DNA from: an uncultured Actinomycetes bacterium
GTDB taxonomy: Bacteria > Actinomycetota > Thermoleophilia > RBG-16-64-13
Length of the DNA: 64,000 bases
Assembly (NCBI GenBank): GCA_963747275.1
Contig: CAVVEI010000014.1
Location: forward strand, 72,774 to 136,773
Direction: 5' to 3'
Part shown: one piece after another, positions 1 to 64,000 of the stretch
Layout of the letters: every line of letters begins with the position of its first letter
Position numbering within the stretch: position 1 is the first letter of the stretch
Made by a program: the position numbers and the translations under genes
The notes under the pieces: model-generated
What the model saw: only the letters and a program-made list of their open reading frames with translations
Databases searched by the model: none
Told to the model about the DNA's origin: nothing

Positions 1-2
1 AG

Positions 3-1685
3 GTCGCCGCCTACGTCCTGGGAGAGGACGAAGAGGGTATCGCCAAGACCCCTGAGTGGGCCTCCAAGATCTGTGGCGTGCCGGAGTGGACCATCAAGGC
101 CCTGGCTCGGGAGTTCGCCAGCAAGACGACCTCTATCGTCCACTACTTCGGCGGGTCGGCGTTCCGCGGACCGTACTCGCACGAGCCAGGCCGCCTGGAA
201 TGCGTGCTCTTGGGCATGCAGGGGCTCGGCGGTCCCGGAGTGCACCAGTGCCAGATGACCTACTTCGGCATGCCTCGCGCCGAAGGCCTGGGAAGCGTGC
301 GCTTCTTCAATCCCGAACTGCCCGAGCGTCTGACCAAGCCTTGCTGGACGACCGTGCACGCTTGGGGGCCGCAGCTCATACCCAAGACCCTGATCCAGGA
401 CGCCATCCTGAAGGCGCCGCTGGTCTTTCACGGTAGCGGCGGCCAGGAGTGCCAGACCGACGAACAGTTCACCAGGTACACCTACCCCATCGCGAAGGAA
501 AAGGGCGGCGTACCCATCCACATGATGTGGACCGACACTCCGTGCCGCATCACCTGCTGGAACCACGGCAACTGGACCATAGAGGCCATGAAGGACTCGA
601 GCATCGAGTTCGTGCTCGCCCAGCACCCCTGGCTTGAGAACGACTGCCTCTACGCCGACATGATCCTGCCGGCCAACACCACTCTCGAGGTGGAGGACAT
701 CGTCACCACGGTCCGCCAGGGCCCGCACTTCGCCAGCGTCTCCATCCAGGAGCAGTCGATACTGCCGGTGGGCGAGTCGAAGAGCGACTACGAGATCGTG
801 CTCGCGATCGCCCAGAAGCTCGACATGGGCGAAGCCTTCAGCGGTGGCCTCACCACCAAGGACCTGCAGAAGCTCGTGTTCGATGCCATGAAGATGGACA
901 AGCTCACCACGTGGGAAGACTTCTACGAGAAGAAGACCTACGTCTACTCGACCGCCAAGGACTGGGAGCAAGACCCGCCTGGATTCCGCAAGTTCTACGA
1001 GGACCCGAAGGCCAGCCCGCTCCCGACCCCCACCGGTCTCCTGGAGTTCTACTCCGAGGCTCTGGCTACGCACTTCCCTGACGACAAAGAGCGTCCGCCG
1101 TTCCCCAAGTGGGTCCCCAAGGGCATCACTCACGACGAGGACCTCTCCAGCGAGCGCTCCGACATGTTCCCGCTGCTGCTCATGTCCAACCACCCCCGGT
1201 GGCGCACTCACGCCCAGGGCGACGACATCAGCTGGGCTCGCGAGACACCGACCGGCAAGGTGCTGGGCTTCGACGGTTACCGCTACGAGCCCGTCTGGAT
1301 CAACCCGGCCGACGCTGAAGCTCGAGGCATCAAAGACGGCGACGTGGTCAAGATCTTCAACGAGCGCGGCATCGTGCTGGTGGGCGCGCGTGTGTGGGAG
1401 CGCATCATGCAGGGTGTGGTCTACGTGGACCACGGCGCTCGCCACGACCCGCTGGTACCAGGCAAGGTAGACCGCGGCGGTGCCATCAATACGATCGCTC
1501 CCAACGGTCTCACCTCCAAGAACTGCTGCGGCCAGGCCACCAGCGGCTATCTGACCGATGTGCAGAAGGTCAAGAACGAAGAATGGGAAGCCTGGCGCAG
1601 GGACTATCCCGAGGCCTTTGCCAGAAAGTATGACCAGGGTGCCGGATTACGCTTCGACGCTTGGATAGAGGGAGGCGACAAATGA
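3..1685 (+). CDS. MopB-superfamily molybdopterin enzyme, catalytic subunit (3' ~560 codons; the 5' end lies upstream of the window). Resembles the pyrogallol hydroxytransferase large subunit (AthL).
   Basis: The frame is open from the window edge (VAAYVLGEDEEGIAKTPEWASKICGVPEWTIKALAREFA...) to TGA 1683-1685. It carries MopB C-terminal signatures (PLLLMSNHPRWRTHAQ, GDVVKIFNERGIVLVGARV, GGAINTIAP). The stop overlaps the next ATG. Confidence 0.8.
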   Translation, partial: VAAYVLGEDEEGIAKTPEWASKICGVPEWTIKALAREFASKTTSIVHYFGGSAFRGPYSHEPGRLECVLLGMQGLGGPGVHQCQMTYFGMPRAEGLGSVRFFNPELPERLTKPCWTTVHAWGPQLIPKTLIQDAILKAPLVFHGSGGQECQTDEQFTRYTYPIAKEKGGVPIHMMWTDTPCRITCWNHGNWTIEAMKDSSIEFVLAQHPWLENDCLYADMILPANTTLEVEDIVTTVRQGPHFASVSIQEQSILPVGESKSDYEIVLAIAQKLDMGEAFSGGLTTKDLQKLVFDAMKMDKLTTWEDFYEKKTYVYSTAKDWEQDPPGFRKFYEDPKASPLPTPTGLLEFYSEALATHFPDDKERPPFPKWVPKGITHDEDLSSERSDMFPLLLMSNHPRWRTHAQGDDISWARETPTGKVLGFDGYRYEPVWINPADAEARGIKDGDVVKIFNERGIVLVGARVWERIMQGVVYVDHGARHDPLVPGKVDRGGAINTIAPNGLTSKNCCGQATSGYLTDVQKVKNEEWEAWRRDYPEAFARKYDQGAGLRFDAWIEGGDK

Positions 1686-2501
1686 AGGCGTTCGTCATCG
1701 ACGTCGAACTGTGCGTAGGCTGCTACGCGTGCCAGTTCGTCTGCAAAGATGAGCACGTCGGCAACGACTGGTCACCCATAGCCAAGCCCCAGCCCGACAC
1801 CGGCCAGTTCTGGATGCGGCTTGACGAGCACATCCGCGGTACAGTGCCCAAGGTGGAGATGCACTACGTCCCGAACCCGTGCATGCACTGCGACGAGCCC
1901 CCGTGCGTCCCGCCTTGCCCCATCGAGGGCGCTATCTACAAGCGCGAAGACGGACTGGTGATAATCGATTCGGACAAGTGCACCGGGTGCCGGCTCTGCG
2001 TGGATGCCTGCCCCTACGCGGCCATCTACTTCAATGACGACCTCAACTTGGCACAGAAGTGCACCGGGTGCGCGCACCTGCTGGACGGGGGCGAGTGGAA
2101 GATCCCCCGCTGCGCCGACGCCTGCCCCACCGAAGCCATAAAGTTCGGGGAGGAGAGCGAGTTCAGCGGCCGAGATCGCCAAGGCCGAGGTGCTCAAGCC
2201 CGAGCTCGGCGCCAAGCCACGCGTCTACTACCTGAACATCCCCAAGAAGTTCATCGGCGGCTTGGTCTACGACCCGGTGGCCAAAGAAGTGGTCATCGGC
2301 GCCACGTGCACGCTCACCGGCAAGGACGGCAAGAAGTTCACAGCGACCACCGACAGCTTCGGCGACTTCTGGTTCCGCGGCTTGGCCGACGACGCCACCT
2401 ACGATCTGACCATCGCGGCCAAGGGCTTCAAGGACAAGACCTTGGCCGGCATCAGCACTGCGAAGGACGTCAACCTGGGCGAGATAGCGCTGACCAAGTA
2501 G
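1682..2501 (+). CDS. 4Fe-4S ferredoxin-type beta subunit with a C-terminal Ig-like (carboxypeptidase-regulatory-like) domain, BthL-like. The frame is broken once near 2167.
   Basis: ATG 1682 follows GAGGGAGG. Cys clusters are present (CVGCYACQFVC, CMHCDEPPC, CTGCRLCVDACP, CTGC...CADACP). Continuity runs from ORF 1661-2536 into ORF 2190-2501 (...FGEESEFS / AEIAKAEVLKPELGAKPRVYYLNIP...). Confidence 0.75.
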
Positions 2502-2560
2502 TCAGACCGCCCAAGCGAGAGGCGCGTCCGCGCTGACCACGGTGACGCTCGGGAGACAGC

Positions 2561-2602
2561 ACGGGGCCTCGTTGCCTAAGCAACGAGGCCCCGTTTCTTG
2601 TC
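2561..2602. terminator. Rho-independent-type terminator between convergent genes.
   Basis: Perfect 15-bp stem ACGGGGCCTCGTTGC / GCAACGAGGCCCCGT (2561-2575 / 2580-2594) with loop CTAA, followed by TTCTTGT on the + strand. Confidence 0.7.
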
Positions 2603-2622
2603 GGGTCGCGTTTTGAAGAAGG

Positions 2623-3927
2623 TCAGTAGCTGATCAGGCTGGGCAGCCACGTGGCCAGGATCGGGAAGATCATCAGCAGCGCGGCCATGATGACCATGCC
2701 GACCAAGAACATCGCGGCCCCTTTGAATATCTGCCCCATGGGTACGTCGGGCGCCACTCCCTTGATTATGTAGACGTTGATGCCCACGGGCGGCGTGATC
2801 ACCCCCATCTCCACCACCAACACTATGATCACTCCGAACCAGATAGGATCGAAACCCAGCGCCATGACCGTCGGATAGAGAATGGGCACGGTCAGCGTGA
2901 CCATGGCCAGAGAATCCATGAAGCATCCGGCGACCAGATACATGATGAGGATCAGGATCATGACCGCCCATGAGGGCATGGGCAGACCGGCAAAGAAGTC
3001 GGCCGCCGCGCTCGGTATGCGGCTGACGGCCATGAAGTGACCGAACACCGTCGCACCGGCCACGATGGTCATGATCATGGCCGTGATCAGCAGCGTGTCC
3101 TTGATCGCGAGCCAGAACTTCTTGAGATTCAGTTGTCTCCTGACCACCCCGATCAGGATCGCGGCAGCCGTCCCCACACCCGCGGCCTGCGTCGGGCTGA
3201 ACAGCCCCGCGAACAGTCCGCCGAGGACCAGTGCGAAGAGAAACAGCATCTCGAGGAGGCCGGTCAGGCCCAGGAGCTTGGCCTTCAGGGTGGTCTTGCC
3301 CCCCGCCGGGGCCGAGGTCGGCTTGAAGAAGGTCCAGATCCAAACCGCGATGACGAACAACGTGGCCATGATAAGACCCGGAACCACCCCGGCGACAAAG
3401 AGCTTGCCGATGGACTGCTCGGCCAAGAGCCCGTAGATTATGAAGATGGTGCTGGGCGGGATCATGATGCCCAGGCTCCCGGCCGCGGCCATGCAGCCGC
3501 AGGCCAGACCGGGGTCGTACCCGTGGCGCCGCATCTCCGGTATGGCCACCTTGCCCATGGCCGCGGCGGTGGCGCTGGTGGAGCCGCAGATGGCCGAGAA
3601 CCCGGCAGTCGCGACCACCGTGGCCATGGCCAGTCCTCCGCGCATCTTGCCGAATATGGTGTAGGCGCCGTCGTACAACCGGCCGCTCATGCCTGCGTAG
3701 AAAGCCACAGAGCCCATGAACACGAACATGGGTATCACCGTGAGGCTGTAACCCGACCAGATGGTCCAGAAGTCACGCGCCAGGACGCTCAGCCCGGCAT
3801 TGGGACCCTTGATGACGCAGAAGCCGATCACTCCCACAAAGGCCATGCTGAAAGCCACAGGCATGCCCAGCAGGAAGATGACTATGAGCACGGCGATGCC
3901 GATGAGCCCGACTGTCACGGGGTCCAT
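2623..3927 (-). CDS. dctM: TRAP transporter large permease (DctM family).
   Basis: 434-aa polytopic membrane protein starting MDPVTVGLIGIAVLIVIFLLGMPVAF. It is the C-terminal part of ORF 2623-4479, and its start overlaps the dctQ end by 13 nt. Confidence 0.9.
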   Translation of the reverse strand: MDPVTVGLIGIAVLIVIFLLGMPVAFSMAFVGVIGFCVIKGPNAGLSVLARDFWTIWSGYSLTVIPMFVFMGSVAFYAGMSGRLYDGAYTIFGKMRGGLAMATVVATAGFSAICGSTSATAAAMGKVAIPEMRRHGYDPGLACGCMAAAGSLGIMIPPSTIFIIYGLLAEQSIGKLFVAGVVPGLIMATLFVIAVWIWTFFKPTSAPAGGKTTLKAKLLGLTGLLEMLFLFALVLGGLFAGLFSPTQAAGVGTAAAILIGVVRRQLNLKKFWLAIKDTLLITAMIMTIVAGATVFGHFMAVSRIPSAAADFFAGLPMPSWAVMILILIMYLVAGCFMDSLAMVTLTVPILYPTVMALGFDPIWFGVIIVLVVEMGVITPPVGINVYIIKGVAPDVPMGQIFKGAAMFLVGMVIMAALLMIFPILATWLPSLISY

Positions 3928-4479
3928 GTCTTGACTGCCTTTGTGATCGACTTGACCAGATCTCCGACCAGGACCACGAACATCACCACGAAGCAGGCTG
4001 CCATCCCGTAGACGAAGGGATAGTAGGGGATCTTCTGGGTCATGGAGACTTCGCCCGTGTCCCTCAGCTTCGCGGCGTACTTGAAGCTGTACCAGGCCAT
4101 GGCCGCAAAGAGGCATACCCCGAACAAGCGTCATGAGCGCGTCGATGATCAACTTCGCTCTGCGGGGGAACTTCTCCACTATGAAGTCGACTGCCACGTG
4201 CCCGTGCACGACCTGGGTGTAGGGCACCGCGAAAGCTATCGCGACCACCGCCATGAAGGTCACTATCTCGGTGCCCCCCGGTACGGGATGCGAGAATATC
4301 TTGATCCCGATGACGTCTGCCACGATTATCAGCAGCATGCCGACAAGACCGACGCCGGCTATCCATGACAGGATTCTGGTCGACAGGGCGACGTACCTGT
4401 CCAGCCTGCCTAGGATGCCGCCAGCCGATCCGCTCTCGCGGATCGGTAGAGGCTCCTGGTCGGGAGGCAGCATCTCCAT
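3915..4479 (-). CDS. dctQ: TRAP transporter small permease (DctQ family). The frame is broken once near 4127.
   Basis: The N-terminal part comes from ORF 2623-4479 (...VALSTRILSWIAGVGLVGMLLIIVADV...FPRRAKLIIDALMTLV). It continues in ORF 3915-4127 (FGVCLFAAMAWYSFKYAAKLRDTGE...). The in-frame continuation of the first ORF reads as Arg/Gly-rich nonsense. Confidence 0.8.
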
Positions 4480-4509
4480 AGGACCTCCTTGCCCAACACC
4501 CGCCGTTTA

Positions 4510-4545
4510 GGCATAGAGGCGGGGCGCACGCCCCGCCTCTATGCC
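4510..4545 (-). promoter_or_regulatory. Intercistronic stem-loop between dctP and dctQ.
   Basis: 17-bp perfect inverted repeat GGCATAGAGGCGGGGCG / CGCCCCGCCTCTATGCC (4510-4526 / 4529-4545), located 47 nt downstream of the dctP stop. Confidence 0.6.
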
Positions 4546-4591
4546 GGTTCTAGCCACTACTTACAAGCGACCGTCTGCCGTCGATAGACCT

Positions 4592-5774
4592 CTACGGTGC
4601 CGTTGTCGTCGCCGGCGCCGGCGCCGCTGTCGTTGCGGGTTTCGGCACCGTTGTCACTGTCGTTGCCACCAAGTTGGCCTTCACCCACGTGGAGCATTCC
4701 TCCTCAGACGGCGCCTGGCCCTGCCAGTAGGCGATGCGCTCAAGCAGGTAGGCTTCGTAGTCATCGGTGAAGCCCGCGGCTGTGAGAGCGGCCAGCTTCT
4801 CGTCGATTATCGGCCTTACCGCTGCCTTCCAGGCAGCCGCCTCCGTCTCGTCCAGGTCGATGACCTCGCGGCCCGGCTGCGCTTTTAGGGCCACGATGGC
4901 ATCGAAGTCATAGCCCGAAGAGACCTTGGCCCAGTACTCCAGGTACTTCTCGCTGGTCTCGGTGAAGATCGTCTGGATATCCGCGGGCAGCTCGTCCCAC
5001 TTGTCCTTGTTCATGACCAGGTACATCGTGGTGATGGAGCCGATCGAGAAGCACTGGGTCACGTACTTGACGACTTCCGCCTGCTTCCAGCCCTTCAGGA
5101 CCTCGCGAGGAGCGATGGTCCCGTCGATGGTGCCTTTGGACATAAGCTCATAGGCTTCGTTCTGAGCCGCGGCATAGCCCTCGGCCCCCAGGCGTCCGGC
5201 GATGGTGGCGCCCACGCCGGTGGACCTGAGCACCAGGCCATTCGCGTCGGCAAGTTTCCTCACGGGCTTGTCGGTGGTCATGACCACCTGCGGTCCGGTC
5301 CCGTAGAAGGCAAGAACATGCACGTCGTCGAACTCAGCCGGCTGGAACTCCTTGTAGAAGTCGTTCACCACCATCGTGGCCACGTACCCCGTGGGATATC
5401 CGATGGGCATGTCCAGAAGCTCGGTGATGGGGAATACCCCAGGTGTATAGGCCAGCGACAGAGAACCCGAGATCAGAGATGCCGGTGACCACGCCATCGT
5501 AGACATCCTTCGCGGCGGTGAGAGAAGCTCCCGGCAGGTAGTCGAATTCCACGGCGCCGTTGGTGCGCTCCGTGATCTCCTTCTGCCACATCTCACCCAC
5601 TATGGCGATGTTGTTTGTCGCTGGAAAGAAGGTGTTAAAGGTGAATGTCCAGGTTCCCGGTTCATAGGCAGTGTGCCTTCGCGTGGTCGCGGTTTCATCC
5701 CCGTCACCGCATGCGACCAATCCCATCCCTAGAGCGAACACAAGTACGAAGCCGATAATCAGCGTCTTCTTCAT
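4592..5774 (-). CDS. dctP: TRAP transporter substrate-binding lipoprotein (DctP family) with a Thr/Pro/Ala-rich C-terminal tail. The frame is broken once near 5470.
   Basis: It starts MKKTLIIGFVLVFALGMGLVACG (lipobox). Continuity runs from ORF 5334-5864 (...VVTGISDLGFS) into ORF 4592-5596 (LSLAYTPGVFPITELLDMPIGYP...). Confidence 0.8.
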
Positions 5775-5838
5775 CGCTCGCCAACCTTTCTCTCTCCCGG
5801 TGAGAACCCAATATGCCTGCCCAGTTGCCCGCAGAGCC

Positions 5839-6763
5839 TCACTCCCTCCCTTCTCCGCCACCAACGAGAAGCAGCGGCGTCAACTTCACCATGTGAATGA
5901 CGCTCTCGGTGACACTGCCGAAGACCATCCGGCTGAAGCCGCTCTTGCCACGAGTAGCCATAACGAGCAGCTGGATCGGGTGGCCCTTCAGGTAGTCGAT
6001 GATCGTCTCAGCCGGGTCACCCGACAGCACCTCAGTCCGCACCGCGACACCACTGTCTCTGAGCGGCTGAGCGATATCCTCCAGGTACTTCTTCATATGC
6101 GCACGCTGATCGTCGAGACCGTCCAGCGCCGCACGGGTCAGGGTGATGGAGGACATGACGGAAGAGGGATCCACCACATGAAGCAACACCAGCTCGGCGT
6201 CGGCACCTCTGCGCGTCATGATCTCCGTGGCGTGAGGGATAGCCGCGGCCGACTGCTCGGAACCGCTCAGGGGTACGACCAGGATGCGCTTGGGCATCGC
6301 GTCCGCGATTATCTCTTCGCGCAGTTCTGTCGGTACCAGCCACACGGGGACTCTTCGAGGCGTGAACGACCTTGTTGGCCACATCGCCCAGGTCCCAGGC
6401 CTTCACCCCCGAACTCCCATGCGTAGACATCATGACCAGGTCGATGTCGTTCTCGTCGATGTACTTGAGGATCTCTTCGGCGGGATACCCGACTACGACG
6501 TGGCCCCGCGCTTGGATGCACTGCGCCGTCCCCTCCTTGCTGTACTTGGCGCTGACCTCCTCGGCTCCGGCGCACAACTGCTCGGCCATCTGGTCCATGT
6601 ACGCACGGCGCATGGGCAGCTGCGAGATTTCTTGGGGGCCGCACACGTGCAGCAACTCTACGTCGACGTGCACCCTGCCGGAGAGTTCTCGAGCGTAGTC
6701 GAAAACCACCTCCGCCAATTCCGAGCCGTCCAGCAAGACAACCATCTTCTGGTACACGCCCAC
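5839..6763 (-). CDS. Tandem-domain universal stress protein (UspA family). The frame is broken once near 6352.
   Basis: There are two USP domains: (...MVVLLDGSELAEVVFDYA...LVMMSTHGSSG...) from ORF 6032-6763, then (VPVWLVPTEL...ILVVPLSGSEQS...LLVMATRGKSGFSRMVFGSVTE) from ORF 5839-6384. The true start may be the internal GTG at about 6757. Confidence 0.8.
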
Positions 6764-7018
6764 TTCTCCTTAGCTTGGAGATCTGCGCGCGACGACTCCT
6801 ACCCGATTCTGCACGGTAGAACTCCTTCTACTATACAGAGCAAAGAGGTCCGCGCAAGAGGGCGCGAAGAATAGATTATGGCCTTTCACCGTTCAGCACT
6901 TCTCCGTTTGTCCTGATAGCATGATCACTACGAACAGCTAGTGTTCGCAGTTCGTTGGGCCTTCTTTGGGCCTGGATTCATCGCATTCATACATACGTAT
7001 CTAGCGAAGGGCGTCGAC

Positions 7019-8174
7019 ATGAAGATCGCGATAGTGGTCGACACCTTCAACCGCGCCAATGGCGGCTGCATAGCCACCATGCGCCTGGTTGAAGGTCTGA
7101 AGAAGCGCGGGCATGAGTTCACCATCGTAGCCACCAAGTCTTTGGAGCAGGAGCGGTTCTATCAGGTCAAGGGGTTCTTCTTGCCGGGCACCAAAGAGGC
7201 ACAGGACAAGATGGACTTCATGTTCGGTGTTCCGGAGAAGAATGTGCTGCGCAAGGCCTTCGCCGACGTAGACCTGGTGCAGATACAGTTCCCGTTCTAC
7301 CTGGGATACGGCGCGGCCAAGATGGCCAAGAAGATGAACAAGAAGGTCATGGGCGCGTTCCACGTACAGCCGCAGAACATCATCTCGGCTATGGGCAAAG
7401 AGAGCAGAGTTCTCGAGTGGATCGATGCACAAGCTCTTCAACTTTCTCTTGTTCAACCGGGTGCCGCTCATACAGTGCCCCTCGCAGTTCGCCGCCGACA
7501 TGCTCTGGAAGCACGGTTGTGACAGCGCCCTGCGGGTGGTCTCCAACGGGATACCCCAGGAGTACGTCGCAGGTAGTCACGAGCGCCCGGACTTCTATGG
7601 CGACAACCTGGTGCTGATGAACGTCGGCCGCCACGCTCTCGAGAAGCGGCAGTCGCTGCTGATCGACGGAGTCAAGCGCTCCAAGTACGCGGACAAGATC
7701 ACCCTAATGCTCTGTGGCACGGGCGAGATGACCGACGAACTTGTCCGCCTGGGCGATGAGCTGCCCAACAAGCCGCTGATCCGCTATGTCAGCAACGAGG
7801 AGAAGCTGCAGTACCTCAACACCGCCGACATGTACGTGCACGGCTCTATCGTGGAGCTGGAGAGTCTGTCCTGCCTGGAGGCCATCGGCTGCGGTCTGCC
7901 CTGCCTCATCGGCGACTCCAGCTACAGCGCCGCGCCCCAGTTCGCGCTCGACGACCGCTTCATGTTCCGCAAGGACGATGCGGGCGACTTGGCCGGCAAG
8001 ATCGACTACTGGTATGAGCACAGGGACGAACTCCGGGCCTCCCGCGCCAAAGTCCTGGAGATGGCCGAGAAGTACCGCTTCGAGAGGTGCCTTGACCTCA
8101 TGGAAGCCGTCTATGCCGAGTTCGAGCGCGAAGAGACCGACTTCGAGCCGGTGCTCGAGCCTGAGATGGCATGA
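7019..8174 (+). CDS. Family-4 (GT-B) glycosyltransferase, glycolipid-synthase-like. The frame is broken once near 7420.
   Basis: It starts MKIAIVVDTFNRANGGCIATMRLVEGLKKRGHEF. Continuity runs from ORF 6941-7522 into ORF 7425-8174 (...HKLFNFLLFNRVPLIQCPSQFAADML...GSIVELESLSCLEAIGCGLPCL). Confidence 0.75.
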
Positions 8175-8927
8175 GGGAGCGAAACGAGATCCCACCGGAG
8201 AAGTTGTTCGCTGTGACCAACGACACCAAGAAGATCGACTTCAGCAGACCGTACAAGTACATCTACTTCGACTGGTGGTTCAACCTACTCACGCTGCCTG
8301 TCATCCTGCTTCTCTACCCAGTGGCCGCGCTGGCCGGCGTCTACTTCGGGTTACGGGTGAGCGGGCGCGAGAACAAGCGCATCCTAGGTAAGCGAGGCTG
8401 CATAGTCATCTCGAACCACTGTCACTACTTCGACACGGTGTTCGCCAGCAAGGCGGTGTTCCCCCGGCGCCTCTACATCTCGGTCGCGCAGCGCAACTTC
8501 GAGGTGCCGGTGGTCCGACGCATCCTGCGCACGGTGCGGGCTTTCCCCATCCCGGCGAGAGCCATGGGGTTCAGGACGGTCGCAGCTCCGGTGGGCGAGG
8601 CGCTGCGCCGCGGACACCACGTGCTGGTGCTGCCCGAGGGCGATCTCGTCTACCTGAGCCAAGAGATCTATCGCTTCAAGCCCGGCGCCTTCTACATGTC
8701 CTGCCTTCACCAGGCGCCCATCCTGCCGATGGTCTATGTGTTCACCAAGCGGTCTCCGCAGGGACGGCTCCGAGCACACGCACCGTCCGCGCATGCGGCA
8801 GGTGTTTGGCGCGCCCCTGTATCCGCCGCCCATGTGCGCCGACGGCTCCTATCCCAAGGAGAAGCTGAGGGAGATGATGGAGCGAGCCGCCTGCTGGATG
8901 GAGGACACCATAGCTCGAGGACGCTAG
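8171..8927 (+). CDS. PlsC-family (lysophospholipid/glycerolipid) acyltransferase. The frame is broken once, somewhere between 8750 and 8790.
   Basis: ATGA overlap with the GT4 gene. HX4D motif NHCHYFD and PEGDL motif are present. The C-terminus resumes in ORF 8736-8927 (RPRMRQVFGAPLYPPP...). Confidence 0.75.
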
Positions 8928-10177
8928 TCGGCCGGTCTGAAGCTGGCGAGGATATCTTCGAAGACTGCTTCGTTCTGCCCCCAGGTATCGATGGACGACT
9001 GGAACGCCACAATGTATAGCCGGTCACCTTCGTACAGCCAATACAGAGTGGTCTTGAGCGGTGTGCCGTCCAAGACCTCGGTCGTCGTCACCCGGAAGCC
9101 CTCCGCCCCCGCCACCACCACCTCTGAGAACGGCGCGACCACCGTCGCGGTCCGTGACAACTCATCATCGACGTATGACTGCAGGTTCTGGCCAATCTCC
9201 TCCAGCCAGGCTGAGTCAACCTGCTCTCCGAGCTCGAACACCATGATGTCGAACCAATCGTAGTAGGTAAGCCCCGACCGTGCGCCTTCGAGATCGAAGG
9301 CCATGACCTCGCTGGCCGGGCTGTCCTCGCTGGCGGGGTCGACCGATTCGTCCTCCTGGAGGTGCCAGTCCGCCGGATAGGTAAGGGAGTAACCGTAGTC
9401 CGGATCTGTGTAAGTCTTCGTCTTGCCGCCCTCGGACGCACCACTATCGACGGACCCTGAGGCTGCCCCGACCCCCCCTGAGGGTGCCGCACACTGCCAC
9501 ACCAATAGGGCCAGCACGACCAAGGCGGCAGCCAGTGAGACTCCTATCACCCATTTCGTCCGGGTGCGTGGCTTGTCACCCTTGGTACCCAGCACGGCGC
9601 CGGGAGTGACGGTGCCTACCACGACAGGCAATCCCGCCGGCTGAACAGGCGAGGTGCCCTCGGCAGTCTGCGAGAGGTTCGGGGCGGCGAACGTGTTCTT
9701 CACCCGGGCGGACATAAGAAAGTAGGGTATCCAGATAGCGCTCGACAACAGCGTCCTCAGCATCCCCTGTGTCACCTCAGCAACCGACCACCCCGCTTCT
9801 TCTCGCACCATGGGGTCGGGTATCAGGTCAGGCCCGATAAGGAGTATGCCCACCGAGTCTGCAACGACCACAAGAAGCACAAAGGCGAGAAACCCGACCA
9901 TCAGCTTGGGCAGTATGCGCCTCTTCTTGAAGATCAAGGTGAGCAGCACTATCGGCATCACGATTAGCACCAGGTTGGAGAAGACCTCAAAGGTGATCAG
10001 CGCCCGGCCTGAGACCGGCACCGCAGGCCACGTGCCGTCGCTCATGAGCGGAAGGTAGTCGGTGAACATCCACACAGCTGCGAAGACACAGGTGAGCACC
10101 AGACCGATGATCGGAAGCGTCAGCCAGCCGCTTATCCCATTGACTCCGGAAGCTTCTTGGCCCCCGCTCGTACCCAT
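8924..10177 (-). CDS. Membrane protein with an N-terminal DUF2569-like 4-TM module, a linker, one further TM helix and a ~190-aa extracytoplasmic alpha/beta domain.
   Basis: Intact 417-aa ORF. The ISGWLTLPIIGLVLT-type N-terminus is hydrophobic. A TM helix (WVIGVSLAAALVVLALLVW) is followed by a soluble domain (YGYSLTYPADWHLQ...). Its start overlaps the MCP stop (TGATG). Confidence 0.6.
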   Translation of the reverse strand: MGTSGGQEASGVNGISGWLTLPIIGLVLTCVFAAVWMFTDYLPLMSDGTWPAVPVSGRALITFEVFSNLVLIVMPIVLLTLIFKKRRILPKLMVGFLAFVLLVVVADSVGILLIGPDLIPDPMVREEAGWSVAEVTQGMLRTLLSSAIWIPYFLMSARVKNTFAAPNLSQTAEGTSPVQPAGLPVVVGTVTPGAVLGTKGDKPRTRTKWVIGVSLAAALVVLALLVWQCAAPSGGVGAASGSVDSGASEGGKTKTYTDPDYGYSLTYPADWHLQEDESVDPASEDSPASEVMAFDLEGARSGLTYYDWFDIMVFELGEQVDSAWLEEIGQNLQSYVDDELSRTATVVAPFSEVVVAGAEGFRVTTTEVLDGTPLKTTLYWLYEGDRLYIVAFQSSIDTWGQNEAVFEDILASFRPAD

Positions 10178-11307
10178 CAGCGCGCCTTCTTGGAGGTGGC
10201 CTGCACCAGGCGCTCCATTCCTAGGGCAAGCTGCCGCAACTGCTCAGCCTCCTTCTCGACCTGCCGGATGCCGGCCACCGTCCTAGAGCCTGCCTGACTG
10301 ATGCTCATCACCGCCTGACCTATCTGCTCTGTCCCCGAGAGTTGCTGGCGGCTGGTCGCGGCGATCTGCTCTGTCGCCTCAGCGGTCCTCTCGCCCACAG
10401 CGACCCTGCCGATGTTGTTCTTGACCGCGCGGCCCACTTCTTCCTTACCCTGGTCCACGGCTTCCCGCGCTTGGTCGGCCGCGTGCACTACCACCACGCT
10501 CGCCTTCTGGATCTCGCTAAGCACGGCCCTCACCTGGGCGACCGCCTGCTTGGACTGCCGCGCAAGGCTCTTGACCTCTTGGGCCACCACGTTGAAGCCT
10601 TTGCCTGCGTCGCCCGACTTGACTGCTTCGATGGAAGCGTTCACCGCCAGCAGGTTGGACTGCTCGGCTAGGTCATTGACCGTCACCATCACGTCGCCCA
10701 CCGATTGGACTTGCTCGTTGAGGCTCACAATCGCCTCAGCCACTTCGTCCATGTCCGCAAGTATCTGCTCAAAATGCGCTCGGTTGCTTCTGGCCGACAT
10801 CTCCCCCGCCTTGGAGGTCTCCACCACTTGTCGAGCCAGTTCTGAAGCTTCAGATGCCCTCTCCTGAGCAAGCAGGGCCGTCTGTCTTACTTGCTCTACG
10901 GTGGCCGTGGTCTCGTTGGTGGCGGCCGCTGTCTGCGACGCCGCCGCAGCCACCTCCGAAGCCACGGCAGCCAACTCAGCGGCAGAAGTGCTGAGGCCGC
11001 TCACCGCAGCCCGAAGCTGCCGGTCGACGGTCGGGCCCAAGCGGATCAAGGCGGCCAGACCCAGCCCTGCGCAAAGAAAGGCTATGACCCCCATCAGGAT
11101 CAAGACCACCGTAGCTCTACCGTTCAGGGAGCCCAGCATGTCTTGAAGTCCCGGATCAGCAAGGGCCCCAGCCTGCTGTGCGGCCTCCACATAGCGGTCA
11201 TGCCATGACCGAAGCCAAGCCATCGTGCCCACTCCCATGCCCGCCAGCACCAGAAGCATGAAGAGCATGCCGCTGATGGAGCCTATGATCCGCCGGCCGA
11301 TGGTCAT
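10177..11307 (-). CDS. Methyl-accepting chemotaxis protein with two TM helices, a ~35-aa outer loop and no recognisable ligand-binding domain.
   Basis: Intact 376-aa ORF. It has the MCP signalling hairpin motif (EQSNLLAVNASIEAVKSGDAGKGFNVVAQEVKSLA). Confidence 0.9.
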   Translation of the reverse strand: MTIGRRIIGSISGMLFMLLVLAGMGVGTMAWLRSWHDRYVEAAQQAGALADPGLQDMLGSLNGRATVVLILMGVIAFLCAGLGLAALIRLGPTVDRQLRAAVSGLSTSAAELAAVASEVAAAASQTAAATNETTATVEQVRQTALLAQERASEASELARQVVETSKAGEMSARSNRAHFEQILADMDEVAEAIVSLNEQVQSVGDVMVTVNDLAEQSNLLAVNASIEAVKSGDAGKGFNVVAQEVKSLARQSKQAVAQVRAVLSEIQKASVVVVHAADQAREAVDQGKEEVGRAVKNNIGRVAVGERTAEATEQIAATSRQQLSGTEQIGQAVMSISQAGSRTVAGIRQVEKEAEQLRQLALGMERLVQATSKKAR

Positions 11308-11401
11308 TAGAGGGTCCCCTCTTCGTCGACAGCAAGTACGCGCAATAGTACGCTCAACAGCTTATCGGCGATGTGTGGGGTAAGGTTTATACGCCCGCGG
11401 A

Positions 11402-12250
11402 CTAGACGCGCTTGGAGTAGCCCAAGAACGCCGAGAGAGCAGCGGCAGCGACTTTGACCGCCTCGGCGATGCTCTTCTTCTCAGCCGGACCGAAACGGCC
11501 GGTTGGAGCCACCACGGAGATGGCGGCTATCACCTTGCCCAGTTGGTCGTACACCGGAGCGGCCACCGCGCAGGTACCCAGGTTGCGCTCCTCCAAGTCG
11601 AAGGCCACGCCCTCCTTGGCCACTCTGTCCAGTTCGAGTGCAAGGGCGCCCGGGTCGGTGATGGTGTGAGGTGTCTCCTGCGGTCGCGGTCGGGCAAGGA
11701 TGGCCTCCCGCTCCTCGGGTGACTTGAAGGCGGCAAAGATCTTGCCGTTGGCGTTGGCGGTGTCGCCTATGATGCGGCCCACGGCTACCTCGCGCCGGAA
11801 CGGGCGAGGGGTGTCGACCATTTCGACGCTTACCGCTACTCCATCGACCTCTATGGCCAGGGTGGCCGCTTCGCCGGTCCTATCAGCCAATTCGACCAGA
11901 TACGGCCGCACGATGGTGGCCAGTTCAGCATATCCCTCTGACAAATAGGTGGACGCCAGCAACGCAGGGCCCAGATGGTAGCGGTTGGTCACCGGGTCGC
12001 GCACCAAGAACCACTCGGACTCCATGGTGCGGATCATCCGATATGCGGTCATCCTGGGCAGACCGGCCTTCTCGGCTATCTCATCCAGAGCCCACTCGCG
12101 GTTCTCGGCGTCAAACAATGCCAGGATCGAGAGGCCCTTGGCCAGGGCACGTACCACGAACGCGCTATCGCCGTTGGTGGACTTCGCGCCCTGGCCTCGC
12201 CTGGAGGCCGGCCCCGCGGTGCCGGCGTTCACTTCTTGAGTGGATGCCAC
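11402..12250 (-). CDS. IclR-family transcriptional regulator.
   Basis: Intact 282-aa ORF with an HTH (LDEIAEKAGLPRMTAYRMIRTMESEWFL) and an IclR effector domain. Confidence 0.85.
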   Translation of the reverse strand: MASTQEVNAGTAGPASRRGQGAKSTNGDSAFVVRALAKGLSILALFDAENREWALDEIAEKAGLPRMTAYRMIRTMESEWFLVRDPVTNRYHLGPALLASTYLSEGYAELATIVRPYLVELADRTGEAATLAIEVDGVAVSVEMVDTPRPFRREVAVGRIIGDTANANGKIFAAFKSPEEREAILARPRPQETPHTITDPGALALELDRVAKEGVAFDLEERNLGTCAVAAPVYDQLGKVIAAISVVAPTGRFGPAEKKSIAEAVKVAAAALSAFLGYSKRV

Positions 12251-12258
12251 TTGCGCCT

Positions 12259-13035
12259 TTAGGCGAACGCCATCGTCCCGCCGTCGGGATACAGGATGGT
12301 CCCGGTGACGAAATCTGACGCGGCTGAGGCTAGGAATACGGCCGGACCGATGAGGTCTTCGGGCTCGCCGAAACGTCCCATGGGTATGTTGTTAAGCGTC
12401 TTCGCGTAGCGCTCGGGATTGTTCTTGATGGTCTCTTTGGTCATTGCCGTGGCGGTGATGATGGGGCCAAGCGCGTTGACCAACACGTTCTTGGGAGCCA
12501 ACTCTACAGCCAGGGTGCGGGTGATCATATCCACGGCGCCCTTGGTGGCACAGTAGCCCAGATTGCCACCGGCGGCCGCACGCAGCCCGCGGATACTCGA
12601 CAGGTTGATTATCTTGCCCCCGCCCTGCTCGACCATGTGAGCCGCGAAGTTCTTGCAGCACAGCATGACGCCGCGCACGTTCACCGAGAAGAGCTTGTCC
12701 CAAGACTCCGCCGGGTACTCGGTGGCGGGAGCCTTGACGTTGAAGCCCTGAGCGTTCACCAGCACGTGCACGCGGCCCATGTCGGCCACGGCGTTCTTCA
12801 CCAGCGCCTGGATGCTCTCCTCCATATCAGTGTCGAGCGTGTAGGTCTTGACCAGCTGCCCGGTCTTGCTCTTGATCTCCTCGGCCGCGCTGCCCAGCCC
12901 GTCCTCGTTGATGTCGGCTATAGCGACCTGCGCCCCGTACTCGGCGAGCCCTGCAGCGATCACCCGGCCGAGGCCGCCGGCGCCGCCGACGACCACCGCG
13001 TTCTTACCCTTGAGTGAAAAGAGATTCTCTGCCAT
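12259..13035 (-). CDS. Short-chain dehydrogenase/reductase (SDR).
   Basis: Intact 258-aa ORF with GGAGGLG nucleotide-binding motif and a YxxxK-type catalytic region (GYCATKGAV). Confidence 0.85.
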   Translation of the reverse strand: MAENLFSLKGKNAVVVGGAGGLGRVIAAGLAEYGAQVAIADINEDGLGSAAEEIKSKTGQLVKTYTLDTDMEESIQALVKNAVADMGRVHVLVNAQGFNVKAPATEYPAESWDKLFSVNVRGVMLCCKNFAAHMVEQGGGKIINLSSIRGLRAAAGGNLGYCATKGAVDMITRTLAVELAPKNVLVNALGPIITATAMTKETIKNNPERYAKTLNNIPMGRFGEPEDLIGPAVFLASAASDFVTGTILYPDGGTMAFA

Positions 13036-13046
13036 GGTGTCTCCTC

Positions 13047-13886
13047 TCAGACCTTCTTGGTGAGGCCCAAGATCTCGCGCGTCTCTGCGGCGTCGGCGAT
13101 CTCGCGACCTGCAACCTTGCCCAGTTCGACCGCACGGGCCACAAGCTGTGGGTTGGTCGCCAGCACGCCCTTCTCGAAGAAGATGTTGTCTTCAAGACCC
13201 ACCCTGAGGCCGTTGCAGCCCTCGGCGAGGCCCATGAGCATACAGGGCATGTGGTCCTTGCCGATGCCCGAGATCGACCACGTTGAACCGGCCGGGATCT
13301 TGGGGAGCAGGTAGGCAAGGGACTCGACGGTGCCGGGCATGCCGCCGGGAACGCCAAGGACGAACTGGCAATGGAGCGGTGCCTTGAGGAACCCCTTCTT
13401 AAGATAGTGATTCGTGTTGCCGATCATGCCGGCGTCGAAGATCTCGATCTCGGGCTTGACGCCCAACTCCTGCGTGAGCGTGCCCAACTCTTCCAGAAAC
13501 TTGGGTTCATTGAGAAACACATAGCTGTTCGCCCAGTTCATCGTGCCGGGGTCATACGAGCACATCTCGGGCTTGACCAGCGCCAGGTGGCTCATGCGCT
13601 GCTCGTAGGTGAACTTGGAGCCGGAGGTGGTGACGTTGATCACCACGTCAAGCCCAGCGGCGGCCACTTTCTCACGTATCTTGCCCACGACCTCAACGAA
13701 GATGTCTTTGTCCATTGCGTTGACGCCGTTCGCGTCGCGCACATGGATGTGGAGTATGGAGGCACCGGCCTTCACGCACTCCAGGCCGTCGGCCGCTATC
13801 TCGTCGGGCGTGATGGGCACGTTGGGATTCTGCTCTTTGGTAGTACCCACTCCGCACAGGGCGCAGGTGATGATCAGCTTGCTCAT
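13047..13886 (-). CDS. Beta-keto acid cleavage enzyme (BKACE/DUF849 family; 3-keto-5-aminohexanoate cleavage enzyme-like).
   Basis: Intact 279-aa ORF. It is collinear with Kce-type proteins (KLIITCALCG...NPNVPITPDEIA...GASILHIHVRD...EIEIFD...GLRVGLEDN). Confidence 0.85.
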   Translation of the reverse strand: MSKLIITCALCGVGTTKEQNPNVPITPDEIAADGLECVKAGASILHIHVRDANGVNAMDKDIFVEVVGKIREKVAAAGLDVVINVTTSGSKFTYEQRMSHLALVKPEMCSYDPGTMNWANSYVFLNEPKFLEELGTLTQELGVKPEIEIFDAGMIGNTNHYLKKGFLKAPLHCQFVLGVPGGMPGTVESLAYLLPKIPAGSTWSISGIGKDHMPCMLMGLAEGCNGLRVGLEDNIFFEKGVLATNPQLVARAVELGKVAGREIADAAETREILGLTKKV

Positions 13887-13930
13887 ATCAGATCACTCTC
13901 CTTGTCAAGGGTCGGCATCGATCTCGGGGA

Positions 13931-14891
13931 TCAGATGCGCTTGTAGATGAGGTCCTTGACCTCTTCGAAGACTTTGATCATGGCCGCGTCCCTCTCGCGG
14001 AGCACCTGCTCCAGCGGACGGTCGCTATAGTCGAAGAAGCCCTTGCCGGTCTTGACACCCATGTCGCCCTTGTCCATGAGCTCCTTGAGACTCTTGGGCT
14101 GGTTGTCGATGGGGGCCTCTTCGAAGTCCGGGTTCTGCAGGTTGCCGTAGCTGAGGTCTATGCCGGTGAAGTCATAGCGCTGCACGAAACCGAGCACCAT
14201 GGCGCGCGGGATTATGCTGGCCTTGACGGCCAGGTCGAGCTGCTCGGCGGTGATGTAGCCGTTGTCGAGCAAGAAGAAGCATTCCCGGCCGATGATGCGC
14301 AAGAAGCGGTTGACGCAGAAGCCCGACACGAACTTCTCCATGACGCACGGCACGCGGTCGACCTTCTTGAGCAGTTCCACTATGAAGTCCGTGGTCTCCT
14401 GGCTGGTCTTGGGGCCCTTGACGACCTCGACCAAGGGGATGATGTGAGGCGGCGCGAACCAGTGAGCTATGACCGTCTGCGGAAGACGCTTCTCGGGCAT
14501 GAGGTCATAGATGTTCAGGTACGAGGTGTTGCTGGTGAAGATGGTGCGCTCGGGGCAGATCTTGTCCAGCTGCTTCGTAGAGTTCCTTCTTGGCGTCGGT
14601 CTTCTCGGCGATGGTCTCGATGACCAGGTCGGCGTCCTTGCCGCACTCCTCGACCGACAGCGTCCAGCTGATGCGGTCGAAGATACCCTGCACGTCGGCT
14701 TCTTTGAGCAGACCGTTCTCGACGAAGGTCGTCAGGTTCTGCTTGGTCACACTCTGGGCCTTGTCGAGCGTCTCCTGCTTGCGGGTGTACATACTCACCT
14801 GGTAACCCGCGGTGGCGAACACCTGAGCCAGACCCGGGCCCATGGTACCGGCCCCAAAAACAGCTACCTTCTTGACATCTGCCACTTTCAC
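13931..14891 (-). CDS. 3-hydroxyacyl-CoA / L-carnitine dehydrogenase-family NAD-dependent dehydrogenase. The frame is broken once near 14575.
   Basis: ORF 14505-14891 (KVAVFGAGTMGPGLAQVF...KELYE) continues in the frame of ORF 13931-14500 (QLDKICPERTIFTSNTSYLNIYDLMPEKRLPQTVIAHWFAPP...). Confidence 0.8.
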
Positions 14892-14990
14892 GCGAATGCT
14901 CCCACTGCTTGGCTTTGCGGTAACGACTTGGTGAACAACTGCGTCGTATTGGTATCAGTATACCGCTTTGTAAACAGTTGATATCGCGCG

Positions 14991-16359
14991 CTATTGGCCC
15001 AATCGCACCTGGGGATAGGTGTAGATGGGCATCCAGGCGATCCTCCCGCCGCCCACGTCTCTGGAGCGGAGTATGTAGAAGTCACGAGTGGCGACGTAGG
15101 TCCTGCCATACTTGGACATGGTGATAGAACCGGCCGGAGTATCGATGGTCAGCTTCGCCATGGTCCCGATGACATGCGCGGGGTTGCGCGGATCTACCAA
15201 GTCTTCCAGGCTGTTGCCCAGCAGCGCCCCCTTCTCTGTCACTCCCGCCTGGCGCTGCCCCGCCAGGGTCTTGACGGCCTCGGCGTAGAGCATTATCGCC
15301 TGCCACCCGCCGAACGCCTCGGGGGTCGGCTGCTCGCCTGGGTACAAGCTCTGGAACGTCGAGATGAAGGCCTTGTTCATAGCGTTGTCCAGTGTAGGCG
15401 TGTAGATATCGCAGCCGACCAAGTCCAACCTCGAACCCAGGGCAGCCAGGTACTCAAGCTGCGACTCGCTGTAGTTGCTCGACTGGGCTACCAGAAGCGC
15501 TCCGCCCAGGCCCAAGGAGGCGTGCTGCCGCACGAAGGGTATGGCTCCGCTTCCCCGCACCCAGAAGAACGTGCAATCCGCCGGCTGCAGCGCCGAGAGA
15601 TAGCTGGTGAAGTCCACCGTGTCCGGCGGAACGTACGTGACGGACGAGACGGTCCCGCCCCCCGCGATGAAGCCTCGCTCGAAGCCGGATTGGATCTCTT
15701 CGGCTATGCGGTCCGCGTAGTGTATGCAGTTGGCCGTCTCATAGTGCAGGGTCTCCGCGGCAAACGTTCCCAGGTAATAACCGTATGCCCGGTAGAGACC
15801 GTTGGGAATGAACCCTATGCCGCCCGAGGTGGTTATGTTCTCACTGGGCTGCCCGGTGACGGAGCACTGGGGGATCCGCTCGATCTCGGCCAGCCTCTGA
15901 GAGATGAAGTAGGTCACGGCGGCGGCGTCCGACGAGGAAAGCGGACCGCAGATGAAGTCCACCGGATCGCGGTCCTTCTTCCTGTCACCATCGGTGTCGG
16001 TCAGCACCAGCTGCCTTGTCTGCTCCACTGCCAAGAGAGCATCCGACTTGTTGTCCAACTCTGTGTACTCGATCGACCATTCGGCCACTCTGTTACCCAA
16101 CATCTGCAGAGCCGTGCGAATGCCCTTTCTTACCAGCGCGGTGTCATAGACCAGGGGACCGGCTGATCTCACCGTTGAAGACGATCTCTATGGGGTTCGC
16201 GGAGGGCGGGATGGTGGTCGACGTGGGCCCGGCCTCTTCGCCTTGGGCCGTTGTGAGTCCGGTCTGCCCGCTGCCCGCTGAGCCACCGCAAGCGGCCATT
16301 GAGAGCGTTAGGGCAGCCATTAGCAGACCAAGTGAGATGATGAGGTATGCTCTACGCAT
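14991..16359 (-). CDS. Type-1 periplasmic-binding-fold (LivK/Amino-acid/amide-type) ABC substrate-binding lipoprotein with no adjacent permease. The frame is broken once near 16161.
   Basis: ORF 16144-16359 (signal plus lipobox LSMAACGG) continues in ORF 14991-16172 (SGPLVYDTALVRKG...). The junction is consistent with one extra base in a CC/GG run. Confidence 0.8.
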
Positions 16360-16429
16360 TCGCTAAGCTTACAGCTTGGCAGGCCTCGCCACCGATTTGA
16401 TGGTCTCGAAGGAATCGAATGATCAAGTC

Positions 16430-16463
16430 TTGCGAACCTCTAGTCTTCACTCTACAATATTGT
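16430..16463 (+). promoter_or_regulatory. Candidate sigma70-type promoter TTGCGA-N17-TACAAT. A perfect 10-bp palindrome ACAATATTGT overlaps the -10 element.
   Basis: TTGCGA lies at 16430-16435, then a 17-nt spacer, then TACAAT at 16453-16458, with the palindrome at 16454-16463. All sit in a locally AT-rich divergent intergenic region about 85 nt upstream of ATG 16543. Confidence 0.35.
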
Positions 16464-16542
16464 CTATTACACTGAGCAATATCTACATTTCGTGACTTCC
16501 GACGCTCACACTGACTAGACGTGACGAAGGGAGGGTCGTGAC

Positions 16543-17316
16543 ATGAGATGGGGGATGGTGATCAATCTCGCCAAGTGCACCCGCTGTCACGCGTGCGTAG
16601 CCGCCTGTCGTATCGAACACTTTCTCCCTCTGCGGGTGACCTGGCCCCGGCTGATCGCGCTCGAGGTAGACGACGGCGTCAACGTGGACGTTTCAACCTA
16701 CCCGGTCCGCTGCAACCAGTGCAAAGAGGCCCCCTGCGTCGACGTCTGCCCCACCGAGGCCTCTCACAAGCGCGAAGACGGCATCGTGGCCGTCGACCCC
16801 AAGAAGTGCTTCGGCTGCCGGTACTGCGTCATCGCCTGCCCCTACCAGAACCGCACCTACCTCTCCCGCAAGCGCAACCCCGGCTACTTTCCCGGCCACG
16901 AGCTGACCCGCTTCGAGAAGAAGGGCAAGGAGCTCTACCCACACACGGTGGGCACCACCATGAAGTGCAACTTCTGCCTGGAGCGCATCGACGCCGGGCT
17001 GGAGAAGGACCTCAAGCCAGGTATAGACCGCGAGGCCACGCCGGCCTGCGTCAACATCTGCCAGGCCAGGGCTCTCACCTTCGGCGACTTGGACGACCCC
17101 GAGAGCGAGGTCTCCAAGCTGATCAAAGACAAGACCGGCTTCGTACTCCATCCCGAGTACGGCACCGAACCTTCCGTCTACTACATCGACTACAAGCTGG
17201 GCGGGGCTCCCTCCAACAAGGCTCCCATCGAGATGCAGACCGGCAGCCACATGCAGCACCTGAGCACGGTGTATGCGCCGTCCAAGCCCAAACTCGCCAA
17301 GAAGCACGACAGGTAG
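16543..17316 (+). CDS. Four-cluster 4Fe-4S ferredoxin subunit (DmsB/PsrB/NrfC family) with no Tat or Sec signal.
   Basis: Intact 257-aa ORF with Cys motifs CTRCHACVAAC, CNQCKEAPCVDVCP, CFGCRYCVIACP and CNFC...C. Confidence 0.85.
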   Translation: MRWGMVINLAKCTRCHACVAACRIEHFLPLRVTWPRLIALEVDDGVNVDVSTYPVRCNQCKEAPCVDVCPTEASHKREDGIVAVDPKKCFGCRYCVIACPYQNRTYLSRKRNPGYFPGHELTRFEKKGKELYPHTVGTTMKCNFCLERIDAGLEKDLKPGIDREATPACVNICQARALTFGDLDDPESEVSKLIKDKTGFVLHPEYGTEPSVYYIDYKLGGAPSNKAPIEMQTGSHMQHLSTVYAPSKPKLAKKHDR

Positions 17317-17328
17317 GGGAGTGGCCGA

Positions 17329-18295
17329 ATGAACGCTAAGACAGCACGTCAATGGATGGTCACCCACGAGTGGATGGTCAAGCCCATGGCCCAGGCCGAA
17401 TGGATAGAGGGCAAGGGCCTGCTGGTCTGGCTGGCCGAGGTCTTCTCGGCCTTGGGCACAGGCCTCTACCTCGTGGCTCTCTTCTTCAGCCAGTCGCACC
17501 CCAAGGCCGCTTTCTGGGGCGGAGTGCTCGGCTGGGTGGGCATCGCCGTCTTCAAGCTGCCCCTGCACTTTCTCTACCTGGGCAAACCCTGGCGCTTCTG
17601 GAGGGCCTTCCCGCCCGTCAGCAATGCCTGGAAGACCTCGTGGTTCGCCCGCGGCATCGTGTTCACCATGATCTTCCTGGGGTTCGGCGCCGTGCAGTTG
17701 CTGCTGCAGGGCCTCATCGCCTATGGAGTGGAGACCGGCTCGGCCATCGACGCCGCCAACTGGGTGCTCATGGTCCTGGCCGGCGTCACCTGCGTGGTGA
17801 CCGCCGTCTACTGCGGATTTGCCATGAGTTACTGCAAGAGCGTGCCCTTCTGGAACACCGGCCTGCTGCCGTTCGTGTTCCTGATCATGGGCATCGCGGA
17901 CGGTCTGGCCCTGATGATGGCGGTGGCCCTGGTCACCGGCGAGGAGCTCATCGGCACCGCCGAGTCGATCACGCGCATCCTGCTCATGGTCAACGCCCTG
18001 CTCATCATCGTCTATCTGGTCAACGCCAACTATCAGTCGACCACCGCTGGGCTATCGGTGAGAGAGCTGGTGAGGGGCCACGTGGCCTGGGTGTTCTGGC
18101 TGGGCATCGTGAGTCTTGGGCATCGCCGTGCCGCTGGTCATCTCGGTGGTGAGCTACTTCACCGGGCAGGAGGCCTCCACCGGCCTCTTGGTCTTCGCCA
18201 TCTGCTGCCACACCATCGGGGCCTTCTCACTCAAGTACGGGGTGCTCAAGGTGGGCATCTACAGACCCCTGCTCCCCAAAGCCCACGCCTACTAG
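17329..18295 (+). CDS. NrfD/PsrC-family polytopic membrane (quinone-interacting) subunit. The frame is broken once near 18119.
   Basis: ORF 17329-18363 is hydrophobic up to ...VFWLGIV. The hydrophobic reading then resumes in another frame (LGIAVPLVISVVSYFTGQEASTGLLVFAICCHTIGAFSLKYGVLKVGIYRPLLPKAHAY, stop 18293-18295). The lesion sits in the GGG run at 18118-18120. Confidence 0.75.
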
Positions 18296-18328
18296 AGCGC
18301 AGCTCTCTCAGAGTCTTAGGAGACACTC

Positions 18329-20552
18329 ATGGCCAACAGAGAGATAGTCTATTCGACCTGTAAGAGCTGCCACGGTGGCTGCGGCGTCAAGGTGACCAAA
18401 GAAGACGGGGTGGTCATCCACATAGAGGGCAACCCCGACTCGCTCACCGGCGGCACGATGTGCTCCAAGGGCCTCTCGAGCATCCAGCACATCGATAACC
18501 CCTACCGCATGAAGTACCCCATGAAGCAGGTGGGCAAGAAGGGCACGCGGCAAATGGAAGCGGATCTCGTGGGACGAGGCCCTGGACACCATCGCCGACA
18601 AGATGAAGGCGGCCATCGCCGACCCGGGGCCGCAGAGCATCGCCATCTCGCAGGGCACCGGGCGCGGCTACAACCGCTACACCATGCGGCTGGCCCGGTC
18701 GCTCGGCACCGGCAACGCCATCACCCCTGGCTACGTCTGCCACAGCCCGCGCCTGGGCCTCTACGCCCTGGTGACCGGCTACGGACGCCTGTACTGCGAC
18801 TACCACGGCTGGGGCGGCGAGTTCCCCAAGACCCAGATCATGTGGGCCAAGCAGCTGGAGATCAGTCCAGCGCCGACACCGAGATGTGCTACTGGTACAT
18901 GCGGTCGCTGGACTACTGCAAGAACCTCATCATCATCGACCCGCGCGCCAGCGCCTACGCCACGCGCGCCAACCTCTGGATCCAGCCCCGCCCCGGCACG
19001 GACTGCGCCCTGGCCCTGGGCATGATGAACGTCATCATCGAAGAGGAGCTGTGGGACAAGGAGTTCGTCGACAAGTGGACCTACGGCTTCGACGAACTGC
19101 GCGAGCGCGTCAAGGAGTGGACGCCCGCAGAAGGTCGTCCGACATCTGCTGGATACCCAAGGAGCACGTCACCGAGGCCGCCCGCATGTGGGCCGTCGAC
19201 ACGCCGGGCTGCATCCAGGTGGGTAGCTCGCTGGAGCGGCAGGCCAACTGCGGCCACACCCTGCGGGCCATCACCTGCCTCATGGGCCTGGCCGGCAACA
19301 TCGAGGCGCCGGGCAGCATGATCAGCTGGGTGCTGCCGGACACGGGGCTCATCGAGGACTTCAACCTGGAGCTCCCCATCACCGACGAGATGAAGAGCAA
19401 GATCATCGGCGGCGACAGGTTCAAGATGGGCGCCACCCGCACCTGCAACCCCGACACCATGGTCAAGAAGCTCCTGGCCGGTGAGAACCCCATCAAGGTG
19501 TGGTTCAGCGTGGGCGGCCAGCAGATAGTGCACATGGCCAACACCAAAGAGGTGGTCGAAGGCCATCGAGAAGCGTCGAGTTCATGTCGCACACCGACCT
19601 CTTCATGGGGCCCATGGCCGAAGCGGCCGACATCGTGCTGCCGGCCGCCCACTGGCTGGAGCTGGACGACGTCTACGACATGCACCCGCGCTTCATGATC
19701 GAGGCCCACAACAAGGTGATCGACCCGCCGGGCGAGGCCAAGTCCGACGCCTGGATCTTCAACGAGATCGGCCGGCGGGTGGTGCCCGACAAGTGGTGGC
19801 CCACCGTGGAAGACATGCTCGACTACGAGGTCAGGCGAGGCGAGGGCAAGGACGGCGGCCCGCTGACCTTCAAGGAGTTCGGCGAGAAGCTGGTGAGCGG
19901 CTGCTGGGGCCCCGACCAGGTGTACTACAAGTACAAGACCGACTACTGGAAAGAGGGCGGGGGCTTCCCCACTCCCTCGGGCAAGTTCGAGTTCAAGTCG
20001 CAGCACCTGGAGTCACTGGGCTACGACGGCCTGCCGGTGTTCAGCGAGCCCGGCGAGAGCCCCGTCTCGACCCCCGAGCTGTTCAAGGAATACCCGCTGG
20101 TCATGAGCAGCGGCTACCGCCAGCCCTTCTACTTCTTGGGGCAGTACCGCAACATCCCCTGGCTGCGGAGCTTCATGGAGTTCCCCACCTGCCAGCTGCA
20201 TCCCGAGACGGCGAAGCTGTACGGCGTCGAGGACGGCGACATCGTCTGGATCGAGTCGCCGCGGGGCCGCATCCGCCAGAAGCTGCGCTGCTTCCCGGGC
20301 ATCAAGAAGGGCGTGCTCATGGCCACGGCCAACTGCTTCTATCCGGAGGAGCCGGCCGAGGGCTACCACGGGGTGTTCATAAGCAACCCCAACGTGCTCA
20401 CCAGCAACGACCATCTGGACCCCATGTACGGGTCGCCGGACCTGACCTGCCTCATCTGCAAGGTCTACAAGGCCAAGGACGAGGAGCTCAAAGAGGAGGT
20501 GTTCCGCAGCGAGGAGTACGGCTTCGTGCCTCACGCGCAGGAGGACGTCTGA
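18329..20552 (+). CDS. MopB-superfamily Mo/W-bis-MGD catalytic subunit with no twin-arginine leader and a Cys ligand. The frame is broken at least 5 times (about 18552, 18864, 19130, 19560, 19572).
   Basis: The N-terminus MANREIVYSTCKSCHGGCGV carries the FS0 motif immediately after the start. Continuity is traced through ORFs 18329-19321, 18603-19025, 18886-19698 and 19500-20552 (ISWDEALDTIADKM..., NLIIIDPRAS..., DICWIPKEHVTEAARMW..., HTDLFMGPMAEAADIVLPAAHWLE...). Confidence 0.8.
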
Positions 20553-20567
20553 GCTACAGGCTAAGAC

Positions 20568-21047
20568 ATGGCACGGCGCGGTGAACGCAATGGCCCCTCT
20601 GAACTGGTCGATGACCTATCCAGGCAGATCATCGACCAGTTGCAGAAGAACGGCCGCCGGTCCTATGCGGCCATAGCGCAGGACACCGGCCTGTCGGAGG
20701 CGGCCGTGCGGCAACGAGTGCGGAGAATGGTGGACGCGCACGTCATGCAGATCGTGGCTATAGTCAACCCTCTCGCCCTTGGCCTCGCGCGCATGGCGCT
20801 GATAGGTATCAAAGCCGAGGGCGATCTCCGGGAGATCGCCGCGAGGCTTGCCTTGATCGACCAGGTGGACTATGTGGTTCTGTGTGCGGGATCTTTTGAC
20901 ATCTTGGTGGAACTACTATGTGAGAGCGACGAGCATCTGCTCTCGCTTGTGAACGACTCCATCCGGGTTGTCCCCGGTGTACGCTCCGCTGAGATGTTCC
21001 CCTACCTTCGCATCGTCAAGGAGAGCTACGGCACGGGCATGCGCTAG
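20568..21047 (+). CDS. Lrp/AsnC-family transcriptional regulator.
   Basis: Intact 159-aa ORF with an HTH (RSYAAIAQDTGLSEAAVRQRVRRM) and an RAM domain. Confidence 0.85.
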   Translation: MARRGERNGPSELVDDLSRQIIDQLQKNGRRSYAAIAQDTGLSEAAVRQRVRRMVDAHVMQIVAIVNPLALGLARMALIGIKAEGDLREIAARLALIDQVDYVVLCAGSFDILVELLCESDEHLLSLVNDSIRVVPGVRSAEMFPYLRIVKESYGTGMR

Positions 21048-21109
21048 GCGCACCCGGGTATGCTTGCACTGCGGCGCCCGCAGATGACCTGCAATGATGG
21101 AGGCGACAC

Positions 21110-22444
21110 ATGGTCCGTTCGTCAGCGGAGATCGTACAAGAGAACCGAGACTACACCCTCTTCCCCTGGTCAGTCCAAAGCACCGCGGACCCCATCCACA
21201 TGGTGAAGTCACAGGGTGTTTGGTTCTGGGACGGCCAAGGCAACAAATGGCTCGATCTCTGTTCGCAGCTCATGAATCTCAACATAGGGCATCAGCACCC
21301 CAAGGTCGTCGCAGCCATCAAGCAACAAGCAGAGGAGCTGTGCTACGCCGGCCCCGGTTTTGCCACCGAGCCCCGAGGCGCCCTGGGCAAGAGACTGGCC
21401 GAGGTCACCGGGCTGGCGAAGGCGTTCTACTGCAACGGAGGCACCGAAGCCAACGAGAGCGCGCTCAAGATCGCGCGCATCCACACCGGCCGGCAGAAGA
21501 TCATCTCGCGCTATCGCTCGTACCACGGCGACACGATGGGGTCTATGAGCGTAGGCGGAGACTTTCGCCGCTGGCCGGCAGAGCCGGGTGTCCCTGGCAC
21601 TGTCCGAGTGTTCGATCCTTACTGCTATCGCTGCCCTTTTGGTGCTGAAGTCGCATCGTGCAGCCGGCAGTGCGTGACCCACATCGAGGAAGTCATCCAG
21701 ATGGAGGGTCCGAAGAACATCGCGGCCATGATCGTCGAAGGTATCACCGGCTCGAATGGAGTACTGGTCCCGCCAGATGACTACTTCCCCAAGCTGCGGG
21801 CACTCCTAGACAAGTACGACATACTCATGATCGACGATGAGGTGATGGCCGGCTTCGGCCGCACGGGCAAGTGGCTTGCCACCCAGCACTACGGGGTCAC
21901 GCCCGATATCGTCACCTGTGCCAAGGGCCTGACCAGCGGGTATCAACCTCTCGGTGCAGTGCTCGTCTCCAAGGAGATCGCGCAGCGTCTCGATGCGAAT
22001 ATGCTCTGGACAGGAATGACCTACTCCGGCCATCCGGTAGCTTGTGCAGCGGGTATCGCCACGCTGGCGGCGTATGAGGACGAGCAGATCTTTGCGAACG
22101 TCGAACGGCAAGGCGCTCACCTGAGCACGCGCTTGGAAGCGATGCGCGAAAAATACGCTTGCGTGGGAGACGTTAGGTACAAAGGCCTGTTCAGCGTCTT
22201 GGAGCTCGTGCGCGACAAGAGGACGAAAGAGCCTCTGGCTCCGTACGCCGGCACCTCGCCGGAGATGTCGATCCTCACGAAGCATCTTCGGAGCAGATGT
22301 GTTCACGCCTTCGCACGCTTCAACATATGCCTTGTCGCTCCGCCACTGATTGTCAGCCAGGAAGAGCTCGACTATGGCCTCGACATCGTAGAAGAGGGGC
22401 TTGCGCTGGTGGACCAAGCGCTTACGGGCAAAGCGGCGCCGTGA
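21110..22444 (+). CDS. Class-III (omega-type) PLP aminotransferase.
   Basis: Intact 444-aa ORF with motifs NGGTEANESALKIAR, DEVMAGFGRTGKW and TCAKGLTSGY. GATGGAGG lies 8 nt upstream of the ATG. Confidence 0.85.
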   Translation: MVRSSAEIVQENRDYTLFPWSVQSTADPIHMVKSQGVWFWDGQGNKWLDLCSQLMNLNIGHQHPKVVAAIKQQAEELCYAGPGFATEPRGALGKRLAEVTGLAKAFYCNGGTEANESALKIARIHTGRQKIISRYRSYHGDTMGSMSVGGDFRRWPAEPGVPGTVRVFDPYCYRCPFGAEVASCSRQCVTHIEEVIQMEGPKNIAAMIVEGITGSNGVLVPPDDYFPKLRALLDKYDILMIDDEVMAGFGRTGKWLATQHYGVTPDIVTCAKGLTSGYQPLGAVLVSKEIAQRLDANMLWTGMTYSGHPVACAAGIATLAAYEDEQIFANVERQGAHLSTRLEAMREKYACVGDVRYKGLFSVLELVRDKRTKEPLAPYAGTSPEMSILTKHLRSRCVHAFARFNICLVAPPLIVSQEELDYGLDIVEEGLALVDQALTGKAAP

Positions 22445-23890
22445 GCCATAAGACCAAGCTGTACATCGACGGCAAGTGGGTGGACCCGGCCGTGCCGGAC
22501 CGCTGGATCAAGGTAATCGACCCTGCCACCGAACAAGAGGTGGCGCAGGTAGCCGCCGGCTCCGAAGCCGACATCGACGCGGCCGTGAAGGCCGCGCATA
22601 GGGCTTTTCCCGCCTACAGCCAGACCACCCGGGAAGAGCGCCTGGCGCTGCTCGAAGGCCTCTTGGCGGCCTACAAGCGCCTGCTGCCCGAGATCTCCGC
22701 GGCCATGACCACGGAGGTGGGCATCCCCAAGAGCTTCTGCGAGCAGGTGCAGGCTCATATCGGCCAGCGCCACTTGGAGACGGCCATCGAGGTGCTCAAG
22801 GAATATCCCTTCGAGCTGGAGTGGGGCCACCAGGGGACTACCCGGATCGTGCGCGAGCCGGTGGGGGTCTGCGGGCTCATCTCGCCCTGGAACTGGCCCA
22901 TGAACCAGGTGCTGGTCAAGGTGGCGCCTGCTCTGGCGGCCGGATGCACCATGGCGCTCAAGCCCAGCCAGTACTGCCCCCTCTCCTCCCTCCTGATAGC
23001 CGAAGCCGCCGAGGAGGCAGGGGTGCCCGCGGGTGTGTTCAACCTCGTGAACGGCCCCGGCTCCACCCTTGGTGCGGCCTTGGCGGGCCATCCCCTGGTA
23101 GACATGGTCTCCGTGACTGGCTCCACCGAGGTGGGTGCCTCCGTAGCCAAGGCGGCAGCCGGTACCGTCAAGCGCGTGTCGCAGGAATTGGGGGGCAAGT
23201 CGGCCTACATCGTTTTTGAGGACGTCGACCTGGAGAAAGTGATCGGCGGCGGGGTCAAGGGCTGCATGCGCAACTCCGGTCAGAGCTGCAACGCGCCCAC
23301 GCGCATGCTGGTGGAGCGCTCGGTCTACGAACAAGCGGTGGAGATCGCGGCTCGGTGTGGCCGGCGAGCTCAAGGTGGGCGACCCCAACGACAGCGAGAC
23401 TTTTCTTGGCCCTGTGGCCGGGAAGAAGCAGTACGAGACCGTGCTGGGCTACATAGAGTCGGGCCTGAAGGAGGGCGCGCGCCTGGTGGCAGGGGGACCG
23501 GAGCGGCCCTCGGGGCTGGACCGCGGCTACTACATCAAGCCTACCGTCTTCGCGGACGTCAATAACAGCATGCGCATCGCCCGCGAGGAGATCTTCGGAC
23601 CGGTGCTGGTGATGCTCCCCTTCGCCGACGAGGCTGAGGCGGTGACTCTAGCCAACGACAGCGACTTCGGCCTCTCCGGCTACGTGAGTTCAGGCGACCC
23701 GGAGAGGGCGCGCCGCGTAGCGCGCGCCATGCGCACGGGCATGGTGCACCTGAACGGAGCCACCACCGATCTCACCGCCCCCTTCGGCGGCTACAAGCAG
23801 TCGGGCAACGGAAGGGAGTGGGGGCGCTTCGGACTCGAGGACTTCCTAGAGGTCAAGGCCATCATGGGCTATCGGCGCCCCGAGAGGTAA
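22441..23890 (+). CDS. NAD(P)-dependent aldehyde dehydrogenase. The frame is broken once near 23355.
   Basis: GTG 22441 overlaps the preceding stop (GTGA). Motifs are SPWNWP, ELGGKS and GQSCNAPTR. Continuity runs from ORF 22297-23565 into ORF 23357-23890 (VAGELKVGDP...EEIFGPV...). Confidence 0.85.
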
Positions 23891-24553
23891 GAGTGCCGCT
23901 GCGGGAGCCGCGATAGAGTCGATGAGCGTGTTCAGGATCTTGTCCGCCGTCCCGCTGGTGATGAACTGACCCAGACCTTCCAGCAGTGCGAAATCCTTCG
24001 TCCGGCGCAAACCCATGAGACTCCAGCCGATGGCCTCAGCGTCCGCGTCCTGCCGGATGGTGCCCTGGCGCTTGCCTTCCTCGACGATGTCCACGAACCG
24101 CTGCAGCACCGTGAGCTGATTGCTGCTCATGCGCTCGGTGAGTCCTTCGGCTCGCGCTGCGGCGGACAGTTCGAACAACGGCACGATCAACCAGCCTTCG
24201 TCGCCCATGATGTTCTTGTTATGTAGTTCGCCTGCAATTTCGCGCAGGCGCTCGAGCATGTTGGGATTCGAAGATGAATCCACCCAGGCGAGCAAGCGGT
24301 CGAGCAGGATGTCGCAGGCGGCTTCGAGCAGCTCCGTGCGACCTGTGAAGTGGTTATAGAGGGCTGGACTGGAGACCCCCGCCGCCTCGGCGATGCGCCG
24401 AAGCGTCGCCCCTCGCACTCCGTGCTGAGCTATCACGTGCAGTGTGACCGTCGCCAGTTGGTGACGTCTCTCCGTGCCCGTCCAGCGGCCCGGCCTAGCC
24501 TCGCTTGTCTCTTTGCTCATCGTCTGCCTCAATGCTCGCTCTGCTCTTGACAT
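23846..24553 (-). CDS. TetR-family transcriptional regulator.
   Basis: Intact 235-aa ORF with an HTH (ATLRRIAEAAGVSSPALYNHFTGRTELL). Its 3' end overlaps the convergent ALDH gene by 45 nt. Confidence 0.85.
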   Translation of the reverse strand: MSRAERALRQTMSKETSEARPGRWTGTERRHQLATVTLHVIAQHGVRGATLRRIAEAAGVSSPALYNHFTGRTELLEAACDILLDRLLAWVDSSSNPNMLERLREIAGELHNKNIMGDEGWLIVPLFELSAAARAEGLTERMSSNQLTVLQRFVDIVEEGKRQGTIRQDADAEAIGWSLMGLRRTKDFALLEGLGQFITSGTADKILNTLIDSIAAPAAALLPLGAPIAHDGLDL

Positions 24554-24554
24554 G

Positions 24555-24572
24555 ATAGCAGCCGGTTGCTAT
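24555..24572. promoter_or_regulatory. Candidate TetR operator, an 18-bp near-perfect palindrome.
   Basis: ATAGCAgCCGGtTGCTAT has 16 of 18 positions symmetric. It abuts the TetR start codon, in the 53-bp divergent region before GTG 24607. Confidence 0.45.
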
Positions 24573-24606
24573 TAATGAGCGCTAATCAACCAAGGGGGTT
24601 CGAGAC

Positions 24607-26074
24607 GTGGATGCGATGAAACAGTCGCTTAGCGGCCTACTGGGGGATGCAAACGTCTCTGACGATCCCGGACTCCTGCAGTCGTATGCCGTCGACGAGA
24701 GTTTCGTGCTCTCCATCAAGCCCAAGGCGGTCGTGCGGCCGGGCAACGAGGACGAGGTCCAAGCCCTAGTGGCGTGGGCCAATCAGACAGGCACGCCGCT
24801 GGTGCCTGTGAGCTCCGATGCGCCCCACTTCTACGGCGACACCGTGCCCAGTGTTCCCGGCGCGATGATGGTGGATCTCTCCCGCATGGACAAGATCATC
24901 AAGATCGACAGCCGGAACCGCATCGCTGTAATCGAGCCCGGGGTCACATATGGGAAGCTCCAGCCGGAGTTGGCCAAAGAGGGCCTGACTATCGTCCGCC
25001 GCTCTACCCTCGGGCCAACAAGTCGGTGATCGCCAGCCTCCTGGAGCGGCAGCCGACCCTGATCCCCCGGTACAACTACACTCTGCCGGAGCCTCTTCGC
25101 AACTGCGGGGTGGTGTGGGGAGATGGCCAGAGATTCTCCACGGGAGAGTCGGCAACTCCGTGCTCGACATCGAGGCCCAATGGGATGCCGGGCGGCGACT
25201 GTTCGACCCCAAGGGCCCGGCTCAGACCGACTTCTTCCGGCTGCTCACGGGAGCCCAAGGAACGCTGGGCATCGTCACCTGGGCGTCGGTGCGTCTGCAG
25301 CTCATCCCTGCTGCCAAGAAGACCCTCTTTGTGAGCGCTCCGAAGCTTGACGACCTCGTCGACCTGTCCTACCGGCTAACCCGGCTGCGTGTGGGTGACG
25401 AGCTGCTGATAGTCAACGCTGCCTATCTGGCAACGCTGGGCGCCACCACCCCGGCTGAGGTCGCGGCTCTGCGCGAGACTCTGCCTGCCTGGGTCATGAT
25501 AGTCGGAGTCGGGGGCCGGGGACTCAGATCTGCGGAGCGTGTGGCGGTATCCGAACAAGACATAGCAGCAGAGGTCGCCATCCGGGGTCTGCGCCTGCAG
25601 ACGGCTATCCCCGGTGTGGCGACGAGTCTTATCGAGGGGGTGCTGGGCGGTGTTGCCTCCGGCCCGCATTGGAAGCTGCGCGCCAAGGGCGGCGCAGCCG
25701 ACATCTTCTTTCACACCACCCTGGAGAACGCGCCGGGCTACCTGGCCACCATGCTGCGCGCTGCCGCCGCCCACGACTACCCCGTGGCCGACGTCGGCGT
25801 CTACCTGCAGCCCCAACACCAGGGTGTGTCGTATCACTGCGAGTTCAGCCTGCCGTATGCGCCCGAGGACAACGCCGAGGCGGCGAAGGTCCGCGCGCTC
25901 TACAGCGACGCCTCCACGCGACTGATAGCCGAGGGCGCCTACTTCTCGCGCCCCTATGGCGAGTGGGCCGGTCCGGTGTACAACCGTGACGCCGCCACCC
26001 GGGACACGCTCCGGGTGGTCAAGAAGATCCTCGACCCCAATAACATCCTCAATCCCAGCAAGCTCTGTTTCTAG
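24607..26074 (+). CDS. FAD-binding (PCMH-type, GlcD/D-lactate dehydrogenase-like) oxidoreductase. The frame is broken twice (about 24997 and 25126).
   Basis: Continuity runs through ORFs 24607-25029, 24774-25334 and 25115-26074 (...VVRPGNEDEVQALVAWANQTGTPLVPVSS..., PPLYPRANKSVIASLLERQ..., TGAQGTLGIVTWASVRL...ILDPNNILNPSKL). Confidence 0.75.
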
Positions 26075-26098
26075 ACAGGAAGGAGGGAGACGACCATC

Positions 26099-27388
26099 AT
26101 GGCACTTGAAGACTTCAAAGCGGACGCGCTGCGGTGCACCCGCTGCTCTTACTGTAAGTGGATCCCCTTCGACCTGGTCAAGAGCCACCAGTACGCCAAG
26201 GGCTGCCCCAGCGTCGACTACAACCATTTTCACGCCTATTCAGCGGGCGGAAGGCTGGTGACCATGCTCTCGCTCATGCAGGGGCGGAGCGAGGTGGATG
26301 ACGACGTCGTCGACATCGCCTTCAAATGCCAGCTCTGCGGCAACTGCGACGTGGCCTGCAAGGTCTGCCGTTACGACATGGAGCCGCTGGCGGCGATAAG
26401 GGAGTTGCGGCGCACGCTGAACGAGCAGGGCCAGGTGCCGGCGGCGTACCCCAAGCTCATAAGTAAGCTGCGGGTAGCCGGCAACTTCGCCGGACTGCCG
26501 CAGGCCGACAGGGCCGCATGGTCCGACGGACTGGGACTAAGCACCCTCGGAGGCGACGCCAAAGCCTCGGTGCTGTTCCATGCCGGCTGCCGGTACTCGT
26601 TCGACCCCACCCTCCGCTCCGCGGTACGGGCGGCCGCGAGCGTGTTCACCAAGGCCGGTGTCGACTTCGCTATCGATGCGAACGAAGGCTGCTGCACGGG
26701 CAAGGCCTACGACATGGGCTACCGCGACGACTTCACGAAGGCGGTCGAAGCCAACCTCGAGAAATGGGTGACCACCGGCATCAAGACCATCGTCACGCCT
26801 TGTGCCACCTGCTACCACACCTTCAAGCGGCTCTATCCCGACGCCGCGGGGCCCGGCGCCGACACGCCCGTCCCCGAGATACTGCACACCACCCAACTCG
26901 CGGACCGGCTGCTCAAAGACGGCAGCCTCAAGCCCAAGAAGAAGGTGCCGCTGAGCGTCACCTACCACGACCCGTGTCACCTGGGCCGACAAGGCGAGGA
27001 CTACGAGCCCTGGAACGGCAAGGAGGTCAAGATCTACGGCCAAGCCGTGGTCTACGACCCGCCCCGCCCCCGCTACAACGGAGCCTACGGGGTCTACGAC
27101 GCCCCGCGGGACGTCCTTAGGGCCATCCCCGGAGTGGAGCTTATCGAGATGGAGCGCAACCGCGAAGCGGCCTGGTGCTGCGGCGCGGGCGGCAACGTGC
27201 GAGAGGCCTATCCCGAGTTCAGCGCTTGGACCGCGGGCAAACGCGTAGAAGAAGCCAAGAGCACCGGCGCCGAGGCCCTGGTCACCGCCTGCTCGGGCTG
27301 CGAGAAGAACTTCGCCGAAGCGGTGGCCACAGGCGATATCGACCTGCAAATCCTCGACGTGCTCGAGCTGCTCGAGCGCTCTCTGTAG
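26099..27388 (+). CDS. Fe-S protein with two 4Fe-4S motifs and two CCG domains (GlcF/GlpC/HdrD-like).
   Basis: Intact 429-aa ORF with motifs CTRCSYC, CQLCGNCDVACKVC, FHAGCRYS...CCTG and YHDPCHLGR...WCCGAGG. Confidence 0.85.
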   Translation: MALEDFKADALRCTRCSYCKWIPFDLVKSHQYAKGCPSVDYNHFHAYSAGGRLVTMLSLMQGRSEVDDDVVDIAFKCQLCGNCDVACKVCRYDMEPLAAIRELRRTLNEQGQVPAAYPKLISKLRVAGNFAGLPQADRAAWSDGLGLSTLGGDAKASVLFHAGCRYSFDPTLRSAVRAAASVFTKAGVDFAIDANEGCCTGKAYDMGYRDDFTKAVEANLEKWVTTGIKTIVTPCATCYHTFKRLYPDAAGPGADTPVPEILHTTQLADRLLKDGSLKPKKKVPLSVTYHDPCHLGRQGEDYEPWNGKEVKIYGQAVVYDPPRPRYNGAYGVYDAPRDVLRAIPGVELIEMERNREAAWCCGAGGNVREAYPEFSAWTAGKRVEEAKSTGAEALVTACSGCEKNFAEAVATGDIDLQILDVLELLERSL

Positions 27389-27401
27389 AGAGGAGAGGAT
27401 C

Positions 27402-29072
27402 ATGCCTATCTCTGATGAAGCATATGCCGGGCTCGAGGACATCGTGGGCAAGGAGAACGTCAGCCGGAACCCGGCGGTCATGGACTCGTATGCCTTCCAG
27501 TGGCTGGCCGAGCTCGTCCGGCCCGAGCTGAGCCACTACATGCCTCGCCCGGTCGCGGTGGTCATGCCGGCCTCCACCGAAGAAGTGCAGGCCGTCGTCC
27601 GGCTCGCCAACAAATACAGGATCAAGGTCAAGCCCCACAGCACCGGCTGGTATCACTGGGCTGCGCCCATCTACGACGACAAAGACACGATGCAGCTCGA
27701 CATGCGGCGCATGAACGCGATCGAGATCGATGAGAAGAACGGCATCGCCATCGTGGAGCCGTACGTTATCCACGCGCAACTCCACGCCGAGGCCATCAAG
27801 CGCGGCTGGACCTGCAACATCATCGGCGCCGGCTGCTCCTGCTCGGTGGTAGCCGCCGCCTGCGCCTACATGGGCATGGGACCGGGTGCCTACTACATGG
27901 GCGGACACTCTGAGAACGTGCTCGGCATGGAGTGGGTGGCGCCGAACGGCGAGATTATCCGCAGTGGATCGTTGGGCTCCGGAGACGGGTGGTTCGACGG
28001 CGAAGGTCCCGGTCCGAGTGTCCGCGGCGTCATGCGCGGCCTTCTCGGCCAGCGCGGGGGACTGGGTGTGTTCACCAGGTGCGCCGTAAAGCTGGTGCAC
28101 TGGTCCGGCCGCACCGACTGGCCGGTGACCGGCACCGTGCCGGCGTATCGACTGCCGCTGGACGAGACCATGCGGGCCTATACTCTCGCCGCTCCAAGCT
28201 GGGACGCCTGGGCCGATCTCTACTACAAGATCTACGACAACGAGCTCGGTTTCATCTTTCATCGGCAGTTCAACCTAGCCGGCGCCGACCTCGCTCCCGC
28301 GTTCTGGCTGATGTACAACGACCCGACGAAAAGGCTCAGCGACCTACCTCAGATGCTCGAGCAGCCGGGCATGGCCGAGCTGATCGAGCAGATGCGCATC
28401 TCCTTCCAGCTTGTGCTCGCCGGCCGCTCCAAGGCCGACATCGAGCTGCAGGAAAAGATCCTGGACGACATCCTTGCCGAGGTGGGCTGCTGGAAGGTGG
28501 AGCGCTACTGCGAGAAAGACATGGCGGAGTTCACCAACCTCTATCTCAACCGCCTTGGTCACAAGCACATCAACTTCGTCTGGGTCGGCGGATACATCGG
28601 AAGTTGGATGCAGCTCGGCACCCCCGACTGGGTGAAGGGCTACATCCCCACCGCCATCGCAGGCCTGGAGCGCGACGCCAAGGACGGGCTGCTGGTGCAG
28701 TGCGGTGGGGACGCCATGATGGGTCCCGGCAGCGCTTATCCCGGTGGCGGGGCCGTGGGCCTTGAGCAGTTCGTCTCCTACGACCCGGCCGACGAGGCCT
28801 CCACCCGGGCCGGCATCAAGCACATGGAGGACGCCATCACCGACGCGGGCGCGATAGGCTATCCTCCCGGCAAGGAAGCGATCTACCTGGAGATGGGCCA
28901 CAGTGACGATCGCACCTTCAAGAAGTGGGCGGCCTCCAAGCAGCCGTTCCCCTTCATCTTCCAGCGGAAGATCAAGGAGCACTTCGACCCCAACGACATA
29001 GGCGATCGGATGTACAACTACATCCCAGAGGAGTACGAACCTTCGGCAGCTAGTACAGAAAAGGCAGTGTGA
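27402..29072 (+). CDS. Second FAD-binding (PCMH-type) oxidoreductase subunit, in a GlcE-like position.
   Basis: Intact 556-aa ORF with an FAD_binding_4-like N-terminal region (PVAVVMPASTEEVQAVVRLANKYRIKVKPHSTG...). Confidence 0.7.
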   Translation: MPISDEAYAGLEDIVGKENVSRNPAVMDSYAFQWLAELVRPELSHYMPRPVAVVMPASTEEVQAVVRLANKYRIKVKPHSTGWYHWAAPIYDDKDTMQLDMRRMNAIEIDEKNGIAIVEPYVIHAQLHAEAIKRGWTCNIIGAGCSCSVVAAACAYMGMGPGAYYMGGHSENVLGMEWVAPNGEIIRSGSLGSGDGWFDGEGPGPSVRGVMRGLLGQRGGLGVFTRCAVKLVHWSGRTDWPVTGTVPAYRLPLDETMRAYTLAAPSWDAWADLYYKIYDNELGFIFHRQFNLAGADLAPAFWLMYNDPTKRLSDLPQMLEQPGMAELIEQMRISFQLVLAGRSKADIELQEKILDDILAEVGCWKVERYCEKDMAEFTNLYLNRLGHKHINFVWVGGYIGSWMQLGTPDWVKGYIPTAIAGLERDAKDGLLVQCGGDAMMGPGSAYPGGGAVGLEQFVSYDPADEASTRAGIKHMEDAITDAGAIGYPPGKEAIYLEMGHSDDRTFKKWAASKQPFPFIFQRKIKEHFDPNDIGDRMYNYIPEEYEPSAASTEKAV

Positions 29073-29076
29073 AGAC

Positions 29077-30594
29077 GTGGCAGATGTGAGAACACTCAAC
29101 TATTGCGTCGACAACCAGTGGTGCGAGTCGACCACCGACAAATATATGGACGTGACCGACTCCAGCACCGGAGAAGTCTTCGCTCAGGCGCCGTGTTGCA
29201 CGGCCGCTGAGGTGGAGGCCGCCATCCTATCGGCTCACAAGGCCTACGAGAGTTGGTCTCTTCTGCCCATCCAGAAGCGCACCCAGGTGCTCTTTCGGTG
29301 GAAGCAGTTGATCGAGGACAACACCGAGGAGCTCGCCTACATCTGTTCTCGCGAGGTGGGCAAGAACCTCGACGAGGCCCGCGGCGAGATAGTCAAGATC
29401 ATCGAAGGCTGCGAAGTCGGTGTGGCGGCGCCCATGCTCATCAAGGGCGAATCGCTTATGAACGTGTCCGCCGGACATGACACGGTGAGCTACCGCGAGC
29501 CCTTGGGCGTGTTCGCCGGTATAGCCCCCTTCAACTTCCCGGCCATGATCCCCTGGGGCTGGATGATCCCCTTGTGCATCGTCACGGGTAACACCTTCGT
29601 GCTCAAGGCCGCCAGCCTGGTGCCGACCTCCTCGATGCGCCTGCTCGAGCTGCTGCTCGAAGCCGGTTTGCCCAAGGGCGTCGTCAACGTGGTCACCTGC
29701 AGCCGCAAAGAGGCCGAACTGCTGCTCACCCACCCGCTCGTGCGGGGCGTCACCTTCGTCGGGTCTACCGACGTCGGCCTGCACGTCTACTCGGTGGCCG
29801 CCGCCCATGGCAAGCGCGTCCAGGCTCAGACCGAAGCCAAGAACCACGGCCTGGTGCTGGCCGATGCCTCCCTGGAGCGCGCCGCGGCCGGCATCATCAA
29901 CTCCACCTTCGGCTGCGCAGGCATGCGCTGCATGGCCCTGCCGGTGTGCGTGGTGGAGAACACCGTGGCAGATGAGTTCATCGGCTACATGACGAAGTTC
30001 GCCCAGCAGCGCGTGGTCGGCTGCTCGTATGATCCCAAGACCGAGCTCGGCCCCGTCGTCTCGGCCGAGCATCAGGCCTTCGTCAAGGGCTGGATCGACA
30101 AGGGCGTCACGGAGGGTGCGGACCTCGTCCTGGATGGCCGTAACCTGGTGGTGCCCGGATATGAGAAGGGCTTCTTCGTGGGCCCGACGATCTTCGACAA
30201 CGTGAGCGAGAAGATGGCCATCGGCCGCGACGAGGTCTTCGGCCCGGTGCTGGCCATCAAACGGGTAGAGGACTTCGAAGAGGGCATGACCATCATGAAC
30301 AACAGCCGCTTCGCCAACGGCTCCTGCATCTTCACCGAGAGCGGCTACTGGGCCCGCGAGTTCGCGCGCCGCACCCATGCCGGCATGGTGGGCATCAACG
30401 TGGGCATCCCGGTGCCGGTGAGCTTCTTCCCCTTCGCGGGGCACAAAGACTCGTTCTTTGGCGAGAGTCACGTGTTCGGCCTGGACGGCATCCGCTTCTT
30501 CACCGAGACCAAGGTGGTCACGTCGCGCTGGTTCACCGAAGCCGACAAGAAGCAGAAGAGGGTCGATACCTGGGAGGGCACCGTCAACCGGTAA
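29077..30594 (+). CDS. mmsA: CoA-acylating methylmalonate/malonate-semialdehyde dehydrogenase.
   Basis: Intact 505-aa ORF with a GTG start. MmsA-type features are present (FNFPAMIPWGWMIP, catalytic-Cys region GCAGMRCMA, INVGIPVPVSFFPFAGHKDSFFG). Confidence 0.8.
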   Translation: MADVRTLNYCVDNQWCESTTDKYMDVTDSSTGEVFAQAPCCTAAEVEAAILSAHKAYESWSLLPIQKRTQVLFRWKQLIEDNTEELAYICSREVGKNLDEARGEIVKIIEGCEVGVAAPMLIKGESLMNVSAGHDTVSYREPLGVFAGIAPFNFPAMIPWGWMIPLCIVTGNTFVLKAASLVPTSSMRLLELLLEAGLPKGVVNVVTCSRKEAELLLTHPLVRGVTFVGSTDVGLHVYSVAAAHGKRVQAQTEAKNHGLVLADASLERAAAGIINSTFGCAGMRCMALPVCVVENTVADEFIGYMTKFAQQRVVGCSYDPKTELGPVVSAEHQAFVKGWIDKGVTEGADLVLDGRNLVVPGYEKGFFVGPTIFDNVSEKMAIGRDEVFGPVLAIKRVEDFEEGMTIMNNSRFANGSCIFTESGYWAREFARRTHAGMVGINVGIPVPVSFFPFAGHKDSFFGESHVFGLDGIRFFTETKVVTSRWFTEADKKQKRVDTWEGTVNR

Positions 30595-30809
30595 GGGGGC
30601 GCTTGCGCACCCCATACGGCCTAGAACAGTCACAGATGGGCGCTTCGACCGATTCAGTCTGTCACGCGTCCAAAGGTTGCACAAAGCGTTGTTGCGTTGC
30701 CCCCCTATGCGTGAGATTGTGTGATTAGCACGTTCGCCGCGCGGATTCCGTGTTGGGCAGCATAGCCGCCGGCCGTCCTGCCAAGACTGACCGCGAAGGA
30801 GGGCACCAC

Positions 30810-32504
30810 GTGGAAAAGGTCGGTAGAAGTACGGTGAAAGTCGATGTAGGCGAGCACGGGCTCAAGCAGCACGACCTGCGGGTCTGGACCGTCATGTTCA
30901 TGGTCTTCTCACTCGTGGCCGCGGGGGCCTATGGCATCGAGGAGATGATTCCCGCCTCGGGTGCGGGCCTGACGCTGATCATGCTCATGGTGCTCCCTTT
31001 CTTGTGGGGCTTGCCGTTCGGTCTGGTGGCCTCAGAGCTTGGCTCCGTCAGGCCACAAGAAGGCGGCTATTACAAGTGGGTGCAGGAAGCTCTGGGCGAG
31101 TTCTGGGGTTTCATGGCCGGCTGGTGGCGGACCATCTCTGTCTATATAGATAACACCCTGTACGTGATACTCGCAGGCGGCTACTTAGCCTCTCAGTGGG
31201 ACCTGAACGGCTACGAGCAGTTCGCGATCAAAGCCGCCATGATCATCATCTTCACCTACATCAACATCCGCGGCGTCAAGGACGTTGGCTTCATCACAAC
31301 GATCCTGTCCATCCTGGTCATCGCCGCGTTCGCTATTGTCGCGATCGCGGGCTTCATGAACTGGAGTTTGAACCCGTTCGAGCCTTTCACGTCGCACGGT
31401 GAGATCCTTGGCGTGACGGGTATCTCCTTCTCCGAGTGGATAATGTTCATCGGTGCGGGCTTAGCCATAGGCATGTGGATGTACTCCGGCTATGAGTCCA
31501 TGTCTACCATCGCCGGAGAGCTCAAGAACCCGCAGGTCATCCCGAAGGCCACCCTCCTTACCGTTCCCCTGATCATGGCCGTCTACATAGTGCCGACCAT
31601 CGCGGGCCTCGGCTCCATAGGACAGTGGGATAGTTGGGGTACGACTGCAGACAGCGTCGGGTATGCGGATGTTGTCACTACCTTCTGGGGGGCCGGGTTC
31701 GGCATCTTCTTCATCATCGTCGCCGTCCTGGCACAGTGTTCGATCTACAACACGTACATCGCCTCGGGCTCAAGAGGATTCTTCGCCCTGGCCGATGACC
31801 ATCTGGCGCCGAAAGCACTGGTCAAGGTGGACAAGAAGCACGGCGTGCCGTACGTCGCCGTCTTGTCTGTGGGCATCGTCAACCTGATACTGTGCAACTT
31901 CGCTTTCAGTACGGTCGTCATCGTGGACGTGTTCCTGCTGATCTCGTCGTACATCCTGGTCTACATCTCGGCGATGATCCTCAGAAAGAGGATCCCCAAA
32001 GAGGAGTACAAGTTCAGGATCCCGGGCGGATATCCGTTTCTGGTGCTGCTCTGTGTCGTACCCATCATCATCGGAGTGGTGTCGTTCTTCATCAACGGCA
32101 CCGACTTCTTCATAGGCGGTCTGATAGGCATTGCCACCGGACCCGTCATGTACGTCATCTGGAAGCTGATGTACGGCGGTCTTGCCAAGAAGGACCCGGT
32201 GAACTATCCACTCAATCCGAGGACGCGTCTGGGGATGGGCGACCTGAAGCGGATGGCGGGGGTCTTCTTCGGCTTCGCGGTCGTGGGCTTCGCGGCTGTC
32301 CCGTGGTTGAGATGGTTCGAGGGTGATTGGGCGGCGGACTACTACGGCGAGACCTACTCTGCGTGGTACTACGGCTTCTTGGACAACTTCGACAGCATGT
32401 TGACCGCCATCCTCGTCATCGCGGGAATCTTCTTGGCGATAGCCATCGGGCTCGCCATAGCCGCCTTCAAACTCGAGCCGAGAAAGGGAGCGGTGTCCAA
32501 ATGA
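30810..32504 (+). CDS. APC-superfamily amino-acid/polyamine permease.
   Basis: Polytopic ORF 30750-32504. I place the start at in-frame GTG 30810, which lies 6 nt after GAAGGAGGG. Confidence 0.8.
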   Translation: MEKVGRSTVKVDVGEHGLKQHDLRVWTVMFMVFSLVAAGAYGIEEMIPASGAGLTLIMLMVLPFLWGLPFGLVASELGSVRPQEGGYYKWVQEALGEFWGFMAGWWRTISVYIDNTLYVILAGGYLASQWDLNGYEQFAIKAAMIIIFTYINIRGVKDVGFITTILSILVIAAFAIVAIAGFMNWSLNPFEPFTSHGEILGVTGISFSEWIMFIGAGLAIGMWMYSGYESMSTIAGELKNPQVIPKATLLTVPLIMAVYIVPTIAGLGSIGQWDSWGTTADSVGYADVVTTFWGAGFGIFFIIVAVLAQCSIYNTYIASGSRGFFALADDHLAPKALVKVDKKHGVPYVAVLSVGIVNLILCNFAFSTVVIVDVFLLISSYILVYISAMILRKRIPKEEYKFRIPGGYPFLVLLCVVPIIIGVVSFFINGTDFFIGGLIGIATGPVMYVIWKLMYGGLAKKDPVNYPLNPRTRLGMGDLKRMAGVFFGFAVVGFAAVPWLRWFEGDWAADYYGETYSAWYYGFLDNFDSMLTAILVIAGIFLAIAIGLAIAAFKLEPRKGAVSK

Positions 32505-33712
32505 AGGTCCTATTGGTAGGTGTGGGCGGCGTCGGCGAGGCCATCGCCGTCCTCACCAAAGACAAACCGTGGGTGGAGAAGCTGGTGCTGGCCGACTACA
32601 ACGTCGACCGGGCCAAAGAGGTCTTCGCCAAGGTCGGCTCTCCCAAGAAGATGCTGGTGGAGTTCATCGACGCCGGCGACCAGAAGCAGGTGGAGGCGCT
32701 GGCCCGCAAGCACGAGGTCGACCTGATACACAACGCCGTCGACCCGGTCTTCAACGAGGCCATCTTCGACGCTGCCTACGAAGCAGGCTGCAACTACATG
32801 GACATGGCCATGACCCTGTCCACCCCCCACCGCAAGGACCCCTACAACGTCTGCGGCGTCAAGCTGGGCGACTACCAGTTCGAGCGCGCCGATAAGTGGG
32901 AGAAGAAGGGGCTGCTCGCCTTCGTGGGCATGGGCGTGGAACCAGGCATGGCCGACGTGTTCGCCAAGTACGCCGAGAAGAACCTCTTCGATGAGATCGA
33001 CGAGATCGGCGTGCGCGACGGCGCCAACCTGGAGGTCCGGGGGTACGAGTTCGCCCCCAACTTCTCCATCTGGACCACCATCGAGGAGTGCCTCAACGCT
33101 CCGGTGGTTTGGGAGAAGGACAAGGGCTGGTTCACCACCCAGCCGTTCTCGGAGCCCGAGATCTTTGAGTTCCCTGAGGGCATCGGCCCGGTGGAGTGTG
33201 TGAACGTCGAACACGAAGAGGTGCTGCTGGCGCCGCGCTGGGTCAAGTGCAAGCGGGTGACCTTCAAGTACGGCCTGGGCGACGAGTTCATAGGCGTGCT
33301 CAAGACCATCAAGATGCTGGGCCTCGACAACCGCTTCCCCATTGACGTCAAGGGCGTCAAAGTGGCCCCACGCGACGTGGTGGCAGCCTGTCTGCCCGAC
33401 CCAGCGCACCTGGGCGACCAGATGTTCGGCAAGACCTGCGCCGGCACCTGGGTCAAGGGCACGAAGGACGGCAAGCCCCGCCAAGTCTACCTGTACCAGG
33501 TGGCCGACAACGAGACCTGCATGAAGAAGTACGGCGTGCAGGCGGTGGTCTGGCAGACGGCCGTCAACCCCGTCATCGCCTGGGAGTTGCTGGAGACCGG
33601 AGTCTGGAAGGGCAAGGGCGTGCTTGGCCCCGAGGCCTTCGACCCCGACCCGTTCATGGAACTCATGCCCAAGTACGACTTCCCCTATGGCCTCAAGGAG
33701 ATGAAGGCCTGA
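32501..33712 (+). CDS. Saccharopine dehydrogenase-family NAD(P) enzyme (carboxynorspermidine / lysine dehydrogenase-like).
   Basis: ATG 32501 overlaps the permease stop (ATGA). It starts MKVLLVGVGGVGEAIAVL (Rossmann fold) and is a 403-aa intact reading. The longer ORF from 32327 is a spurious 5' extension. Confidence 0.75.
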   Translation: MKVLLVGVGGVGEAIAVLTKDKPWVEKLVLADYNVDRAKEVFAKVGSPKKMLVEFIDAGDQKQVEALARKHEVDLIHNAVDPVFNEAIFDAAYEAGCNYMDMAMTLSTPHRKDPYNVCGVKLGDYQFERADKWEKKGLLAFVGMGVEPGMADVFAKYAEKNLFDEIDEIGVRDGANLEVRGYEFAPNFSIWTTIEECLNAPVVWEKDKGWFTTQPFSEPEIFEFPEGIGPVECVNVEHEEVLLAPRWVKCKRVTFKYGLGDEFIGVLKTIKMLGLDNRFPIDVKGVKVAPRDVVAACLPDPAHLGDQMFGKTCAGTWVKGTKDGKPRQVYLYQVADNETCMKKYGVQAVVWQTAVNPVIAWELLETGVWKGKGVLGPEAFDPDPFMELMPKYDFPYGLKEMKA

Positions 33713-33852
33713 GATGTACCGGTCGGTTACGCGGGAACAAGCGCCCCTCCCCACCCCCTCTTGCTGGGGGCGGGGAGCGTGGCGCGTCAAGGGCGGTGAT
33801 AGCTCCCTGGTGACCTGGCCGCATCCTGTCGCAACAAAGGAGCTGTGAGGCA

Positions 33853-35242
33853 ATGACCGCATCACCTGCCAAGATCGACCGTAAGCTAGTCGCCGAACTC
33901 ATGGCGCGCGAGGAGAAGCGCCTAGAGGACGAGACCCCCAAGTCGTACGAGATGTTCAAGCGGGCGTCCAAGTCGCTCGTCAACGGAGTCTCGTCCACCT
34001 ACCAGGCGCGCGATCCCTATCCCCTCTACTTCACCCACGGCAAGGGCAGCAAGATCTATTCGGTCGACGGTCGCGAGATCAGCGACTTTCACAACGGTTT
34101 CGGCTGCATGGTCCAGGGACACGCGCATCCGGCCATAGTCGAGACCATCAAGAAGCGCTGTGAGCTCGGCACCCAGTTCGCCCTGCCCACCGAGGACTCC
34201 ATCATCGTGGCCGAGCATCTGGCCAAGAACTTCCGCCTGCCCAAGTGGCGCTTTGTGAACTCCGGCTCCGAGGCCACCATGGACGCCATCCGCATCGCCC
34301 GCGCCTACACGGGCCGCGACCAGGTGCTCAAGATCTTCGGCTCGTACCACGGCCACCACGACTACGTCATGGTCAGCCTGGGTGTGGCCGACTTCGGCGA
34401 CATCGGCCCCCGAGACAACTACAAGTCCATCTCGTACGGCGCCGGTATCCCCCAGTCGTCCATAGATATGACCTCCGCGGTGCCTTTCAACGACCCAGAG
34501 GCCATGGAAGCCCGCATCGACAGGTTGATCAAAGAAGGGCGCAAGCCGGCCTGCCTGATCATGGAAGCCGCCATGATGAACCTGGGCGTGGTGCTGCCCG
34601 AGCCGGGCTACCTGCAGGCGGTGCGTGACATCACCAAGAAGCACGGCATCGTGCTCATCTTCGACGAGGTCAAGACCGGCATCTGCACGGCTCCCGGTGG
34701 CGCGGTGGAGCGCTTCGGCGTGGTGCCCGACATGGTCACCTTGGCCAAGGCCCTCGCCGGCGGTCTGCCCTCCGGCGCCATCGGCGCCACCGAGGAGGTC
34801 ATGTCGGTGGTGGCGAGCGGCAAGGTCTACCAGGTGGGCACCTACAGCGGCAACCCGCTGGCCATGGCGGCCGCCCGCACCAGCCTGGAGCAGGTCATGA
34901 CCCCCGATGCCTACAAGCACCTGAACTACCTGAACGACCGCCTGATCACAGAGCTGGACGCCATCGGAGCCAAGTACGACTTCCCCGGCTACACGGTGGG
35001 CATCTCGTCCAAGGGCTGCTTCAACTTCTCCTCGGGCAAGATCACCGACTACGAGTCGTTCATCAAGTATCCAGGACGTCGAACTCTGCAACCTGGCCTG
35101 GCTGTACAACATGAACCGCGGCGTGATCATCGCCCCGGGGCGCGAAGAAGAGTGGACCCTGTCGGTGCAGCACACCGACGAGGACATCGACCGCTTCGTG
35201 AACGCCTTTGAAGAGCTGGTCAAGGAAGTGACCACGCTAGCC
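33853..35242 (+). CDS. Class-III aminotransferase (glutamate-1-semialdehyde aminomutase-like subgroup). The frame is broken once near 35071, and no stop codon precedes the next gene.
   Basis: Motifs are FVNSGSEATMDAIRIARAYTGR, DEVKTG and TLAKALAGGLP. ORF 33853-35211 continues in ORF 35111-35776 (QDVELCNLAWLYNMNRGVIIAPGREEEW...FEELVKEVTTLA). The 3' end is set arbitrarily at the next gene's ATG. Confidence 0.7.
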
Positions 35243-36564
35243 ATGGACAACAAGGAGCTCATCGGGCTGCGGGAGGAGAACGTCCCCCGCGGCGTCTACA
35301 ACTACTTCCCCGCCTTTGCCGACCACGCAAAGAACGCGGTGATCACCGATGTCGAAGGCCGGGAGTTCATAGACTTGGCCGGCGGCATAGGCGTTATGAA
35401 CGTCGGCCACTGCCACCCCAAAGTGGTCGAAGCTGTTCAGCGCCAGGCGGAGAGGTTCTCGCACACCTCGTTCAACGTGATGATGTACGAGCCGTACGTC
35501 CGTCTGGCGGAGAAGCTCAACCAGGCCGCTCCGGGCAAGAATCCCGAAGAAGACCATGTTCGTCAACTCGGGCGCCGAGGCCGTGGAGAACGGCATCAAG
35601 ATCGCCCGCTACTACACCGGGCGAGACGCGGTCATCGCCTTCGAGGGCGCTTTCCACGGGCGCACCATGCTGGGCTGACCCTCACCTCCAAGGTGCTGCC
35701 CTACAAGACCGGCTTCGGTCCCTTCGCCCCGAGGTCTACCGCATCCCCTACGCCTACTGTTATCGCTGCCCGGTGAGCGACACCTATCCCGGACTGCGGG
35801 GGGCGCTGCGCCGAGCTTCTGACCGACGCCTTCGAGCAGTATGTGGAGGCCTCTACGGTGGCGGCCGTGATCATCGAGCCGGTGCTGGGTGAGGGCGGTT
35901 TCGTCGCCGCGCCGCCCGAGTACCTGCGGCGCATCAAGCAGATCTGCGAGGACCACGGCATCGTCTTCATCGCCGACGAGATCCAGACCGGCATGGGCCG
36001 CACCGGCAAGTACTTCGCCATCGAGCACGCGGATATAGAGCCCGACCTCTTGCTCTCGGCCAAGTCGCTGGGCTCGGGCTACCCCATCGCCGCGGTCACC
36101 GGACTGGCGGAGATCATGGACTCGCCGCCGCCGGGCTCCATAGGCGGCACGTACGGAGGCAACCCGGTCGCCTGTGCCGCGGCGCTGGCGGTGTTCGACA
36201 TAATCGAGTCGGAGAACCTGCTGACGCGGGCCGAGGCCATCGGCAAGCGCATACGCGCAAGCATGCAGGATCTGCAGGCCAAGTATCCCGTCGTGGGCGA
36301 CGTCCGCGGCTTGGGCGCCATGATGGCCATGGAGCTGGTCGTAGACCGCGACACCAAGCAGCCGGCCGCCGCGCTGGCCAAGGAAGTGCGAAACGGTGCG
36401 TTCGAGCGCGGGGTCCTCTCCCTGCTCGCCGGCGCCGGCGACAACGTGGTCAGGGTGTCTGGTGCCGCTCACCATCGAAGACGAGGTGCTGGAGCGCGGT
36501 CTAGCCGCGAGTCGAGGCCGCGCTGGAGGCAGCGGTCGCCAAGCACGATAGGGACCACCCGTGA
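35243..36564 (+). CDS. Class-III aminotransferase (4-aminobutyrate aminotransferase-like subgroup). The frame is broken about 6 times (35540, 35675, 35731, 35791, 36458, 36510).
   Basis: It starts [62 protein letters not shown]. It then reads [42 protein letters not shown] and [10 protein letters not shown] across several frames. Its stop overlaps GTG 36561. Confidence 0.75.
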
Positions 36565-39238
36565 ACAAGGTGACGCTGACCGTCAATGGCATCAGCCACG
36601 AGGTCAGCGCCGACGCCGACCTGTGCCTGCTGGACTACTTGCGTGACGGGCTGCACCTCACCGGAGCCAAGCAGTCCTGTGACAAGAAGGGCCAATGCGG
36701 TGCCTGCACCGTGATCGTGGACGGCAAGGCCGTACGGTCGTGCCTGAGCAAGGTGGCCAAGCTGGACGGGGCGGACGTAATCACGGTCGAAGGACTGGGC
36801 ACACCCGCCAACCCGCACCTCATTCAAGAGGCCTTCGTGTTGTCCGGGCGCGATCCAGTGCGGCTTCTGCACTCCGGGCATGATCATGGCTGCCAAGGTG
36901 CTGCTGGACCAGACCTTGGACCCCACCGACGAGCAGATCAAGAAGGCGTTGGTGCACAACCTCTGCCGCTGCACCGGCTATGTGAAGATCATCGAAGCGG
37001 TCCGGTTGGCCGGGCAGTTCCTCCGCGGTGAGACGACTCCCGCGCAGGTGCGGCCGGACCCGGACGGGCCCAAGGTGGGAGTCTCGCACCCCCGGCCTTC
37101 GTCGCTGGTCAAGGCCTGCGGGGTGGCTCAGTTCACCGCTGACATAGTGGTGCCGGGAGCGCTGGAGTTGGTGGGAGTCAGGAGCCCCCATCCAGCACGC
37201 TCTCATCAAGGGCATAGACACCACGGCCGCCGAGAATGATGCCGGGCGTGGTGGGCGTGCTCACGGCCAAGGACGTCAAGGGCACCAACCGGCTCAAGTA
37301 CGTCTCTCGACGACCGCCCGATACTGTGCGAGGACAAGGTGCGCTACATCGGCGACCCGGTGGCCGCCGTCGCCGCCCTCACCCGGAACCAGGCAGTGGC
37401 GGCCGCCGCGGCCGTGAAGGTGAGTACGAACTCCTGCCGGTCATCGACACCTTCGAGAAGGCGCTGGCCGCGGACGCCGTGCAGGTGCACGCCGACCGAC
37501 CCAACGTGAGCTTCAGGCAACCCGTTCTCAAGGGCGACGCCGAGAAGGCCTTTGCGGACTCGGCCGTGGTGGTCGAGGCCCGGTTTCGTCACGCAGACCA
37601 ACCACCAGGCTCCTTTGGAGCCGGAACCGGCCGTCGCGTACCTCGAAGGCGAGGGCGAGGACGCTCAGCTGGTCGTGATCGGACGCAGCATCAACATCCA
37701 CAAGCACTTGCAGATGCTGCAAGAAGGTACCGGCTGGGAGAACATGCGCTACGAGGAGGCCTTCTCCGGGGGCCAGTTCGGCATCAAGCTGGACATCACC
37801 TCCGAGGGCATAGCGGCCGTGGCTGCATTGCACTTCCGACGCCCAGTGCGCTACATACCCAGTCTGATAGAGGCCATGCAGATGACCTCCAAGCGGCACG
37901 CCTTCGACATGCAGGTCAAGCTGGGCGCCGACGCTCAGGGCCACCTCACTGCCTACAAGAACCACTTCGTGGCCGACAGCGGCGCATATTGGTCCAACAG
38001 TGACGTGGTGATACTGCGGGCCCTGCACATGCTGTCGGGGTCGTACCACATCCCCAATCTCGATATCTCCGCCACGGTGGTCTACACCAACAACCCGTGG
38101 ACCTCGGCCGCCCGCGGGGCGGGGCCGCCTCAGACCAACTTCGCGCTCGAGAGCGCCATGGACATGCTGGCCCAGAAGCTGGGCATGGACCCCCTGGAGT
38201 TCAGGGTGCTCAACCTGCTCGCTCCCGGGCAGAGCAAAGCGACCGGGCACGTGGTCGAAGAGTGGCCGGTGCTGGGTCTGTGCGAAGCCATCAAGCCGCA
38301 CTACGAGCGGGCCAAGCGTGACGCCCAAGCGGGCAGCACCGACCTGGTCAAGCGAGGCGTGGGAATGGGCACCGGTTCGTTCGGCATCGGGGCCGCCGGC
38401 GACACGGCCACCGTGTCCGTGGAGCTGGACCCGGACGGCGGACTCACCGTCTACGGCGCCGTGGCCGATCCGGGCGAGGGCAACGACTCTATGCTCACCC
38501 AGACCGCCGCGGACATGCTGGACCTGCCGCTGGACAAGGTGCAGGCTGGTCACGCGCGACACCGATCACACCGCGGCCAGCGGCCCGGCGGCCGCCAGCA
38601 GGCTCACCTACATGGCCGGTGGAGCCATGGTGAATGCCATCGAGCAGTTGCAGGCGGCCATGGCCCAGGCAGGTGCGACCAAGGCAGATGCGACTACCTG
38701 CGACCGGCTGAAGCAGGCTGGGCTGAAGACCCGCTACCTGGGCACCAAGAAGACCGGCTACTCCGGTCCGCTCGATCCGCAGACGGGCCAAGGTCCGTCG
38801 TTCGAGTCGCAGGTGCATGCGGTGCAGTTGGTGGAAGTCGAAGTGAACACGCAGACCGGCGCGGTGACCATAGTCAAGATGACTACGGCGGTCGACGCGG
38901 GCACGATCATCAACCCCCTGAACGTCATCGGGCAGCTCGAAGGTGGCATGGACATGGGCGCCGGCTACGCACTGCGCGAGCAGTACGTCGCAGGCCAGAC
39001 CAAGGACTGGAACACCTTCAAGTTCCCCAGCATCCGCACGGCCTTTGATATGGAAGTGATCATCAGAGAGACGCCGCGCAAGTACGGCACCCGGGGCTCG
39101 GTGGGAGTCGGCGAGATGACCATGGTGCCTACCGCCCCCGCGGTGGTGAACGCCATCGAGGATGCCGTGGGCATCCGCGTGACCGAGCTACCGGCGACAC
39201 CGGACAGGATCACGGCCGCTCTCGCGGCCAAAGGGTAG
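36561..39238 (+). CDS. Mop-type aldehyde oxidoreductase, copy 1 (xanthine-oxidase family; fused 2x[2Fe-2S] + Moco domains with no FAD domain). The frame is broken about 7 times.
   Basis: The N-terminus is [15 protein letters not shown]...CDKKGQCGACTV...AIQCGFCTPGMIM...CRCTGY. The Moco part reads HALIKGIDTTAAENMPGVVGVL, TNHQAPLEPEPAVAY and GVGEMTMVPTAPAVVNAI. It is traced through ORFs 36561-37031, 36880-37239, 37236-38003, 37552-39048 and 38318-39238. Confidence 0.8.
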
Positions 39239-39290
39239 GAGGCCGCCATGCCGCACTCCTGTCGACGGGAACCATAGCCCAGCGGATGCC

Positions 39291-39632
39291 ATGGAACCGA
39301 CGACCGTTCTGGGCGAGCATTTTCGAGTCGTGGCCGGCAGGAGCCTCCTCTTTGACGAGGAGGGCTTTCTGTGCCACGTGGACGACTGGACCGAGGACGT
39401 CGCCGGAGGGTTGGCGGCGGAGTCGGGCCTGGTGGGGCTGGACGACGCGCAATGGCGGGTGCTCCTATTCTTGCGCGAGTTCTACTATGAGAACGGCCGG
39501 TCTCCGCTCAACCGTAAGATCGTCGAGGGTGTGGGCATGAGTCTGCTGGAGCTGGAGCGCATGTTTCCCGGAGGCATCCGCTCCGGGGCCAAGCGCCTAG
39601 CCGGTCTGCCGAACCCTAGGCGGTGCGCATGA
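39291..39632 (+). CDS. TusE/DsrC-family small sulfur-carrier-like protein (single C-terminal Cys type).
   Basis: Intact 113-aa ORF. The family-typical C-terminus is ...LFLREFYYENGRSPLNRKIV...MFPGGIRSGAKRLAGLPNPRRCA. The penultimate Cys is present, and a Lys occupies the position of the second DsrC Cys. Confidence 0.75.
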   Translation: MEPTTVLGEHFRVVAGRSLLFDEEGFLCHVDDWTEDVAGGLAAESGLVGLDDAQWRVLLFLREFYYENGRSPLNRKIVEGVGMSLLELERMFPGGIRSGAKRLAGLPNPRRCA

Positions 39633-40801
39633 CCGCCGGCGCACTCAGCCGTGACCTGATCTATCTGGACAACGCGGCCACCTCGTTCCCCAAGCCCAGC
39701 CAGGTCTTGGAGCAGATGGTCGAGACCTACGCCCGCCTGGGGGTGTCCCCCGGCCGCGGGACGTATGACCTGGCCATGGAGGCCGCGGAGTTCGTGACCC
39801 ACGCCCGCGAGCAGGTGACGGCGTTCTTCGGCTCGAGCGACCCGGACAGGGCAGTCTTCGCGGCGAGCGCCACCGACGCGCTCAACTTGGCCATCCAAGG
39901 GCTGGTGAGCGAGGGCGACCACGTGGTCTCCACCCGGCTGGAGCACAACTCGGTCTTGCGGCCCCTGTTTCACCTGAAAGAGCGGGGCAGCATAGACTAC
40001 GACTTGGCGCCCTTCGACGGCGCCGGGCTGGTGGACCCCAGCGACATAGACAGGGCTATCCGGCCGAACACCAGATTGGTGGTGTTGTGCCACGGCTCCC
40101 AGGTGCTGGGCACCGTGCAGCCGGTGGGAGAGATCGCGGCCGTCTGCGCCGCGCACGGCGTCCCGCTGCTGCTGGACGCCGCTCAGACCGCGGGCCAGGT
40201 GCCCGTCGATATGCAGGCGTGGGGCGTGAGCGCCGTGGCCTTCTCGGGGCACAAGGCGCTGCTGGGGCCTTCGGGCATAGGGGGCTTGGTGGTGACTCCG
40301 GACCTGGAGGTGCGGTCCACTCGCTTCGGGGGCACCGGCTTGGAGTCGCACAGTCTGCGCCACACCCAGTCGTACCCGCAGCGGCTGGAGGCGGGGACGG
40401 CCAACCTGTTGGGCATCATCGGCCTCTCCCTCGGTCTGGACTATCTGCAGCGGCTCGGACTCAACGAGTCGCGCGGGCGCGAAATGGCCCTCATACGCCG
40501 CCTGCGCGAGGGGCTTGTCTCCACCCCCGGCGTGAGCGTGCTCAGTCCGGCACCGCGTGATGGCGACCTGCCCTTGCTCACCTGCACCGTGGACGGCATG
40601 GACCCCGAAGACGTAGGCGCTATCCTAGATGCCGACTACGGCATAGCCGCACGGACGGGGCTGCACTGTGCGCCCTTCGTGCATGCCGACCTGGGAGTGG
40701 ACCCCGTGGGCTCGGTCCGCTTCAGTCTGGGGCACGGGAACAGGGACGAAGATATCGATAGGGCTGTCGAGGCCATGGCACAGATAGCCGGAAGGAAGTG
40801 A
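39629..40801 (+). CDS. Class-V PLP enzyme, cysteine desulfurase (SufS/CsdA/NifS-like).
   Basis: ATG 39629 overlaps the TusE-like stop (ATGA). Features are YLDNAATSFP, the PLP-Lys motif SGHKALLGPSGIGGL and the active-site loop RTGLHCAP. The reading is intact. Confidence 0.85.
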   Translation: MTAGALSRDLIYLDNAATSFPKPSQVLEQMVETYARLGVSPGRGTYDLAMEAAEFVTHAREQVTAFFGSSDPDRAVFAASATDALNLAIQGLVSEGDHVVSTRLEHNSVLRPLFHLKERGSIDYDLAPFDGAGLVDPSDIDRAIRPNTRLVVLCHGSQVLGTVQPVGEIAAVCAAHGVPLLLDAAQTAGQVPVDMQAWGVSAVAFSGHKALLGPSGIGGLVVTPDLEVRSTRFGGTGLESHSLRHTQSYPQRLEAGTANLLGIIGLSLGLDYLQRLGLNESRGREMALIRRLREGLVSTPGVSVLSPAPRDGDLPLLTCTVDGMDPEDVGAILDADYGIAARTGLHCAPFVHADLGVDPVGSVRFSLGHGNRDEDIDRAVEAMAQIAGRK

Positions 40802-40813
40802 TAGCTCACACAT

Positions 40814-40857
40814 AGTCAGTTTGCAGTCAGTTTGCAGTCAGCTTGCAGTCAGCTTGT
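40814..40857. repeat. Four head-to-tail copies of an 11-bp direct repeat in the Mop copy-2 upstream region.
   Basis: The copies are AGTCAGTTTGC, AGTCAGTTTGC, AGTCAGCTTGC and AGTCAGCTTGT. The TTGCAG spanning the copy 3/4 junction (40843-40848) is spaced 17 nt from TAGAAA (40866-40871). Confidence 0.9.
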
Positions 40858-40901
40858 GGGCGCCATAGAAAACCAGCGAACGCGTGAAGGGACCGGGGAA
40901 G

Positions 40902-43673
40902 ATGGCACAGCTATTCTGGCTCGATATCAATGGGATCCCGCGGACCGTGTTGGCCAACCCAGACGATAGTCTGGCCAAGGTTCTTCGGGAGCAACTGGGG
41001 CTGACCGGCACCAAGGTCGGCTGCGGTGGGGGACAGTGCGGCGCCTGCTCGGTGATACTTGACGGCAAGGTGGTGCGCTCGTGCATCACCAAGATGGCCA
41101 AGGTGCCCGAAAACGCCCGAGTGGTGACCATCGAGGGCATCGGGACTCCCGAGAAGCTCCATCCGCTGCAGGTGGCGTGGATGAACTACGGGGGCGTGCA
41201 GTGCGGCTTCTGTTCGCCGGGCTTCATAGTCTCGGCCAAGGGCCTCTTGGACGAAAACCCCAAGCCCACCCGCGAAGACGTGCGTGACTGGTTCCAGAAG
41301 CACCACAACCTCTGCCGTTGCACCGGCTACAAGCCCCTGGTAGACGCGGTCATGCAGGCCGCCAAGGTCCTGCGGGGCGAAGCCACGCTGGAGCAACTGA
41401 GCGCCAACTCCAAGCCCGACAAAGACGGCCGCATCTGGAACACCTACTATCCGCGCCCGTCGGCACTGTCCAAGGTGACAGGCACCTGCGACTACGGGGC
41501 CGACCTCGGCATCAAGCTGCCCAAGGACGCTCTTCACATCGCTTTGGTCCAGCCCAAGGTCTCGCACGCCAACATCCTCTCTATTGATACCAGCGAGGCT
41601 GAGAAGATGCCCGGCGTCCAGAAGGTGGTCACTCACAAGGACGTCACCGGCACCAACCGCATCTCGGGCCTGCTCACCTATCCCTGGAGCAAGTGCGACG
41701 GCTTCGAGCGGCCCATCCTGAGCGACACCAAGATCTTTCAGTACGGTGACGTGGTGGCCATGGTGCTGGCCGACACCAAGCAGCAGGCGGAGGCTGCGGC
41801 CGCCAAGGTCAAGGTCGGGCTGGAGAAGCTCCCCGCCTACATGAACTGCCTTGATGCTGCCGCTGACGACGCCATAGAGATCCACCCCGGCACGCCCAAC
41901 GTGTTCTTTGAAGTCGACCTCAAGAAGGGCGACCACGAGAAGGTGGACGAGCTGATCAAGAGCGCGCCGTACGTGGTGGAGAACGACTACTACACCCAGC
42001 GGCAGCCGCACATGACCATAGAGCCCGACGTGGGCTTTGCCTACGTCGACACAGACGGCGTGGTCACGGTGCACTCCAAAAGCATCGCCCTCTACATGGC
42101 TCACCTGCAGATCTGCGAAGGCCTGGGCCTGGCCGAGGACAAACTGCGGCTGATACAGAACCCGCAGGGCGGCAACTTTGGCTACAAGATCGGGCCGACG
42201 CTGGAGGCGCTCTGCGCCGTGGCCACCATGGCCAGCGGCCACCCCTGCTACCTGGAATACAGCTACCACCAGCACATGGTGTACACGGGCAAGCGCGCCC
42301 CGTGCTTCTCGCACATGAAGGTCGCCGCCGACAAGCACGGCAAGCTCATGGCCATGGACTTCGACCTGATCATGGACCACGGCGCCTACTCCGAGTTCGC
42401 GGACGAGCTGCTTACCAAGGCCTGCCGCTACAGCGGCGGCGGCTACTTCGTACCCGCCCTGCGCGGCCACGGGCGTACCGCCTTCACCAACCACACCTGG
42501 GTCTCGGCCTTCCGGGCCTACGGCGGACCGCAGGGAGCCTTCTCCACCAACCTCATCATGGACGAGTTGGCGGAGAAGATGGGGCTGGACACCTGGGAGC
42601 TCATGAACCTCAACGTGCTCCGCGACGGCGACACTCTGGGCACCGGCGAGGTACAGGACGTGTATCCGCTGCCCAAGCTGCTGCAGATGATCAAGCCCGG
42701 CTACGACGAGGCGGTGGCCCGCCGCAAGAAGGAGAGTACGCCCGAGAAGAAGCGGGGCGTGGGTCTGGCAGTGGGCATCTACAACGTGGGCAACGACGCC
42801 GCCGACCTGGCCGACTCGGACATAGAGCTCAACCCCGACGGTTCGGTGACCATCTACAACACCTGGGAGGACCCGGGCCAGGGCGCCGACATAGGCACTC
42901 TCACCACGGCCCACGAGGCGCTGCGCCCGTTGGGGCTGGCGCCCGACCAGATACACCTGTACATGAACGACACCGCGCGCTGCCCCGACAGCGGGGCCGC
43001 CGCGGGCAGCCGCTCCCAGTACATGGTGGGCAACGCAATAGTCGACTCGTGCAATCAACTGATCAAGGCCATGACCAAGGCCGACGGAACCTACCGCACC
43101 CATGCCGAGATGGTCAGAGAGGGCCTGGAGACCAAGTACCACGGCCACTTCTCCGCCGCCCCCCTGTGCGGCACCCCGGACGAGAAGACCTTCCAGTTCA
43201 GCCCCCACGGCCCGGTGCCCACCATGCAGTACGGCATCTTCATGGCCGAGGTAGAAGTGGATGTCGCTACCGGCAAGACTCAGGTGCTCAAGATGAGGCT
43301 TGACTCCGACATAGGCGTCATCGCCAACCGGCAGGCAGTCGAAGGCCAGATGTACGGCGGGCTGGTGCAGGGCATAGGTCTGGCACTGTCCGAAGACTTC
43401 GACGACATCGCCAAGCACACCAACCTCATAGCGGGCGGCATCCCCTACATCAAGGATGCTCCGGATGCTCTGGAGCTCAACTTCCTGGAGACGCCCCGGC
43501 CGACGGGCCCCTTCGGAGCCGGTGGTTGCGGCGAGCTACCCCTGTATGCACCGCACGCCGCCATCATCAACGCCATCTACCACGCCTGCGGAGTGCGTAT
43601 GACCAACCTGCCCGCTCGTCCCGAAAAGGTGCTCGCGGCTCTCAAGTCCAAGGAGCTACTTGGTAGACCCTAG
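40902..43673 (+). CDS. mop: Mop-type aldehyde oxidoreductase, copy 2. It is intact and closely resembles the Desulfovibrio gigas MOP architecture.
   Basis: Uninterrupted ORF 40884-43673; I prefer ATG 40902 as the start. Features are CGGGQCGACSV, GGVQCGFCSPGFIVSAKGLL, CRCTGYKPLVDAV, HANILSIDTSEAEKMPGV and PFGAGGCGELPL. No FAD-binding domain lies between the FeS and Moco parts. Confidence 0.9.
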   Translation: MAQLFWLDINGIPRTVLANPDDSLAKVLREQLGLTGTKVGCGGGQCGACSVILDGKVVRSCITKMAKVPENARVVTIEGIGTPEKLHPLQVAWMNYGGVQCGFCSPGFIVSAKGLLDENPKPTREDVRDWFQKHHNLCRCTGYKPLVDAVMQAAKVLRGEATLEQLSANSKPDKDGRIWNTYYPRPSALSKVTGTCDYGADLGIKLPKDALHIALVQPKVSHANILSIDTSEAEKMPGVQKVVTHKDVTGTNRISGLLTYPWSKCDGFERPILSDTKIFQYGDVVAMVLADTKQQAEAAAAKVKVGLEKLPAYMNCLDAAADDAIEIHPGTPNVFFEVDLKKGDHEKVDELIKSAPYVVENDYYTQRQPHMTIEPDVGFAYVDTDGVVTVHSKSIALYMAHLQICEGLGLAEDKLRLIQNPQGGNFGYKIGPTLEALCAVATMASGHPCYLEYSYHQHMVYTGKRAPCFSHMKVAADKHGKLMAMDFDLIMDHGAYSEFADELLTKACRYSGGGYFVPALRGHGRTAFTNHTWVSAFRAYGGPQGAFSTNLIMDELAEKMGLDTWELMNLNVLRDGDTLGTGEVQDVYPLPKLLQMIKPGYDEAVARRKKESTPEKKRGVGLAVGIYNVGNDAADLADSDIELNPDGSVTIYNTWEDPGQGADIGTLTTAHEALRPLGLAPDQIHLYMNDTARCPDSGAAAGSRSQYMVGNAIVDSCNQLIKAMTKADGTYRTHAEMVREGLETKYHGHFSAAPLCGTPDEKTFQFSPHGPVPTMQYGIFMAEVEVDVATGKTQVLKMRLDSDIGVIANRQAVEGQMYGGLVQGIGLALSEDFDDIAKHTNLIAGGIPYIKDAPDALELNFLETPRPTGPFGAGGCGELPLYAPHAAIINAIYHACGVRMTNLPARPEKVLAALKSKELLGRP

Positions 43674-46029
43674 AGAGATCCAGCGGCTTGAAGACCTCTG
43701 CATCCAGGACCATGCGCCCTGGTGCGAAGCGGTCTGCCCTCTTCATGTCGACGCCAGGGGCATGCTGGAAGCGCTCGCCCGCGGTGACTTTCGGGCCGCC
43801 GCGGGCATCTACAGCAAGAAGGCGCCGTTCCCGGGCATACTCAGCCGAATCTGCGATCAACCTTGCCGCGCCGCCTGCAAACGAGGGGAGGTGGGCGAGC
43901 CCATCAGCATCGGGCTGCTCGAGAGAAGCTGTGCCGACTACGCCGGTTTTGCCCCACAAGCGGTGGGCAACGGCTCGCCTAGATCACGCCGCGTCGCAGT
44001 TGTCGGTGGCGGTGCCAGCGGCTTGACGGCCGCGCTGGAGTTGGACAAGAGACACCACGAAGTGAGCTTGTTCGAGGCATCCGACCGTCTGGGAGGGAGT
44101 CTGCGGCTCTTCCCACCCGATGTGCTCCCGCCCGACATCCTCGATGATGAGATCGGCCGCCTGACTAAGGGCAGCGTGAACACGTGCACGGGCACGCACG
44201 TAGGGCGAGATACCACGATCGCCGAATTGCTGGAGCAGTTCGACGCGGTCTACCTGGGCGTCGGCCGCGCGTCAACGGTCGCTGACGTTGGGGGGCTGGA
44301 CCCTGTCGTATCTCGAGTGATCGGCGGCGCAATCGACCCACTGACCTTCGCTACTTGCGAGCCGGGGGTCTTCGCCGGCGGCAGTCTGCGCTGTGGTGAG
44401 GCGAAGCGTGAGGCAGCGGTAGCCCACTCGCCCGTGTTGTCGATGGCTGACGGCCGCCGGGCGGCCATATCCATAGATCGCTTCTTGAAGGGAGAGTCCC
44501 TTGGCTCGCAGCGGGAGAACGAAGGGCCCTACACCACCTGTTTGTACACCAGTCTAGAAGGGATCGAGCCCAGCAAGGCGGTCCGCCCCGCGGGACCCGG
44601 CCTGGCTTACGGCAAAGACGAGGCGATCGCAGAAGCGCAGCGCTGTTTGCAGTGCGAATGCTTGGAGTGCGTGAAGGCCTGTACCTACCTGGACCACTTC
44701 AATGAATACCCTGGTAAGTGCATCCGCAAAGTGGTCAAGAACATCACCAGCCTGCCGGGCAAGAGCTATCGTACGCACACCAAGTTCATCAACGCGTGCA
44801 GCCTGTGCGGACTCTGCGGCGTCGTCTGCCCCACCGATCTCAATATGGCGGTCGTGAACCGCGGTGCAAGGCACATCATGTGGGACAAGGGCTTCATGCC
44901 GCCGGCAGTACACGATTTCGCGCTTCGCGACATGGAGTCCAGCAATGCCGAGACGAATGCCATAGCGCGCAACCAGCCGGGACATGCGTCAAGCTCCTAC
45001 CTCTTCTTCCCTGGCTGCCAGCTGACCGCTTCTGCCCCGGACCACGTGGAGCGGACCTACGCGTACCTCACCCACACGTTGGGCGGAGGGGTGGGGCTCA
45101 TGCTGGGTTGCTGCGGCGCCCCCGCCGCCTGGGCGGGAAGGCGGGAGCTTTTTCAAGACGTGCTCGACGCTTTCGAGCGGAGATGGCAGCAGATGGGACG
45201 ACCGCGGGTGATACTAGCCTGCCCGACCTGCTCCCTTATGTTCAAACAGGGCCTTTCTGATATCCCTGCCGTCTCGCTATGGGAGGTGCTGGACGCTGAG
45301 GGTATACCCGCCGACTCTCCGCGGGGTCGTGGGGAAACGCTTGCGCTTCACGACTCGTGCACCGCCAGATCGGCGCCGGAAATGCAGGACAGCGTGCGAC
45401 GCATCGTGCAGAAGCTCGGCTATCAGATCGAAGAACTCCCCTATAACCGTGACAGGACCAAGTGCTGCGGATACGGTGGCCTCGTCTATCAGGTCAACCA
45501 GGAGTTGACCGAGAAGATCATCACGTCCCGCATCGGAGAGAGCCCGACGGACTATCTGACCTATTGCACGAATTGTCGGGATTTCTTTGCAGGGAAGGGC
45601 AAATCCTCATACCATGTGCTTGACCTCGTCTTCGATGGTCGCAAGGAGGGGACTCCGGCCAGAACCGGCCCGACTTTCTCCGAACGCAGAAAGAACCGGC
45701 GCGAACTGGCCGGCAAGATGCTCACCGAGTTGTGGGGAGAGCCGATGTCTGAACCTGAGGGACACACGCTACTCAAGGTGCGGGTGGCGCCAGACGTGGC
45801 TGCCAAGATGGAGAAGGACTTCATCCTCCTTGACGACGTCAAGGCAGTCATCCACCAGGCGGAAAAGACGGGCAAGAAGCTTGCGGTCGGTTCGACAGGG
45901 CGGCTCGTAGCTCACCTTCGCCCGTATATCGTCACCTACTGGGTCGAATACGCAAGAGACGGAGATGAGTACGAGGTCTTCAACGCCTATTCCCATCGCA
46001 TGCAGATCGTCAAGGACGCGGAGCAATGA
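43660..46029 (+). CDS. Multidomain redox protein: a GltD-like N-terminal FeS + FAD domain (NAD(P)H domain missing), a 2x[4Fe-4S] ferredoxin, two CCG (HdrD/GlcF-like) domains and a ~130-aa C-terminal domain of unknown function.
   Basis: Intact 789-aa ORF. A TTG start lies 4 nt after AAGGAG and overlaps the mop stop by 14 nt. Motifs are CEAVCPLH...RICDQPCRAAC, VAVVGGGASGLTAA, GVFAGGS, CLQCECLECVKAC...CSLCGLCGVVCP, FFPGCQL...GCCG and HDSCT...KCCGYGG. Confidence 0.75.
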   Translation: MVDPREIQRLEDLCIQDHAPWCEAVCPLHVDARGMLEALARGDFRAAAGIYSKKAPFPGILSRICDQPCRAACKRGEVGEPISIGLLERSCADYAGFAPQAVGNGSPRSRRVAVVGGGASGLTAALELDKRHHEVSLFEASDRLGGSLRLFPPDVLPPDILDDEIGRLTKGSVNTCTGTHVGRDTTIAELLEQFDAVYLGVGRASTVADVGGLDPVVSRVIGGAIDPLTFATCEPGVFAGGSLRCGEAKREAAVAHSPVLSMADGRRAAISIDRFLKGESLGSQRENEGPYTTCLYTSLEGIEPSKAVRPAGPGLAYGKDEAIAEAQRCLQCECLECVKACTYLDHFNEYPGKCIRKVVKNITSLPGKSYRTHTKFINACSLCGLCGVVCPTDLNMAVVNRGARHIMWDKGFMPPAVHDFALRDMESSNAETNAIARNQPGHASSSYLFFPGCQLTASAPDHVERTYAYLTHTLGGGVGLMLGCCGAPAAWAGRRELFQDVLDAFERRWQQMGRPRVILACPTCSLMFKQGLSDIPAVSLWEVLDAEGIPADSPRGRGETLALHDSCTARSAPEMQDSVRRIVQKLGYQIEELPYNRDRTKCCGYGGLVYQVNQELTEKIITSRIGESPTDYLTYCTNCRDFFAGKGKSSYHVLDLVFDGRKEGTPARTGPTFSERRKNRRELAGKMLTELWGEPMSEPEGHTLLKVRVAPDVAAKMEKDFILLDDVKAVIHQAEKTGKKLAVGSTGRLVAHLRPYIVTYWVEYARDGDEYEVFNAYSHRMQIVKDAEQ

Positions 46030-46253
46030 GTCCCGAGGGATCCGCACCGCCCGGAGCACGCGAAGAACCGGCCACCGTCACGTGCGCCACCCACGGCGTC
46101 CCACTGGAGCTAGCGAAGATCGACGTGACATATCAGGGGCATACCTTCCCGATCGACGTGCTCTGCTGTCCCGTTTGCGGATTGGCTTTGATTCCCGAAG
46201 AGCTTGTCAAGGGCAGGATGTTCGAGGTCGAGCAGACCCTCGAGGAGAAGTGA
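46026..46253 (+). CDS. Small (75 aa) zinc-ribbon-like protein of unknown function.
   Basis: ATGA overlap with the preceding gene. It has a C-x2-H ... CCPVCG arrangement (VTCATHGVPLE...IDVLCCPVCGLALIPEE) and an acidic C-terminus. Confidence 0.5.
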   Translation: MSPEGSAPPGAREEPATVTCATHGVPLELAKIDVTYQGHTFPIDVLCCPVCGLALIPEELVKGRMFEVEQTLEEK

Positions 46254-46273
46254 GCTAGCAAGGGGGCATCGAG

Positions 46274-47089
46274 ATGCAGCTGGAAGGCAAAGTCGCGCTG
46301 GTGACCGGCGGCGGCACAGGCATCGGCGCGGGGGTGGTCCACCGCTTCGTGGCCGAGGGAGCGAAGGTGCTCATCACCGGGCGTCGCAAAGAGATGCTGG
46401 ACCAGGTGGCGGCCTCGTTGCCCGCCGGGAGCGTCACCACATTCGTAGGCGACGTCTGCCAGGACGGGAACGCGGAGCGCATGGTCGAAGCGGCCGTGGG
46501 CATAGGTGGCAAGTTGGACATCCTGGTCAACAACGCGGCGATCGAGGCGAACGCCCCCGTCGTAGACATGGACCCGGCAGTCTGGCGGCAGACGGTGGAG
46601 GTCAATCTCACCGGCCCGTTTCTCATGATGAAGGCGGCAATCCCCAAGATGATCGAGGGGGGCGGAGGCTCCATCATCAATGTGGCGTCTCTGGCCGGGG
46701 TCGTGGCCGTGCCCGGCGGACCGGCTTACTGCGCCACCAAAGCGGGAGTGATACACCTGACCAAGCAGGTAGCGTTCGACTACGGCAAAGACAACATACG
46801 CTGCAACGTGATTTGCCCAGGTCCGGTGCGCACTACTATGCTCGAGGGGAACTTCGTACCCTTGGCGAAGCATCTCCAGACCGACATGGACGGGGTTTTC
46901 GCCAGGGTGGCCGAGAACGTGCCTCTGCGCCGCATCGCCGACCCGGCAGACATCGCGGGCGTGTTCGTCTTCCTGGCGGGCGATGACTCGAACTTCATGA
47001 CCGGCTCTACCATACTGGTCGATGGGGGAGTGCATTTCGTCGATTCCTTCGCCGCGGGGGTGGGCCACTACGGGGCGGCATGGGGTTAA
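46274..47089 (+). CDS. Short-chain dehydrogenase/reductase (SDR).
   Basis: Intact 271-aa ORF with TGGGTGIG and YCATKAGV motifs. Confidence 0.85.
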   Translation: MQLEGKVALVTGGGTGIGAGVVHRFVAEGAKVLITGRRKEMLDQVAASLPAGSVTTFVGDVCQDGNAERMVEAAVGIGGKLDILVNNAAIEANAPVVDMDPAVWRQTVEVNLTGPFLMMKAAIPKMIEGGGGSIINVASLAGVVAVPGGPAYCATKAGVIHLTKQVAFDYGKDNIRCNVICPGPVRTTMLEGNFVPLAKHLQTDMDGVFARVAENVPLRRIADPADIAGVFVFLAGDDSNFMTGSTILVDGGVHFVDSFAAGVGHYGAAWG

Positions 47090-47098
47090 CCGAGCCAC

Positions 47099-47119
47099 AA
47101 GCGGTCTTTCAGACCGCTT
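47099..47119. terminator. Stem-loop downstream of the SDR gene.
   Basis: AAGCGGTCT / AGACCGCTT forms a 9-bp stem with a 3-nt loop (TTC). Confidence 0.4.
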
Positions 47120-47160
47120 AGCGAGGCGTTCGAGGTCCTGCCCCTGTCTCTCCGCAAGAA

Positions 47161-47190
47161 GGGGCCCCATGTGCAGCGGGGCCCCTCTTT
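47161..47190. terminator. GC-rich hairpin flanked by T/A-rich runs; candidate bidirectional terminator between convergent genes.
   Basis: GGGGCCCC (47161-47168), a 9-nt loop, then GGGGCCCC (47178-47185). TCTTTGT follows on the + strand and TTCTTGC follows on the - strand. Confidence 0.5.
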
Positions 47191-47245
47191 GTCGATCAGG
47201 CGCGGGGCAGAGCCCCTGCCGCCTTCAGTTCCTACGTCCGGCGGG

Positions 47246-50006
47246 CTACTTGGCCTTGAGGGCCGCGAGCACCTTCTCGGGCCGCGCCGGCAGGTGGGTG
47301 ATCCTAGCCCCGCAGGCGTGGTAGATGGCGTTGATGATGGCCGCGTGCGGCGACGTCAGTGGGATCTCGCCGCAGCCGCCCGCGCCAAACGGCCCCGCCG
47401 CACGCGGGGTCTCGGTGAACGTGACCTCGAAGGCGTCGGGGATGTCCTTGATGTACGGCATGCCGCAGGCGATCATGTTGGTGTGCTTCTCTAGGTCTTC
47501 GAAGTCCTCCGACAGCGCCAGTCCGACTCCCTGCGACATCCCTCCGTACATCTGGCCCTCCACCGCCTGTCTGCTGGCGATGACACCCACGTCGGCGTTC
47601 ATAACCAGTTTGACGACGGTCGTCTTGCCGGTCTTGGTATCGACTTCCACCTCAGCCATGAACACCCCGTACTGATAGGTGGGCACCGGGCGCAAGGCAA
47701 ACTGGAACGTCTCCTGGTCGGGCGGGCTGCACAGATGAGCTGCGCTGTAATGTCCTTTGTACTTGGTGGGGATGCCCTCCTTGACCATCTCCTCATAGGT
47801 GCGGTACTTGCCGCCGCCCTTGTCCATCGCCTTCAGGAGTTGCTCACAGGCGTTGATTATGGAGTTGCCGACCATGAACTGAGAGCGGCTGGCGCCGGCC
47901 GGACCGCTGTTGGGACACAGGGCAGTGTCGTTCTGGACAAGACGTATCTGCTCGGGGACCAGCTTCAGCGGCCTCAGGGCTTCGTGGGCCGTGACCAGAG
48001 TACCGAGGTCGCCGCCCTGCCCAGGGTCCTCCCAGGTGTTGAAGACCGTGACCGAGCCATCCGCGTTCAGCTCGATGTCCGTGCCGGCCTCGTCGGCGGT
48101 ATCGACGCCCGCGTTGTAGATGCCTACCGCCAGACCGACGCCCGCGCTTCTTGTCAGGGGTGGACTCCTTCTTGCAGCGCTCCACTGCCTCGTCGTATTT
48201 GGGCTTCATTATCTCGAGCAGCTTCGGCAGCGGGAACACGTCGGGCACTTCGCCGGTGCTCACGGTGTCGCCTGGATGCAGCACGTTCCGGTTCATGAAC
48301 TCCCAGGTGTCCAGTCCGCACTTCTCCGCCAGCTCGTCCATGAGCACGTTGGTGGCGAACTCCGACTGAGGAGCTCCGAAGGCGCGGAAGGCGGAGCCGA
48401 ACGCGTGGTTGGTAAAGGTGACGCGCCCTCTCCCCCTGATAGCCGGTAGGTGGTAACCGCCGCCCGCGTAGCGGGTCATCTTGGTCGCAAGGTCGTCACC
48501 GAATTCCGAGTACGGGCCATGGTCCAAGAGCCCGTCGAAATCGAGGGCCACCAACTTGCCGTCGTTGTCGGCGGCGGCTCTAAGTCTCATGGTCGCCGGT
48601 GAACGCTTGCCGGTGTAGGTGATGTGCTGATAGTAGCTGTACTGCATGTGGCAGGGCCTGCCTGTGGCCATAGTCGCGATGGCGCAATAGGCCTCCAGCG
48701 TCGGGCTCAGCTTGTAGCCGAAGTTGCCGCCTTGCGGGTTCATGATGAGCCGCAGTTTCTCGGGCTTGAGCCCGAGGCCCTCGCAGAGCATGAAGTGGTG
48801 GATGTACAAGGCGATGCTCTTGGAGTGAATAGTGACCACTCCGTCTTGGTCGATGTAGGCGAAGCCCACATCCGGCTCGATGCTCAGGTGCGGCTGCCGC
48901 TGCACATAGAACGAGTCCTCTACGGCATAGGGAGCGCTCTTGATCAGTTCGTCCACCTTCTCGTGTGCGCCCTTCTTGAGGTTGCACTCAAAGAACACGT
49001 TGGGAGTCCCGGGATGGATCTCGATGGCATCATCTTTGGCGGCGGCCGGGCCGTCCATGTAGGTGGGCAGTGACTCCAACTCCACCTCCACTCTCGCCGC
49101 CGCTGCTTCCGCCTGCGCCTTGGTTTCGGCCGCTACGACGGCGAAGACATCACCGAACTGAAAGACCTTCTTGTCGCAGAGGAGGGGCCGGTCGTAGCCG
49201 TCACCTTTGTTCCACGGGAAGATGACCAAGCCGAAGCTCCTGTTGGTGCCCACGACGTCCTTGTGGGTCATGACCTTGACGACACCGGGCATCTTCTCGG
49301 CTTCACTCGTGTCTATGGAGACGATGTTCGCGTGGGACAGCTTCGACTGAGCCAAGGCAAGGTGCAAGGTATCCTTCGGCATCTTGATGCCCAGGTCGGC
49401 GCCGTAGTCGACCGTGCCGGTAGCTCTGGCGACGCCCGAAGGGCGAGGATAGTACGTGTTCCAGATCCTGCCGTCCTTATCCGGCTTGGAATTGACGCTG
49501 AGGTCTTCGATGGTGGCTTCGCCGCGCATGACCTTGGCTGCCTCCATCACCGAATCGACCAGGGGCTTGTACCCGGTGCAGCGGCAGACGTTGCGGTGCT
49601 TCTGGAACCAGTCGCGCACCTCCGCGCGAGTCGGCTTCGGGTTTTCATCTAGCAGGCCTTTGGCGGAGACGATGAACCCCGGAGAACAGAAGCCGCACTG
49701 TACCCCGCCGTAATTGATCCACGCCACCTGAAGGGGGTGGAGCTTGTCCGGGGCGCCTATCCCTTCGATGGTGACGATCTCGGCATTCTCCGGCACGCGC
49801 TCCATCTTGGTGATGCAGGAGCGAACGACCTTGCCGTCCAGCAACACCGAGCACGCGCCACACTGCCCCGCGTCACAGCCGACCTTGGTACCGGTCAGCC
49901 CCAACTGCTCCCGAAGCACCTTGGCGAGACTGTCCTCAGGATCGGCGTACACGGGTCTTGATACTCCGTTGATGTTCAGGATCACGCGCTTCGTCATGTG
50001 TGCCAA
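47246..50006 (-). CDS. mop: Mop-type aldehyde oxidoreductase, copy 3, a close paralog of copy 2 in inverted orientation. The frame is broken once near 48142.
   Basis: ORF 47844-50006 (MAHMTKRVILNINGVSRPV...KKESTPDKKRG) continues in the frame of ORF 47246-47875 (VGLAVGIYNAGVDTADEAGTDIELNADGSV...PEKVLAALKAK). The lesion sits in the CCC run at 48141-48143. Confidence 0.85.
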
Positions 50007-50041
50007 CCCCTTCTGAATCGCACCTGTGTACTCCGCCAGTG

Positions 50042-51413
50042 CTACTTGAGGACGTCGATCATGATCTCGGTGGCCTTCATAGCATAGTCCTTGGGAATGG
50101 TCAGCGGCGGCATGAAACGGAACACGTTGCCGTAGCGGCCGCAGGGAGTCACGATGATGCCTCGGTTCAGGAGTTTCATGGCTATCTCGCCCACTCGCTC
50201 CGGCGCAAGCGGAACTTTGGTCTTCTGATCCTCTACCAACTCGACCCCGATCATAAGGCCTCGGCCCCGGACATCGCCGATGGTCTTCACCGTCTTCATG
50301 GCCTCGGTGAGGGTGCCCCTGATCTCTTCACCGAGCTTGGTGGCGCGGCCCATGAGGTCAGCCTCGGGGTCGGTGATGAGGTCGATGTTGGTCATGCAGA
50401 CCTCGCATCCCAGAGCGTTGCCGGCGAAGGTCGACGGTTGCGATCCTTCGGAGAGGCTCTTTTCGAAGTCGGCTCGGTAGGTGAGTCCGGCCATGGGCAG
50501 ATCGCCACCCATACCCTTGCCCCAAGTGAGCATGTCCGGCTTCACGCCCACGTGCTCGATACACCACATCTTGCCGGTGCGGCCTGCACCTGACTGCACT
50601 TCGTCGGCCACGTACAGGCACCCGTATTTCTCGCAGGCCTGTTTGATGATCTGAAAGAACTCGGGCGGGGGAGCGACGTAGCCGCCTTCGCCCTGTTGGG
50701 ACTCGATGATGACCGCGGCCACGTCGTCGGACGCCGTGTAGGGGGTGTTGAGCACGTAGTCTACGTACTTGCCGCACTGCACGTCGCAGGCAGGATAGGT
50801 CATGTTGAAGGGGCAGCGGTAGCAGTAGGCATAGGGCAGATGCTGAACCCCGGCTATGAGAGGACCCCAGCCGTGCCGGTAGTTATATCCGGTAGTCAGG
50901 GCCGAGGTACCGCACCACACGCCATGGTAGGCGCCGTGGAAGGCCAAGATCTGGGTGCGGCCCGTGTGGCGCCGCGCAGAACTTGATGGCCGTCTCCACG
51001 GCGTCGGAGCCGGCCTGGAAGAACGAGGTGTGACAGTTCCCCCGCAGGCCTTCGGGCATTACTTCCGACACCTTCTTGGCCAACTCGATGCGCTTAGGGT
51101 TGGTGCTGTCGGTGGTGTGCATGATCACGCCGCTTTGGCGCTGGATGGCTTCCAAGATCTTGGGATGGCCCCGCCCCACGGCGTTCACCGCCACTCCCGC
51201 GGCCATGTCTATGTAAAGGTTGCCGTCGGCGTCCTTGACGGTGGCACCCTTGCCATGCTCCAGGATGACCGGGGACCCACCGCCCCCGCGGGTGAAGGCT
51301 TCGTACTTGCGGGATTCTTCAAGGAGGGCGGCGACCTTCGGCCCCGGCACTTGGCAGACCATCTGGGGAGCACCGGCGAACGACAGCTGCATCAGTTCAG
51401 CTTCAGAGATCAT
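50042..51413 (-). CDS. Class-III aminotransferase (GabT-like subgroup). The frame is broken once near 50979.
   Basis: ORF 50883-51413 (...FQAGSDAVETAIKF) continues in ORF 50042-50947 (ARRHTGRTQILAFHGAYHG...DEVQSGAGRTGKMW...TWGKGMGGDLP). It lies 35 nt upstream of mop copy 3. Confidence 0.8.
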
Positions 51414-51465
51414 GGCGTTCTATCCTTTCCGCCACTCGTGGTGGCCGCTATGACTAGAGGCACTA

Positions 51466-52587
51466 TCAGTCCTTCAAGTCCGCGATGTGGCACTCGACGT
51501 ACTCCATGCCTACCCCTTCAGCCACCGCCCGGCATACCAACTCGCCTCTCAGGACGTTGAGGCCTTTGAAGAGAGCGGGGTCGGCCGCCATGGCCTTCTT
51601 GAAGCCCAGATTGGCCAGTTTGGACACGTAGGGGAAGGTCGCGTTGGTGAGCGCAAAGGTCGAGGTCCGCGCGACGCTGCCGGGCAGATTGGCCACGCAG
51701 GCCAGAGTGACTCCGTCCATATCGATGACCGGGTCCTCGTGCGTCGTGGGAACGGCGCCCTCCACGCACCCCCCTTGATCGATGGCCACGTCTACGATCA
51801 CCGAGCCCTTTCGCATCCGCGCAATCATGGACTTGGTGACTACCTTGGGGGCCCGCGCGCCCGGGACGAGCAGCCCGCCTATGACCAGGTCCGCTTCCGC
51901 GACCGCTCTCTCTACGTTGGGCTCGTTCGAGGCGAGCACCGTAAGCCGCCCCCCGAGCACGTCTGCCAGATACCGGAGCCGATCCAGGTTGATGTCTAGG
52001 ATGGTGACGTTGGCACCCATGCCCAGGGCGATCTTGGCAGCGTTTATGCCCACCACCCCGCCGCCGATGATGGCCACCTCAGCCGGGGGAGTACCTGGCA
52101 CCCCACCCAGGAGGACGCCACTGCCGCCGTTCTCTTTCTGCAACCAGTGGGCCCCTATCTGCACGGAGAGCTTACCGGCGACTTCACTCATGGGGGTCAA
52201 GAGAGGCAGCGAACCGTTGTCCAACTGAACGGTCTCGTAGGCGATACCGATGACCTTGCGCTCAAGGAGCGCCTTTGTGAGATCGGGGGCCGGCGCTAGG
52301 TGCAGATATGTGAACAAGATCTGGCCCTCGCGCAAGAGCGGGTACTCCTGTGGTAACGGCTCCTTGACCTTGACTATCATCTGCGCTTCGGCGAAGACCT
52401 CTTGGGCCGTGGGGCGGATAGCGGCCCCTGCTGCTAGGTACTCTTGGTCGGAGAAACCTGAACCTTCTCCGGCCGATTTCTGAACAACGATGGTATGGCC
52501 GTCCCGGGCAAGGCTTCTTACACCCGCGGGCACCACCGCTACGCGATACTCATGGTTCTTTACCTCTTTGGGCACGCCGATGATCAT
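51466..52587 (-). CDS. ald: Alanine dehydrogenase.
   Basis: It starts [23 protein letters not shown], with GGAGGG 7 nt upstream of ATG 52587. The reading is a full-length, intact Ald-type sequence ([20 protein letters not shown]). The ORF's 24-codon 5' extension is rejected. Confidence 0.9.
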
Positions 52588-52854
52588 CCTCTTGCCCTCC
52601 GATCGACTCGTGCGTGAAGTCACGGTAGCTACCCTTTTGTACGGTTGGCTAACACACATATACTACCGCGCCTCTACGTCGTCAAGCAATCCGCTAAGGC
52701 CGTCGGCGCTGCCGCCCCTTCGAAGCTCGGTCAGAGACGCGGGGCTCTTCCGTCGGTGTTTAGCCGTTCGAGTAACTCCGGCGGCGCATGTGCTAGTATT
52801 CCAAGAGAAGGACCGCTATCAGGGTCAAGCCTGGGAACGTGAGGGGGACTGACG

Positions 52855-53595
52855 GTGGACCAGCCCGAATCAGAAGCCAGGACCAGCCGGAAACCCAGGG
52901 GGTCGCGAACTCGTACCCCCGGTCTTCCCGGTGCCGGGCCCGGTCTCCCTCCCACCGCTCAGCGTTTGCTTGAGGCCGCGCGGCGCCTGCTGGCGCGTTC
53001 GGGCTACTACTCGCTCACCGTCGAGGCCATAGGTCTTGAGGCAGGGGAGAACAAGGCCCTCGTTCGTTACTACTTCGGGTCCAAGAATGGTCTGCTCCTT
53101 GCTGTGGTCGACGGGCTCGTTTCTGACACCATCTACCAGGCGCGGCAACGGCTGTCGGCGCTGTCTACCCGAGAGGATCGGGCTCGCGTCGTCGTCGAGA
53201 TCCTTCGAGTGATCTTGGATGATGCGCAGTCGTACCGACTCCTCTACGACCTTCTTCCGCGGCTTCTCGAGAACCCGGCCATGGCGCGCCAACTGGCGGA
53301 GCTATACCGTACCTACCGTGACTTGAACACCCAGGCTCTCTGGGGTGACCGCGCCGAAGACGCACCGGTGATCTTGCGTGACGTTGCGGCAATGACGGTG
53401 GCGCTCACCGACGGCCTTGCCCTGCAACTCCTAGCCGAGCCAGGGTGCGTGGACATCCCGAGCACCCTTGCACTATGGCGCTCATTTGTCGAGAACGTGC
53501 TGGCTTCTGCTTCCGTGCTCCTCCCGGATGCTGGCCCCGGGGACGATCGGGGCGGTGCTGAACCTCAGTCGGCGGGGACTATCCGGCAGAGATAG
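52855..53595 (+). CDS. TetR-family transcriptional regulator.
   Basis: Intact 246-aa ORF with an HTH (LTVEAIGLEAGENKALVRYYFGSKNGLL). The start codon is uncertain because the N-terminus is Pro/Arg-rich. The 3' end overlaps the convergent MopB gene by 31 nt. Confidence 0.8.
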   Translation: MDQPESEARTSRKPRGSRTRTPGLPGAGPGLPPTAQRLLEAARRLLARSGYYSLTVEAIGLEAGENKALVRYYFGSKNGLLLAVVDGLVSDTIYQARQRLSALSTREDRARVVVEILRVILDDAQSYRLLYDLLPRLLENPAMARQLAELYRTYRDLNTQALWGDRAEDAPVILRDVAAMTVALTDGLALQLLAEPGCVDIPSTLALWRSFVENVLASASVLLPDAGPGDDRGGAEPQSAGTIRQR

Positions 53596-55656
53596 CCGCG
53601 CAGCGTCGTCGAACCCATCTCGCGGCCGTAGGGCGGCTCGCTTGAGGCGAGAATGTTCATGTTGGAGTCGGCCCATCCGTGCAGTTCGTCCTCGCGCTCC
53701 GGATACCACCAACTCGGCTCGGCGACCACCACGCGAGCGTCTATGGTGTCGGTGAGGGTGGCCCGCTGCCGGATGCGGCCGCGCCCATTCTCGATGAAGA
53801 CCCAGTCGCCTTCGATGACACTCAGGCCGACGGCGGTATCGGGGTGCAGCCGCACTAGCGGGTCCGGGTGGGCCTCACGCAAGGACGGGATCTGCCGGCC
53901 GGCGGTATGTGTGAACTCCGCGGGCTTCTGGCTTGTGAGGATCAGCGGGTATCTCTCGACAAGTTCAGGTGCGCTGAACGGCGTCTCCGGGGGTTCGCGA
54001 AAAACCGGGACCGGATCATATCCACAGTCCGCCAGCTGCTGGGAGTAGAGCTCCGCTTTGCTTGACGGTGTCTGGAAGCCATCGCGTTCATGAGAACGAT
54101 AGACTTTCTGGGCCGTCAGTTGGCCGACCTTGCGCAATTCATCGAACGTCAGGCCCGTCGGACCCAGCAAGTAGTCGGCGGCAGCGATATCGTCGGACCA
54201 GAAGGCCTCGCCGAAGCCGAGGCGTTGGGACAATTCGCGGTAGATGCGCAGGTCCGACCAGGCCTCCCCTACCTGCGCGACCTTCTGTACTATGCTCACC
54301 GTCGGTACGACCTCGCAGATGTGGATCGTATCCAGCTCCAGGTAGGTCGATACCGGCAGGACAATGTCGGCCATCTCGGCTGTCGGTGTCATGAACCAAT
54401 CGGTCACTACGCTGAAGCCGACCTTGCCGAGGGCGCGACGGACCTCTTCTGAGTCGTTGTAGGAATGCAGCATTGCGCAGCCGGGCACGAACAGCGCCTC
54501 GACGTGGTAGGGATCGTCCTCGAGGATGGCTTTGATGGTCTTCTGCGGCAGGCCGGAGTGGTAGATCGGCAGAACCTTCTCCTCGGCGCCGATGCGACGC
54601 GCGCGCGACTCCGGCGCGATGGCGTCCTGAGCATTGAGCTCGCGTGACCCGGGCGAGACCACCGCCGCCGACGCCCAGTCGATCTCACCGCCAGGCACCC
54701 CCAGATTGCCGCAGAGGGCACGCAGGATGGACAGAGCCCGCCCAAACTGGAAGCTGTTTATGGTGCCATCCAGAGCGTTGCCCCAGTCCAGCACCGCCGG
54801 GCGGGCGCCGGCGTAGGCATGAGCCAGATGCCGTACCATCTCGGCCGGCACCCAGGTGATGCGCTCGGTCTCTTCCGGCGTACAGCCGCTCACGGCCCCG
54901 CGCAGTTGGTCGAACCCGACCGTCCAGCGATCGACGAAATCAGCGTCAAAGAGCCCCTCCTCGATCACCACGCGGATCACCCCGAGCGCCAGGGCGAGGT
55001 CGGAGGCGGGTCGCGGCCGGACCCACAGATCGGCCCGTCGTGTGTACCAGGTTTCGGCGACATCGATCACGACGAGCTTCGAACCACCCTCCACGGCTTT
55101 CTCGATGCGCTCATGTTGGGGCAGGTTGGTTGCCCTCGGGTTGACCCCCCACAGAACTATCGCCGACGGTGCATTCTCGTAGTCAGGCATCGGGAAGTAG
55201 CCGTGCGTCAGGCGCGCGGCGTTGAGCCGCGGCACGTGGCAGATGTTCGAGGTGGCGGTGACGTTGGGTGAGCCGAAGTGGTTCGCGAAGCGCGCCAGGT
55301 AGCGGTCCTGGTAGCCTTTGGCTCCACCGCGCGCGAACACGACCGATTCCGGTCCGTGCTCCGCCGCGGCCTTCGCCAGACCGGAGGCCACGACGTCGAG
55401 AGCTTCATCCCACGAGATCTGCTTTCCACTTGCCCTCGCCGCGCGCACCGGCCCGTGTCAGTGGATGCGTGAGCCGCTCGGGGCTCGTGAGGTACTCGAG
55501 CGAAGCGGCCCCCCGCACACACAGTGCGCCGCGACTGGCCTGATGTTCGGGGTCGCCCTCGACCTTGACCGGGCGCCCGTCCTCGATGTGGATGAGCACT
55601 CCGCAGCCGCTGCTGCAAAGTGTGCAGGTGCTCCTGACGATACAGGCCTGGCGCAT
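53565..55656 (-). CDS. Stand-alone cytoplasmic MopB-superfamily Mo/W enzyme (Cys ligand, no Tat leader, no adjacent FeS partner). The frame is broken once near 55424.
   Basis: ORF 55405-55656 (MRQACIVRSTCTLCSSGCGVLIHIEDGRPVKVEGDP...GALCVRG...GEGKW) continues in ORF 53565-55448 (KQISWDEALDVVASGL...). The lesion sits in the TTT/AAA run at 55423-55425. Confidence 0.85.
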
Positions 55657-55729
55657 GTGGACCCCGCCCCTTAGCTTACTGAGAGACTGGTGTGTCTTCT
55701 GCGAGGTGGCCGTTGACAGGCCGTCTCAA

Positions 55730-55763
55730 GGGGGGAGCTTCACGCTCTGCGTGAAGCCCCCCT
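55730..55763 (-). promoter_or_regulatory. Intercistronic stem-loop between the binding-protein gene and the MopB gene.
   Basis: GCTTCACGC / GCGTGAAGC (55737-45 / 55749-57) forms a 9-bp stem, extended by G-run/C-run pairing. A second weaker hairpin, CAGTCCT...AGGACTG, follows at about 55779-55801. Confidence 0.5.
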
Positions 55764-55813
55764 CGCAGAGTCCCCCCTCAGTCCTATCTGAGTCAGGACT
55801 GGGAGAAGTACAT

Positions 55814-57025
55814 CTACTTCTTCTCGTCCAAGAGCACTTGAGCGATGGTCTCGACAGGCACCCACTGGACGACCCCATCGACCTTCTGGGTCTCCAGGAT
55901 GAAGAAGTCCCGCGTCCCGATGAAGGCGTCCTTGTACGCGGACATGGTGATCTTGCCGGCTGCGGTGTCCAGGCTCATGGTAGACATGGCCTCGATCAAC
56001 GCGGCAGGAGTCGTGTCCCCGTCGGTGGTCTCGACCGCCTTGGCCATCATGAAGATCGCCAGCGCGGCGCCAAAACCCTGAGGCATGGGGTACTCACCGG
56101 GATAGAGCTCCTGATACTTGGCGACAAACGCGTCATTCTCAGGGTTGTCGAGCGAATCGACATAGATGTCGCAGGCGACCATGCCCACTCCCAGGTCACC
56201 CAACTCCGCCAACTGCTCGCGGCTGAAGTTGTTGGCCATGGGAACCACCAGAGGGGCGGCGAGGTTGTAGCTCTTGTACTGCTGGACGAACGGCACAGCG
56301 CCCGCGCCGAATATCCAGTTGAGCGTGCAGTCCGCAGGCTTCATGGTAGTGAGGTAGGCGCTGAAGTCCACCGTGTCCATGGGGACGTACACCGGAGTAG
56401 TGACCGTGCCTCCGCCTTCCGCGAATCCCTTCTCAAAGCCGGCCTGCAGCTGATAGGCAGCCGTGTCTTCGTAGTGGATGCAGTTGGCCGTCTTGTAGCC
56501 GAGCACCTCCGCGCAGTACTTGCCGAAGTAGTAGCCATGCGAGCCGTAGAGGCCGCAGGGGATGAAGGCCAGTCCGTTGGCTGTGTCCAAGTTCTCGCTC
56601 GGTTGACCCATTACGGAGATGTTGGGCACCCCCGTGGCGCCGGCCAGGTAGTCGGTCACGGCCGCGGTCGCGGGCGAGAATATGGGACCGATGATGACAT
56701 CGGCGCCGTCACTCTCCACCAACTGCCGGGCCTTGTCGACCGCGATACTCACGTCAGAAGCGTTGTCGGCCTTGACGTACTCGAGCGGCCGGCCGGCAGC
56801 CTGGTTGTCGAGCATCGCCAGAGCGGTGTAGATGCCTTTCTCGGCCAGAGAAACATCGTAGGCCATGAAGCTGGTGAACCCATCATCGTAGCCGAGTATG
56901 ATGGGCTCGCCTTCGGCCTGAGCGGCGGTAGTATCGCTGGCCTCTTCGCCGCCACAGGCGACAGCAAACGCGCAGATGCCAAGCATCAGCACCAGCAACA
57001 CCACCAGCAATCGTTTATGCATCAC
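55814..57025 (-). CDS. Type-1 periplasmic-binding-fold (LivK-like) ABC substrate-binding lipoprotein.
   Basis: Intact 403-aa ORF with signal plus lipobox (LGICAFAVACGG). It is a paralog of the 14991-16359 protein (shared ...DTVDFS/TSYL...KPADCT...GAxPFVxQ...). Confidence 0.85.
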   Translation of the reverse strand: MMHKRLLVVLLVLMLGICAFAVACGGEEASDTTAAQAEGEPIILGYDDGFTSFMAYDVSLAEKGIYTALAMLDNQAAGRPLEYVKADNASDVSIAVDKARQLVESDGADVIIGPIFSPATAAVTDYLAGATGVPNISVMGQPSENLDTANGLAFIPCGLYGSHGYYFGKYCAEVLGYKTANCIHYEDTAAYQLQAGFEKGFAEGGGTVTTPVYVPMDTVDFSAYLTTMKPADCTLNWIFGAGAVPFVQQYKSYNLAAPLVVPMANNFSREQLAELGDLGVGMVACDIYVDSLDNPENDAFVAKYQELYPGEYPMPQGFGAALAIFMMAKAVETTDGDTTPAALIEAMSTMSLDTAAGKITMSAYKDAFIGTRDFFILETQKVDGVVQWVPVETIAQVLLDEKK

Positions 57026-57094
57026 ATTCCTCCTTTGTTCGGCCCCTTGTCACTCGCGCTCTTCTTGCCCCTCGTCCCTCAGCTCTCGGCCCTC

Positions 57095-57801
57095 CTACTC
57101 ACCGACTCCCAGATAGGTGCTCTTGATGCTCTCGTTGTCCATCAACTTGGCCGGTGCGGACTCATAGACGATGGTGCCCTTGCTCATGATGTAGGCGTAG
57201 TCGGCGACGCTCATGGCCATGCCGAAGTCCTGCTCCACCAGAAGGATGGATTGGCCGGCGGCTTTCAGCTCCCCGATCACCCTGAACACCTCGTCCACGA
57301 TCACCGGGGCCAAACCCTCGGAGGGTTCGTCAAAGAGCAAGAGGTCTGGATTGGTCATGAGCGCCCGAGCTATGGTGAGCATCTGTTGCTCGCCGCCCGA
57401 CAGGAGATTGCCCTTGTTCTTTCGCCTCTCAGCCAGCTTCGGGAACACGTGGAACACGCCATCCAGCGTCCAGGGATCGCTTCTTACCCCGGGAGCGGGC
57501 CGCCATGGTCAGGTTCTCCGTCACCGAGAGCGACGAGAAGATCATTCTGCCCTGCGGGATGAGACCGATGCCCAGGCGGGCGATCTTGTAGGCCGGTAGG
57601 CCGACCGTCTCTCGGCCGTTGTAGAGGATGCTGCCCTTGCGCGGGGTCGTGAAACCCATGATGGAGCGGATAGTCGTGGTCTTGCCCATACCGTTGCGGC
57701 CGAGAAGAGCCACGCATGAAGCCGTCCTTCACCTCCAACGATACCCCTTGGAGGACGTAGGCGTCCCCGTACCAGGTGTGGATGTCCTTCACCTCGATCA
57801 T
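57095..57801 (-). CDS. livF: Branched-chain-type ABC transporter ATP-binding protein (LivF-like). The frame is broken twice (about 57714 and 57494).
   Basis: Continuity is MIEVKDIHTWYGDAYVLQGVSLEVKDG (ORF 57484-57801), then ALLGRNGMGKTTT (Walker A, ORF 57429-57713), then PGVRSDPWTLDGVFHVFPKLAERRKNKGNLLSGGEQQML...LLLFDEPS (ORF 57095-57457). Confidence 0.8.
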
Positions 57802-58573
57802 GGTCTATCGGCCGTCCGTCCCAAACCGCTTTGCGAGAGCCCATGTAGATATCCCGCACCATCTGGTTGGTGCGGATATCCTCACAGGTGCCCTCGCAGA
57901 CGATCTCGCCGTAGTGAAGCAGCAGTACACGCTCGGCCACCCCGAACACCAGGTCCATGTCGTGAGCGATCATTAGTACGGTGGTCTTGGATCCCAGCGC
58001 TTTGATGCGGGAGGTGATGTCCGCGCTCTCCACCGTGGTCAGGCCACAGCTGGGCTCGTCCAGAAGCAGCAACTCCGCGTCGCCGGCCAGGCTCAGCGCG
58101 ATCTCCAGCTTGCGCTGTTGGCCATAGGCCAGGGAGCCCACTATCTCGTCCCTAAGTTCCCAGAGGCCGGCCTGTTCCAGCAGCGCGTGGGCTGCGGCCA
58201 GCATCTCCTTGTCAGAAAGCAGCCGCCGGAACAGATCATAGCGGCCCTTTCGAGTGCCCTGCACGGCTATCAGAGCGTTCACAAGAACGCTCTGATATGT
58301 GAAGAGACTCGTGATCTGGAAGGACCGTCCGATGCCCAGGTGCGCCCGTCCGTACACCGAATGGTGTGTGATGTCATGCCCCTTGTAGTAGACTTTGCCG
58401 GTGGAGGGCTTCAACTGCCCGGTGAGTACGTTGAACAGAGTGGTCTTGCCCGCCCCGTTGGGGCCGATGAGAGCCAACCGTTCTCCCGGGGCGATGGCGA
58501 AACTGACGTTCTTGACGGCGGCGAGGCCCCCGTAGTTGACGCCTATGCCTTGCACCTCAAGCAGCGGCGCCAC
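57798..58573 (-). CDS. livG: Branched-chain-type ABC transporter ATP-binding protein (LivG-like). The 3' end is uncertain.
   Basis: It has Walker A (GPNGAGKTT), the signature LAYGQQRKLE and Walker B (LLLLDEPS). As given, the ORF reads through to 57542 as nonsense overlapping livF. The other two frames stop at 57805-57807 (TAG) or 57798-57800 (TGA, ATGA overlap with livF), which implies one more indel near 57810-57845. Confidence 0.75.
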
Positions 58574-59561
58574 GGATGATCCTCCTCCATGCCTTGAGGA
58601 TGAACACGCCTAGCCCTTGGGGAATGACCATGACAGTAACAACGAAGAGGGCTCCGAAGATCAGCGGCCAGCGTTCCGGCAGATACTGGCTGGCCAGGTG
58701 CTCGACTCCCACGTATACGACGCTGGCCACCAGGGGGCCGAAGAACGTGGTGGTGCTACCCATGATCACAAGGAGAAAGGCGATGTCGCTGGTGATCATG
58801 GCCAAGTTCTGAGGAACCATGGTCCCGTTGAAGTACGCGAACATCAGCCCGGCTAGGCCGCCGAAAACGGCCGCTATGATCCACGCGGTGTACTTGTACA
58901 GCCACGTGTTGTAGCCCAGAGCCTGCATGCGCCTCTCGTTGTCGTGGATACCTCGAAGGGCGTAGCCGTAATGAGAGTTGACTATCCGGTAGATGGCAAA
59001 TATGGAGACGACGGTGAGTACGAAGACCAAGTAGTAGAACCGCCCCGAGGTCACCGTGACTCCGAATCCTAGTTGTGGGTCAGGGATGCCTTTCAGACCC
59101 GTGGATCCGCCCGTGTAAGTGCGCGCCGCGATTGCCACTCGGGCCAAGATCTCGCCGAATGCGATGGTGGCCAGCAGGAAGTAGATAGGGTTGGCGGCAC
59201 CCGCCCCCACACCGAACACTCTGAAGGCCGGAAAACCCAGAATGGCGGCCAGCGCTGCCGTCAAGAGCAAGACCAGCAGCAGATTCAGCCAGAAGTTCCC
59301 GATGCCGGCCTTGAGGGCTAGAAGGCCGCAGGCGTAGCCACCTGCGCCGAAGAAGGCCGCGTGGCCGAAACTGGGGATGCCGGCATAGCCCCAGATGATG
59401 TTCAGACTCATGCCGAACAGGCCGTAAATCATCATCTTGGTGACCAGGCTCGCTATGTAGGAGGGAACGAAACTGGGGATCGCGAGCAACAAGGCGCTGA
59501 ACACCACCACCGGGATGCCGATCTCGATCAGCGAGCGCGGCACCTTGCCTCGTGGAGCCAT
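58557..59561 (-). CDS. livM: Branched-chain-type ABC transporter permease (LivM-like).
   Basis: Intact 334-aa polytopic ORF. Its start overlaps the livH stop. Confidence 0.85.
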   Translation of the reverse strand: MAPRGKVPRSLIEIGIPVVVFSALLLAIPSFVPSYIASLVTKMMIYGLFGMSLNIIWGYAGIPSFGHAAFFGAGGYACGLLALKAGIGNFWLNLLLVLLLTAALAAILGFPAFRVFGVGAGAANPIYFLLATIAFGEILARVAIAARTYTGGSTGLKGIPDPQLGFGVTVTSGRFYYLVFVLTVVSIFAIYRIVNSHYGYALRGIHDNERRMQALGYNTWLYKYTAWIIAAVFGGLAGLMFAYFNGTMVPQNLAMITSDIAFLLVIMGSTTTFFGPLVASVVYVGVEHLASQYLPERWPLIFGALFVVTVMVIPQGLGVFILKAWRRIIRGAAA

Positions 59562-60421
59562 CAGAAGATCCTTCTGCCTACCAGCCCGCTCGGTCGCACG
59601 AGCAGGATGATGACGAAAACGATATAGGCAAAGAACAGCGCGGCTTTAGGCACATAGGCCTTGCCGAACGTGTCAAGCAGTCCGATGACGAGCGCGCCCA
59701 GCATGGTGCCTTGGATGTAGCCGGTGCCGCCGACCACCACCACGATCAAGGTCAGCAGCAGCAGATTGTCCCCCTGGGTGGGGAACACGCCCAGCATGGG
59801 CGCTCCCAGCATCCCTCCCACGCCGGCCAGCGCCACCCCCAATAGGAACACCACGGTGCTGACGAACCCGTAGTTGATGCCCAGACCGACTGTCATCTCC
59901 TTGTTGTCCATGCCCGCACGGATGATTGCTCCCCAGCGCGTTCTGTCCTGCGTCCACCAGAGGATGGCGAGGATGACCACTCCGACAACGCATATGAAGA
60001 TGCGGTACACGGGGAAGCTAAGCTCTCCCACTTTGATTGCGCCGGCAAGAAACCCGGGAGGTTGCGCGATCTTGCTCATGGGACCCCATATCCACAGTAT
60101 GAGGTTGGTGACCATGTAGCCCAGGCCGATGGTCAGCACAGCCTGTTCGGGAACCTTGTTGTACAGATGCTTCAGGAACAAGAAATAGAGGAGGAACCCG
60201 AAGACCGCCATGGCAAAGCCCGCGCAGATGATGGCCAACCAGAAGGGACCCACCGAATCGATCACCTGGAGGCCGATGTAGGCTCCAAAAACGAAGAGGG
60301 CGCCGTGGGTAAGATTGAGGACCCCCATGACGCCGAAGGTGAGGGAGAAGCCAGCGGCCAGCAAGAAGAGGATGAACGAGTACGATAGCCCATTAAGCCC
60401 CGTGACCAAAGCCTGGCTCAT
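59561..60421 (-). CDS. livH: Branched-chain-type ABC transporter permease (LivH-like).
   Basis: Polytopic ORF 59561-60469. I prefer the internal ATG 60421 (MSQALVTGLNGLSYSFILFLLA...). Confidence 0.85.
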   Translation of the reverse strand: MSQALVTGLNGLSYSFILFLLAAGFSLTFGVMGVLNLTHGALFVFGAYIGLQVIDSVGPFWLAIICAGFAMAVFGFLLYFLFLKHLYNKVPEQAVLTIGLGYMVTNLILWIWGPMSKIAQPPGFLAGAIKVGELSFPVYRIFICVVGVVILAILWWTQDRTRWGAIIRAGMDNKEMTVGLGINYGFVSTVVFLLGVALAGVGGMLGAPMLGVFPTQGDNLLLLTLIVVVVGGTGYIQGTMLGALVIGLLDTFGKAYVPKAALFFAYIVFVIILLVRPSGLVGRRIF

Positions 60422-60530
60422 GTGCCCCTCAATCCCTTGAGTGGTACGCCGCAAGCGCCAGATACCCATACTGGACGCTCTGCTAACCCCGTTACAATAA
60501 CACGGCTACAACGGTCCATGTCAACTTCTT

Positions 60531-60559
60531 TGTACGCGCGGATAACATGGAATACAATG
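60531..60559 (+). promoter_or_regulatory. Candidate sigma70-type promoter TTGTAC-N17-TACAAT.
   Basis: TTGTAC lies at 60531-60536 and TACAAT at 60554-60559, in a locally AT-rich ~350-bp divergent region. This would give a ~200-nt leader before ATG 60769. Confidence 0.3.
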
Positions 60560-60768
60560 TGCATATGGCAAGAAGCAGATGCGAGGACTACGTCATCAGT
60601 CGGCCGAGAGCTCCCAGAGGAACTGATCGCGTCACTACTTCACCGACATCTCGGGATTCACCGTTCTCTGACAAAGTTTACCTAGACGGGGAATTGGGAT
60701 GCTGGCTGGGTGAAGACGACAGGCTCGCAGCCCATCATCGTTCGCAGCCTGTGAAAGAAGGATGGAAC

Positions 60769-61737
60769 ATGAGCACCAAGTACTACCCCCAGCGCATACA
60801 CATCACGCCCGCGGACTACATCGCCAAATATGAAGAATACGATGAGGCAAGCCCGAGCTATGTCGCCTACTACACCGAACCTGTTGGCGAGTTTGAGAGC
60901 AACGAGATCAGCGACACCGTGTATCACGCTAATGACGAAGTCCCCTATCACGAGCACGAGCGCGGCATAGAGCTCTTCCTGGTCGACGCCGGCAGGGTCG
61001 AGGTCTGGATCCGGGGCAAGCGGGCGGTTGCGGTCAAAGGCGATATGGTGTTTGTGCCTCCCTACGTAGCGCATGGCTTCCGCTATCTTGATGACGGCAC
61101 CGTCTGGCGCGAGCTCTTTCAGGAGATCCAGATGAACCCGGGGCTGTTGCAGCATCACCGCCTGCGGTACTACCATCCGGAGACGTTTAACGATCCCGAG
61201 TTCATGGCTGGGGTCTACAAACGCGATGCGACAGTGTGGTTCGACTACAAACCGATGCTGAGAGATGTAGATAAGAGCGCGGTGGGCTACATCCGCGACT
61301 ACGACTTTGCCCTTGCGCGCTTCGACTTCGAGGGCATATCTCTATTGCAGAAGGTGGCGCGCTACGAGACCAACGGCCACAAGGAGATCTGGCAGGCTCG
61401 CATGAGGCCGGGCTTCAACCTCTCCTGGGGCCATCAGAATCCACACACTAATCTGTTCGTCATCTATTCGGGCTCAGTCGACGTGAGCCTCGAGGGCATG
61501 GACCCTTTCGTGGCTAACGAACGCGACATCCTGCACGTGCCGACCTACCTGGCGGGCGAGATCACCGCGCGCGAAGATACCGTCCTTCTCGACTACAACT
61601 GCCGCGGCCACCTATTCCGCGCTCTTGACGAGATCACGTCGCTTGCCTCAACAGACCCCAAGGCGTACAAAGATCCGAAGGTGATCGACGCGATACTCGC
61701 GAAGTGCGACTACTTCATCCGAGGGAGACAGCAGTAG
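60769..61737 (+). CDS. Bicupin-fold protein of unknown specificity.
   Basis: ATG 60769 is preceded by GAAAGAAGGATGG. There are two cupin-like modules (YHEHERGIELFLVDAGRVEVWI...MVFVPPYVAHGF; second WGHQNPHTNLFVIYSGSVDVSL...ILHVPTY). The longer ORF from 60547 is rejected as a 5' extension. Confidence 0.6.
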   Translation: MSTKYYPQRIHITPADYIAKYEEYDEASPSYVAYYTEPVGEFESNEISDTVYHANDEVPYHEHERGIELFLVDAGRVEVWIRGKRAVAVKGDMVFVPPYVAHGFRYLDDGTVWRELFQEIQMNPGLLQHHRLRYYHPETFNDPEFMAGVYKRDATVWFDYKPMLRDVDKSAVGYIRDYDFALARFDFEGISLLQKVARYETNGHKEIWQARMRPGFNLSWGHQNPHTNLFVIYSGSVDVSLEGMDPFVANERDILHVPTYLAGEITAREDTVLLDYNCRGHLFRALDEITSLASTDPKAYKDPKVIDAILAKCDYFIRGRQQ

Positions 61738-61777
61738 AGGGTCGCGCGCGCCGGAGCAGTAGACACGGAGGCGATTC

Positions 61778-62539
61778 ATGGACAGGCTGAAGGGTAAGAC
61801 GGCCATCGTCACCGGGGCCGGTTCCGGGATAGGCCGGGCAGTCGCGATCGAGTTCGCCAAAGAGGGCGCCAGGGTAGTGGTGAACGACTGCCGGGCGGAT
61901 GGGGCCGGAGAGGCGACCGTCGGCATGATCCGAGCGGCAGGTGGCGAGGCCGTGTACGTGGACGCCGACGTGGCCGTGGAGCGCGACGTGGAGAGACTCA
62001 TCGGCGCCGCTGTCGACACGTACGGCCGACTGGACATCCTGGTGAACAACGCGGGCGTGGACCGCTACAAGCCCGTCCAGGAACTGACCGAGGATGACTT
62101 CGACTTTCAGGTCGGCGTCAATCAGAAGGGCCCCTTCTTTGGCATCAAGCACGCCGTTGCCGCGATGATCGCCGCAGGCGGCGGGTCGATCATCAACACA
62201 GCGTCTATCGCTGCCGACGATGGCCAGCGCGGTTCGCTGATCTACGGCGGAACGAAGGGGGCCGTCATCTCGATGACTCGGATCGCTGCCGCGGAGCTGG
62301 CGCAGTTCAACATCCGGGTGAACGCCGTGCAGCCGGGCGTGATCATGACCGGCATGACCGAAGGCGATGCAGAACTGATAGAGCGCTCCGCTCGCGAGAC
62401 CCCCCTGGGCGGCCGAATGGGCACCCCGGATGATTGCGCCCCTCTGTACGTATTTCTGGCTTCCGACGAATCGCGCTTCATCACCGGCCAGAAGATAGCG
62501 GTGGATGGCGGCATCATGGTCAAGAGCCACATCATCTGA
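61778..62539 (+). CDS. Short-chain dehydrogenase/reductase (SDR).
   Basis: Intact 253-aa ORF with TGAGSGIG and YGGTKGAV motifs. Confidence 0.85.
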   Translation: MDRLKGKTAIVTGAGSGIGRAVAIEFAKEGARVVVNDCRADGAGEATVGMIRAAGGEAVYVDADVAVERDVERLIGAAVDTYGRLDILVNNAGVDRYKPVQELTEDDFDFQVGVNQKGPFFGIKHAVAAMIAAGGGSIINTASIAADDGQRGSLIYGGTKGAVISMTRIAAAELAQFNIRVNAVQPGVIMTGMTEGDAELIERSARETPLGGRMGTPDDCAPLYVFLASDESRFITGQKIAVDGGIMVKSHII

Positions 62540-62553
62540 CGAGCGGCTCCAGT

Positions 62554-63130
62554 ATGGTCCTGAGGCCTAGACAGGGGAGCATCGTGCAAGACGAGCCGCT
62601 CGAGCTGCGAAGGTTCGATGAGAGCGATTTCGCTCAGTTGAGCGCCGCGATCACCGACCCTCGCCTTCATCTCCAGTGGGCCGGACCGGAGTACACGTAT
62701 CCCCTCGACGCGCGCGAGGTGAAGGAGACCCTCGCCAAGACGATGCGGCGAGACGCCATCGTTCAGGGTCTACAAGGCTGTTCTTCCCAGCACAGGGGAG
62801 ACGGTGGGTCACGTCCAGTTGATGGACATCGACTACGCCAGATCGACCTGCGTACTCGGCAAGGTGCTCATCTTCCCGGCCTATCGAGGCATAGGGCTGG
62901 GCAGAGCGCTGGTCAGATCGGCTGTCGACGAGGCGCTTGCCGGCTTGGGTCTGCGCGAAGTGACTCTCTTGGTCTTCGACTGCAACGACGCAGCCATCGC
63001 GACTTACAGAAGTCTGGGCTTCGCCCCGTCTCCACCTGACCCGGGAGCGCTCACGTTTGAAGACGAGAGCTGGCAGGCTAGGGCAATGGCGGTGACCAGG
63101 GAGCGGTGGTCGGAGCACGGCCGACTCTAA
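62554..63130 (+). CDS. GNAT-family N-acetyltransferase. The frame is broken once, somewhere between 62735 and 62762.
   Basis: ORF 62434-63039 (LELRRFDESDFAQLSAAITDPRL...) continues in the frame of ORF 62804-63130 (FRVYKAVLPSTGETVGHVQLMDID...AYRGIGLGRALVRSAVDEAL...NDAAIATYRSLGF). The start codon is uncertain. Confidence 0.7.
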
Positions 63131-63208
63131 GCGCGCGCCGGTCGACGCTCAGTGTGGGTTGACTCTTATCCCCGCGGAGTTCGGCCCCAGGGGCGTAAGT
63201 GTGTACCT

Positions 63209-63877
63209 CTAGCGCTGACGAGCGAGAGAGTAGTACTCCGCCAGCGCCGCAACAAAGGAGTTGCCAGCAGACCGCCCAAGGTCCCAATACTGCCAAGCAT
63301 CTCCGGAGTTGCCGGAGTTGCGGGTTATCTGCACCGCTTGGTTGGTTACATCTGCTCTGTAGATCATGTTGACGGTGGCGTCATCAAGCTTCAGATAGGC
63401 CGGCAGGTAGTCGCCTGGGATGCTCATGGCCTCAAACTGGTCACGGTAGTCGTCCAGGGTATCCTGCATCGTCATCAGTTCATCGGACACCCAGGAGGGT
63501 ACGTAGGGAAGGTTGGCGTTGATCACCTTGACGATTTCAGCGAACCGGTTGCTGTATGACTCCAGTTGCTGTACCAACTCACTCTCGAGCTCCGAGTAGA
63601 CGGCCAAGTCCCATACTGTGGTCACCGTTGCCGCACTCGACCCGCCCCCGCCCCCGGCCGAGACCAGCAGGGCGATCATGACGATGAGCCCGATGCCCAC
63701 CACGGCTGCGTAGGGGACCCAGCTCTTCGTCCAAGTGGCCTCCTGGGGCTTGCCCGGTCCTCGGGAGATCATGGTGGCCGATTTGACCCGTGATAGACGA
63801 GCCATCATGGTGCCCATCCCCTGGGCCGCGCCCGACGGCTGTCCCCAGGCCGGGCACCGGCAGAGCGCCCTGCCCAC
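63209..63877 (-). CDS. Single-pass membrane-anchored protein with an extracytoplasmic domain of unknown function. It may be the C-terminal part of the kinase gene to its right.
   Basis: A TM helix (VPYAAVVGIGLIVMIALLV) is followed by a soluble domain with no family I recognise. The coding frame upstream of about 63740 is ambiguous because all three frames are open. Confidence 0.5.
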   Translation of the reverse strand: MGRALCRCPAWGQPSGAAQGMGTMMARLSRVKSATMISRGPGKPQEATWTKSWVPYAAVVGIGLIVMIALLVSAGGGGGSSAATVTTVWDLAVYSELESELVQQLESYSNRFAEIVKVINANLPYVPSWVSDELMTMQDTLDDYRDQFEAMSIPGDYLPAYLKLDDATVNMIYRADVTNQAVQITRNSGNSGDAWQYWDLGRSAGNSFVAALAEYYSLARQR

Positions 63878-64000
63878 CTAAGGGCGGCAAGGAAGCTCGC
63901 GGCATCGGGGAAGCGGTCGGCCGGGTCTCTTGGCCAGGGCGGCCCCCAGCACCGCGCGCAGGTTGGCGGGTAGACCGGCCAGGGCCTCGGCGGGTAGTTC
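63878..64000 (-). CDS. Ser/Thr protein kinase, C-terminal end of the catalytic domain. It is partial and continues beyond the window, with a frame break near 63935.
   Basis: The reverse strand reads ELPAEALAGLPANLRAVLGAALAK, then after a 1-nt shift (D)PADRFPDAASFLAALR. This is the typical Hanks-kinase subdomain XI. Confidence 0.5.
   Translation of the reverse strand, partial: ELPAEALAGLPANLRAVLGAALAKRPGRPLPRCRELPCRP

Follow-up and report, generated by a model that had tools for sequence, protein, structure and literature searches.

Introduction

To our knowledge, XdhC/PaoD-type systems are the only ones described for the installation of the sulfido ligand, essential for catalysis, in bacterial xanthine oxidase (XO)-family enzymes. 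In XdhC/NifS4 of Rhodobacter capsulatus and PaoD/IscS of E. coli, a NifS-like desulfurase gives the sulfido sulfur to an XO-family enzyme and the accessory genes lie beside the enzyme gene; the desulfurase works directly on the XdhC-bound molybdenum cofactor (Moco), with no DsrC/TusE carrier. The described precedents for sulfur transfer to molybdenum are NifS4 with XdhC, the SufS-like domain of ABA3, and FdhD, which stands between IscS and formate dehydrogenase (PMC13653126). In the eukaryotic Moco sulfurase (ABA3/MOCOS/HxB), XO-family enzymes have a dedicated SufS-like module, from which the sulfur goes first to another module and only then to Mo (PMC13653126). This other module is a Moco-binding domain of the MOSC type, fused to the desulfurase, whereas the locus described herein encodes a separate 113-aa protein of the DsrC fold and a single-domain desulfurase of 390 aa. 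FdhD would be comparable in being a small Cys-bearing sulfurtransferase and a proposed persulfide shuttle from a desulfurase to the molybdenum cofactor, but it has the FdhD fold and serves the bis-MGD cofactor of DMSO reductase family enzymes.

The carrier of the present locus belongs to a group of proteins with other established tasks. TusE, a single-Cys DsrC-family protein of the E. coli IscS-TusA-TusBCD-TusE-MnmA relay, carries persulfide on the same C-terminal Cys. In that organism, TusA and TusBCD stand between the desulfurase and TusE, and we know of no DsrC/TusE protein that takes up sulfur directly from a desulfurase. DsrC shares with our carrier the fold and the C-terminal arm, which reaches the catalytic channel in DsrAB complexes; our carrier differs in not having the second Cys on which the trisulfide/disulfide cycle of DsrC depends. 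The set of genes for Se-dependent Mo hydroxylases (SelD, YqeB, YqeC, SclA/EF_2568 and the SirA-like EF_2566) is also similar, since it places a TIGR01977 lyase and a small sulfur-relay-like protein near a single-chain XO-family enzyme (PMC2276186), although the carrier there is TusA/DsrE-like and not DsrC-like.

Results

Organization of the locus

The features of the locus are listed in Table 1; the window is the whole stretch of DNA analysed, 64 kb in length. The preliminary description of this DNA had proposed a TusE/DsrC-like carrier and a cysteine desulfurase, translationally coupled and wedged between Mop genes, as a dedicated relay for Moco sulfuration. Both open reading frames and their assignments to the DsrC/TusE and class-V aminotransferase families were upheld. 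Positions 36561-40801 are, judged by gene order and sequence, a conserved three-gene cassette for a Mop-like (MCD-type) oxidoreductase, a DsrC/TusE protein with a single arm Cys, and a type II desulfurase. The pair is indeed flanked by a Mop-type gene on both sides, but the upstream gene is split over several frames, and the two Mop-type genes are of different subfamilies.

Table 1. Features of the cassette and of the canonical Mop genes in the 64-kb window.
Feature	Position	Strand	Details
Client: Mop-architecture xanthine-oxidase-family protein	36561..39238	+	2 x [2Fe-2S], hammerhead, MoCoBD_1/2; ~885 aa; no FAD domain
DsrC/TusE-family candidate sulfur carrier	39291..39632	+	113 aa; invariant C-terminal arm AGLPNPxxC; Cys112; Lys in place of DsrC CysB
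Type II (SufS/CsdA-like) PLP-dependent cysteine desulfurase, TIGR01977 family	39629..40801	+	390 aa; Lys209, His106, Cys347
ATGA overlap, desulfurase start on carrier stop	39629..39632	+	Read from the sequence
Canonical Mop downstream of the desulfurase	40884-43673		1467 bits against NF045668 (cutoff 1100), member
Second canonical Mop	47246-50327	-	No carrier/desulfurase pair beside it

The ATG at 39629-31 shares bases with the TGA at 39630-32, so the ATGA coupling that had been described is real; the desulfurase could alternatively start at a GTG at 39623. An overlap or a gap of at most 10 nt between the two genes also occurs in three metagenome contigs with pipeline-called genes (L084, L086 and L087) and, by tblastn coordinates, in four further loci (L001, L022, L057 and L068). 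A scan of 36300-41000 for promoters and terminators gave nothing above shuffled sequences.

The carrier is a member of the DsrC/TusE/DsvC superfamily

In profile searches, the carrier matched the Pfam family DsrC (PF04358; E 3.6e-24, 85.7 bits, cutoff 24.9) and exceeded the cutoff of TIGR03342 (67.7 against 53.5 bits). Its AF2 model (pLDDT 88) gave TM scores of 0.82-0.91 when superposed on DsrC chains from DsrAB complexes. Together with the arm Cys, these matches and the fold place the carrier in the DsrC/TusE/DsvC superfamily. In the last residue block of the model the pLDDT falls to 53, and the C-terminal tail, modelled with low confidence, is probably flexible.

This tail, GLPNPRRCA, holds the arm Cys C112, which corresponds to CysA of DsrC. 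The AGLPNP motif and the arm Cys are invariant among the carrier homologues. The protein had been called a single-Cys carrier; the window protein in fact has two, C28 and C112, of which C112 alone is kept (22/22 homologues). In the alignment to 2v4j_C, the CysB position of DsrC, about 10 residues before CysA, is occupied by Lys in the carrier (GAKRLAG versus GACKMAG).

Two narrower assignments were considered and rejected. The carrier is not DsrC sensu stricto, because CysB is absent and no dsrAB/dsrMK family is found among the conserved neighbours of 80 loci (see below). Nor is it a TusE equivalog, because it scored 46.5 bits against NF008562 (cutoff 191); tusA, tusBCD and mnmA are not conserved nearby in the same 80 loci. 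By sequence comparison to solved structures, it is nearer to DsrC than to the sole solved TusE-like protein (E 1e-15 versus 1e-6).

The exact carrier sequence had no record in the look-up. Among 1.84 billion database representatives, no real case of a carrier fused to a desulfurase or to a Mo enzyme was found. One apparent fusion, P0094 (DsrC plus Aminotran_5), was discarded as a frameshift artefact that has no in-frame AGLPNPxxC tail. Fusions of the DsrC domain with Rrf2, MerR/HTH_17, PilZ or DUF1641 do occur, as do tandem repeats of DsrC, but in branches of the superfamily other than that of the carrier.

The desulfurase belongs to the TIGR01977 family

A single Aminotran_5 domain (E 1e-87) spans residues 11-378 of the desulfurase, and SufS/CsdA structures align with the protein end to end. 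All catalytic residues are present, including the PLP Lys209 in SGHKALLGP and Cys347 in RTGLHCAP. The protein scored 386.3 bits against TIGR01977 (cutoff 377), and four orthologues scored 383-426 bits. It fell below the cutoffs of the SufS equivalog (248 bits, cutoff 475) and of CsdA (163 bits, cutoff 607). The next best model was that of SclA, NF040779, with 298 bits for the desulfurase and 292-327 bits for the orthologues, short of the cutoff of 525.

The sole characterised member of TIGR01977 is a selenocysteine lyase, tied to selenium-dependent Mo hydroxylases, and selenium delivery is thus a live rival to sulfur delivery. His106 of the desulfurase (LEHNS) is the counterpart of His100 of SclA and is general to the TIGR01977-type group; the study of SclA found His100 to be no clear determinant of Sec versus Cys specificity.

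Type II desulfurases usually depend on a dedicated protein that accepts the sulfur (SufE, SufU or CsdE). No such partner is encoded in the window or among the conserved neighbours of the 80 loci.

The client is a Mop-like enzyme distinct from canonical Mop

The Pfam domains of the client were detected on the fragments of its open reading frame, since its reading in the window switches frames in the order 3/1/3/1/2 and contains at least four single-base indels, one of them in a G run. In tblastn, intact orthologues from two loci (L003 and L005) align colinearly over residues 1-885 in five frame segments, with 69-81% identity. The indels are probably assembly errors; if they are real, the cassette in this window serves a pseudogene.

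The client orthologues scored 779-802 bits against the Mop model NF045668 (cutoff 1100) and 550-621 bits against TIGR03311, the model of Se-dependent xanthine dehydrogenase (XDH; cutoff 830), to which the canonical Mop scored 433 bits. Client and canonical Mop are only 34-40% identical. By these scores the client is a distinct, unnamed Mop-like subfamily, apart from the canonical Mop downstream. The catalytic Glu (GvGEm), the equivalent of Arg880 and the eight Fe-S Cys are kept, so that the client looks catalytically competent. No extra conserved Cys that could serve as a CODH-like active-site Cys or as a persulfide relay was seen besides these eight. Changes specific to the subfamily lie near the Mo site, for example TQxNHQA in place of QRQPH. 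The subfamily, which is common in anaerobic degraders, probably differs from canonical Mop in Mo coordination.

The nearest solved structure to the client is the aldehyde oxidoreductase (AOR) of D. gigas, the prototype Mop, which is reported to be active without a sulfido ligand (PMC3877041). The premise of the preliminary description that XO-family enzymes need this ligand therefore fails for the prototype Mop, and this would account for a canonical Mop that does without the pair.

The pair is conserved with the upstream gene

A set of 80 species-level genome loci with a carrier homologue was compared over flanks of ±10 kb. Next to the carrier, 74/75 assessable loci have the Mop-like gene of ~885 aa on the upstream side and 70/73 have the desulfurase on the downstream side, in each case with no gene between; the full ordered cassette is present in 65 of 68 loci. 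The cassette loci come from Actinomycetota, Bacillota, Thermodesulfobacteriota, Syntrophorhabdus, Chloroflexota and Acidobacteriota, that is, from at least five phyla. Roughly 235 species genomes carry the cassette, among them those of the isolates Desulfocucumis palustris NAW-5 (L017), Desulfotruncus arcticus DSM 17038 (L035) and Syntrophorhabdus aromaticivorans UI (L074). When all open reading frames of the flanks were clustered, no other real gene family was found in more than 15 of the 80 loci. Co-occurrence thus ties the pair almost always to the XO-family gene and not to genes of tRNA thiolation or Fe-S assembly, so that the main observation by which the preliminary description would have been refuted was not made. 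Conservation with the pair holds for the upstream Mop-like gene only and not for the canonical Mop on the other side, and the proposal of a dedicated relay is to be narrowed to the former.

The same trio, with gaps of -11 to +9 nt, was encountered on metagenome contigs of independent origin, whose genes had been called and given Pfam labels by a pipeline. The identity matrices of client, carrier and desulfurase from 40 loci correlate with r = 0.77-0.83, a value reached by 0/999 permutations in a Mantel test of co-divergence. Neighbouring genes of the cassette encode aldehyde dehydrogenases, tungsten-type AOR (W-AOR) and aminotransferases.

Moco maturation and selenium genes near the cassette

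Searches of the 64-kb window with XdhC, PaoD, YqeB, YqeC, MocA and SelD (tblastn, and phmmer --max on the six-frame translation) returned noise only. PaoD, YqeB and two XdhC-like queries gave a best E of 0.006 (11 bits) against the six-frame translation, which is no match. In this window, then, an XdhC/PaoD-type protein is absent, as had been noted.

The further claim that the pair stands instead of XdhC has to be qualified. An XdhC-family factor lies downstream of the cassette in 2/80 loci (L044 and L051), and a MocA-like NTP transferase of the DVU_1551 family lies just downstream of the desulfurase in L048 and L051, so that one or both occur in 2-3 of the 80 loci. The first such gene is ~30-80 bp from the desulfurase, and the XdhC of L051 ~1.8 kb. 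These neighbours link the cassette to Moco maturation, and XdhC could be encoded elsewhere in cassette-bearing genomes. Both XdhC-like neighbours match the model "XdhC family aldehyde oxidoreductase maturation factor" and not that of YqeB. SelD, YqeB and YqeC are absent from the ±10 kb flanks of 79/80, 78/80 and 80/80 loci, respectively; the single SelD lies in L074, at the locus edge.

Discussion

A candidate sulfur relay for the client

Given that the carrier and the desulfurase lie directly behind one kind of Mo oxidoreductase gene in at least five phyla, they are probably its sulfur supply. We propose, with about even confidence, that sulfur would pass from the desulfurase to a persulfide on Cys112 of the carrier and on to the client, where it would become the sulfido ligand of Mo. 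From the chemistry of its family and the residues seen, the PLP enzyme (Lys209) would take the sulfur of L-cysteine as a persulfide on Cys347. Cys112, on the flexible C-terminal arm, would accept this sulfane sulfur, and the persulfidated carrier would deliver it to the Mo centre of the client to form a terminal sulfido ligand. Delivery may be to Moco that has yet to be inserted, together with a chaperone of the XdhC type from another part of the genome, or to the assembled enzyme, the carrier arm entering the substrate funnel as the DsrC arm does in DsrAB. Homology and the neighbouring genes suggest that the matured client would oxidise aldehydes or related substrates, with electrons leaving through the two [2Fe-2S] clusters. 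Several points count against the relay: the closest solved relative of the client, D. gigas AOR, reportedly does without a sulfido ligand, the only characterised member of the desulfurase family is a selenocysteine lyase, direct uptake of sulfur from such an enzyme is not known for DsrC/TusE proteins, and the client gene of this window is frameshifted.

A stronger form of the proposal, by analogy with DsrC, is that the carrier would be a bacterial Moco sulfurase acting in situ: once charged by the desulfurase of the pair, the persulfidated arm would reach down the funnel of the assembled client and convert Mo=O to Mo=S, repeatedly after loss of the sulfur, as an XdhC-independent activation and repair. 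We consider this form unlikely.

In the literature searched, no description of a TusE/DsrC-type carrier in Moco sulfuration, or of the trio, was found, in agreement with the preliminary description; a 2026 review of the sulfido ligand has no mention of a TusE, DsrC or TusA protein. If true, the relay would be a fourth Mo-sulfuration machinery beside XdhC/NifS4, ABA3/MOCOS and FdhD/IscS, and a third role for the DsrC/TusE fold after sulfite reduction and tRNA thiolation; the TIGR01977 desulfurases, which are poorly understood, would thereby gain an identified acceptor protein. The cassette also delimits an unnamed subfamily of Mop-like enzymes. Since the trio can be co-expressed, the question is directly testable, and the genes may be needed to obtain active recombinant enzymes of the client subfamily.

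Alternative explanations

The pair may handle selenium instead of sulfur. The TIGR01977 enzyme would then be a selenocysteine lyase, the carrier would bear Cys-S-Se-, and the client would be a Se-dependent Mo hydroxylase with a labile Mo-Se ligand, like that of nicotinate dehydrogenase or clostridial XDH. In favour of this reading, the desulfurase scores above the TIGR01977 cutoff and has SclA as its next best model (298-327 bits), and Haft and Self tied TIGR01977/EF_2568, together with a SirA-like sulfurtransferase-related protein, to Se-dependent Mo hydroxylases (PMC2276186). The higher TIGR03311 score of the client compared with that of canonical Mop and the SelD gene at the edge of L074 point the same way. 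Neither the SclA cutoff nor that of TIGR03311 is reached, however; SelD, YqeB and YqeC are missing from the window and from nearly all flanks, and the two XdhC-like neighbours resemble the AOR maturation factor and not YqeB. No known residue separates Sec lyases from Cys desulfurases in the TIGR01977-type group. We regard the selenium reading as quite improbable.

Another cofactor of the client could be the recipient of the sulfur in place of a Mo ligand, either the two [2Fe-2S] clusters, in a NifS-like manner, or the molybdopterin dithiolene. Eight Fe-S Cys are invariant in the client, desulfurases dedicated to given Fe-S enzymes, such as NifS, are well established, and in E. coli molybdopterin synthesis is described as fed by IscS and TusA. 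Against this, no scaffold gene (NifU, IscU or SufBCD) and no MoaD, MoaE or MoeB is conserved near the cassette in the 80 loci, and no part in Fe-S assembly is known for DsrC/TusE proteins. The Fe-S and MCD cofactors of canonical Mop, moreover, are those of the client, but its gene is not conserved with the pair. Such a supply is very unlikely.

The carrier persulfide might also be a stoichiometric co-substrate, as DsrC is known to be for DsrAB, the client inserting sulfur in place of oxygen to give a thiocarboxylate or thio-heterocycle, or processing the protein-bound persulfide. The translationally coupled 1:1:1 operon, kept more strictly than is usual for maturation factors, and the changes of the client near the Mo site, such as TQxNHQA for QRQPH, would fit this explanation. 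The XO family offers no precedent for it, the client keeps the catalytic Glu and other hydroxylase residues, and the neighbouring genes indicate ordinary aldehyde metabolism; we therefore think the chance of a co-substrate role remote.

The last explanation, that the carrier is an RspA-like regulator (part of the fold is helix-turn-helix-like) and the desulfurase a housekeeping enzyme present by chance, draws on the Rrf2, MerR/HTH_17 and PilZ fusions among the database representatives, but it is scarcely credible in view of the invariant AGLPNP motif and arm Cys and of a desulfurase retained in 70 of the 73 loci, whose start codon often overlaps the stop codon before it.

A DsrC/TusE-family carrier overlaps a type II cysteine desulfurase

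Both ORFs were found where the preliminary description had placed them, and the ATG of the desulfurase gene (39629-31) overlaps the TGA of the carrier gene (39630-32), confirming the ATGA coupling. Profile searches upheld the DsrC/TusE-type and class-V aminotransferase (Aminotran_5) assignments. The carrier matched Pfam DsrC (E 3.6e-24) and passed the TIGR03342 cutoff (67.7 bits; cutoff, 53.5), but its score with the model for TusE equivalogs was only 46.5 bits (cutoff, 191). By sequence, its nearest solved structures are DsrC subunits of sulfite reductase complexes (E about 1e-15), ahead of a TusE-like sulfurtransferase (E 1e-6). Its AF2 model (pLDDT 88) was superposed on DsrC with a TM of 0.82-0.91, and the low confidence at its final residues is the expectation for a flexible arm. 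Alignment to a DsrC structure demonstrates that C112, the cysteine of the C-terminal arm, is retained in the carrier, whereas the second cysteine of DsrC (GACKMAG) is replaced by lysine (GAKRLAG). The proposed single-cysteine character holds in this respect, but a further, non-conserved cysteine occurs at position 28. Elsewhere in the DsrC superfamily, some database representatives (set P0051, P0056, P0068, P0098, P0101, P0133, P0187) carry two to five tandem DsrC domains or fusions to Rrf2, MerR/HTH_17, PilZ or DUF1641 domains; these proteins are unrelated to the cassette.

The desulfurase passed the TIGR01977 cutoff (386 bits; cutoff, 377) and fell below those of the SclA, SufS, CsdA, NifS and IscS models. 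In alignment, its Lys209, His106 and Cys347 (RTGLHCAP) match type II desulfurase structures. An 82-bp spacer separates its stop from the start of the canonical Mop gene and holds an 11-bp tandem repeat, AGTCAG(C/T)TTGC (3.9 copies, 40814-40856), whose copy number varies in the closest relatives (2 in locus L001, about 4 degenerate copies in L002). The repeat may serve mop as an operator or promoter element, or may be prone to slippage.

Features of the window and of related loci (L numbers)
Feature	Coordinates	Strand	Remarks
Upstream Mop-like enzyme	36561-39238	+	residues 1-885 of orthologues; frames 3/1/3/1/2
Carrier, DsrC/TusE family	39291-39632	+	113 aa; Pfam DsrC, TIGR03342
Type II cysteine desulfurase	39629-40801	+	390 aa; Aminotran_5, TIGR01977
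Canonical Mop	40884-43673	+	Mop model 1467 bits
Second module	40884-46253		also L001, L002, L014, L015, L036, L026
Third Mop-architecture gene, canonical type	47246-50327	-	69-73% identical to 40884-43673
Cassette extensions	L044 11539-12492; L051 11570-12697, 13334-14422; L048 5176-6360

The conserved partner of the pair is the upstream enzyme

A carrier-family profile found 235 relatives in 185,579 species-level genomes; the window proteins were mapped onto the best 80 of these loci, and all ORFs in the ±10 kb flanks were clustered. Of the assessable loci among these 80, 74 of 75 have a Mop-architecture gene of ~885 aa ending just 5' of the carrier, 70 of 73 have the desulfurase beginning just 3' of it, and 65 of 68 have the full ordered trio; in one exception, L063, the desulfurase lies upstream. 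Antisense shadow ORFs aside, clustering gave no further family in more than 15 of the 80 loci. The hosts are Actinomycetota, Bacillota, Thermodesulfobacteriota, Syntrophorhabdus, Chloroflexota and one Acidobacteriota, the closest relatives being Actinomycetota (88% identity; Gaiellales/Thermoleophilia-like MAGs). Divergence of the three proteins is correlated (r = 0.77-0.83). Metagenome contigs whose genes were called and Pfam-labelled by a pipeline hold the trio as well; its genes are separated by -11 to +9 nt, and no XdhC_CoxI lies within 10 kb.

The pair does lie between two Mop-like genes, and its association with such genes was borne out, but the partner is the upstream gene, which is frameshifted and of another subfamily, and not the downstream canonical Mop. 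Orthologues of the upstream enzyme from different phyla are at least 54% identical to one another, 229 columns reaching 95% conservation or more, and only 34-40% identical to the downstream Mop. They score below the cutoffs of the Mop (779-802 bits; cutoff, 1100) and Se-dependent XDH models (550-621 bits; cutoff, 830). The catalytic Glu, the Arg880-equivalent and eight Fe-S Cys are all retained, whereas QRQPH of Mop is TQxNHQA, one of several differing positions. The nearest solved structure, D. gigas AOR, aligns colinearly from end to end. Specific models for neighbouring Mop-locus families exist in NCBIfam (June 2026), and none for this enzyme subfamily or the carrier subfamily.

The window copy matches the orthologues at 69-81% identity despite its frame changes, one of which is an additional G within a G run. 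Since coverage is intact, neighbouring aminotransferase genes and the third Mop gene are also frameshifted, and the closest MAG relatives are frameshifted as well, at different positions, long-read indel errors are the most likely cause; real decay is possible. The stretch 39291-46029 (6.7 kb) is free of frame breaks.

Among the related loci, L078 has a second Mop-like and carrier pair that lacks its own desulfurase, and L039 has carrier and desulfurase genes and no enzyme gene. In both, TupA/TupB-like tungstate/molybdate ABC transporter genes, assigned by eye from sequence motifs alone, adjoin a carrier gene (L078 1-2293; L039 9028-9897). About 13 of the 80 loci have FdhA-like genes (a NuoG-like N-terminus and a molybdopterin oxidoreductase part) that an in-frame stop divides into two ORFs about 45 nt apart (for example L018 917-3679, L032 2725-5415), the pattern expected of a selenocysteine codon. 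Formate dehydrogenases also require the sulfido ligand.

A candidate sulfur relay to the Mo centre

Type II desulfurases normally require an acceptor protein, and of the conserved proteins only the carrier is a candidate for that role; DsrC-fold proteins act by placing their C-terminal arm in the active site of a partner. Given this, we put at about even chances, from sequence and model, that the pair is a dedicated relay delivering sulfur to the upstream enzyme: a Cys347 persulfide would pass to Cys112 of the carrier and from there to the Mo centre. The premise that all xanthine-oxidase-family enzymes need a sulfido ligand fails for D. gigas AOR, reported active without it (PMC3877041), which fits the canonical Mop not being the conserved client.

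Delivery of selenium instead of sulfur seems unlikely. The TIGR01977 member that has been characterised, SclA, is a selenocysteine lyase of E. faecalis that Haft and Self connected, with a SirA-like protein, to selenium-dependent Mo hydroxylases (PMC2276186), and the upstream enzyme is somewhat nearer the Se-XDH model than Mop is; however, desulfurase and enzyme miss the SclA and Se-XDH cutoffs, respectively, and SelD, YqeB and YqeC are missing from the window and from the ±10 kb flanks of 79, 78 and 80 of the 80 loci, respectively. Sulfur supply for Fe-S clusters or the pterin dithiolene is improbable, since canonical Mop contains these cofactors too without having the pair, and the neighbourhood of the pair shows no conserved scaffold or MoaD/MoeB genes. 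That the carrier is a stoichiometric sulfur donor is a minor and quite improbable alternative, and that it is a regulator is very improbable.

Precedents for Mo sulfuration in a 2026 review are XdhC/NifS4, the SufS-like domain of ABA3 and FdhD/IscS, with TusE, DsrC and TusA never mentioned (PMC13653126). Full-text search found no description of the trio, in line with the claim that a TusE-like shuttle to Moco or an apo-enzyme is undescribed. Desulfurase-driven Mo sulfuration is a known kind of system, to which the carrier and the enzyme subfamily would be new.

The absence of an XdhC/PaoD-type chaperone from the 64-kb window was confirmed by six-frame translation: E. coli PaoD, YqeB, YqeC, MocA and SelD and two XdhC-like proteins of related loci as queries found nothing. 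Beyond the window, however, an XdhC-family gene accompanies the pair in 2 of the best 80 loci, about 30 bp 3' of the desulfurase in L044 and about 1.8 kb 3', beyond an NTP transferase, in L051; pair and XdhC can therefore coexist. Both proteins score near the threshold of the NCBIfam "XdhC family aldehyde oxidoreductase maturation factor" model (304-347 bits; cutoff, 350), and that of L051 appears circularly permuted, C-terminal module first. In L048 and L051, the gene that begins about 75 bp 3' of the desulfurase encodes a DVU_1551-family MocA-like NTP transferase. Though rare, such extensions link the cassette to Moco maturation.

Canonical Mop genes and surroundings

The second module consists of canonical Mop, then an NF045663 "diclust_near_Sec" pyridine nucleotide-disulfide oxidoreductase/dicluster/CCG protein (942 bits) and, last, a DUF7479 protein of 75 aa; each of the latter two has a start codon that overlaps the gene before it. 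The module recurs only in the nearest relatives. The third Mop gene, split by a frameshift into overlapping ORFs (47844-50327 and 47246-48205), has no adjoining carrier/desulfurase pair. Class-III aminotransferase genes are likewise broken over several frames (33853-36646; 50042-51419, minus strand), and with the Mop-like genes suggest scattered single-base assembly indels. The three Mo enzymes are flanked at 30729-36646 and 46274-52662 by genes for an amino-acid permease, alanine dehydrogenase, an SDR, several class-III aminotransferases and a protein resembling saccharopine dehydrogenase. The set has the look of an island in which amines or amino acids are turned into aldehydes and these into acids, which hints at aldehyde substrates.

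Follow-up and report, generated by a model that had tools for sequence, protein, structure and literature searches.

A flavin, iron-sulfur and CCG-domain protein and its small zinc-ribbon neighbour as a candidate redox module of the Mop-type aldehyde oxidoreductase

The 789-aa FAD/Fe-S/CCG protein and the 75-aa zinc-ribbon protein encoded behind the gene of a Mop-type molybdopterin aldehyde oxidoreductase are, on balance, probably a dedicated redox module of this enzyme that ends at an HdrD-like site. Both genes lie in a 64-kb stretch of DNA (the window, meaning the whole stretch that was analysed), and its re-analysis confirmed the earlier observation of the two open reading frames (ORFs).

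Judged by profile comparison, the large and the small protein are full-length members of the curated NCBIfam equivalogs NF045663 and NF045645 and not unexplained orphans. The large protein scored 942 bits against NF045663 (cut-off 530), its residues 5-784 covering profile positions 3-758 of 759, and the small one scored 72.2 bits against NF045645 (cut-off 60) and 76.2 bits against Pfam DUF7479 (PF24292; E = 2e-21, cut-off 27). Their homologues in Desulfovibrio vulgaris are DVU1558 and DVU1557, neighbours of the Aor DVU1559. The NF045663 label, pyridine nucleotide-disulfide oxidoreductase/dicluster-binding protein ("diclust_near_Sec"), was given by NCBI after the neighbourhood, NF045645 is named DVU_1557 family redox protein, and in the searchable literature DVU1558 was found only as a protein of "unknown function". 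The family membership of both proteins and the gene cassette that usually follows them had been overlooked in the preliminary description. The window copy is a minimal, cassette-free example and adds little else. The features of the region are the following.

40884..43673, + strand: Mop-type molybdopterin aldehyde oxidoreductase, 929 aa, with two [2Fe-2S] and Moco domains and without FAD domain; conserved upstream partner gene
43650..43655, + strand: Shine-Dalgarno-like AAGGAG inside the end of the Mop gene, 4 nt 5' of the TTG of the 789-aa ORF (sequence reading)
43660..46029, + strand: 789-aa FAD/Fe-S/CCG protein, DVU1558 homologue (ORF list, translation, NF045663 profile)
43696..43944, + strand: N-terminal Fe-S domain of NfnB/GltD/DPD type, aa 13-95 (Pfam Fer4_20; alignments to NfnA 9n5u_A and 9bov_A; conservation counts)
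43981..44268, + strand: FAD-binding beta-alpha-beta and first part of the FAD subdomain, aa 108-203 (contiguous alignment with NfnA/NfnL/NfnB/GltD; Pfam NAD_binding_8, DAO)
44269..44367, + strand: 33-aa linker, aa 204-236, at the site of the NAD(P)H domain of NfnB/GltD (9n5u_A alignment jumps from 290 to 456)
44368..44496, + strand: C-terminal FAD motif GVFAGGS and next helix, aa 237-279 (aligned to 9n5u_A 456-503; model helix 258-277)
44632..44844, + strand: dicluster ferredoxin-like module, aa 325-395 (Pfam Fer4_17, E = 9e-10; cysteine conservation)
44998..45246, + strand: CCG domain 1, aa 447-529 (Pfam CCG, E = 3.5e-15, best stretch 447-529; EtfD 9ojn similarity)
45340..45594, + strand: CCG domain 2, aa 561-645 (second Pfam CCG stretch; aligned to 9ojn_A 496-709)
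45622..46026, + strand: family-specific, cysteine-free C-terminal domain of the 789-aa protein, aa 655-789 (conservation, model topology)
46026..46253, + strand: 75-aa zinc-ribbon protein, DVU_1557 family, DUF7479 (NF045645, PF24292, gene linkage, natural fusions)

Gene arrangement and linkage to Mop

The Mop of the window scored 1467 bits against NCBIfam NF045668 (cut-off 1100), contains the Pfam domains Fer2, Fer2_2, Ald_Xan_dh_C and MoCoBD_1/2, and matched the aldehyde oxidoreductase (AOR) structures 1dgj_A from D. desulfuricans with 1154 bits and 1sij/1vlb from D. gigas with 1116 bits; the crystallised Desulfovibrio enzymes are its orthologues. It lacks the FAD domain found in other members of the xanthine oxidase family, and the external acceptor of D. 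gigas Mop was merely "proposed to be a flavodoxin" (PMC3877041). The D. gigas enzyme was purified and crystallised without additional subunits (PMC3877041), therefore any complex with the two partners would be loose or transient.

The 789-aa ORF starts with TTG and overlaps the Mop ORF by 14 nt including its TAG, its encoded N-terminus MVDPREIQ agrees with the N-termini of homologues, and its stop codon shares an ATGA with the start of the 75-aa ORF. The overlap of the large gene with the mop stop, read from the sequence, and the ATGA-coupled zinc-ribbon ORF, seen in the ORF list and the DUF7479 match, are as they had been described, while the DsrC/TusE-like gene said to lie four genes upstream is in fact the third, the order being TusE-like gene, cysteine desulfurase, Mop and large ORF.

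This arrangement was compared in 101 unique loci, where the upstream gene was counted in the 86 loci with room for it and the downstream gene in 100. The linkage of the three genes is near-obligate: in 84/86 loci (98%) Mop immediately precedes the large protein on the same strand, and in 99/100 (99%) the small protein immediately follows it. Large and small proteins are also naturally fused in two cases (P0171 and P0224). When the search was begun from Mop orthologues, the pair was present in 41 of the 47 loci, including those of Desulfovibrio piger, D. desulfuricans and Acetobacterium, and five loci had no large-protein partner within 6 kb; likewise, neither partner adjoins the two other Mop-like genes of the window. 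Relatives occur in at least 572-582 species genomes from at least six phyla. The proposal of the preliminary description that the pair belongs functionally with Mop is strongly supported by these counts, and the co-occurrence check did not find the large protein mostly without Mop neighbours.

Behind the trio there is usually a conserved cassette. Its genes for a methyltransferase, a C-GCAxxG-C-C protein, the radical SAM (seleno)protein TrsS and an adenylating ligase are present in 72-77 of 85 loci (TrsS in 77), and it also includes the gene of an XdhC-type maturation factor. Some loci, this window among them, contain the trio intact without any other cassette gene, and no homologue of TrsS, DVU_1556, DVU_1555 or DVU_1553 was found anywhere within the 64 kb. 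The window is like D. vulgaris DVU1558/DVU1557 in gene order (Mop, large, small) and in cysteine patterns; however, it differs from most NF045663 loci in the lack of this cassette, XdhC included, and in the presence of a clade-specific pair of cysteine desulfurase and TusE genes upstream.

Domain architecture of the two proteins

The Pfam matches of the 789-aa protein are Fer4_20 at residues 13-95 (E = 7e-22), a FAD/NAD Rossmann domain at 111-148, Fer4_17 at 328-395 and two CCG stretches. The N-terminal part is a 2x[4Fe-4S] domain of the GltD/NfnB type, in which C14, C22, C26, C65, C69 and C73 are conserved and E88 is invariant. The FAD subdomain carries the motifs VAVVGGGASGL, the acidic E139, LGG and AVYLGVG, and the FAD-binding features of GltD/NfnB proteins are all present (GGGASG at 116-121, E139, GVFAGGS at 236-242). 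In the last of these motifs Ser occupies the position where Asp usually follows GG.

The NAD(P)H-binding second Rossmann domain is absent from the 789-aa protein, both in the alignment to NfnA 9n5u_A and in that of 113 homologues. Query residues 21-203 align to chain residues 106-290 and query residues 224-279 to 456-503, so that about 165 residues are missing, and at the position of the lost domain all 113 aligned family members have a linker of 13-40 aa (median 31). In the window copy AVYLGVG ends at residue 202 and GVFAGGS starts at 236; re-examination upheld the absence noted previously, with a gap of 33 residues in place of the estimated 25 or so. The linker is the sole low-confidence stretch (pLDDT below 50 at residues 206-212) of an AlphaFold model with pLDDT 90.1 and pTM 0.84.

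The second half of the protein begins with a ferredoxin module of the pattern C329xxC332xC334xxC337xxxC341 and C380xxC383xxC386xxxC390P, all nine cysteines of which are invariant in the 113 sequences. It is followed by CCG domain 1 (C453...C484 C485 G...C521xxC524) and CCG domain 2 (C567...C602 C603 G...C636xxC639), each with a complete five-cysteine motif, i.e., ten cysteines in total, again invariant in the 113 sequences; this is the ferredoxin-then-two-CCG order of HdrD/HdrBC. Altogether, at least 111 of the 113 homologues retain each of the 25 cluster-type cysteines. No membrane segment was found in the protein (maximum Kyte-Doolittle score 1.5), and there is no membrane partner gene nearby.

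The 135-aa C-terminal domain has the invariant residues W692, D726, T759, W761, Y764, Y777, H779 and R780 and the topology of a long helix followed by beta-alpha-alpha-beta-beta-beta. It gave no Pfam match even at E = 10 (nothing beyond about residue 650), no PDB sequence match and no Foldseek match below E = 0.001; the best hits were weak matches to RelE/ParE/HigB/MqsR folds, the RelE/ParE/MqsR ones with the same order of secondary structures (E 0.04-0.5, TM-scores 0.3-0.5). This domain occurs almost solely at the C-end of proteins of about 750-800 aa (740 representative clusters). The earlier domain reading (GltD-type Fe-S and FAD parts, ferredoxin, two CCG domains and an unassignable C-terminal domain) agrees with Pfam, alignments, the AlphaFold model, Foldseek and conservation.

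The small protein has two metal knuckles, C20xxH23 and C48xxC51G (nt 46083-46178); behind them comes a conserved C-terminal helix that ends in LEEK. Its zinc-ribbon pattern is CxxH...CPxCG, unlike that of most NF045645 relatives, in which the first knuckle is CxxC (CxxC...CPxCG).

Among the known systems, NfnB/NfnL, NfnA of Nfn-ABC, StnC, GltD and DPD (in its N-terminal part) contain homologues of the N-terminal Fe-S domain and the FAD subdomain, scoring 90-223 bits against the family profile, and NfnA shares the RCLxCxC motif after the flavin module. However, these relatives possess the whole NAD(P)H-binding domain that the 789-aa protein lacks, and in the latter the flavin module is fused to CCG domains and not to a partner subunit or Fdh-like domain; it also stays far below the cut-off of every GltD/Nfn-type NCBIfam model (e.g., 137 versus 472 bits for TIGR01316). 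The layout of a ferredoxin and two complete CX(n)CCX(n)CXXC motifs is common to HdrD (HdrC+HdrB), TfrB, GlpC, GlcF, LdhH and mycobacterial EtfD, and the similarity in sequence and structure to TfrB, LdhH and M. smegmatis EtfD (9ojn) is weak but significant. Nevertheless, the protein is far below the cut-offs of the HdrD/TfrB/EtfD-type families, with no Hdr-specific model above its cut-off, and in contrast to this group it has no membrane segment and combines these parts in one chain with a flavin module and a novel C-terminal domain. It would play the part of the XdhB/CoxM-type FAD subunit, a flavin electron exit of a molybdenum hydroxylase that takes electrons from the second [2Fe-2S] cluster, whereas the fold is unrelated (no FAD_binding_5 or CO_deh_flav_C domain was found by Pfam in the 789-aa protein), the Fe-S clusters are many more and there is no NAD+ site.

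Proposed role and alternative explanations

From linkage and architecture we infer that the pair associates physically with Mop, and also which way the electrons flow and to what kind of acceptor, as follows. The molybdenum centre of Mop would oxidise the aldehyde, and the electrons would leave singly via its two [2Fe-2S] clusters to the 789-aa protein. There they would pass along a chain of the NfnB-type [4Fe-4S] pair, the flavin without NAD(P)H site and the dicluster ferredoxin to the HdrD/HdrB-like CCG pair, which would hand two electrons to an acceptor, most likely a disulfide or comparable small oxidant and not NAD(P)+. The small protein would be a bound subunit seated on the family-specific C-terminal domain of the large one.

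Given the cassette genes that follow the trio in 72-77/85 loci, the module could serve the cassette pathway and not bulk aldehyde oxidation. In its specific form, which we regard as rather improbable, the trio would feed low-potential electrons to the radical SAM protein TrsS or reduce an intermediate, in a specialised pathway shared with the methyltransferase DVU_1556, the C-GCAxxG-C-C protein DVU_1555 and the adenylating ligase DVU_1553. Radical SAM enzymes require a reductant, the cassette accompanies the trio in Desulfovibrio too, and the NCBI family name itself derives from this neighbourhood; yet the trio is intact without the cassette in the window and in loci L150, L152, L155, L156, L159, L183 and L195, and Mop (98%) and the small protein (99%) are more tightly linked to the large one than any cassette gene (59-91%). 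Somewhat less probable still, and unlikely in our estimate, is flavin-based electron bifurcation, where the NfnB-type flavin, now without its NADPH site, receives electrons singly from the [2Fe-2S] cluster of Mop, as HdrA does from MvhD. The electron pair would then be split, one branch running over the N-terminal [4Fe-4S] pair to ferredoxin or flavodoxin and the other over the ferredoxin and CCG domains to a disulfide, which would make the enzyme a single-chain counterpart of HdrABC that works together with an aldehyde oxidoreductase. Homology links the flavin module to the bifurcating flavin subunit NfnB/NfnL, two separate Fe-S branches flank it in sequence, the cofactor motifs of the second half match those of HdrC plus HdrB, the ten invariant CCG cysteines included, and a pyridine-nucleotide site is lacking. 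But the argument is purely architectural, aldehyde oxidation is of low enough potential for ferredoxin reduction without bifurcation, and in the closest structural matches, NfnA of Nfn-ABC and StnC, the flavin module is reportedly the NADPH entry and not the bifurcating site. Accordingly small is the chance that Mop and both partners form a previously unrecognised electron-bifurcating aldehyde oxidoreductase, with HdrA-like flavin, HdrC and HdrB parts in a single chain, that couples aldehyde oxidation to reducing ferredoxin and a disulfide simultaneously in many anaerobes.

The sulfur-relay genes upstream bear on two further explanations. CCG proteins such as DsrK act on DsrC, and the preliminary description had suggested that the CCG domains pass the aldehyde electrons to the neighbouring DsrC/TusE-family protein in its disulfide or persulfide form. 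The gene for the latter (39291-39632) does lie three genes upstream in the window, but it is found beside the trio in 3/101 loci and the adjoining cysteine desulfurase in 8/101; the window copy ends with a single cysteine (...PNPRRCA), as TusE does, without the two-cysteine arm of DsrC, and its gene translationally overlaps that of the cysteine desulfurase, which points to sulfur relay. This routing was not borne out by the loci and is highly improbable, and the comparison across loci already makes it unlikely as the general function; of the earlier interpretation as a whole, the domain reading and the association with Mop stood and the routing did not. Very unlikely, but less so, is a maturation or reactivation factor whose CCG site reduces oxidised sulfur species (a sulfur carrier in persulfide or disulfide form, or an oxidised state of the dithiolene) for building or re-activating the molybdenum cofactor of Mop. 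Genes for maturation factors (XdhC-type, MoeA-like) often lie nearby, in the window a cysteine desulfurase and a TusE-type carrier are encoded just upstream, and strong reductants restore the activity of inactive D. gigas AOR (PMC3877041); on the other hand, a flavin and about six clusters are elaborate for a maturation step, only 3-8 of 101 loci contain the sulfur-relay genes, and the D. gigas enzyme requires no sulfido ligand (PMC3877041).

As a probable redox module of Mop, the pair is a concrete and testable candidate for the missing redox partner of a textbook molybdenum enzyme, the D. gigas AOR, and would provide the first demonstrated case of an NfnB/GltD-type flavin module that functions without a pyridine-nucleotide site. 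Disulfide reduction at the CCG end, if it occurs, would tie aldehyde oxidation to the thiol/disulfide metabolism of sulfate reducers, syntrophs, acetogens and anaerobic Actinomycetota and Chloroflexota.

Gene order and linkage to the aldehyde oxidoreductase

The three genes considered here, designated below as the trio, are arranged in the window as follows.

40884..43673, + strand: molybdenum aldehyde oxidoreductase (Mop), 929 aa
43660..46029, + strand: large FAD/Fe-S/CCG protein, 789 aa, from the ORF list and translation
46026..46253, + strand: small zinc-ribbon protein, 75 aa

The Mop ORF reaches 1467 bits against NCBIfam NF045668 (cut-off 1100) and aligns with the crystallised enzymes of Desulfovibrio desulfuricans (1dgj, 1154 bits) and D. 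gigas (1sij/1vlb, 1116 bits). The large-protein ORF starts with TTG, 4 nt after AAGGAG, its predicted N-terminus, (M)VDPREIQ, falls where homologues begin, and it overlaps the Mop ORF by 14 nt including the TAG of the latter, in agreement with the overlap with the mop stop noted in the preliminary description. The ATGA coupling described there is likewise seen in the sequence, the small-protein ATG lying within the ATGA in which the large ORF terminates. Both of these ORFs are intact, though neighbouring genes of the window show several frameshift-like breaks.

At least 572–582 pattern-matching stretches of a species-level genome collection were confirmed to hold a relative of the large protein; the closest of the relatives listed belong to Actinomycetota (57–70% identity), and others to Chloroflexota, Bacillota, Desulfobacterota, Acidobacteriota, Spirochaetota, and further phyla. 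Gene order was evaluated in the best-scoring 80 loci of each scan, which is not a random sample, giving 101 unique loci; a second family scan with distant members as query returned mostly the same loci among the matches listed. Of the 86 loci with sufficient room, 84 have Mop as the immediate upstream gene on the same strand and the remaining two have it adjacent but divergent, while the small protein directly follows the large one in 99/100. When 56 loci of Mop orthologues were taken as the starting point, the large protein was directly downstream in 41 of the 47 with room, among them those of Desulfovibrio piger ATCC 29098, D. desulfuricans, D. falkowii, and Acetobacterium paludosum, and all 41 also had a small-protein match further downstream. 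In five of the 47 no large protein occurs within 6 kb; these Mop orthologues (L158, L160, L180, L193, and L202; 46–58% identity) have neither partner gene in that range. At the sampled loci the linkage to mop thus holds from both sides.

At three loci (L002, L010, and L015) the trio occurs twice, in complete or partial form, within one 10–18-kb stretch, and the large proteins of the two copies are only 34–36% identical, indicating an old paralogy of the whole module. Selenocysteine in the trio proteins was rejected, as no in-frame TGA at conserved positions was found in the homologues from 86 loci; the stops encountered were true gene ends or frameshifts.

Domain structure of the large and small proteins

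The large protein is divided into the following regions.

aa 13-95: Fe-S domain of NfnB/GltD/DPD type (Pfam Fer4_20, E = 7e-22)
aa 111-148: dinucleotide-binding beta-alpha-beta unit (Pfam)
aa 328-395: dicluster ferredoxin (Pfam Fer4_17)
after the ferredoxin module: two CCG stretches (Pfam)
aa 655-789 (nt 45622-46026, + strand): cysteine-free C-terminal domain

In the alignment of 113 family sequences 25 cysteines are kept in 111–113 of them. The N-terminal domain has six (C14, C22, C26, C65, C69, and C73), the ferredoxin module has nine (C329xxC332xC334xxC337xxxC341 and C380xxC383xxC386xxxC390P), and the two complete CCG motifs (C453...C484 C485...C521xxC524 and C567...C602 C603...C636xxC639) have ten together, so that the earlier assignment of a 2x[4Fe-4S] ferredoxin followed by two CCG domains is upheld. 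An AlphaFold model based on the alignment of the family is confident (pLDDT 90.1, pTM 0.84) and falls below a pLDDT of 50 solely at aa 206–212, within the linker described below, and at aa 251–253.

The absence of the NAD(P)H-binding domain, also claimed previously, was re-examined by several approaches, and no intact domain was present. In the alignment with NfnA of Thermococcus Nfn-ABC, residues 21–203 correspond to 106–290 of the chain and residues 224–279 to 456–503, so that a short linker stands in place of about 165 aa of NAD(P)H domain. The stretch from AVYLGVG to GVFAGGS is 33 aa long in the window protein and 13–40 aa (median 31) across all 113 homologues; its shortness is therefore as described, while the original count of about 25 residues needs correction. 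All GltD/Nfn-type NCBIfam models cease to match near residue 205, with scores far short of their cut-offs. The retained Rossmann fold is the FAD one, since strong alignments (up to 223 bits) extend unbroken over the Fe-S domain and FAD subdomain of Nfn/GltD proteins and since an almost invariant Glu (E139) closes its beta-2 strand; an NAD(P)H-binding role for it was rejected on the same evidence. Thioredoxin reductases align their NADPH domain to this fold weakly (30–47 bits), which is regarded as generic fold similarity.

In Foldseek searches the first half of the model resembled NfnA of Nfn-ABC (9bov, 9n5u), StnC (8oh5), NfnI-L (5jca), NfnB (4ylf), GltD, and DPD, while the ferredoxin-plus-CCG half resembled Mycobacterium smegmatis EtfD (9ojn). 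By sequence, TfrB (E = 2e-12) and LdhH (E = 9e-11) are nearest to the second half, both far under their cut-offs. The protein is not a GltD/Nfn member, as the NAD(P)H domain was looked for and is absent, nor can it be filed as HdrD, since its scores are far below the cut-offs of the HdrD models. No membrane segment was detected in it (maximum 19-residue Kyte-Doolittle score 1.5). At 26099-29072 (+ strand) the window encodes a GlcD-like FAD_binding_4 protein and, next to it, a separate ferredoxin-plus-2xCCG protein (429 aa, GlcF/GlpC-like) with only 21% identity to the CCG half of the large protein.

The domain of about 130 aa which could not be assigned previously remains without a family: Pfam has no match in the large protein beyond approximately residue 650, or to the domain alone even at E = 10, the PDB sequence search gave no match, and Foldseek with a separate model of the domain (pLDDT 80) returned nothing below E = 0.001. 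Its strongly conserved residues are W692, D726, T759, W761, Y764, Y777, H779, and R780. When 1.84 billion representatives were searched with phmmer, it was found in 740 clusters; in full-length matches it is nearly always C-terminal in proteins of 750–800 aa, and many shorter matches, which look like fragments, likewise end with it. The domain is thus private to the large-protein family.

The small protein belongs to DUF7479/NF045645 ("DVU_1557 family redox protein") in Pfam and NCBIfam and has the Cys/His zinc-ribbon pattern reported for it. Its homologues have in common CxxC...CPxCG and a C-terminal helix ending (E/D)VE(K/Q)xLE(D/E)K, and in the window protein and its actinobacterial relatives the first knuckle is CxxH, which points to metal binding and away from a redox-active disulfide. 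In two metagenomic predicted proteins, P0171 (806 aa) and P0224 (856 aa), the small protein follows the C-terminal domain as an in-frame fusion, which supports a physical association between the pair. P0224 retains the helix (...QVELALEDK), whereas its zinc-ribbon cysteines are in part lost or exchanged for His, so the helix may be more important than the metal site. A candidate Mop–large protein fusion (P0031) was rejected, since its sequence includes an out-of-frame stretch and is truncated at both ends.

The top Foldseek matches of the C-terminal domain were RelE/ParE/HigB/MqsR toxin folds (E = 0.04–0.5, TM-scores 0.3–0.5, not significant), with a common beta-alpha-alpha-beta-beta-beta order; in the modelled structure this resemblance is only a lead. 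The MqsA antitoxin has a zinc ribbon as its N-terminal domain. The toxin-like fold order and the gene-coupled zinc-ribbon partner recall MqsR/MqsA, at structural E-values that are not significant (0.04–0.5), and this arrangement may be either a coincidence or an exapted toxin-antitoxin pair.

Neighbouring genes

A cassette of five genes frequently follows the trio, as determined by ORF clustering and NCBIfam over 85 of the sampled loci.

DVU_1556-family methyltransferase: 74/85 loci
DVU_1555-family C-GCAxxG-C-C protein: 74/85 loci
Radical SAM (seleno)protein TrsS: 77/85 loci
DVU_1553-family adenylating ligase: 72/85 loci
XdhC-type AOR maturation factor: 50/85 loci

None of the five was found anywhere in the 64-kb window, where a short-chain dehydrogenase comes after the trio instead; thus the trio is the invariant core and the cassette a frequent addition. 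At the Treponema locus L180 the whole cassette is present, yet no large or small partner gene occurs within 6 kb of Mop, so that cassette and partner pair can uncouple in both directions. TrsS is NF045646, described by Haft and Tolstoy (2025) according to a 2026 review, and "near_Sec" in the NCBIfam name of the large protein ("diclust_near_Sec") refers to neighbouring TrsS.

Two overlapping genes (10 nt) are located directly upstream of Mop.

39291-39632, + strand: DsrC/TusE-like gene
39623-40801, + strand: class-V aminotransferase/cysteine desulfurase

Among the 101 unique loci a DsrC/TusE-like gene accompanies the trio in three and a cysteine desulfurase in eight, and the adjacent pair is essentially confined, in the loci sampled, to the closest actinobacterial relatives (L003/L150 and L004/L184). 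The DsrC/TusE-like protein of the window ends ...GLPNPRRCA, with the single C-terminal-arm Cys of TusE type; the second Cys found in DsrC is missing. The pair resembles a sulfur relay particular to this clade, which may serve (molybdenum) cofactor synthesis; it is not a conserved electron acceptor.

Further Mop/xanthine dehydrogenase-family genes are found at 36561-39238 (+), 32–50% identical to the intact Mop and broken over four or five frames, and at 47234-50012 (-), 69–73% identical and split into two ORFs near 48141-48181; neither adjoins a large or small partner gene. They are flanked by class-III (omega) aminotransferase genes (33853-36646, +; 50042-51413, -), several of which are likewise divided over successive ORFs. 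That so many adjacent genes are broken suggests indel errors of long-read assembly or real pseudogenes. The surroundings (25115-35211 and 51466-52659) look like an amine/amino-acid catabolic island with an amino-acid permease, saccharopine dehydrogenase, aminotransferases, and the following members.

29077-30594: NAD-dependent aldehyde dehydrogenase
51466-52659, - strand: alanine dehydrogenase

The island transaminases would lead to aldehydes, the substrates of Mop-type enzymes.

Possible function of the partner pair

The AOR of D. gigas contains two [2Fe-2S] clusters and Moco without an FAD domain, and its external acceptor was merely "proposed to be a flavodoxin" (PMC3877041). On balance we lean towards the large and small proteins being a dedicated redox module of Mop, because of the near-obligate linkage, the translational coupling in the window, and a cofactor chain without a pyridine-nucleotide site. 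Electrons would leave Mop via its [2Fe-2S] clusters and enter the large protein, passing from the [4Fe-4S] pair to the flavin, the ferredoxin clusters, and an HdrD/HdrB-like CCG site, which would reduce a two-electron acceptor. A disulfide is the most plausible acceptor, though taken alone this end-point is doubtful. Purification and crystallisation of the D. gigas enzyme alone (PMC3877041) are evidence against a tight Mop complex.

The partnership with Mop suggested in the preliminary description is strongly supported by the linkage (84/86 and 41/47), while its route to a DsrC/TusE-family protein, with the gene in 3/101 loci and a single C-terminal Cys, is hardly credible. That the trio acts in the service of the TrsS cassette is unlikely; the cassette, frequent at the sampled loci, is missing entirely from the window. 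A bifurcating arrangement around the large-protein flavin would fit its NfnB-type module, the two Fe-S branches flanking it, and a second half equal to HdrC plus HdrB, and we regard it as rather improbable; a role of the pair in maturation or re-activation is given very little weight.

The Aor of D. vulgaris is DVU_1559 (PMC10920352), DVU1558 is given as a cysteine-rich/Fe-S protein of unknown function (PMC3114432), and the NCBIfam names DVU_1557, DVU_1556, DVU_1555, and DVU_1553 describe that cluster. Both partner proteins match curated NCBIfam equivalogs over their full length, so this family and its gene surroundings have been catalogued before, and no experimental functional study was found in the searchable literature on DVU1557, DVU1558, or Mop with HdrD or CCG. 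The window copy is a new, minimal member of this known, functionally uncharacterised family, and it raises the directly testable questions of what the real redox partner of Mop is and what role an NfnB-type flavin has in the absence of NAD(P)H.
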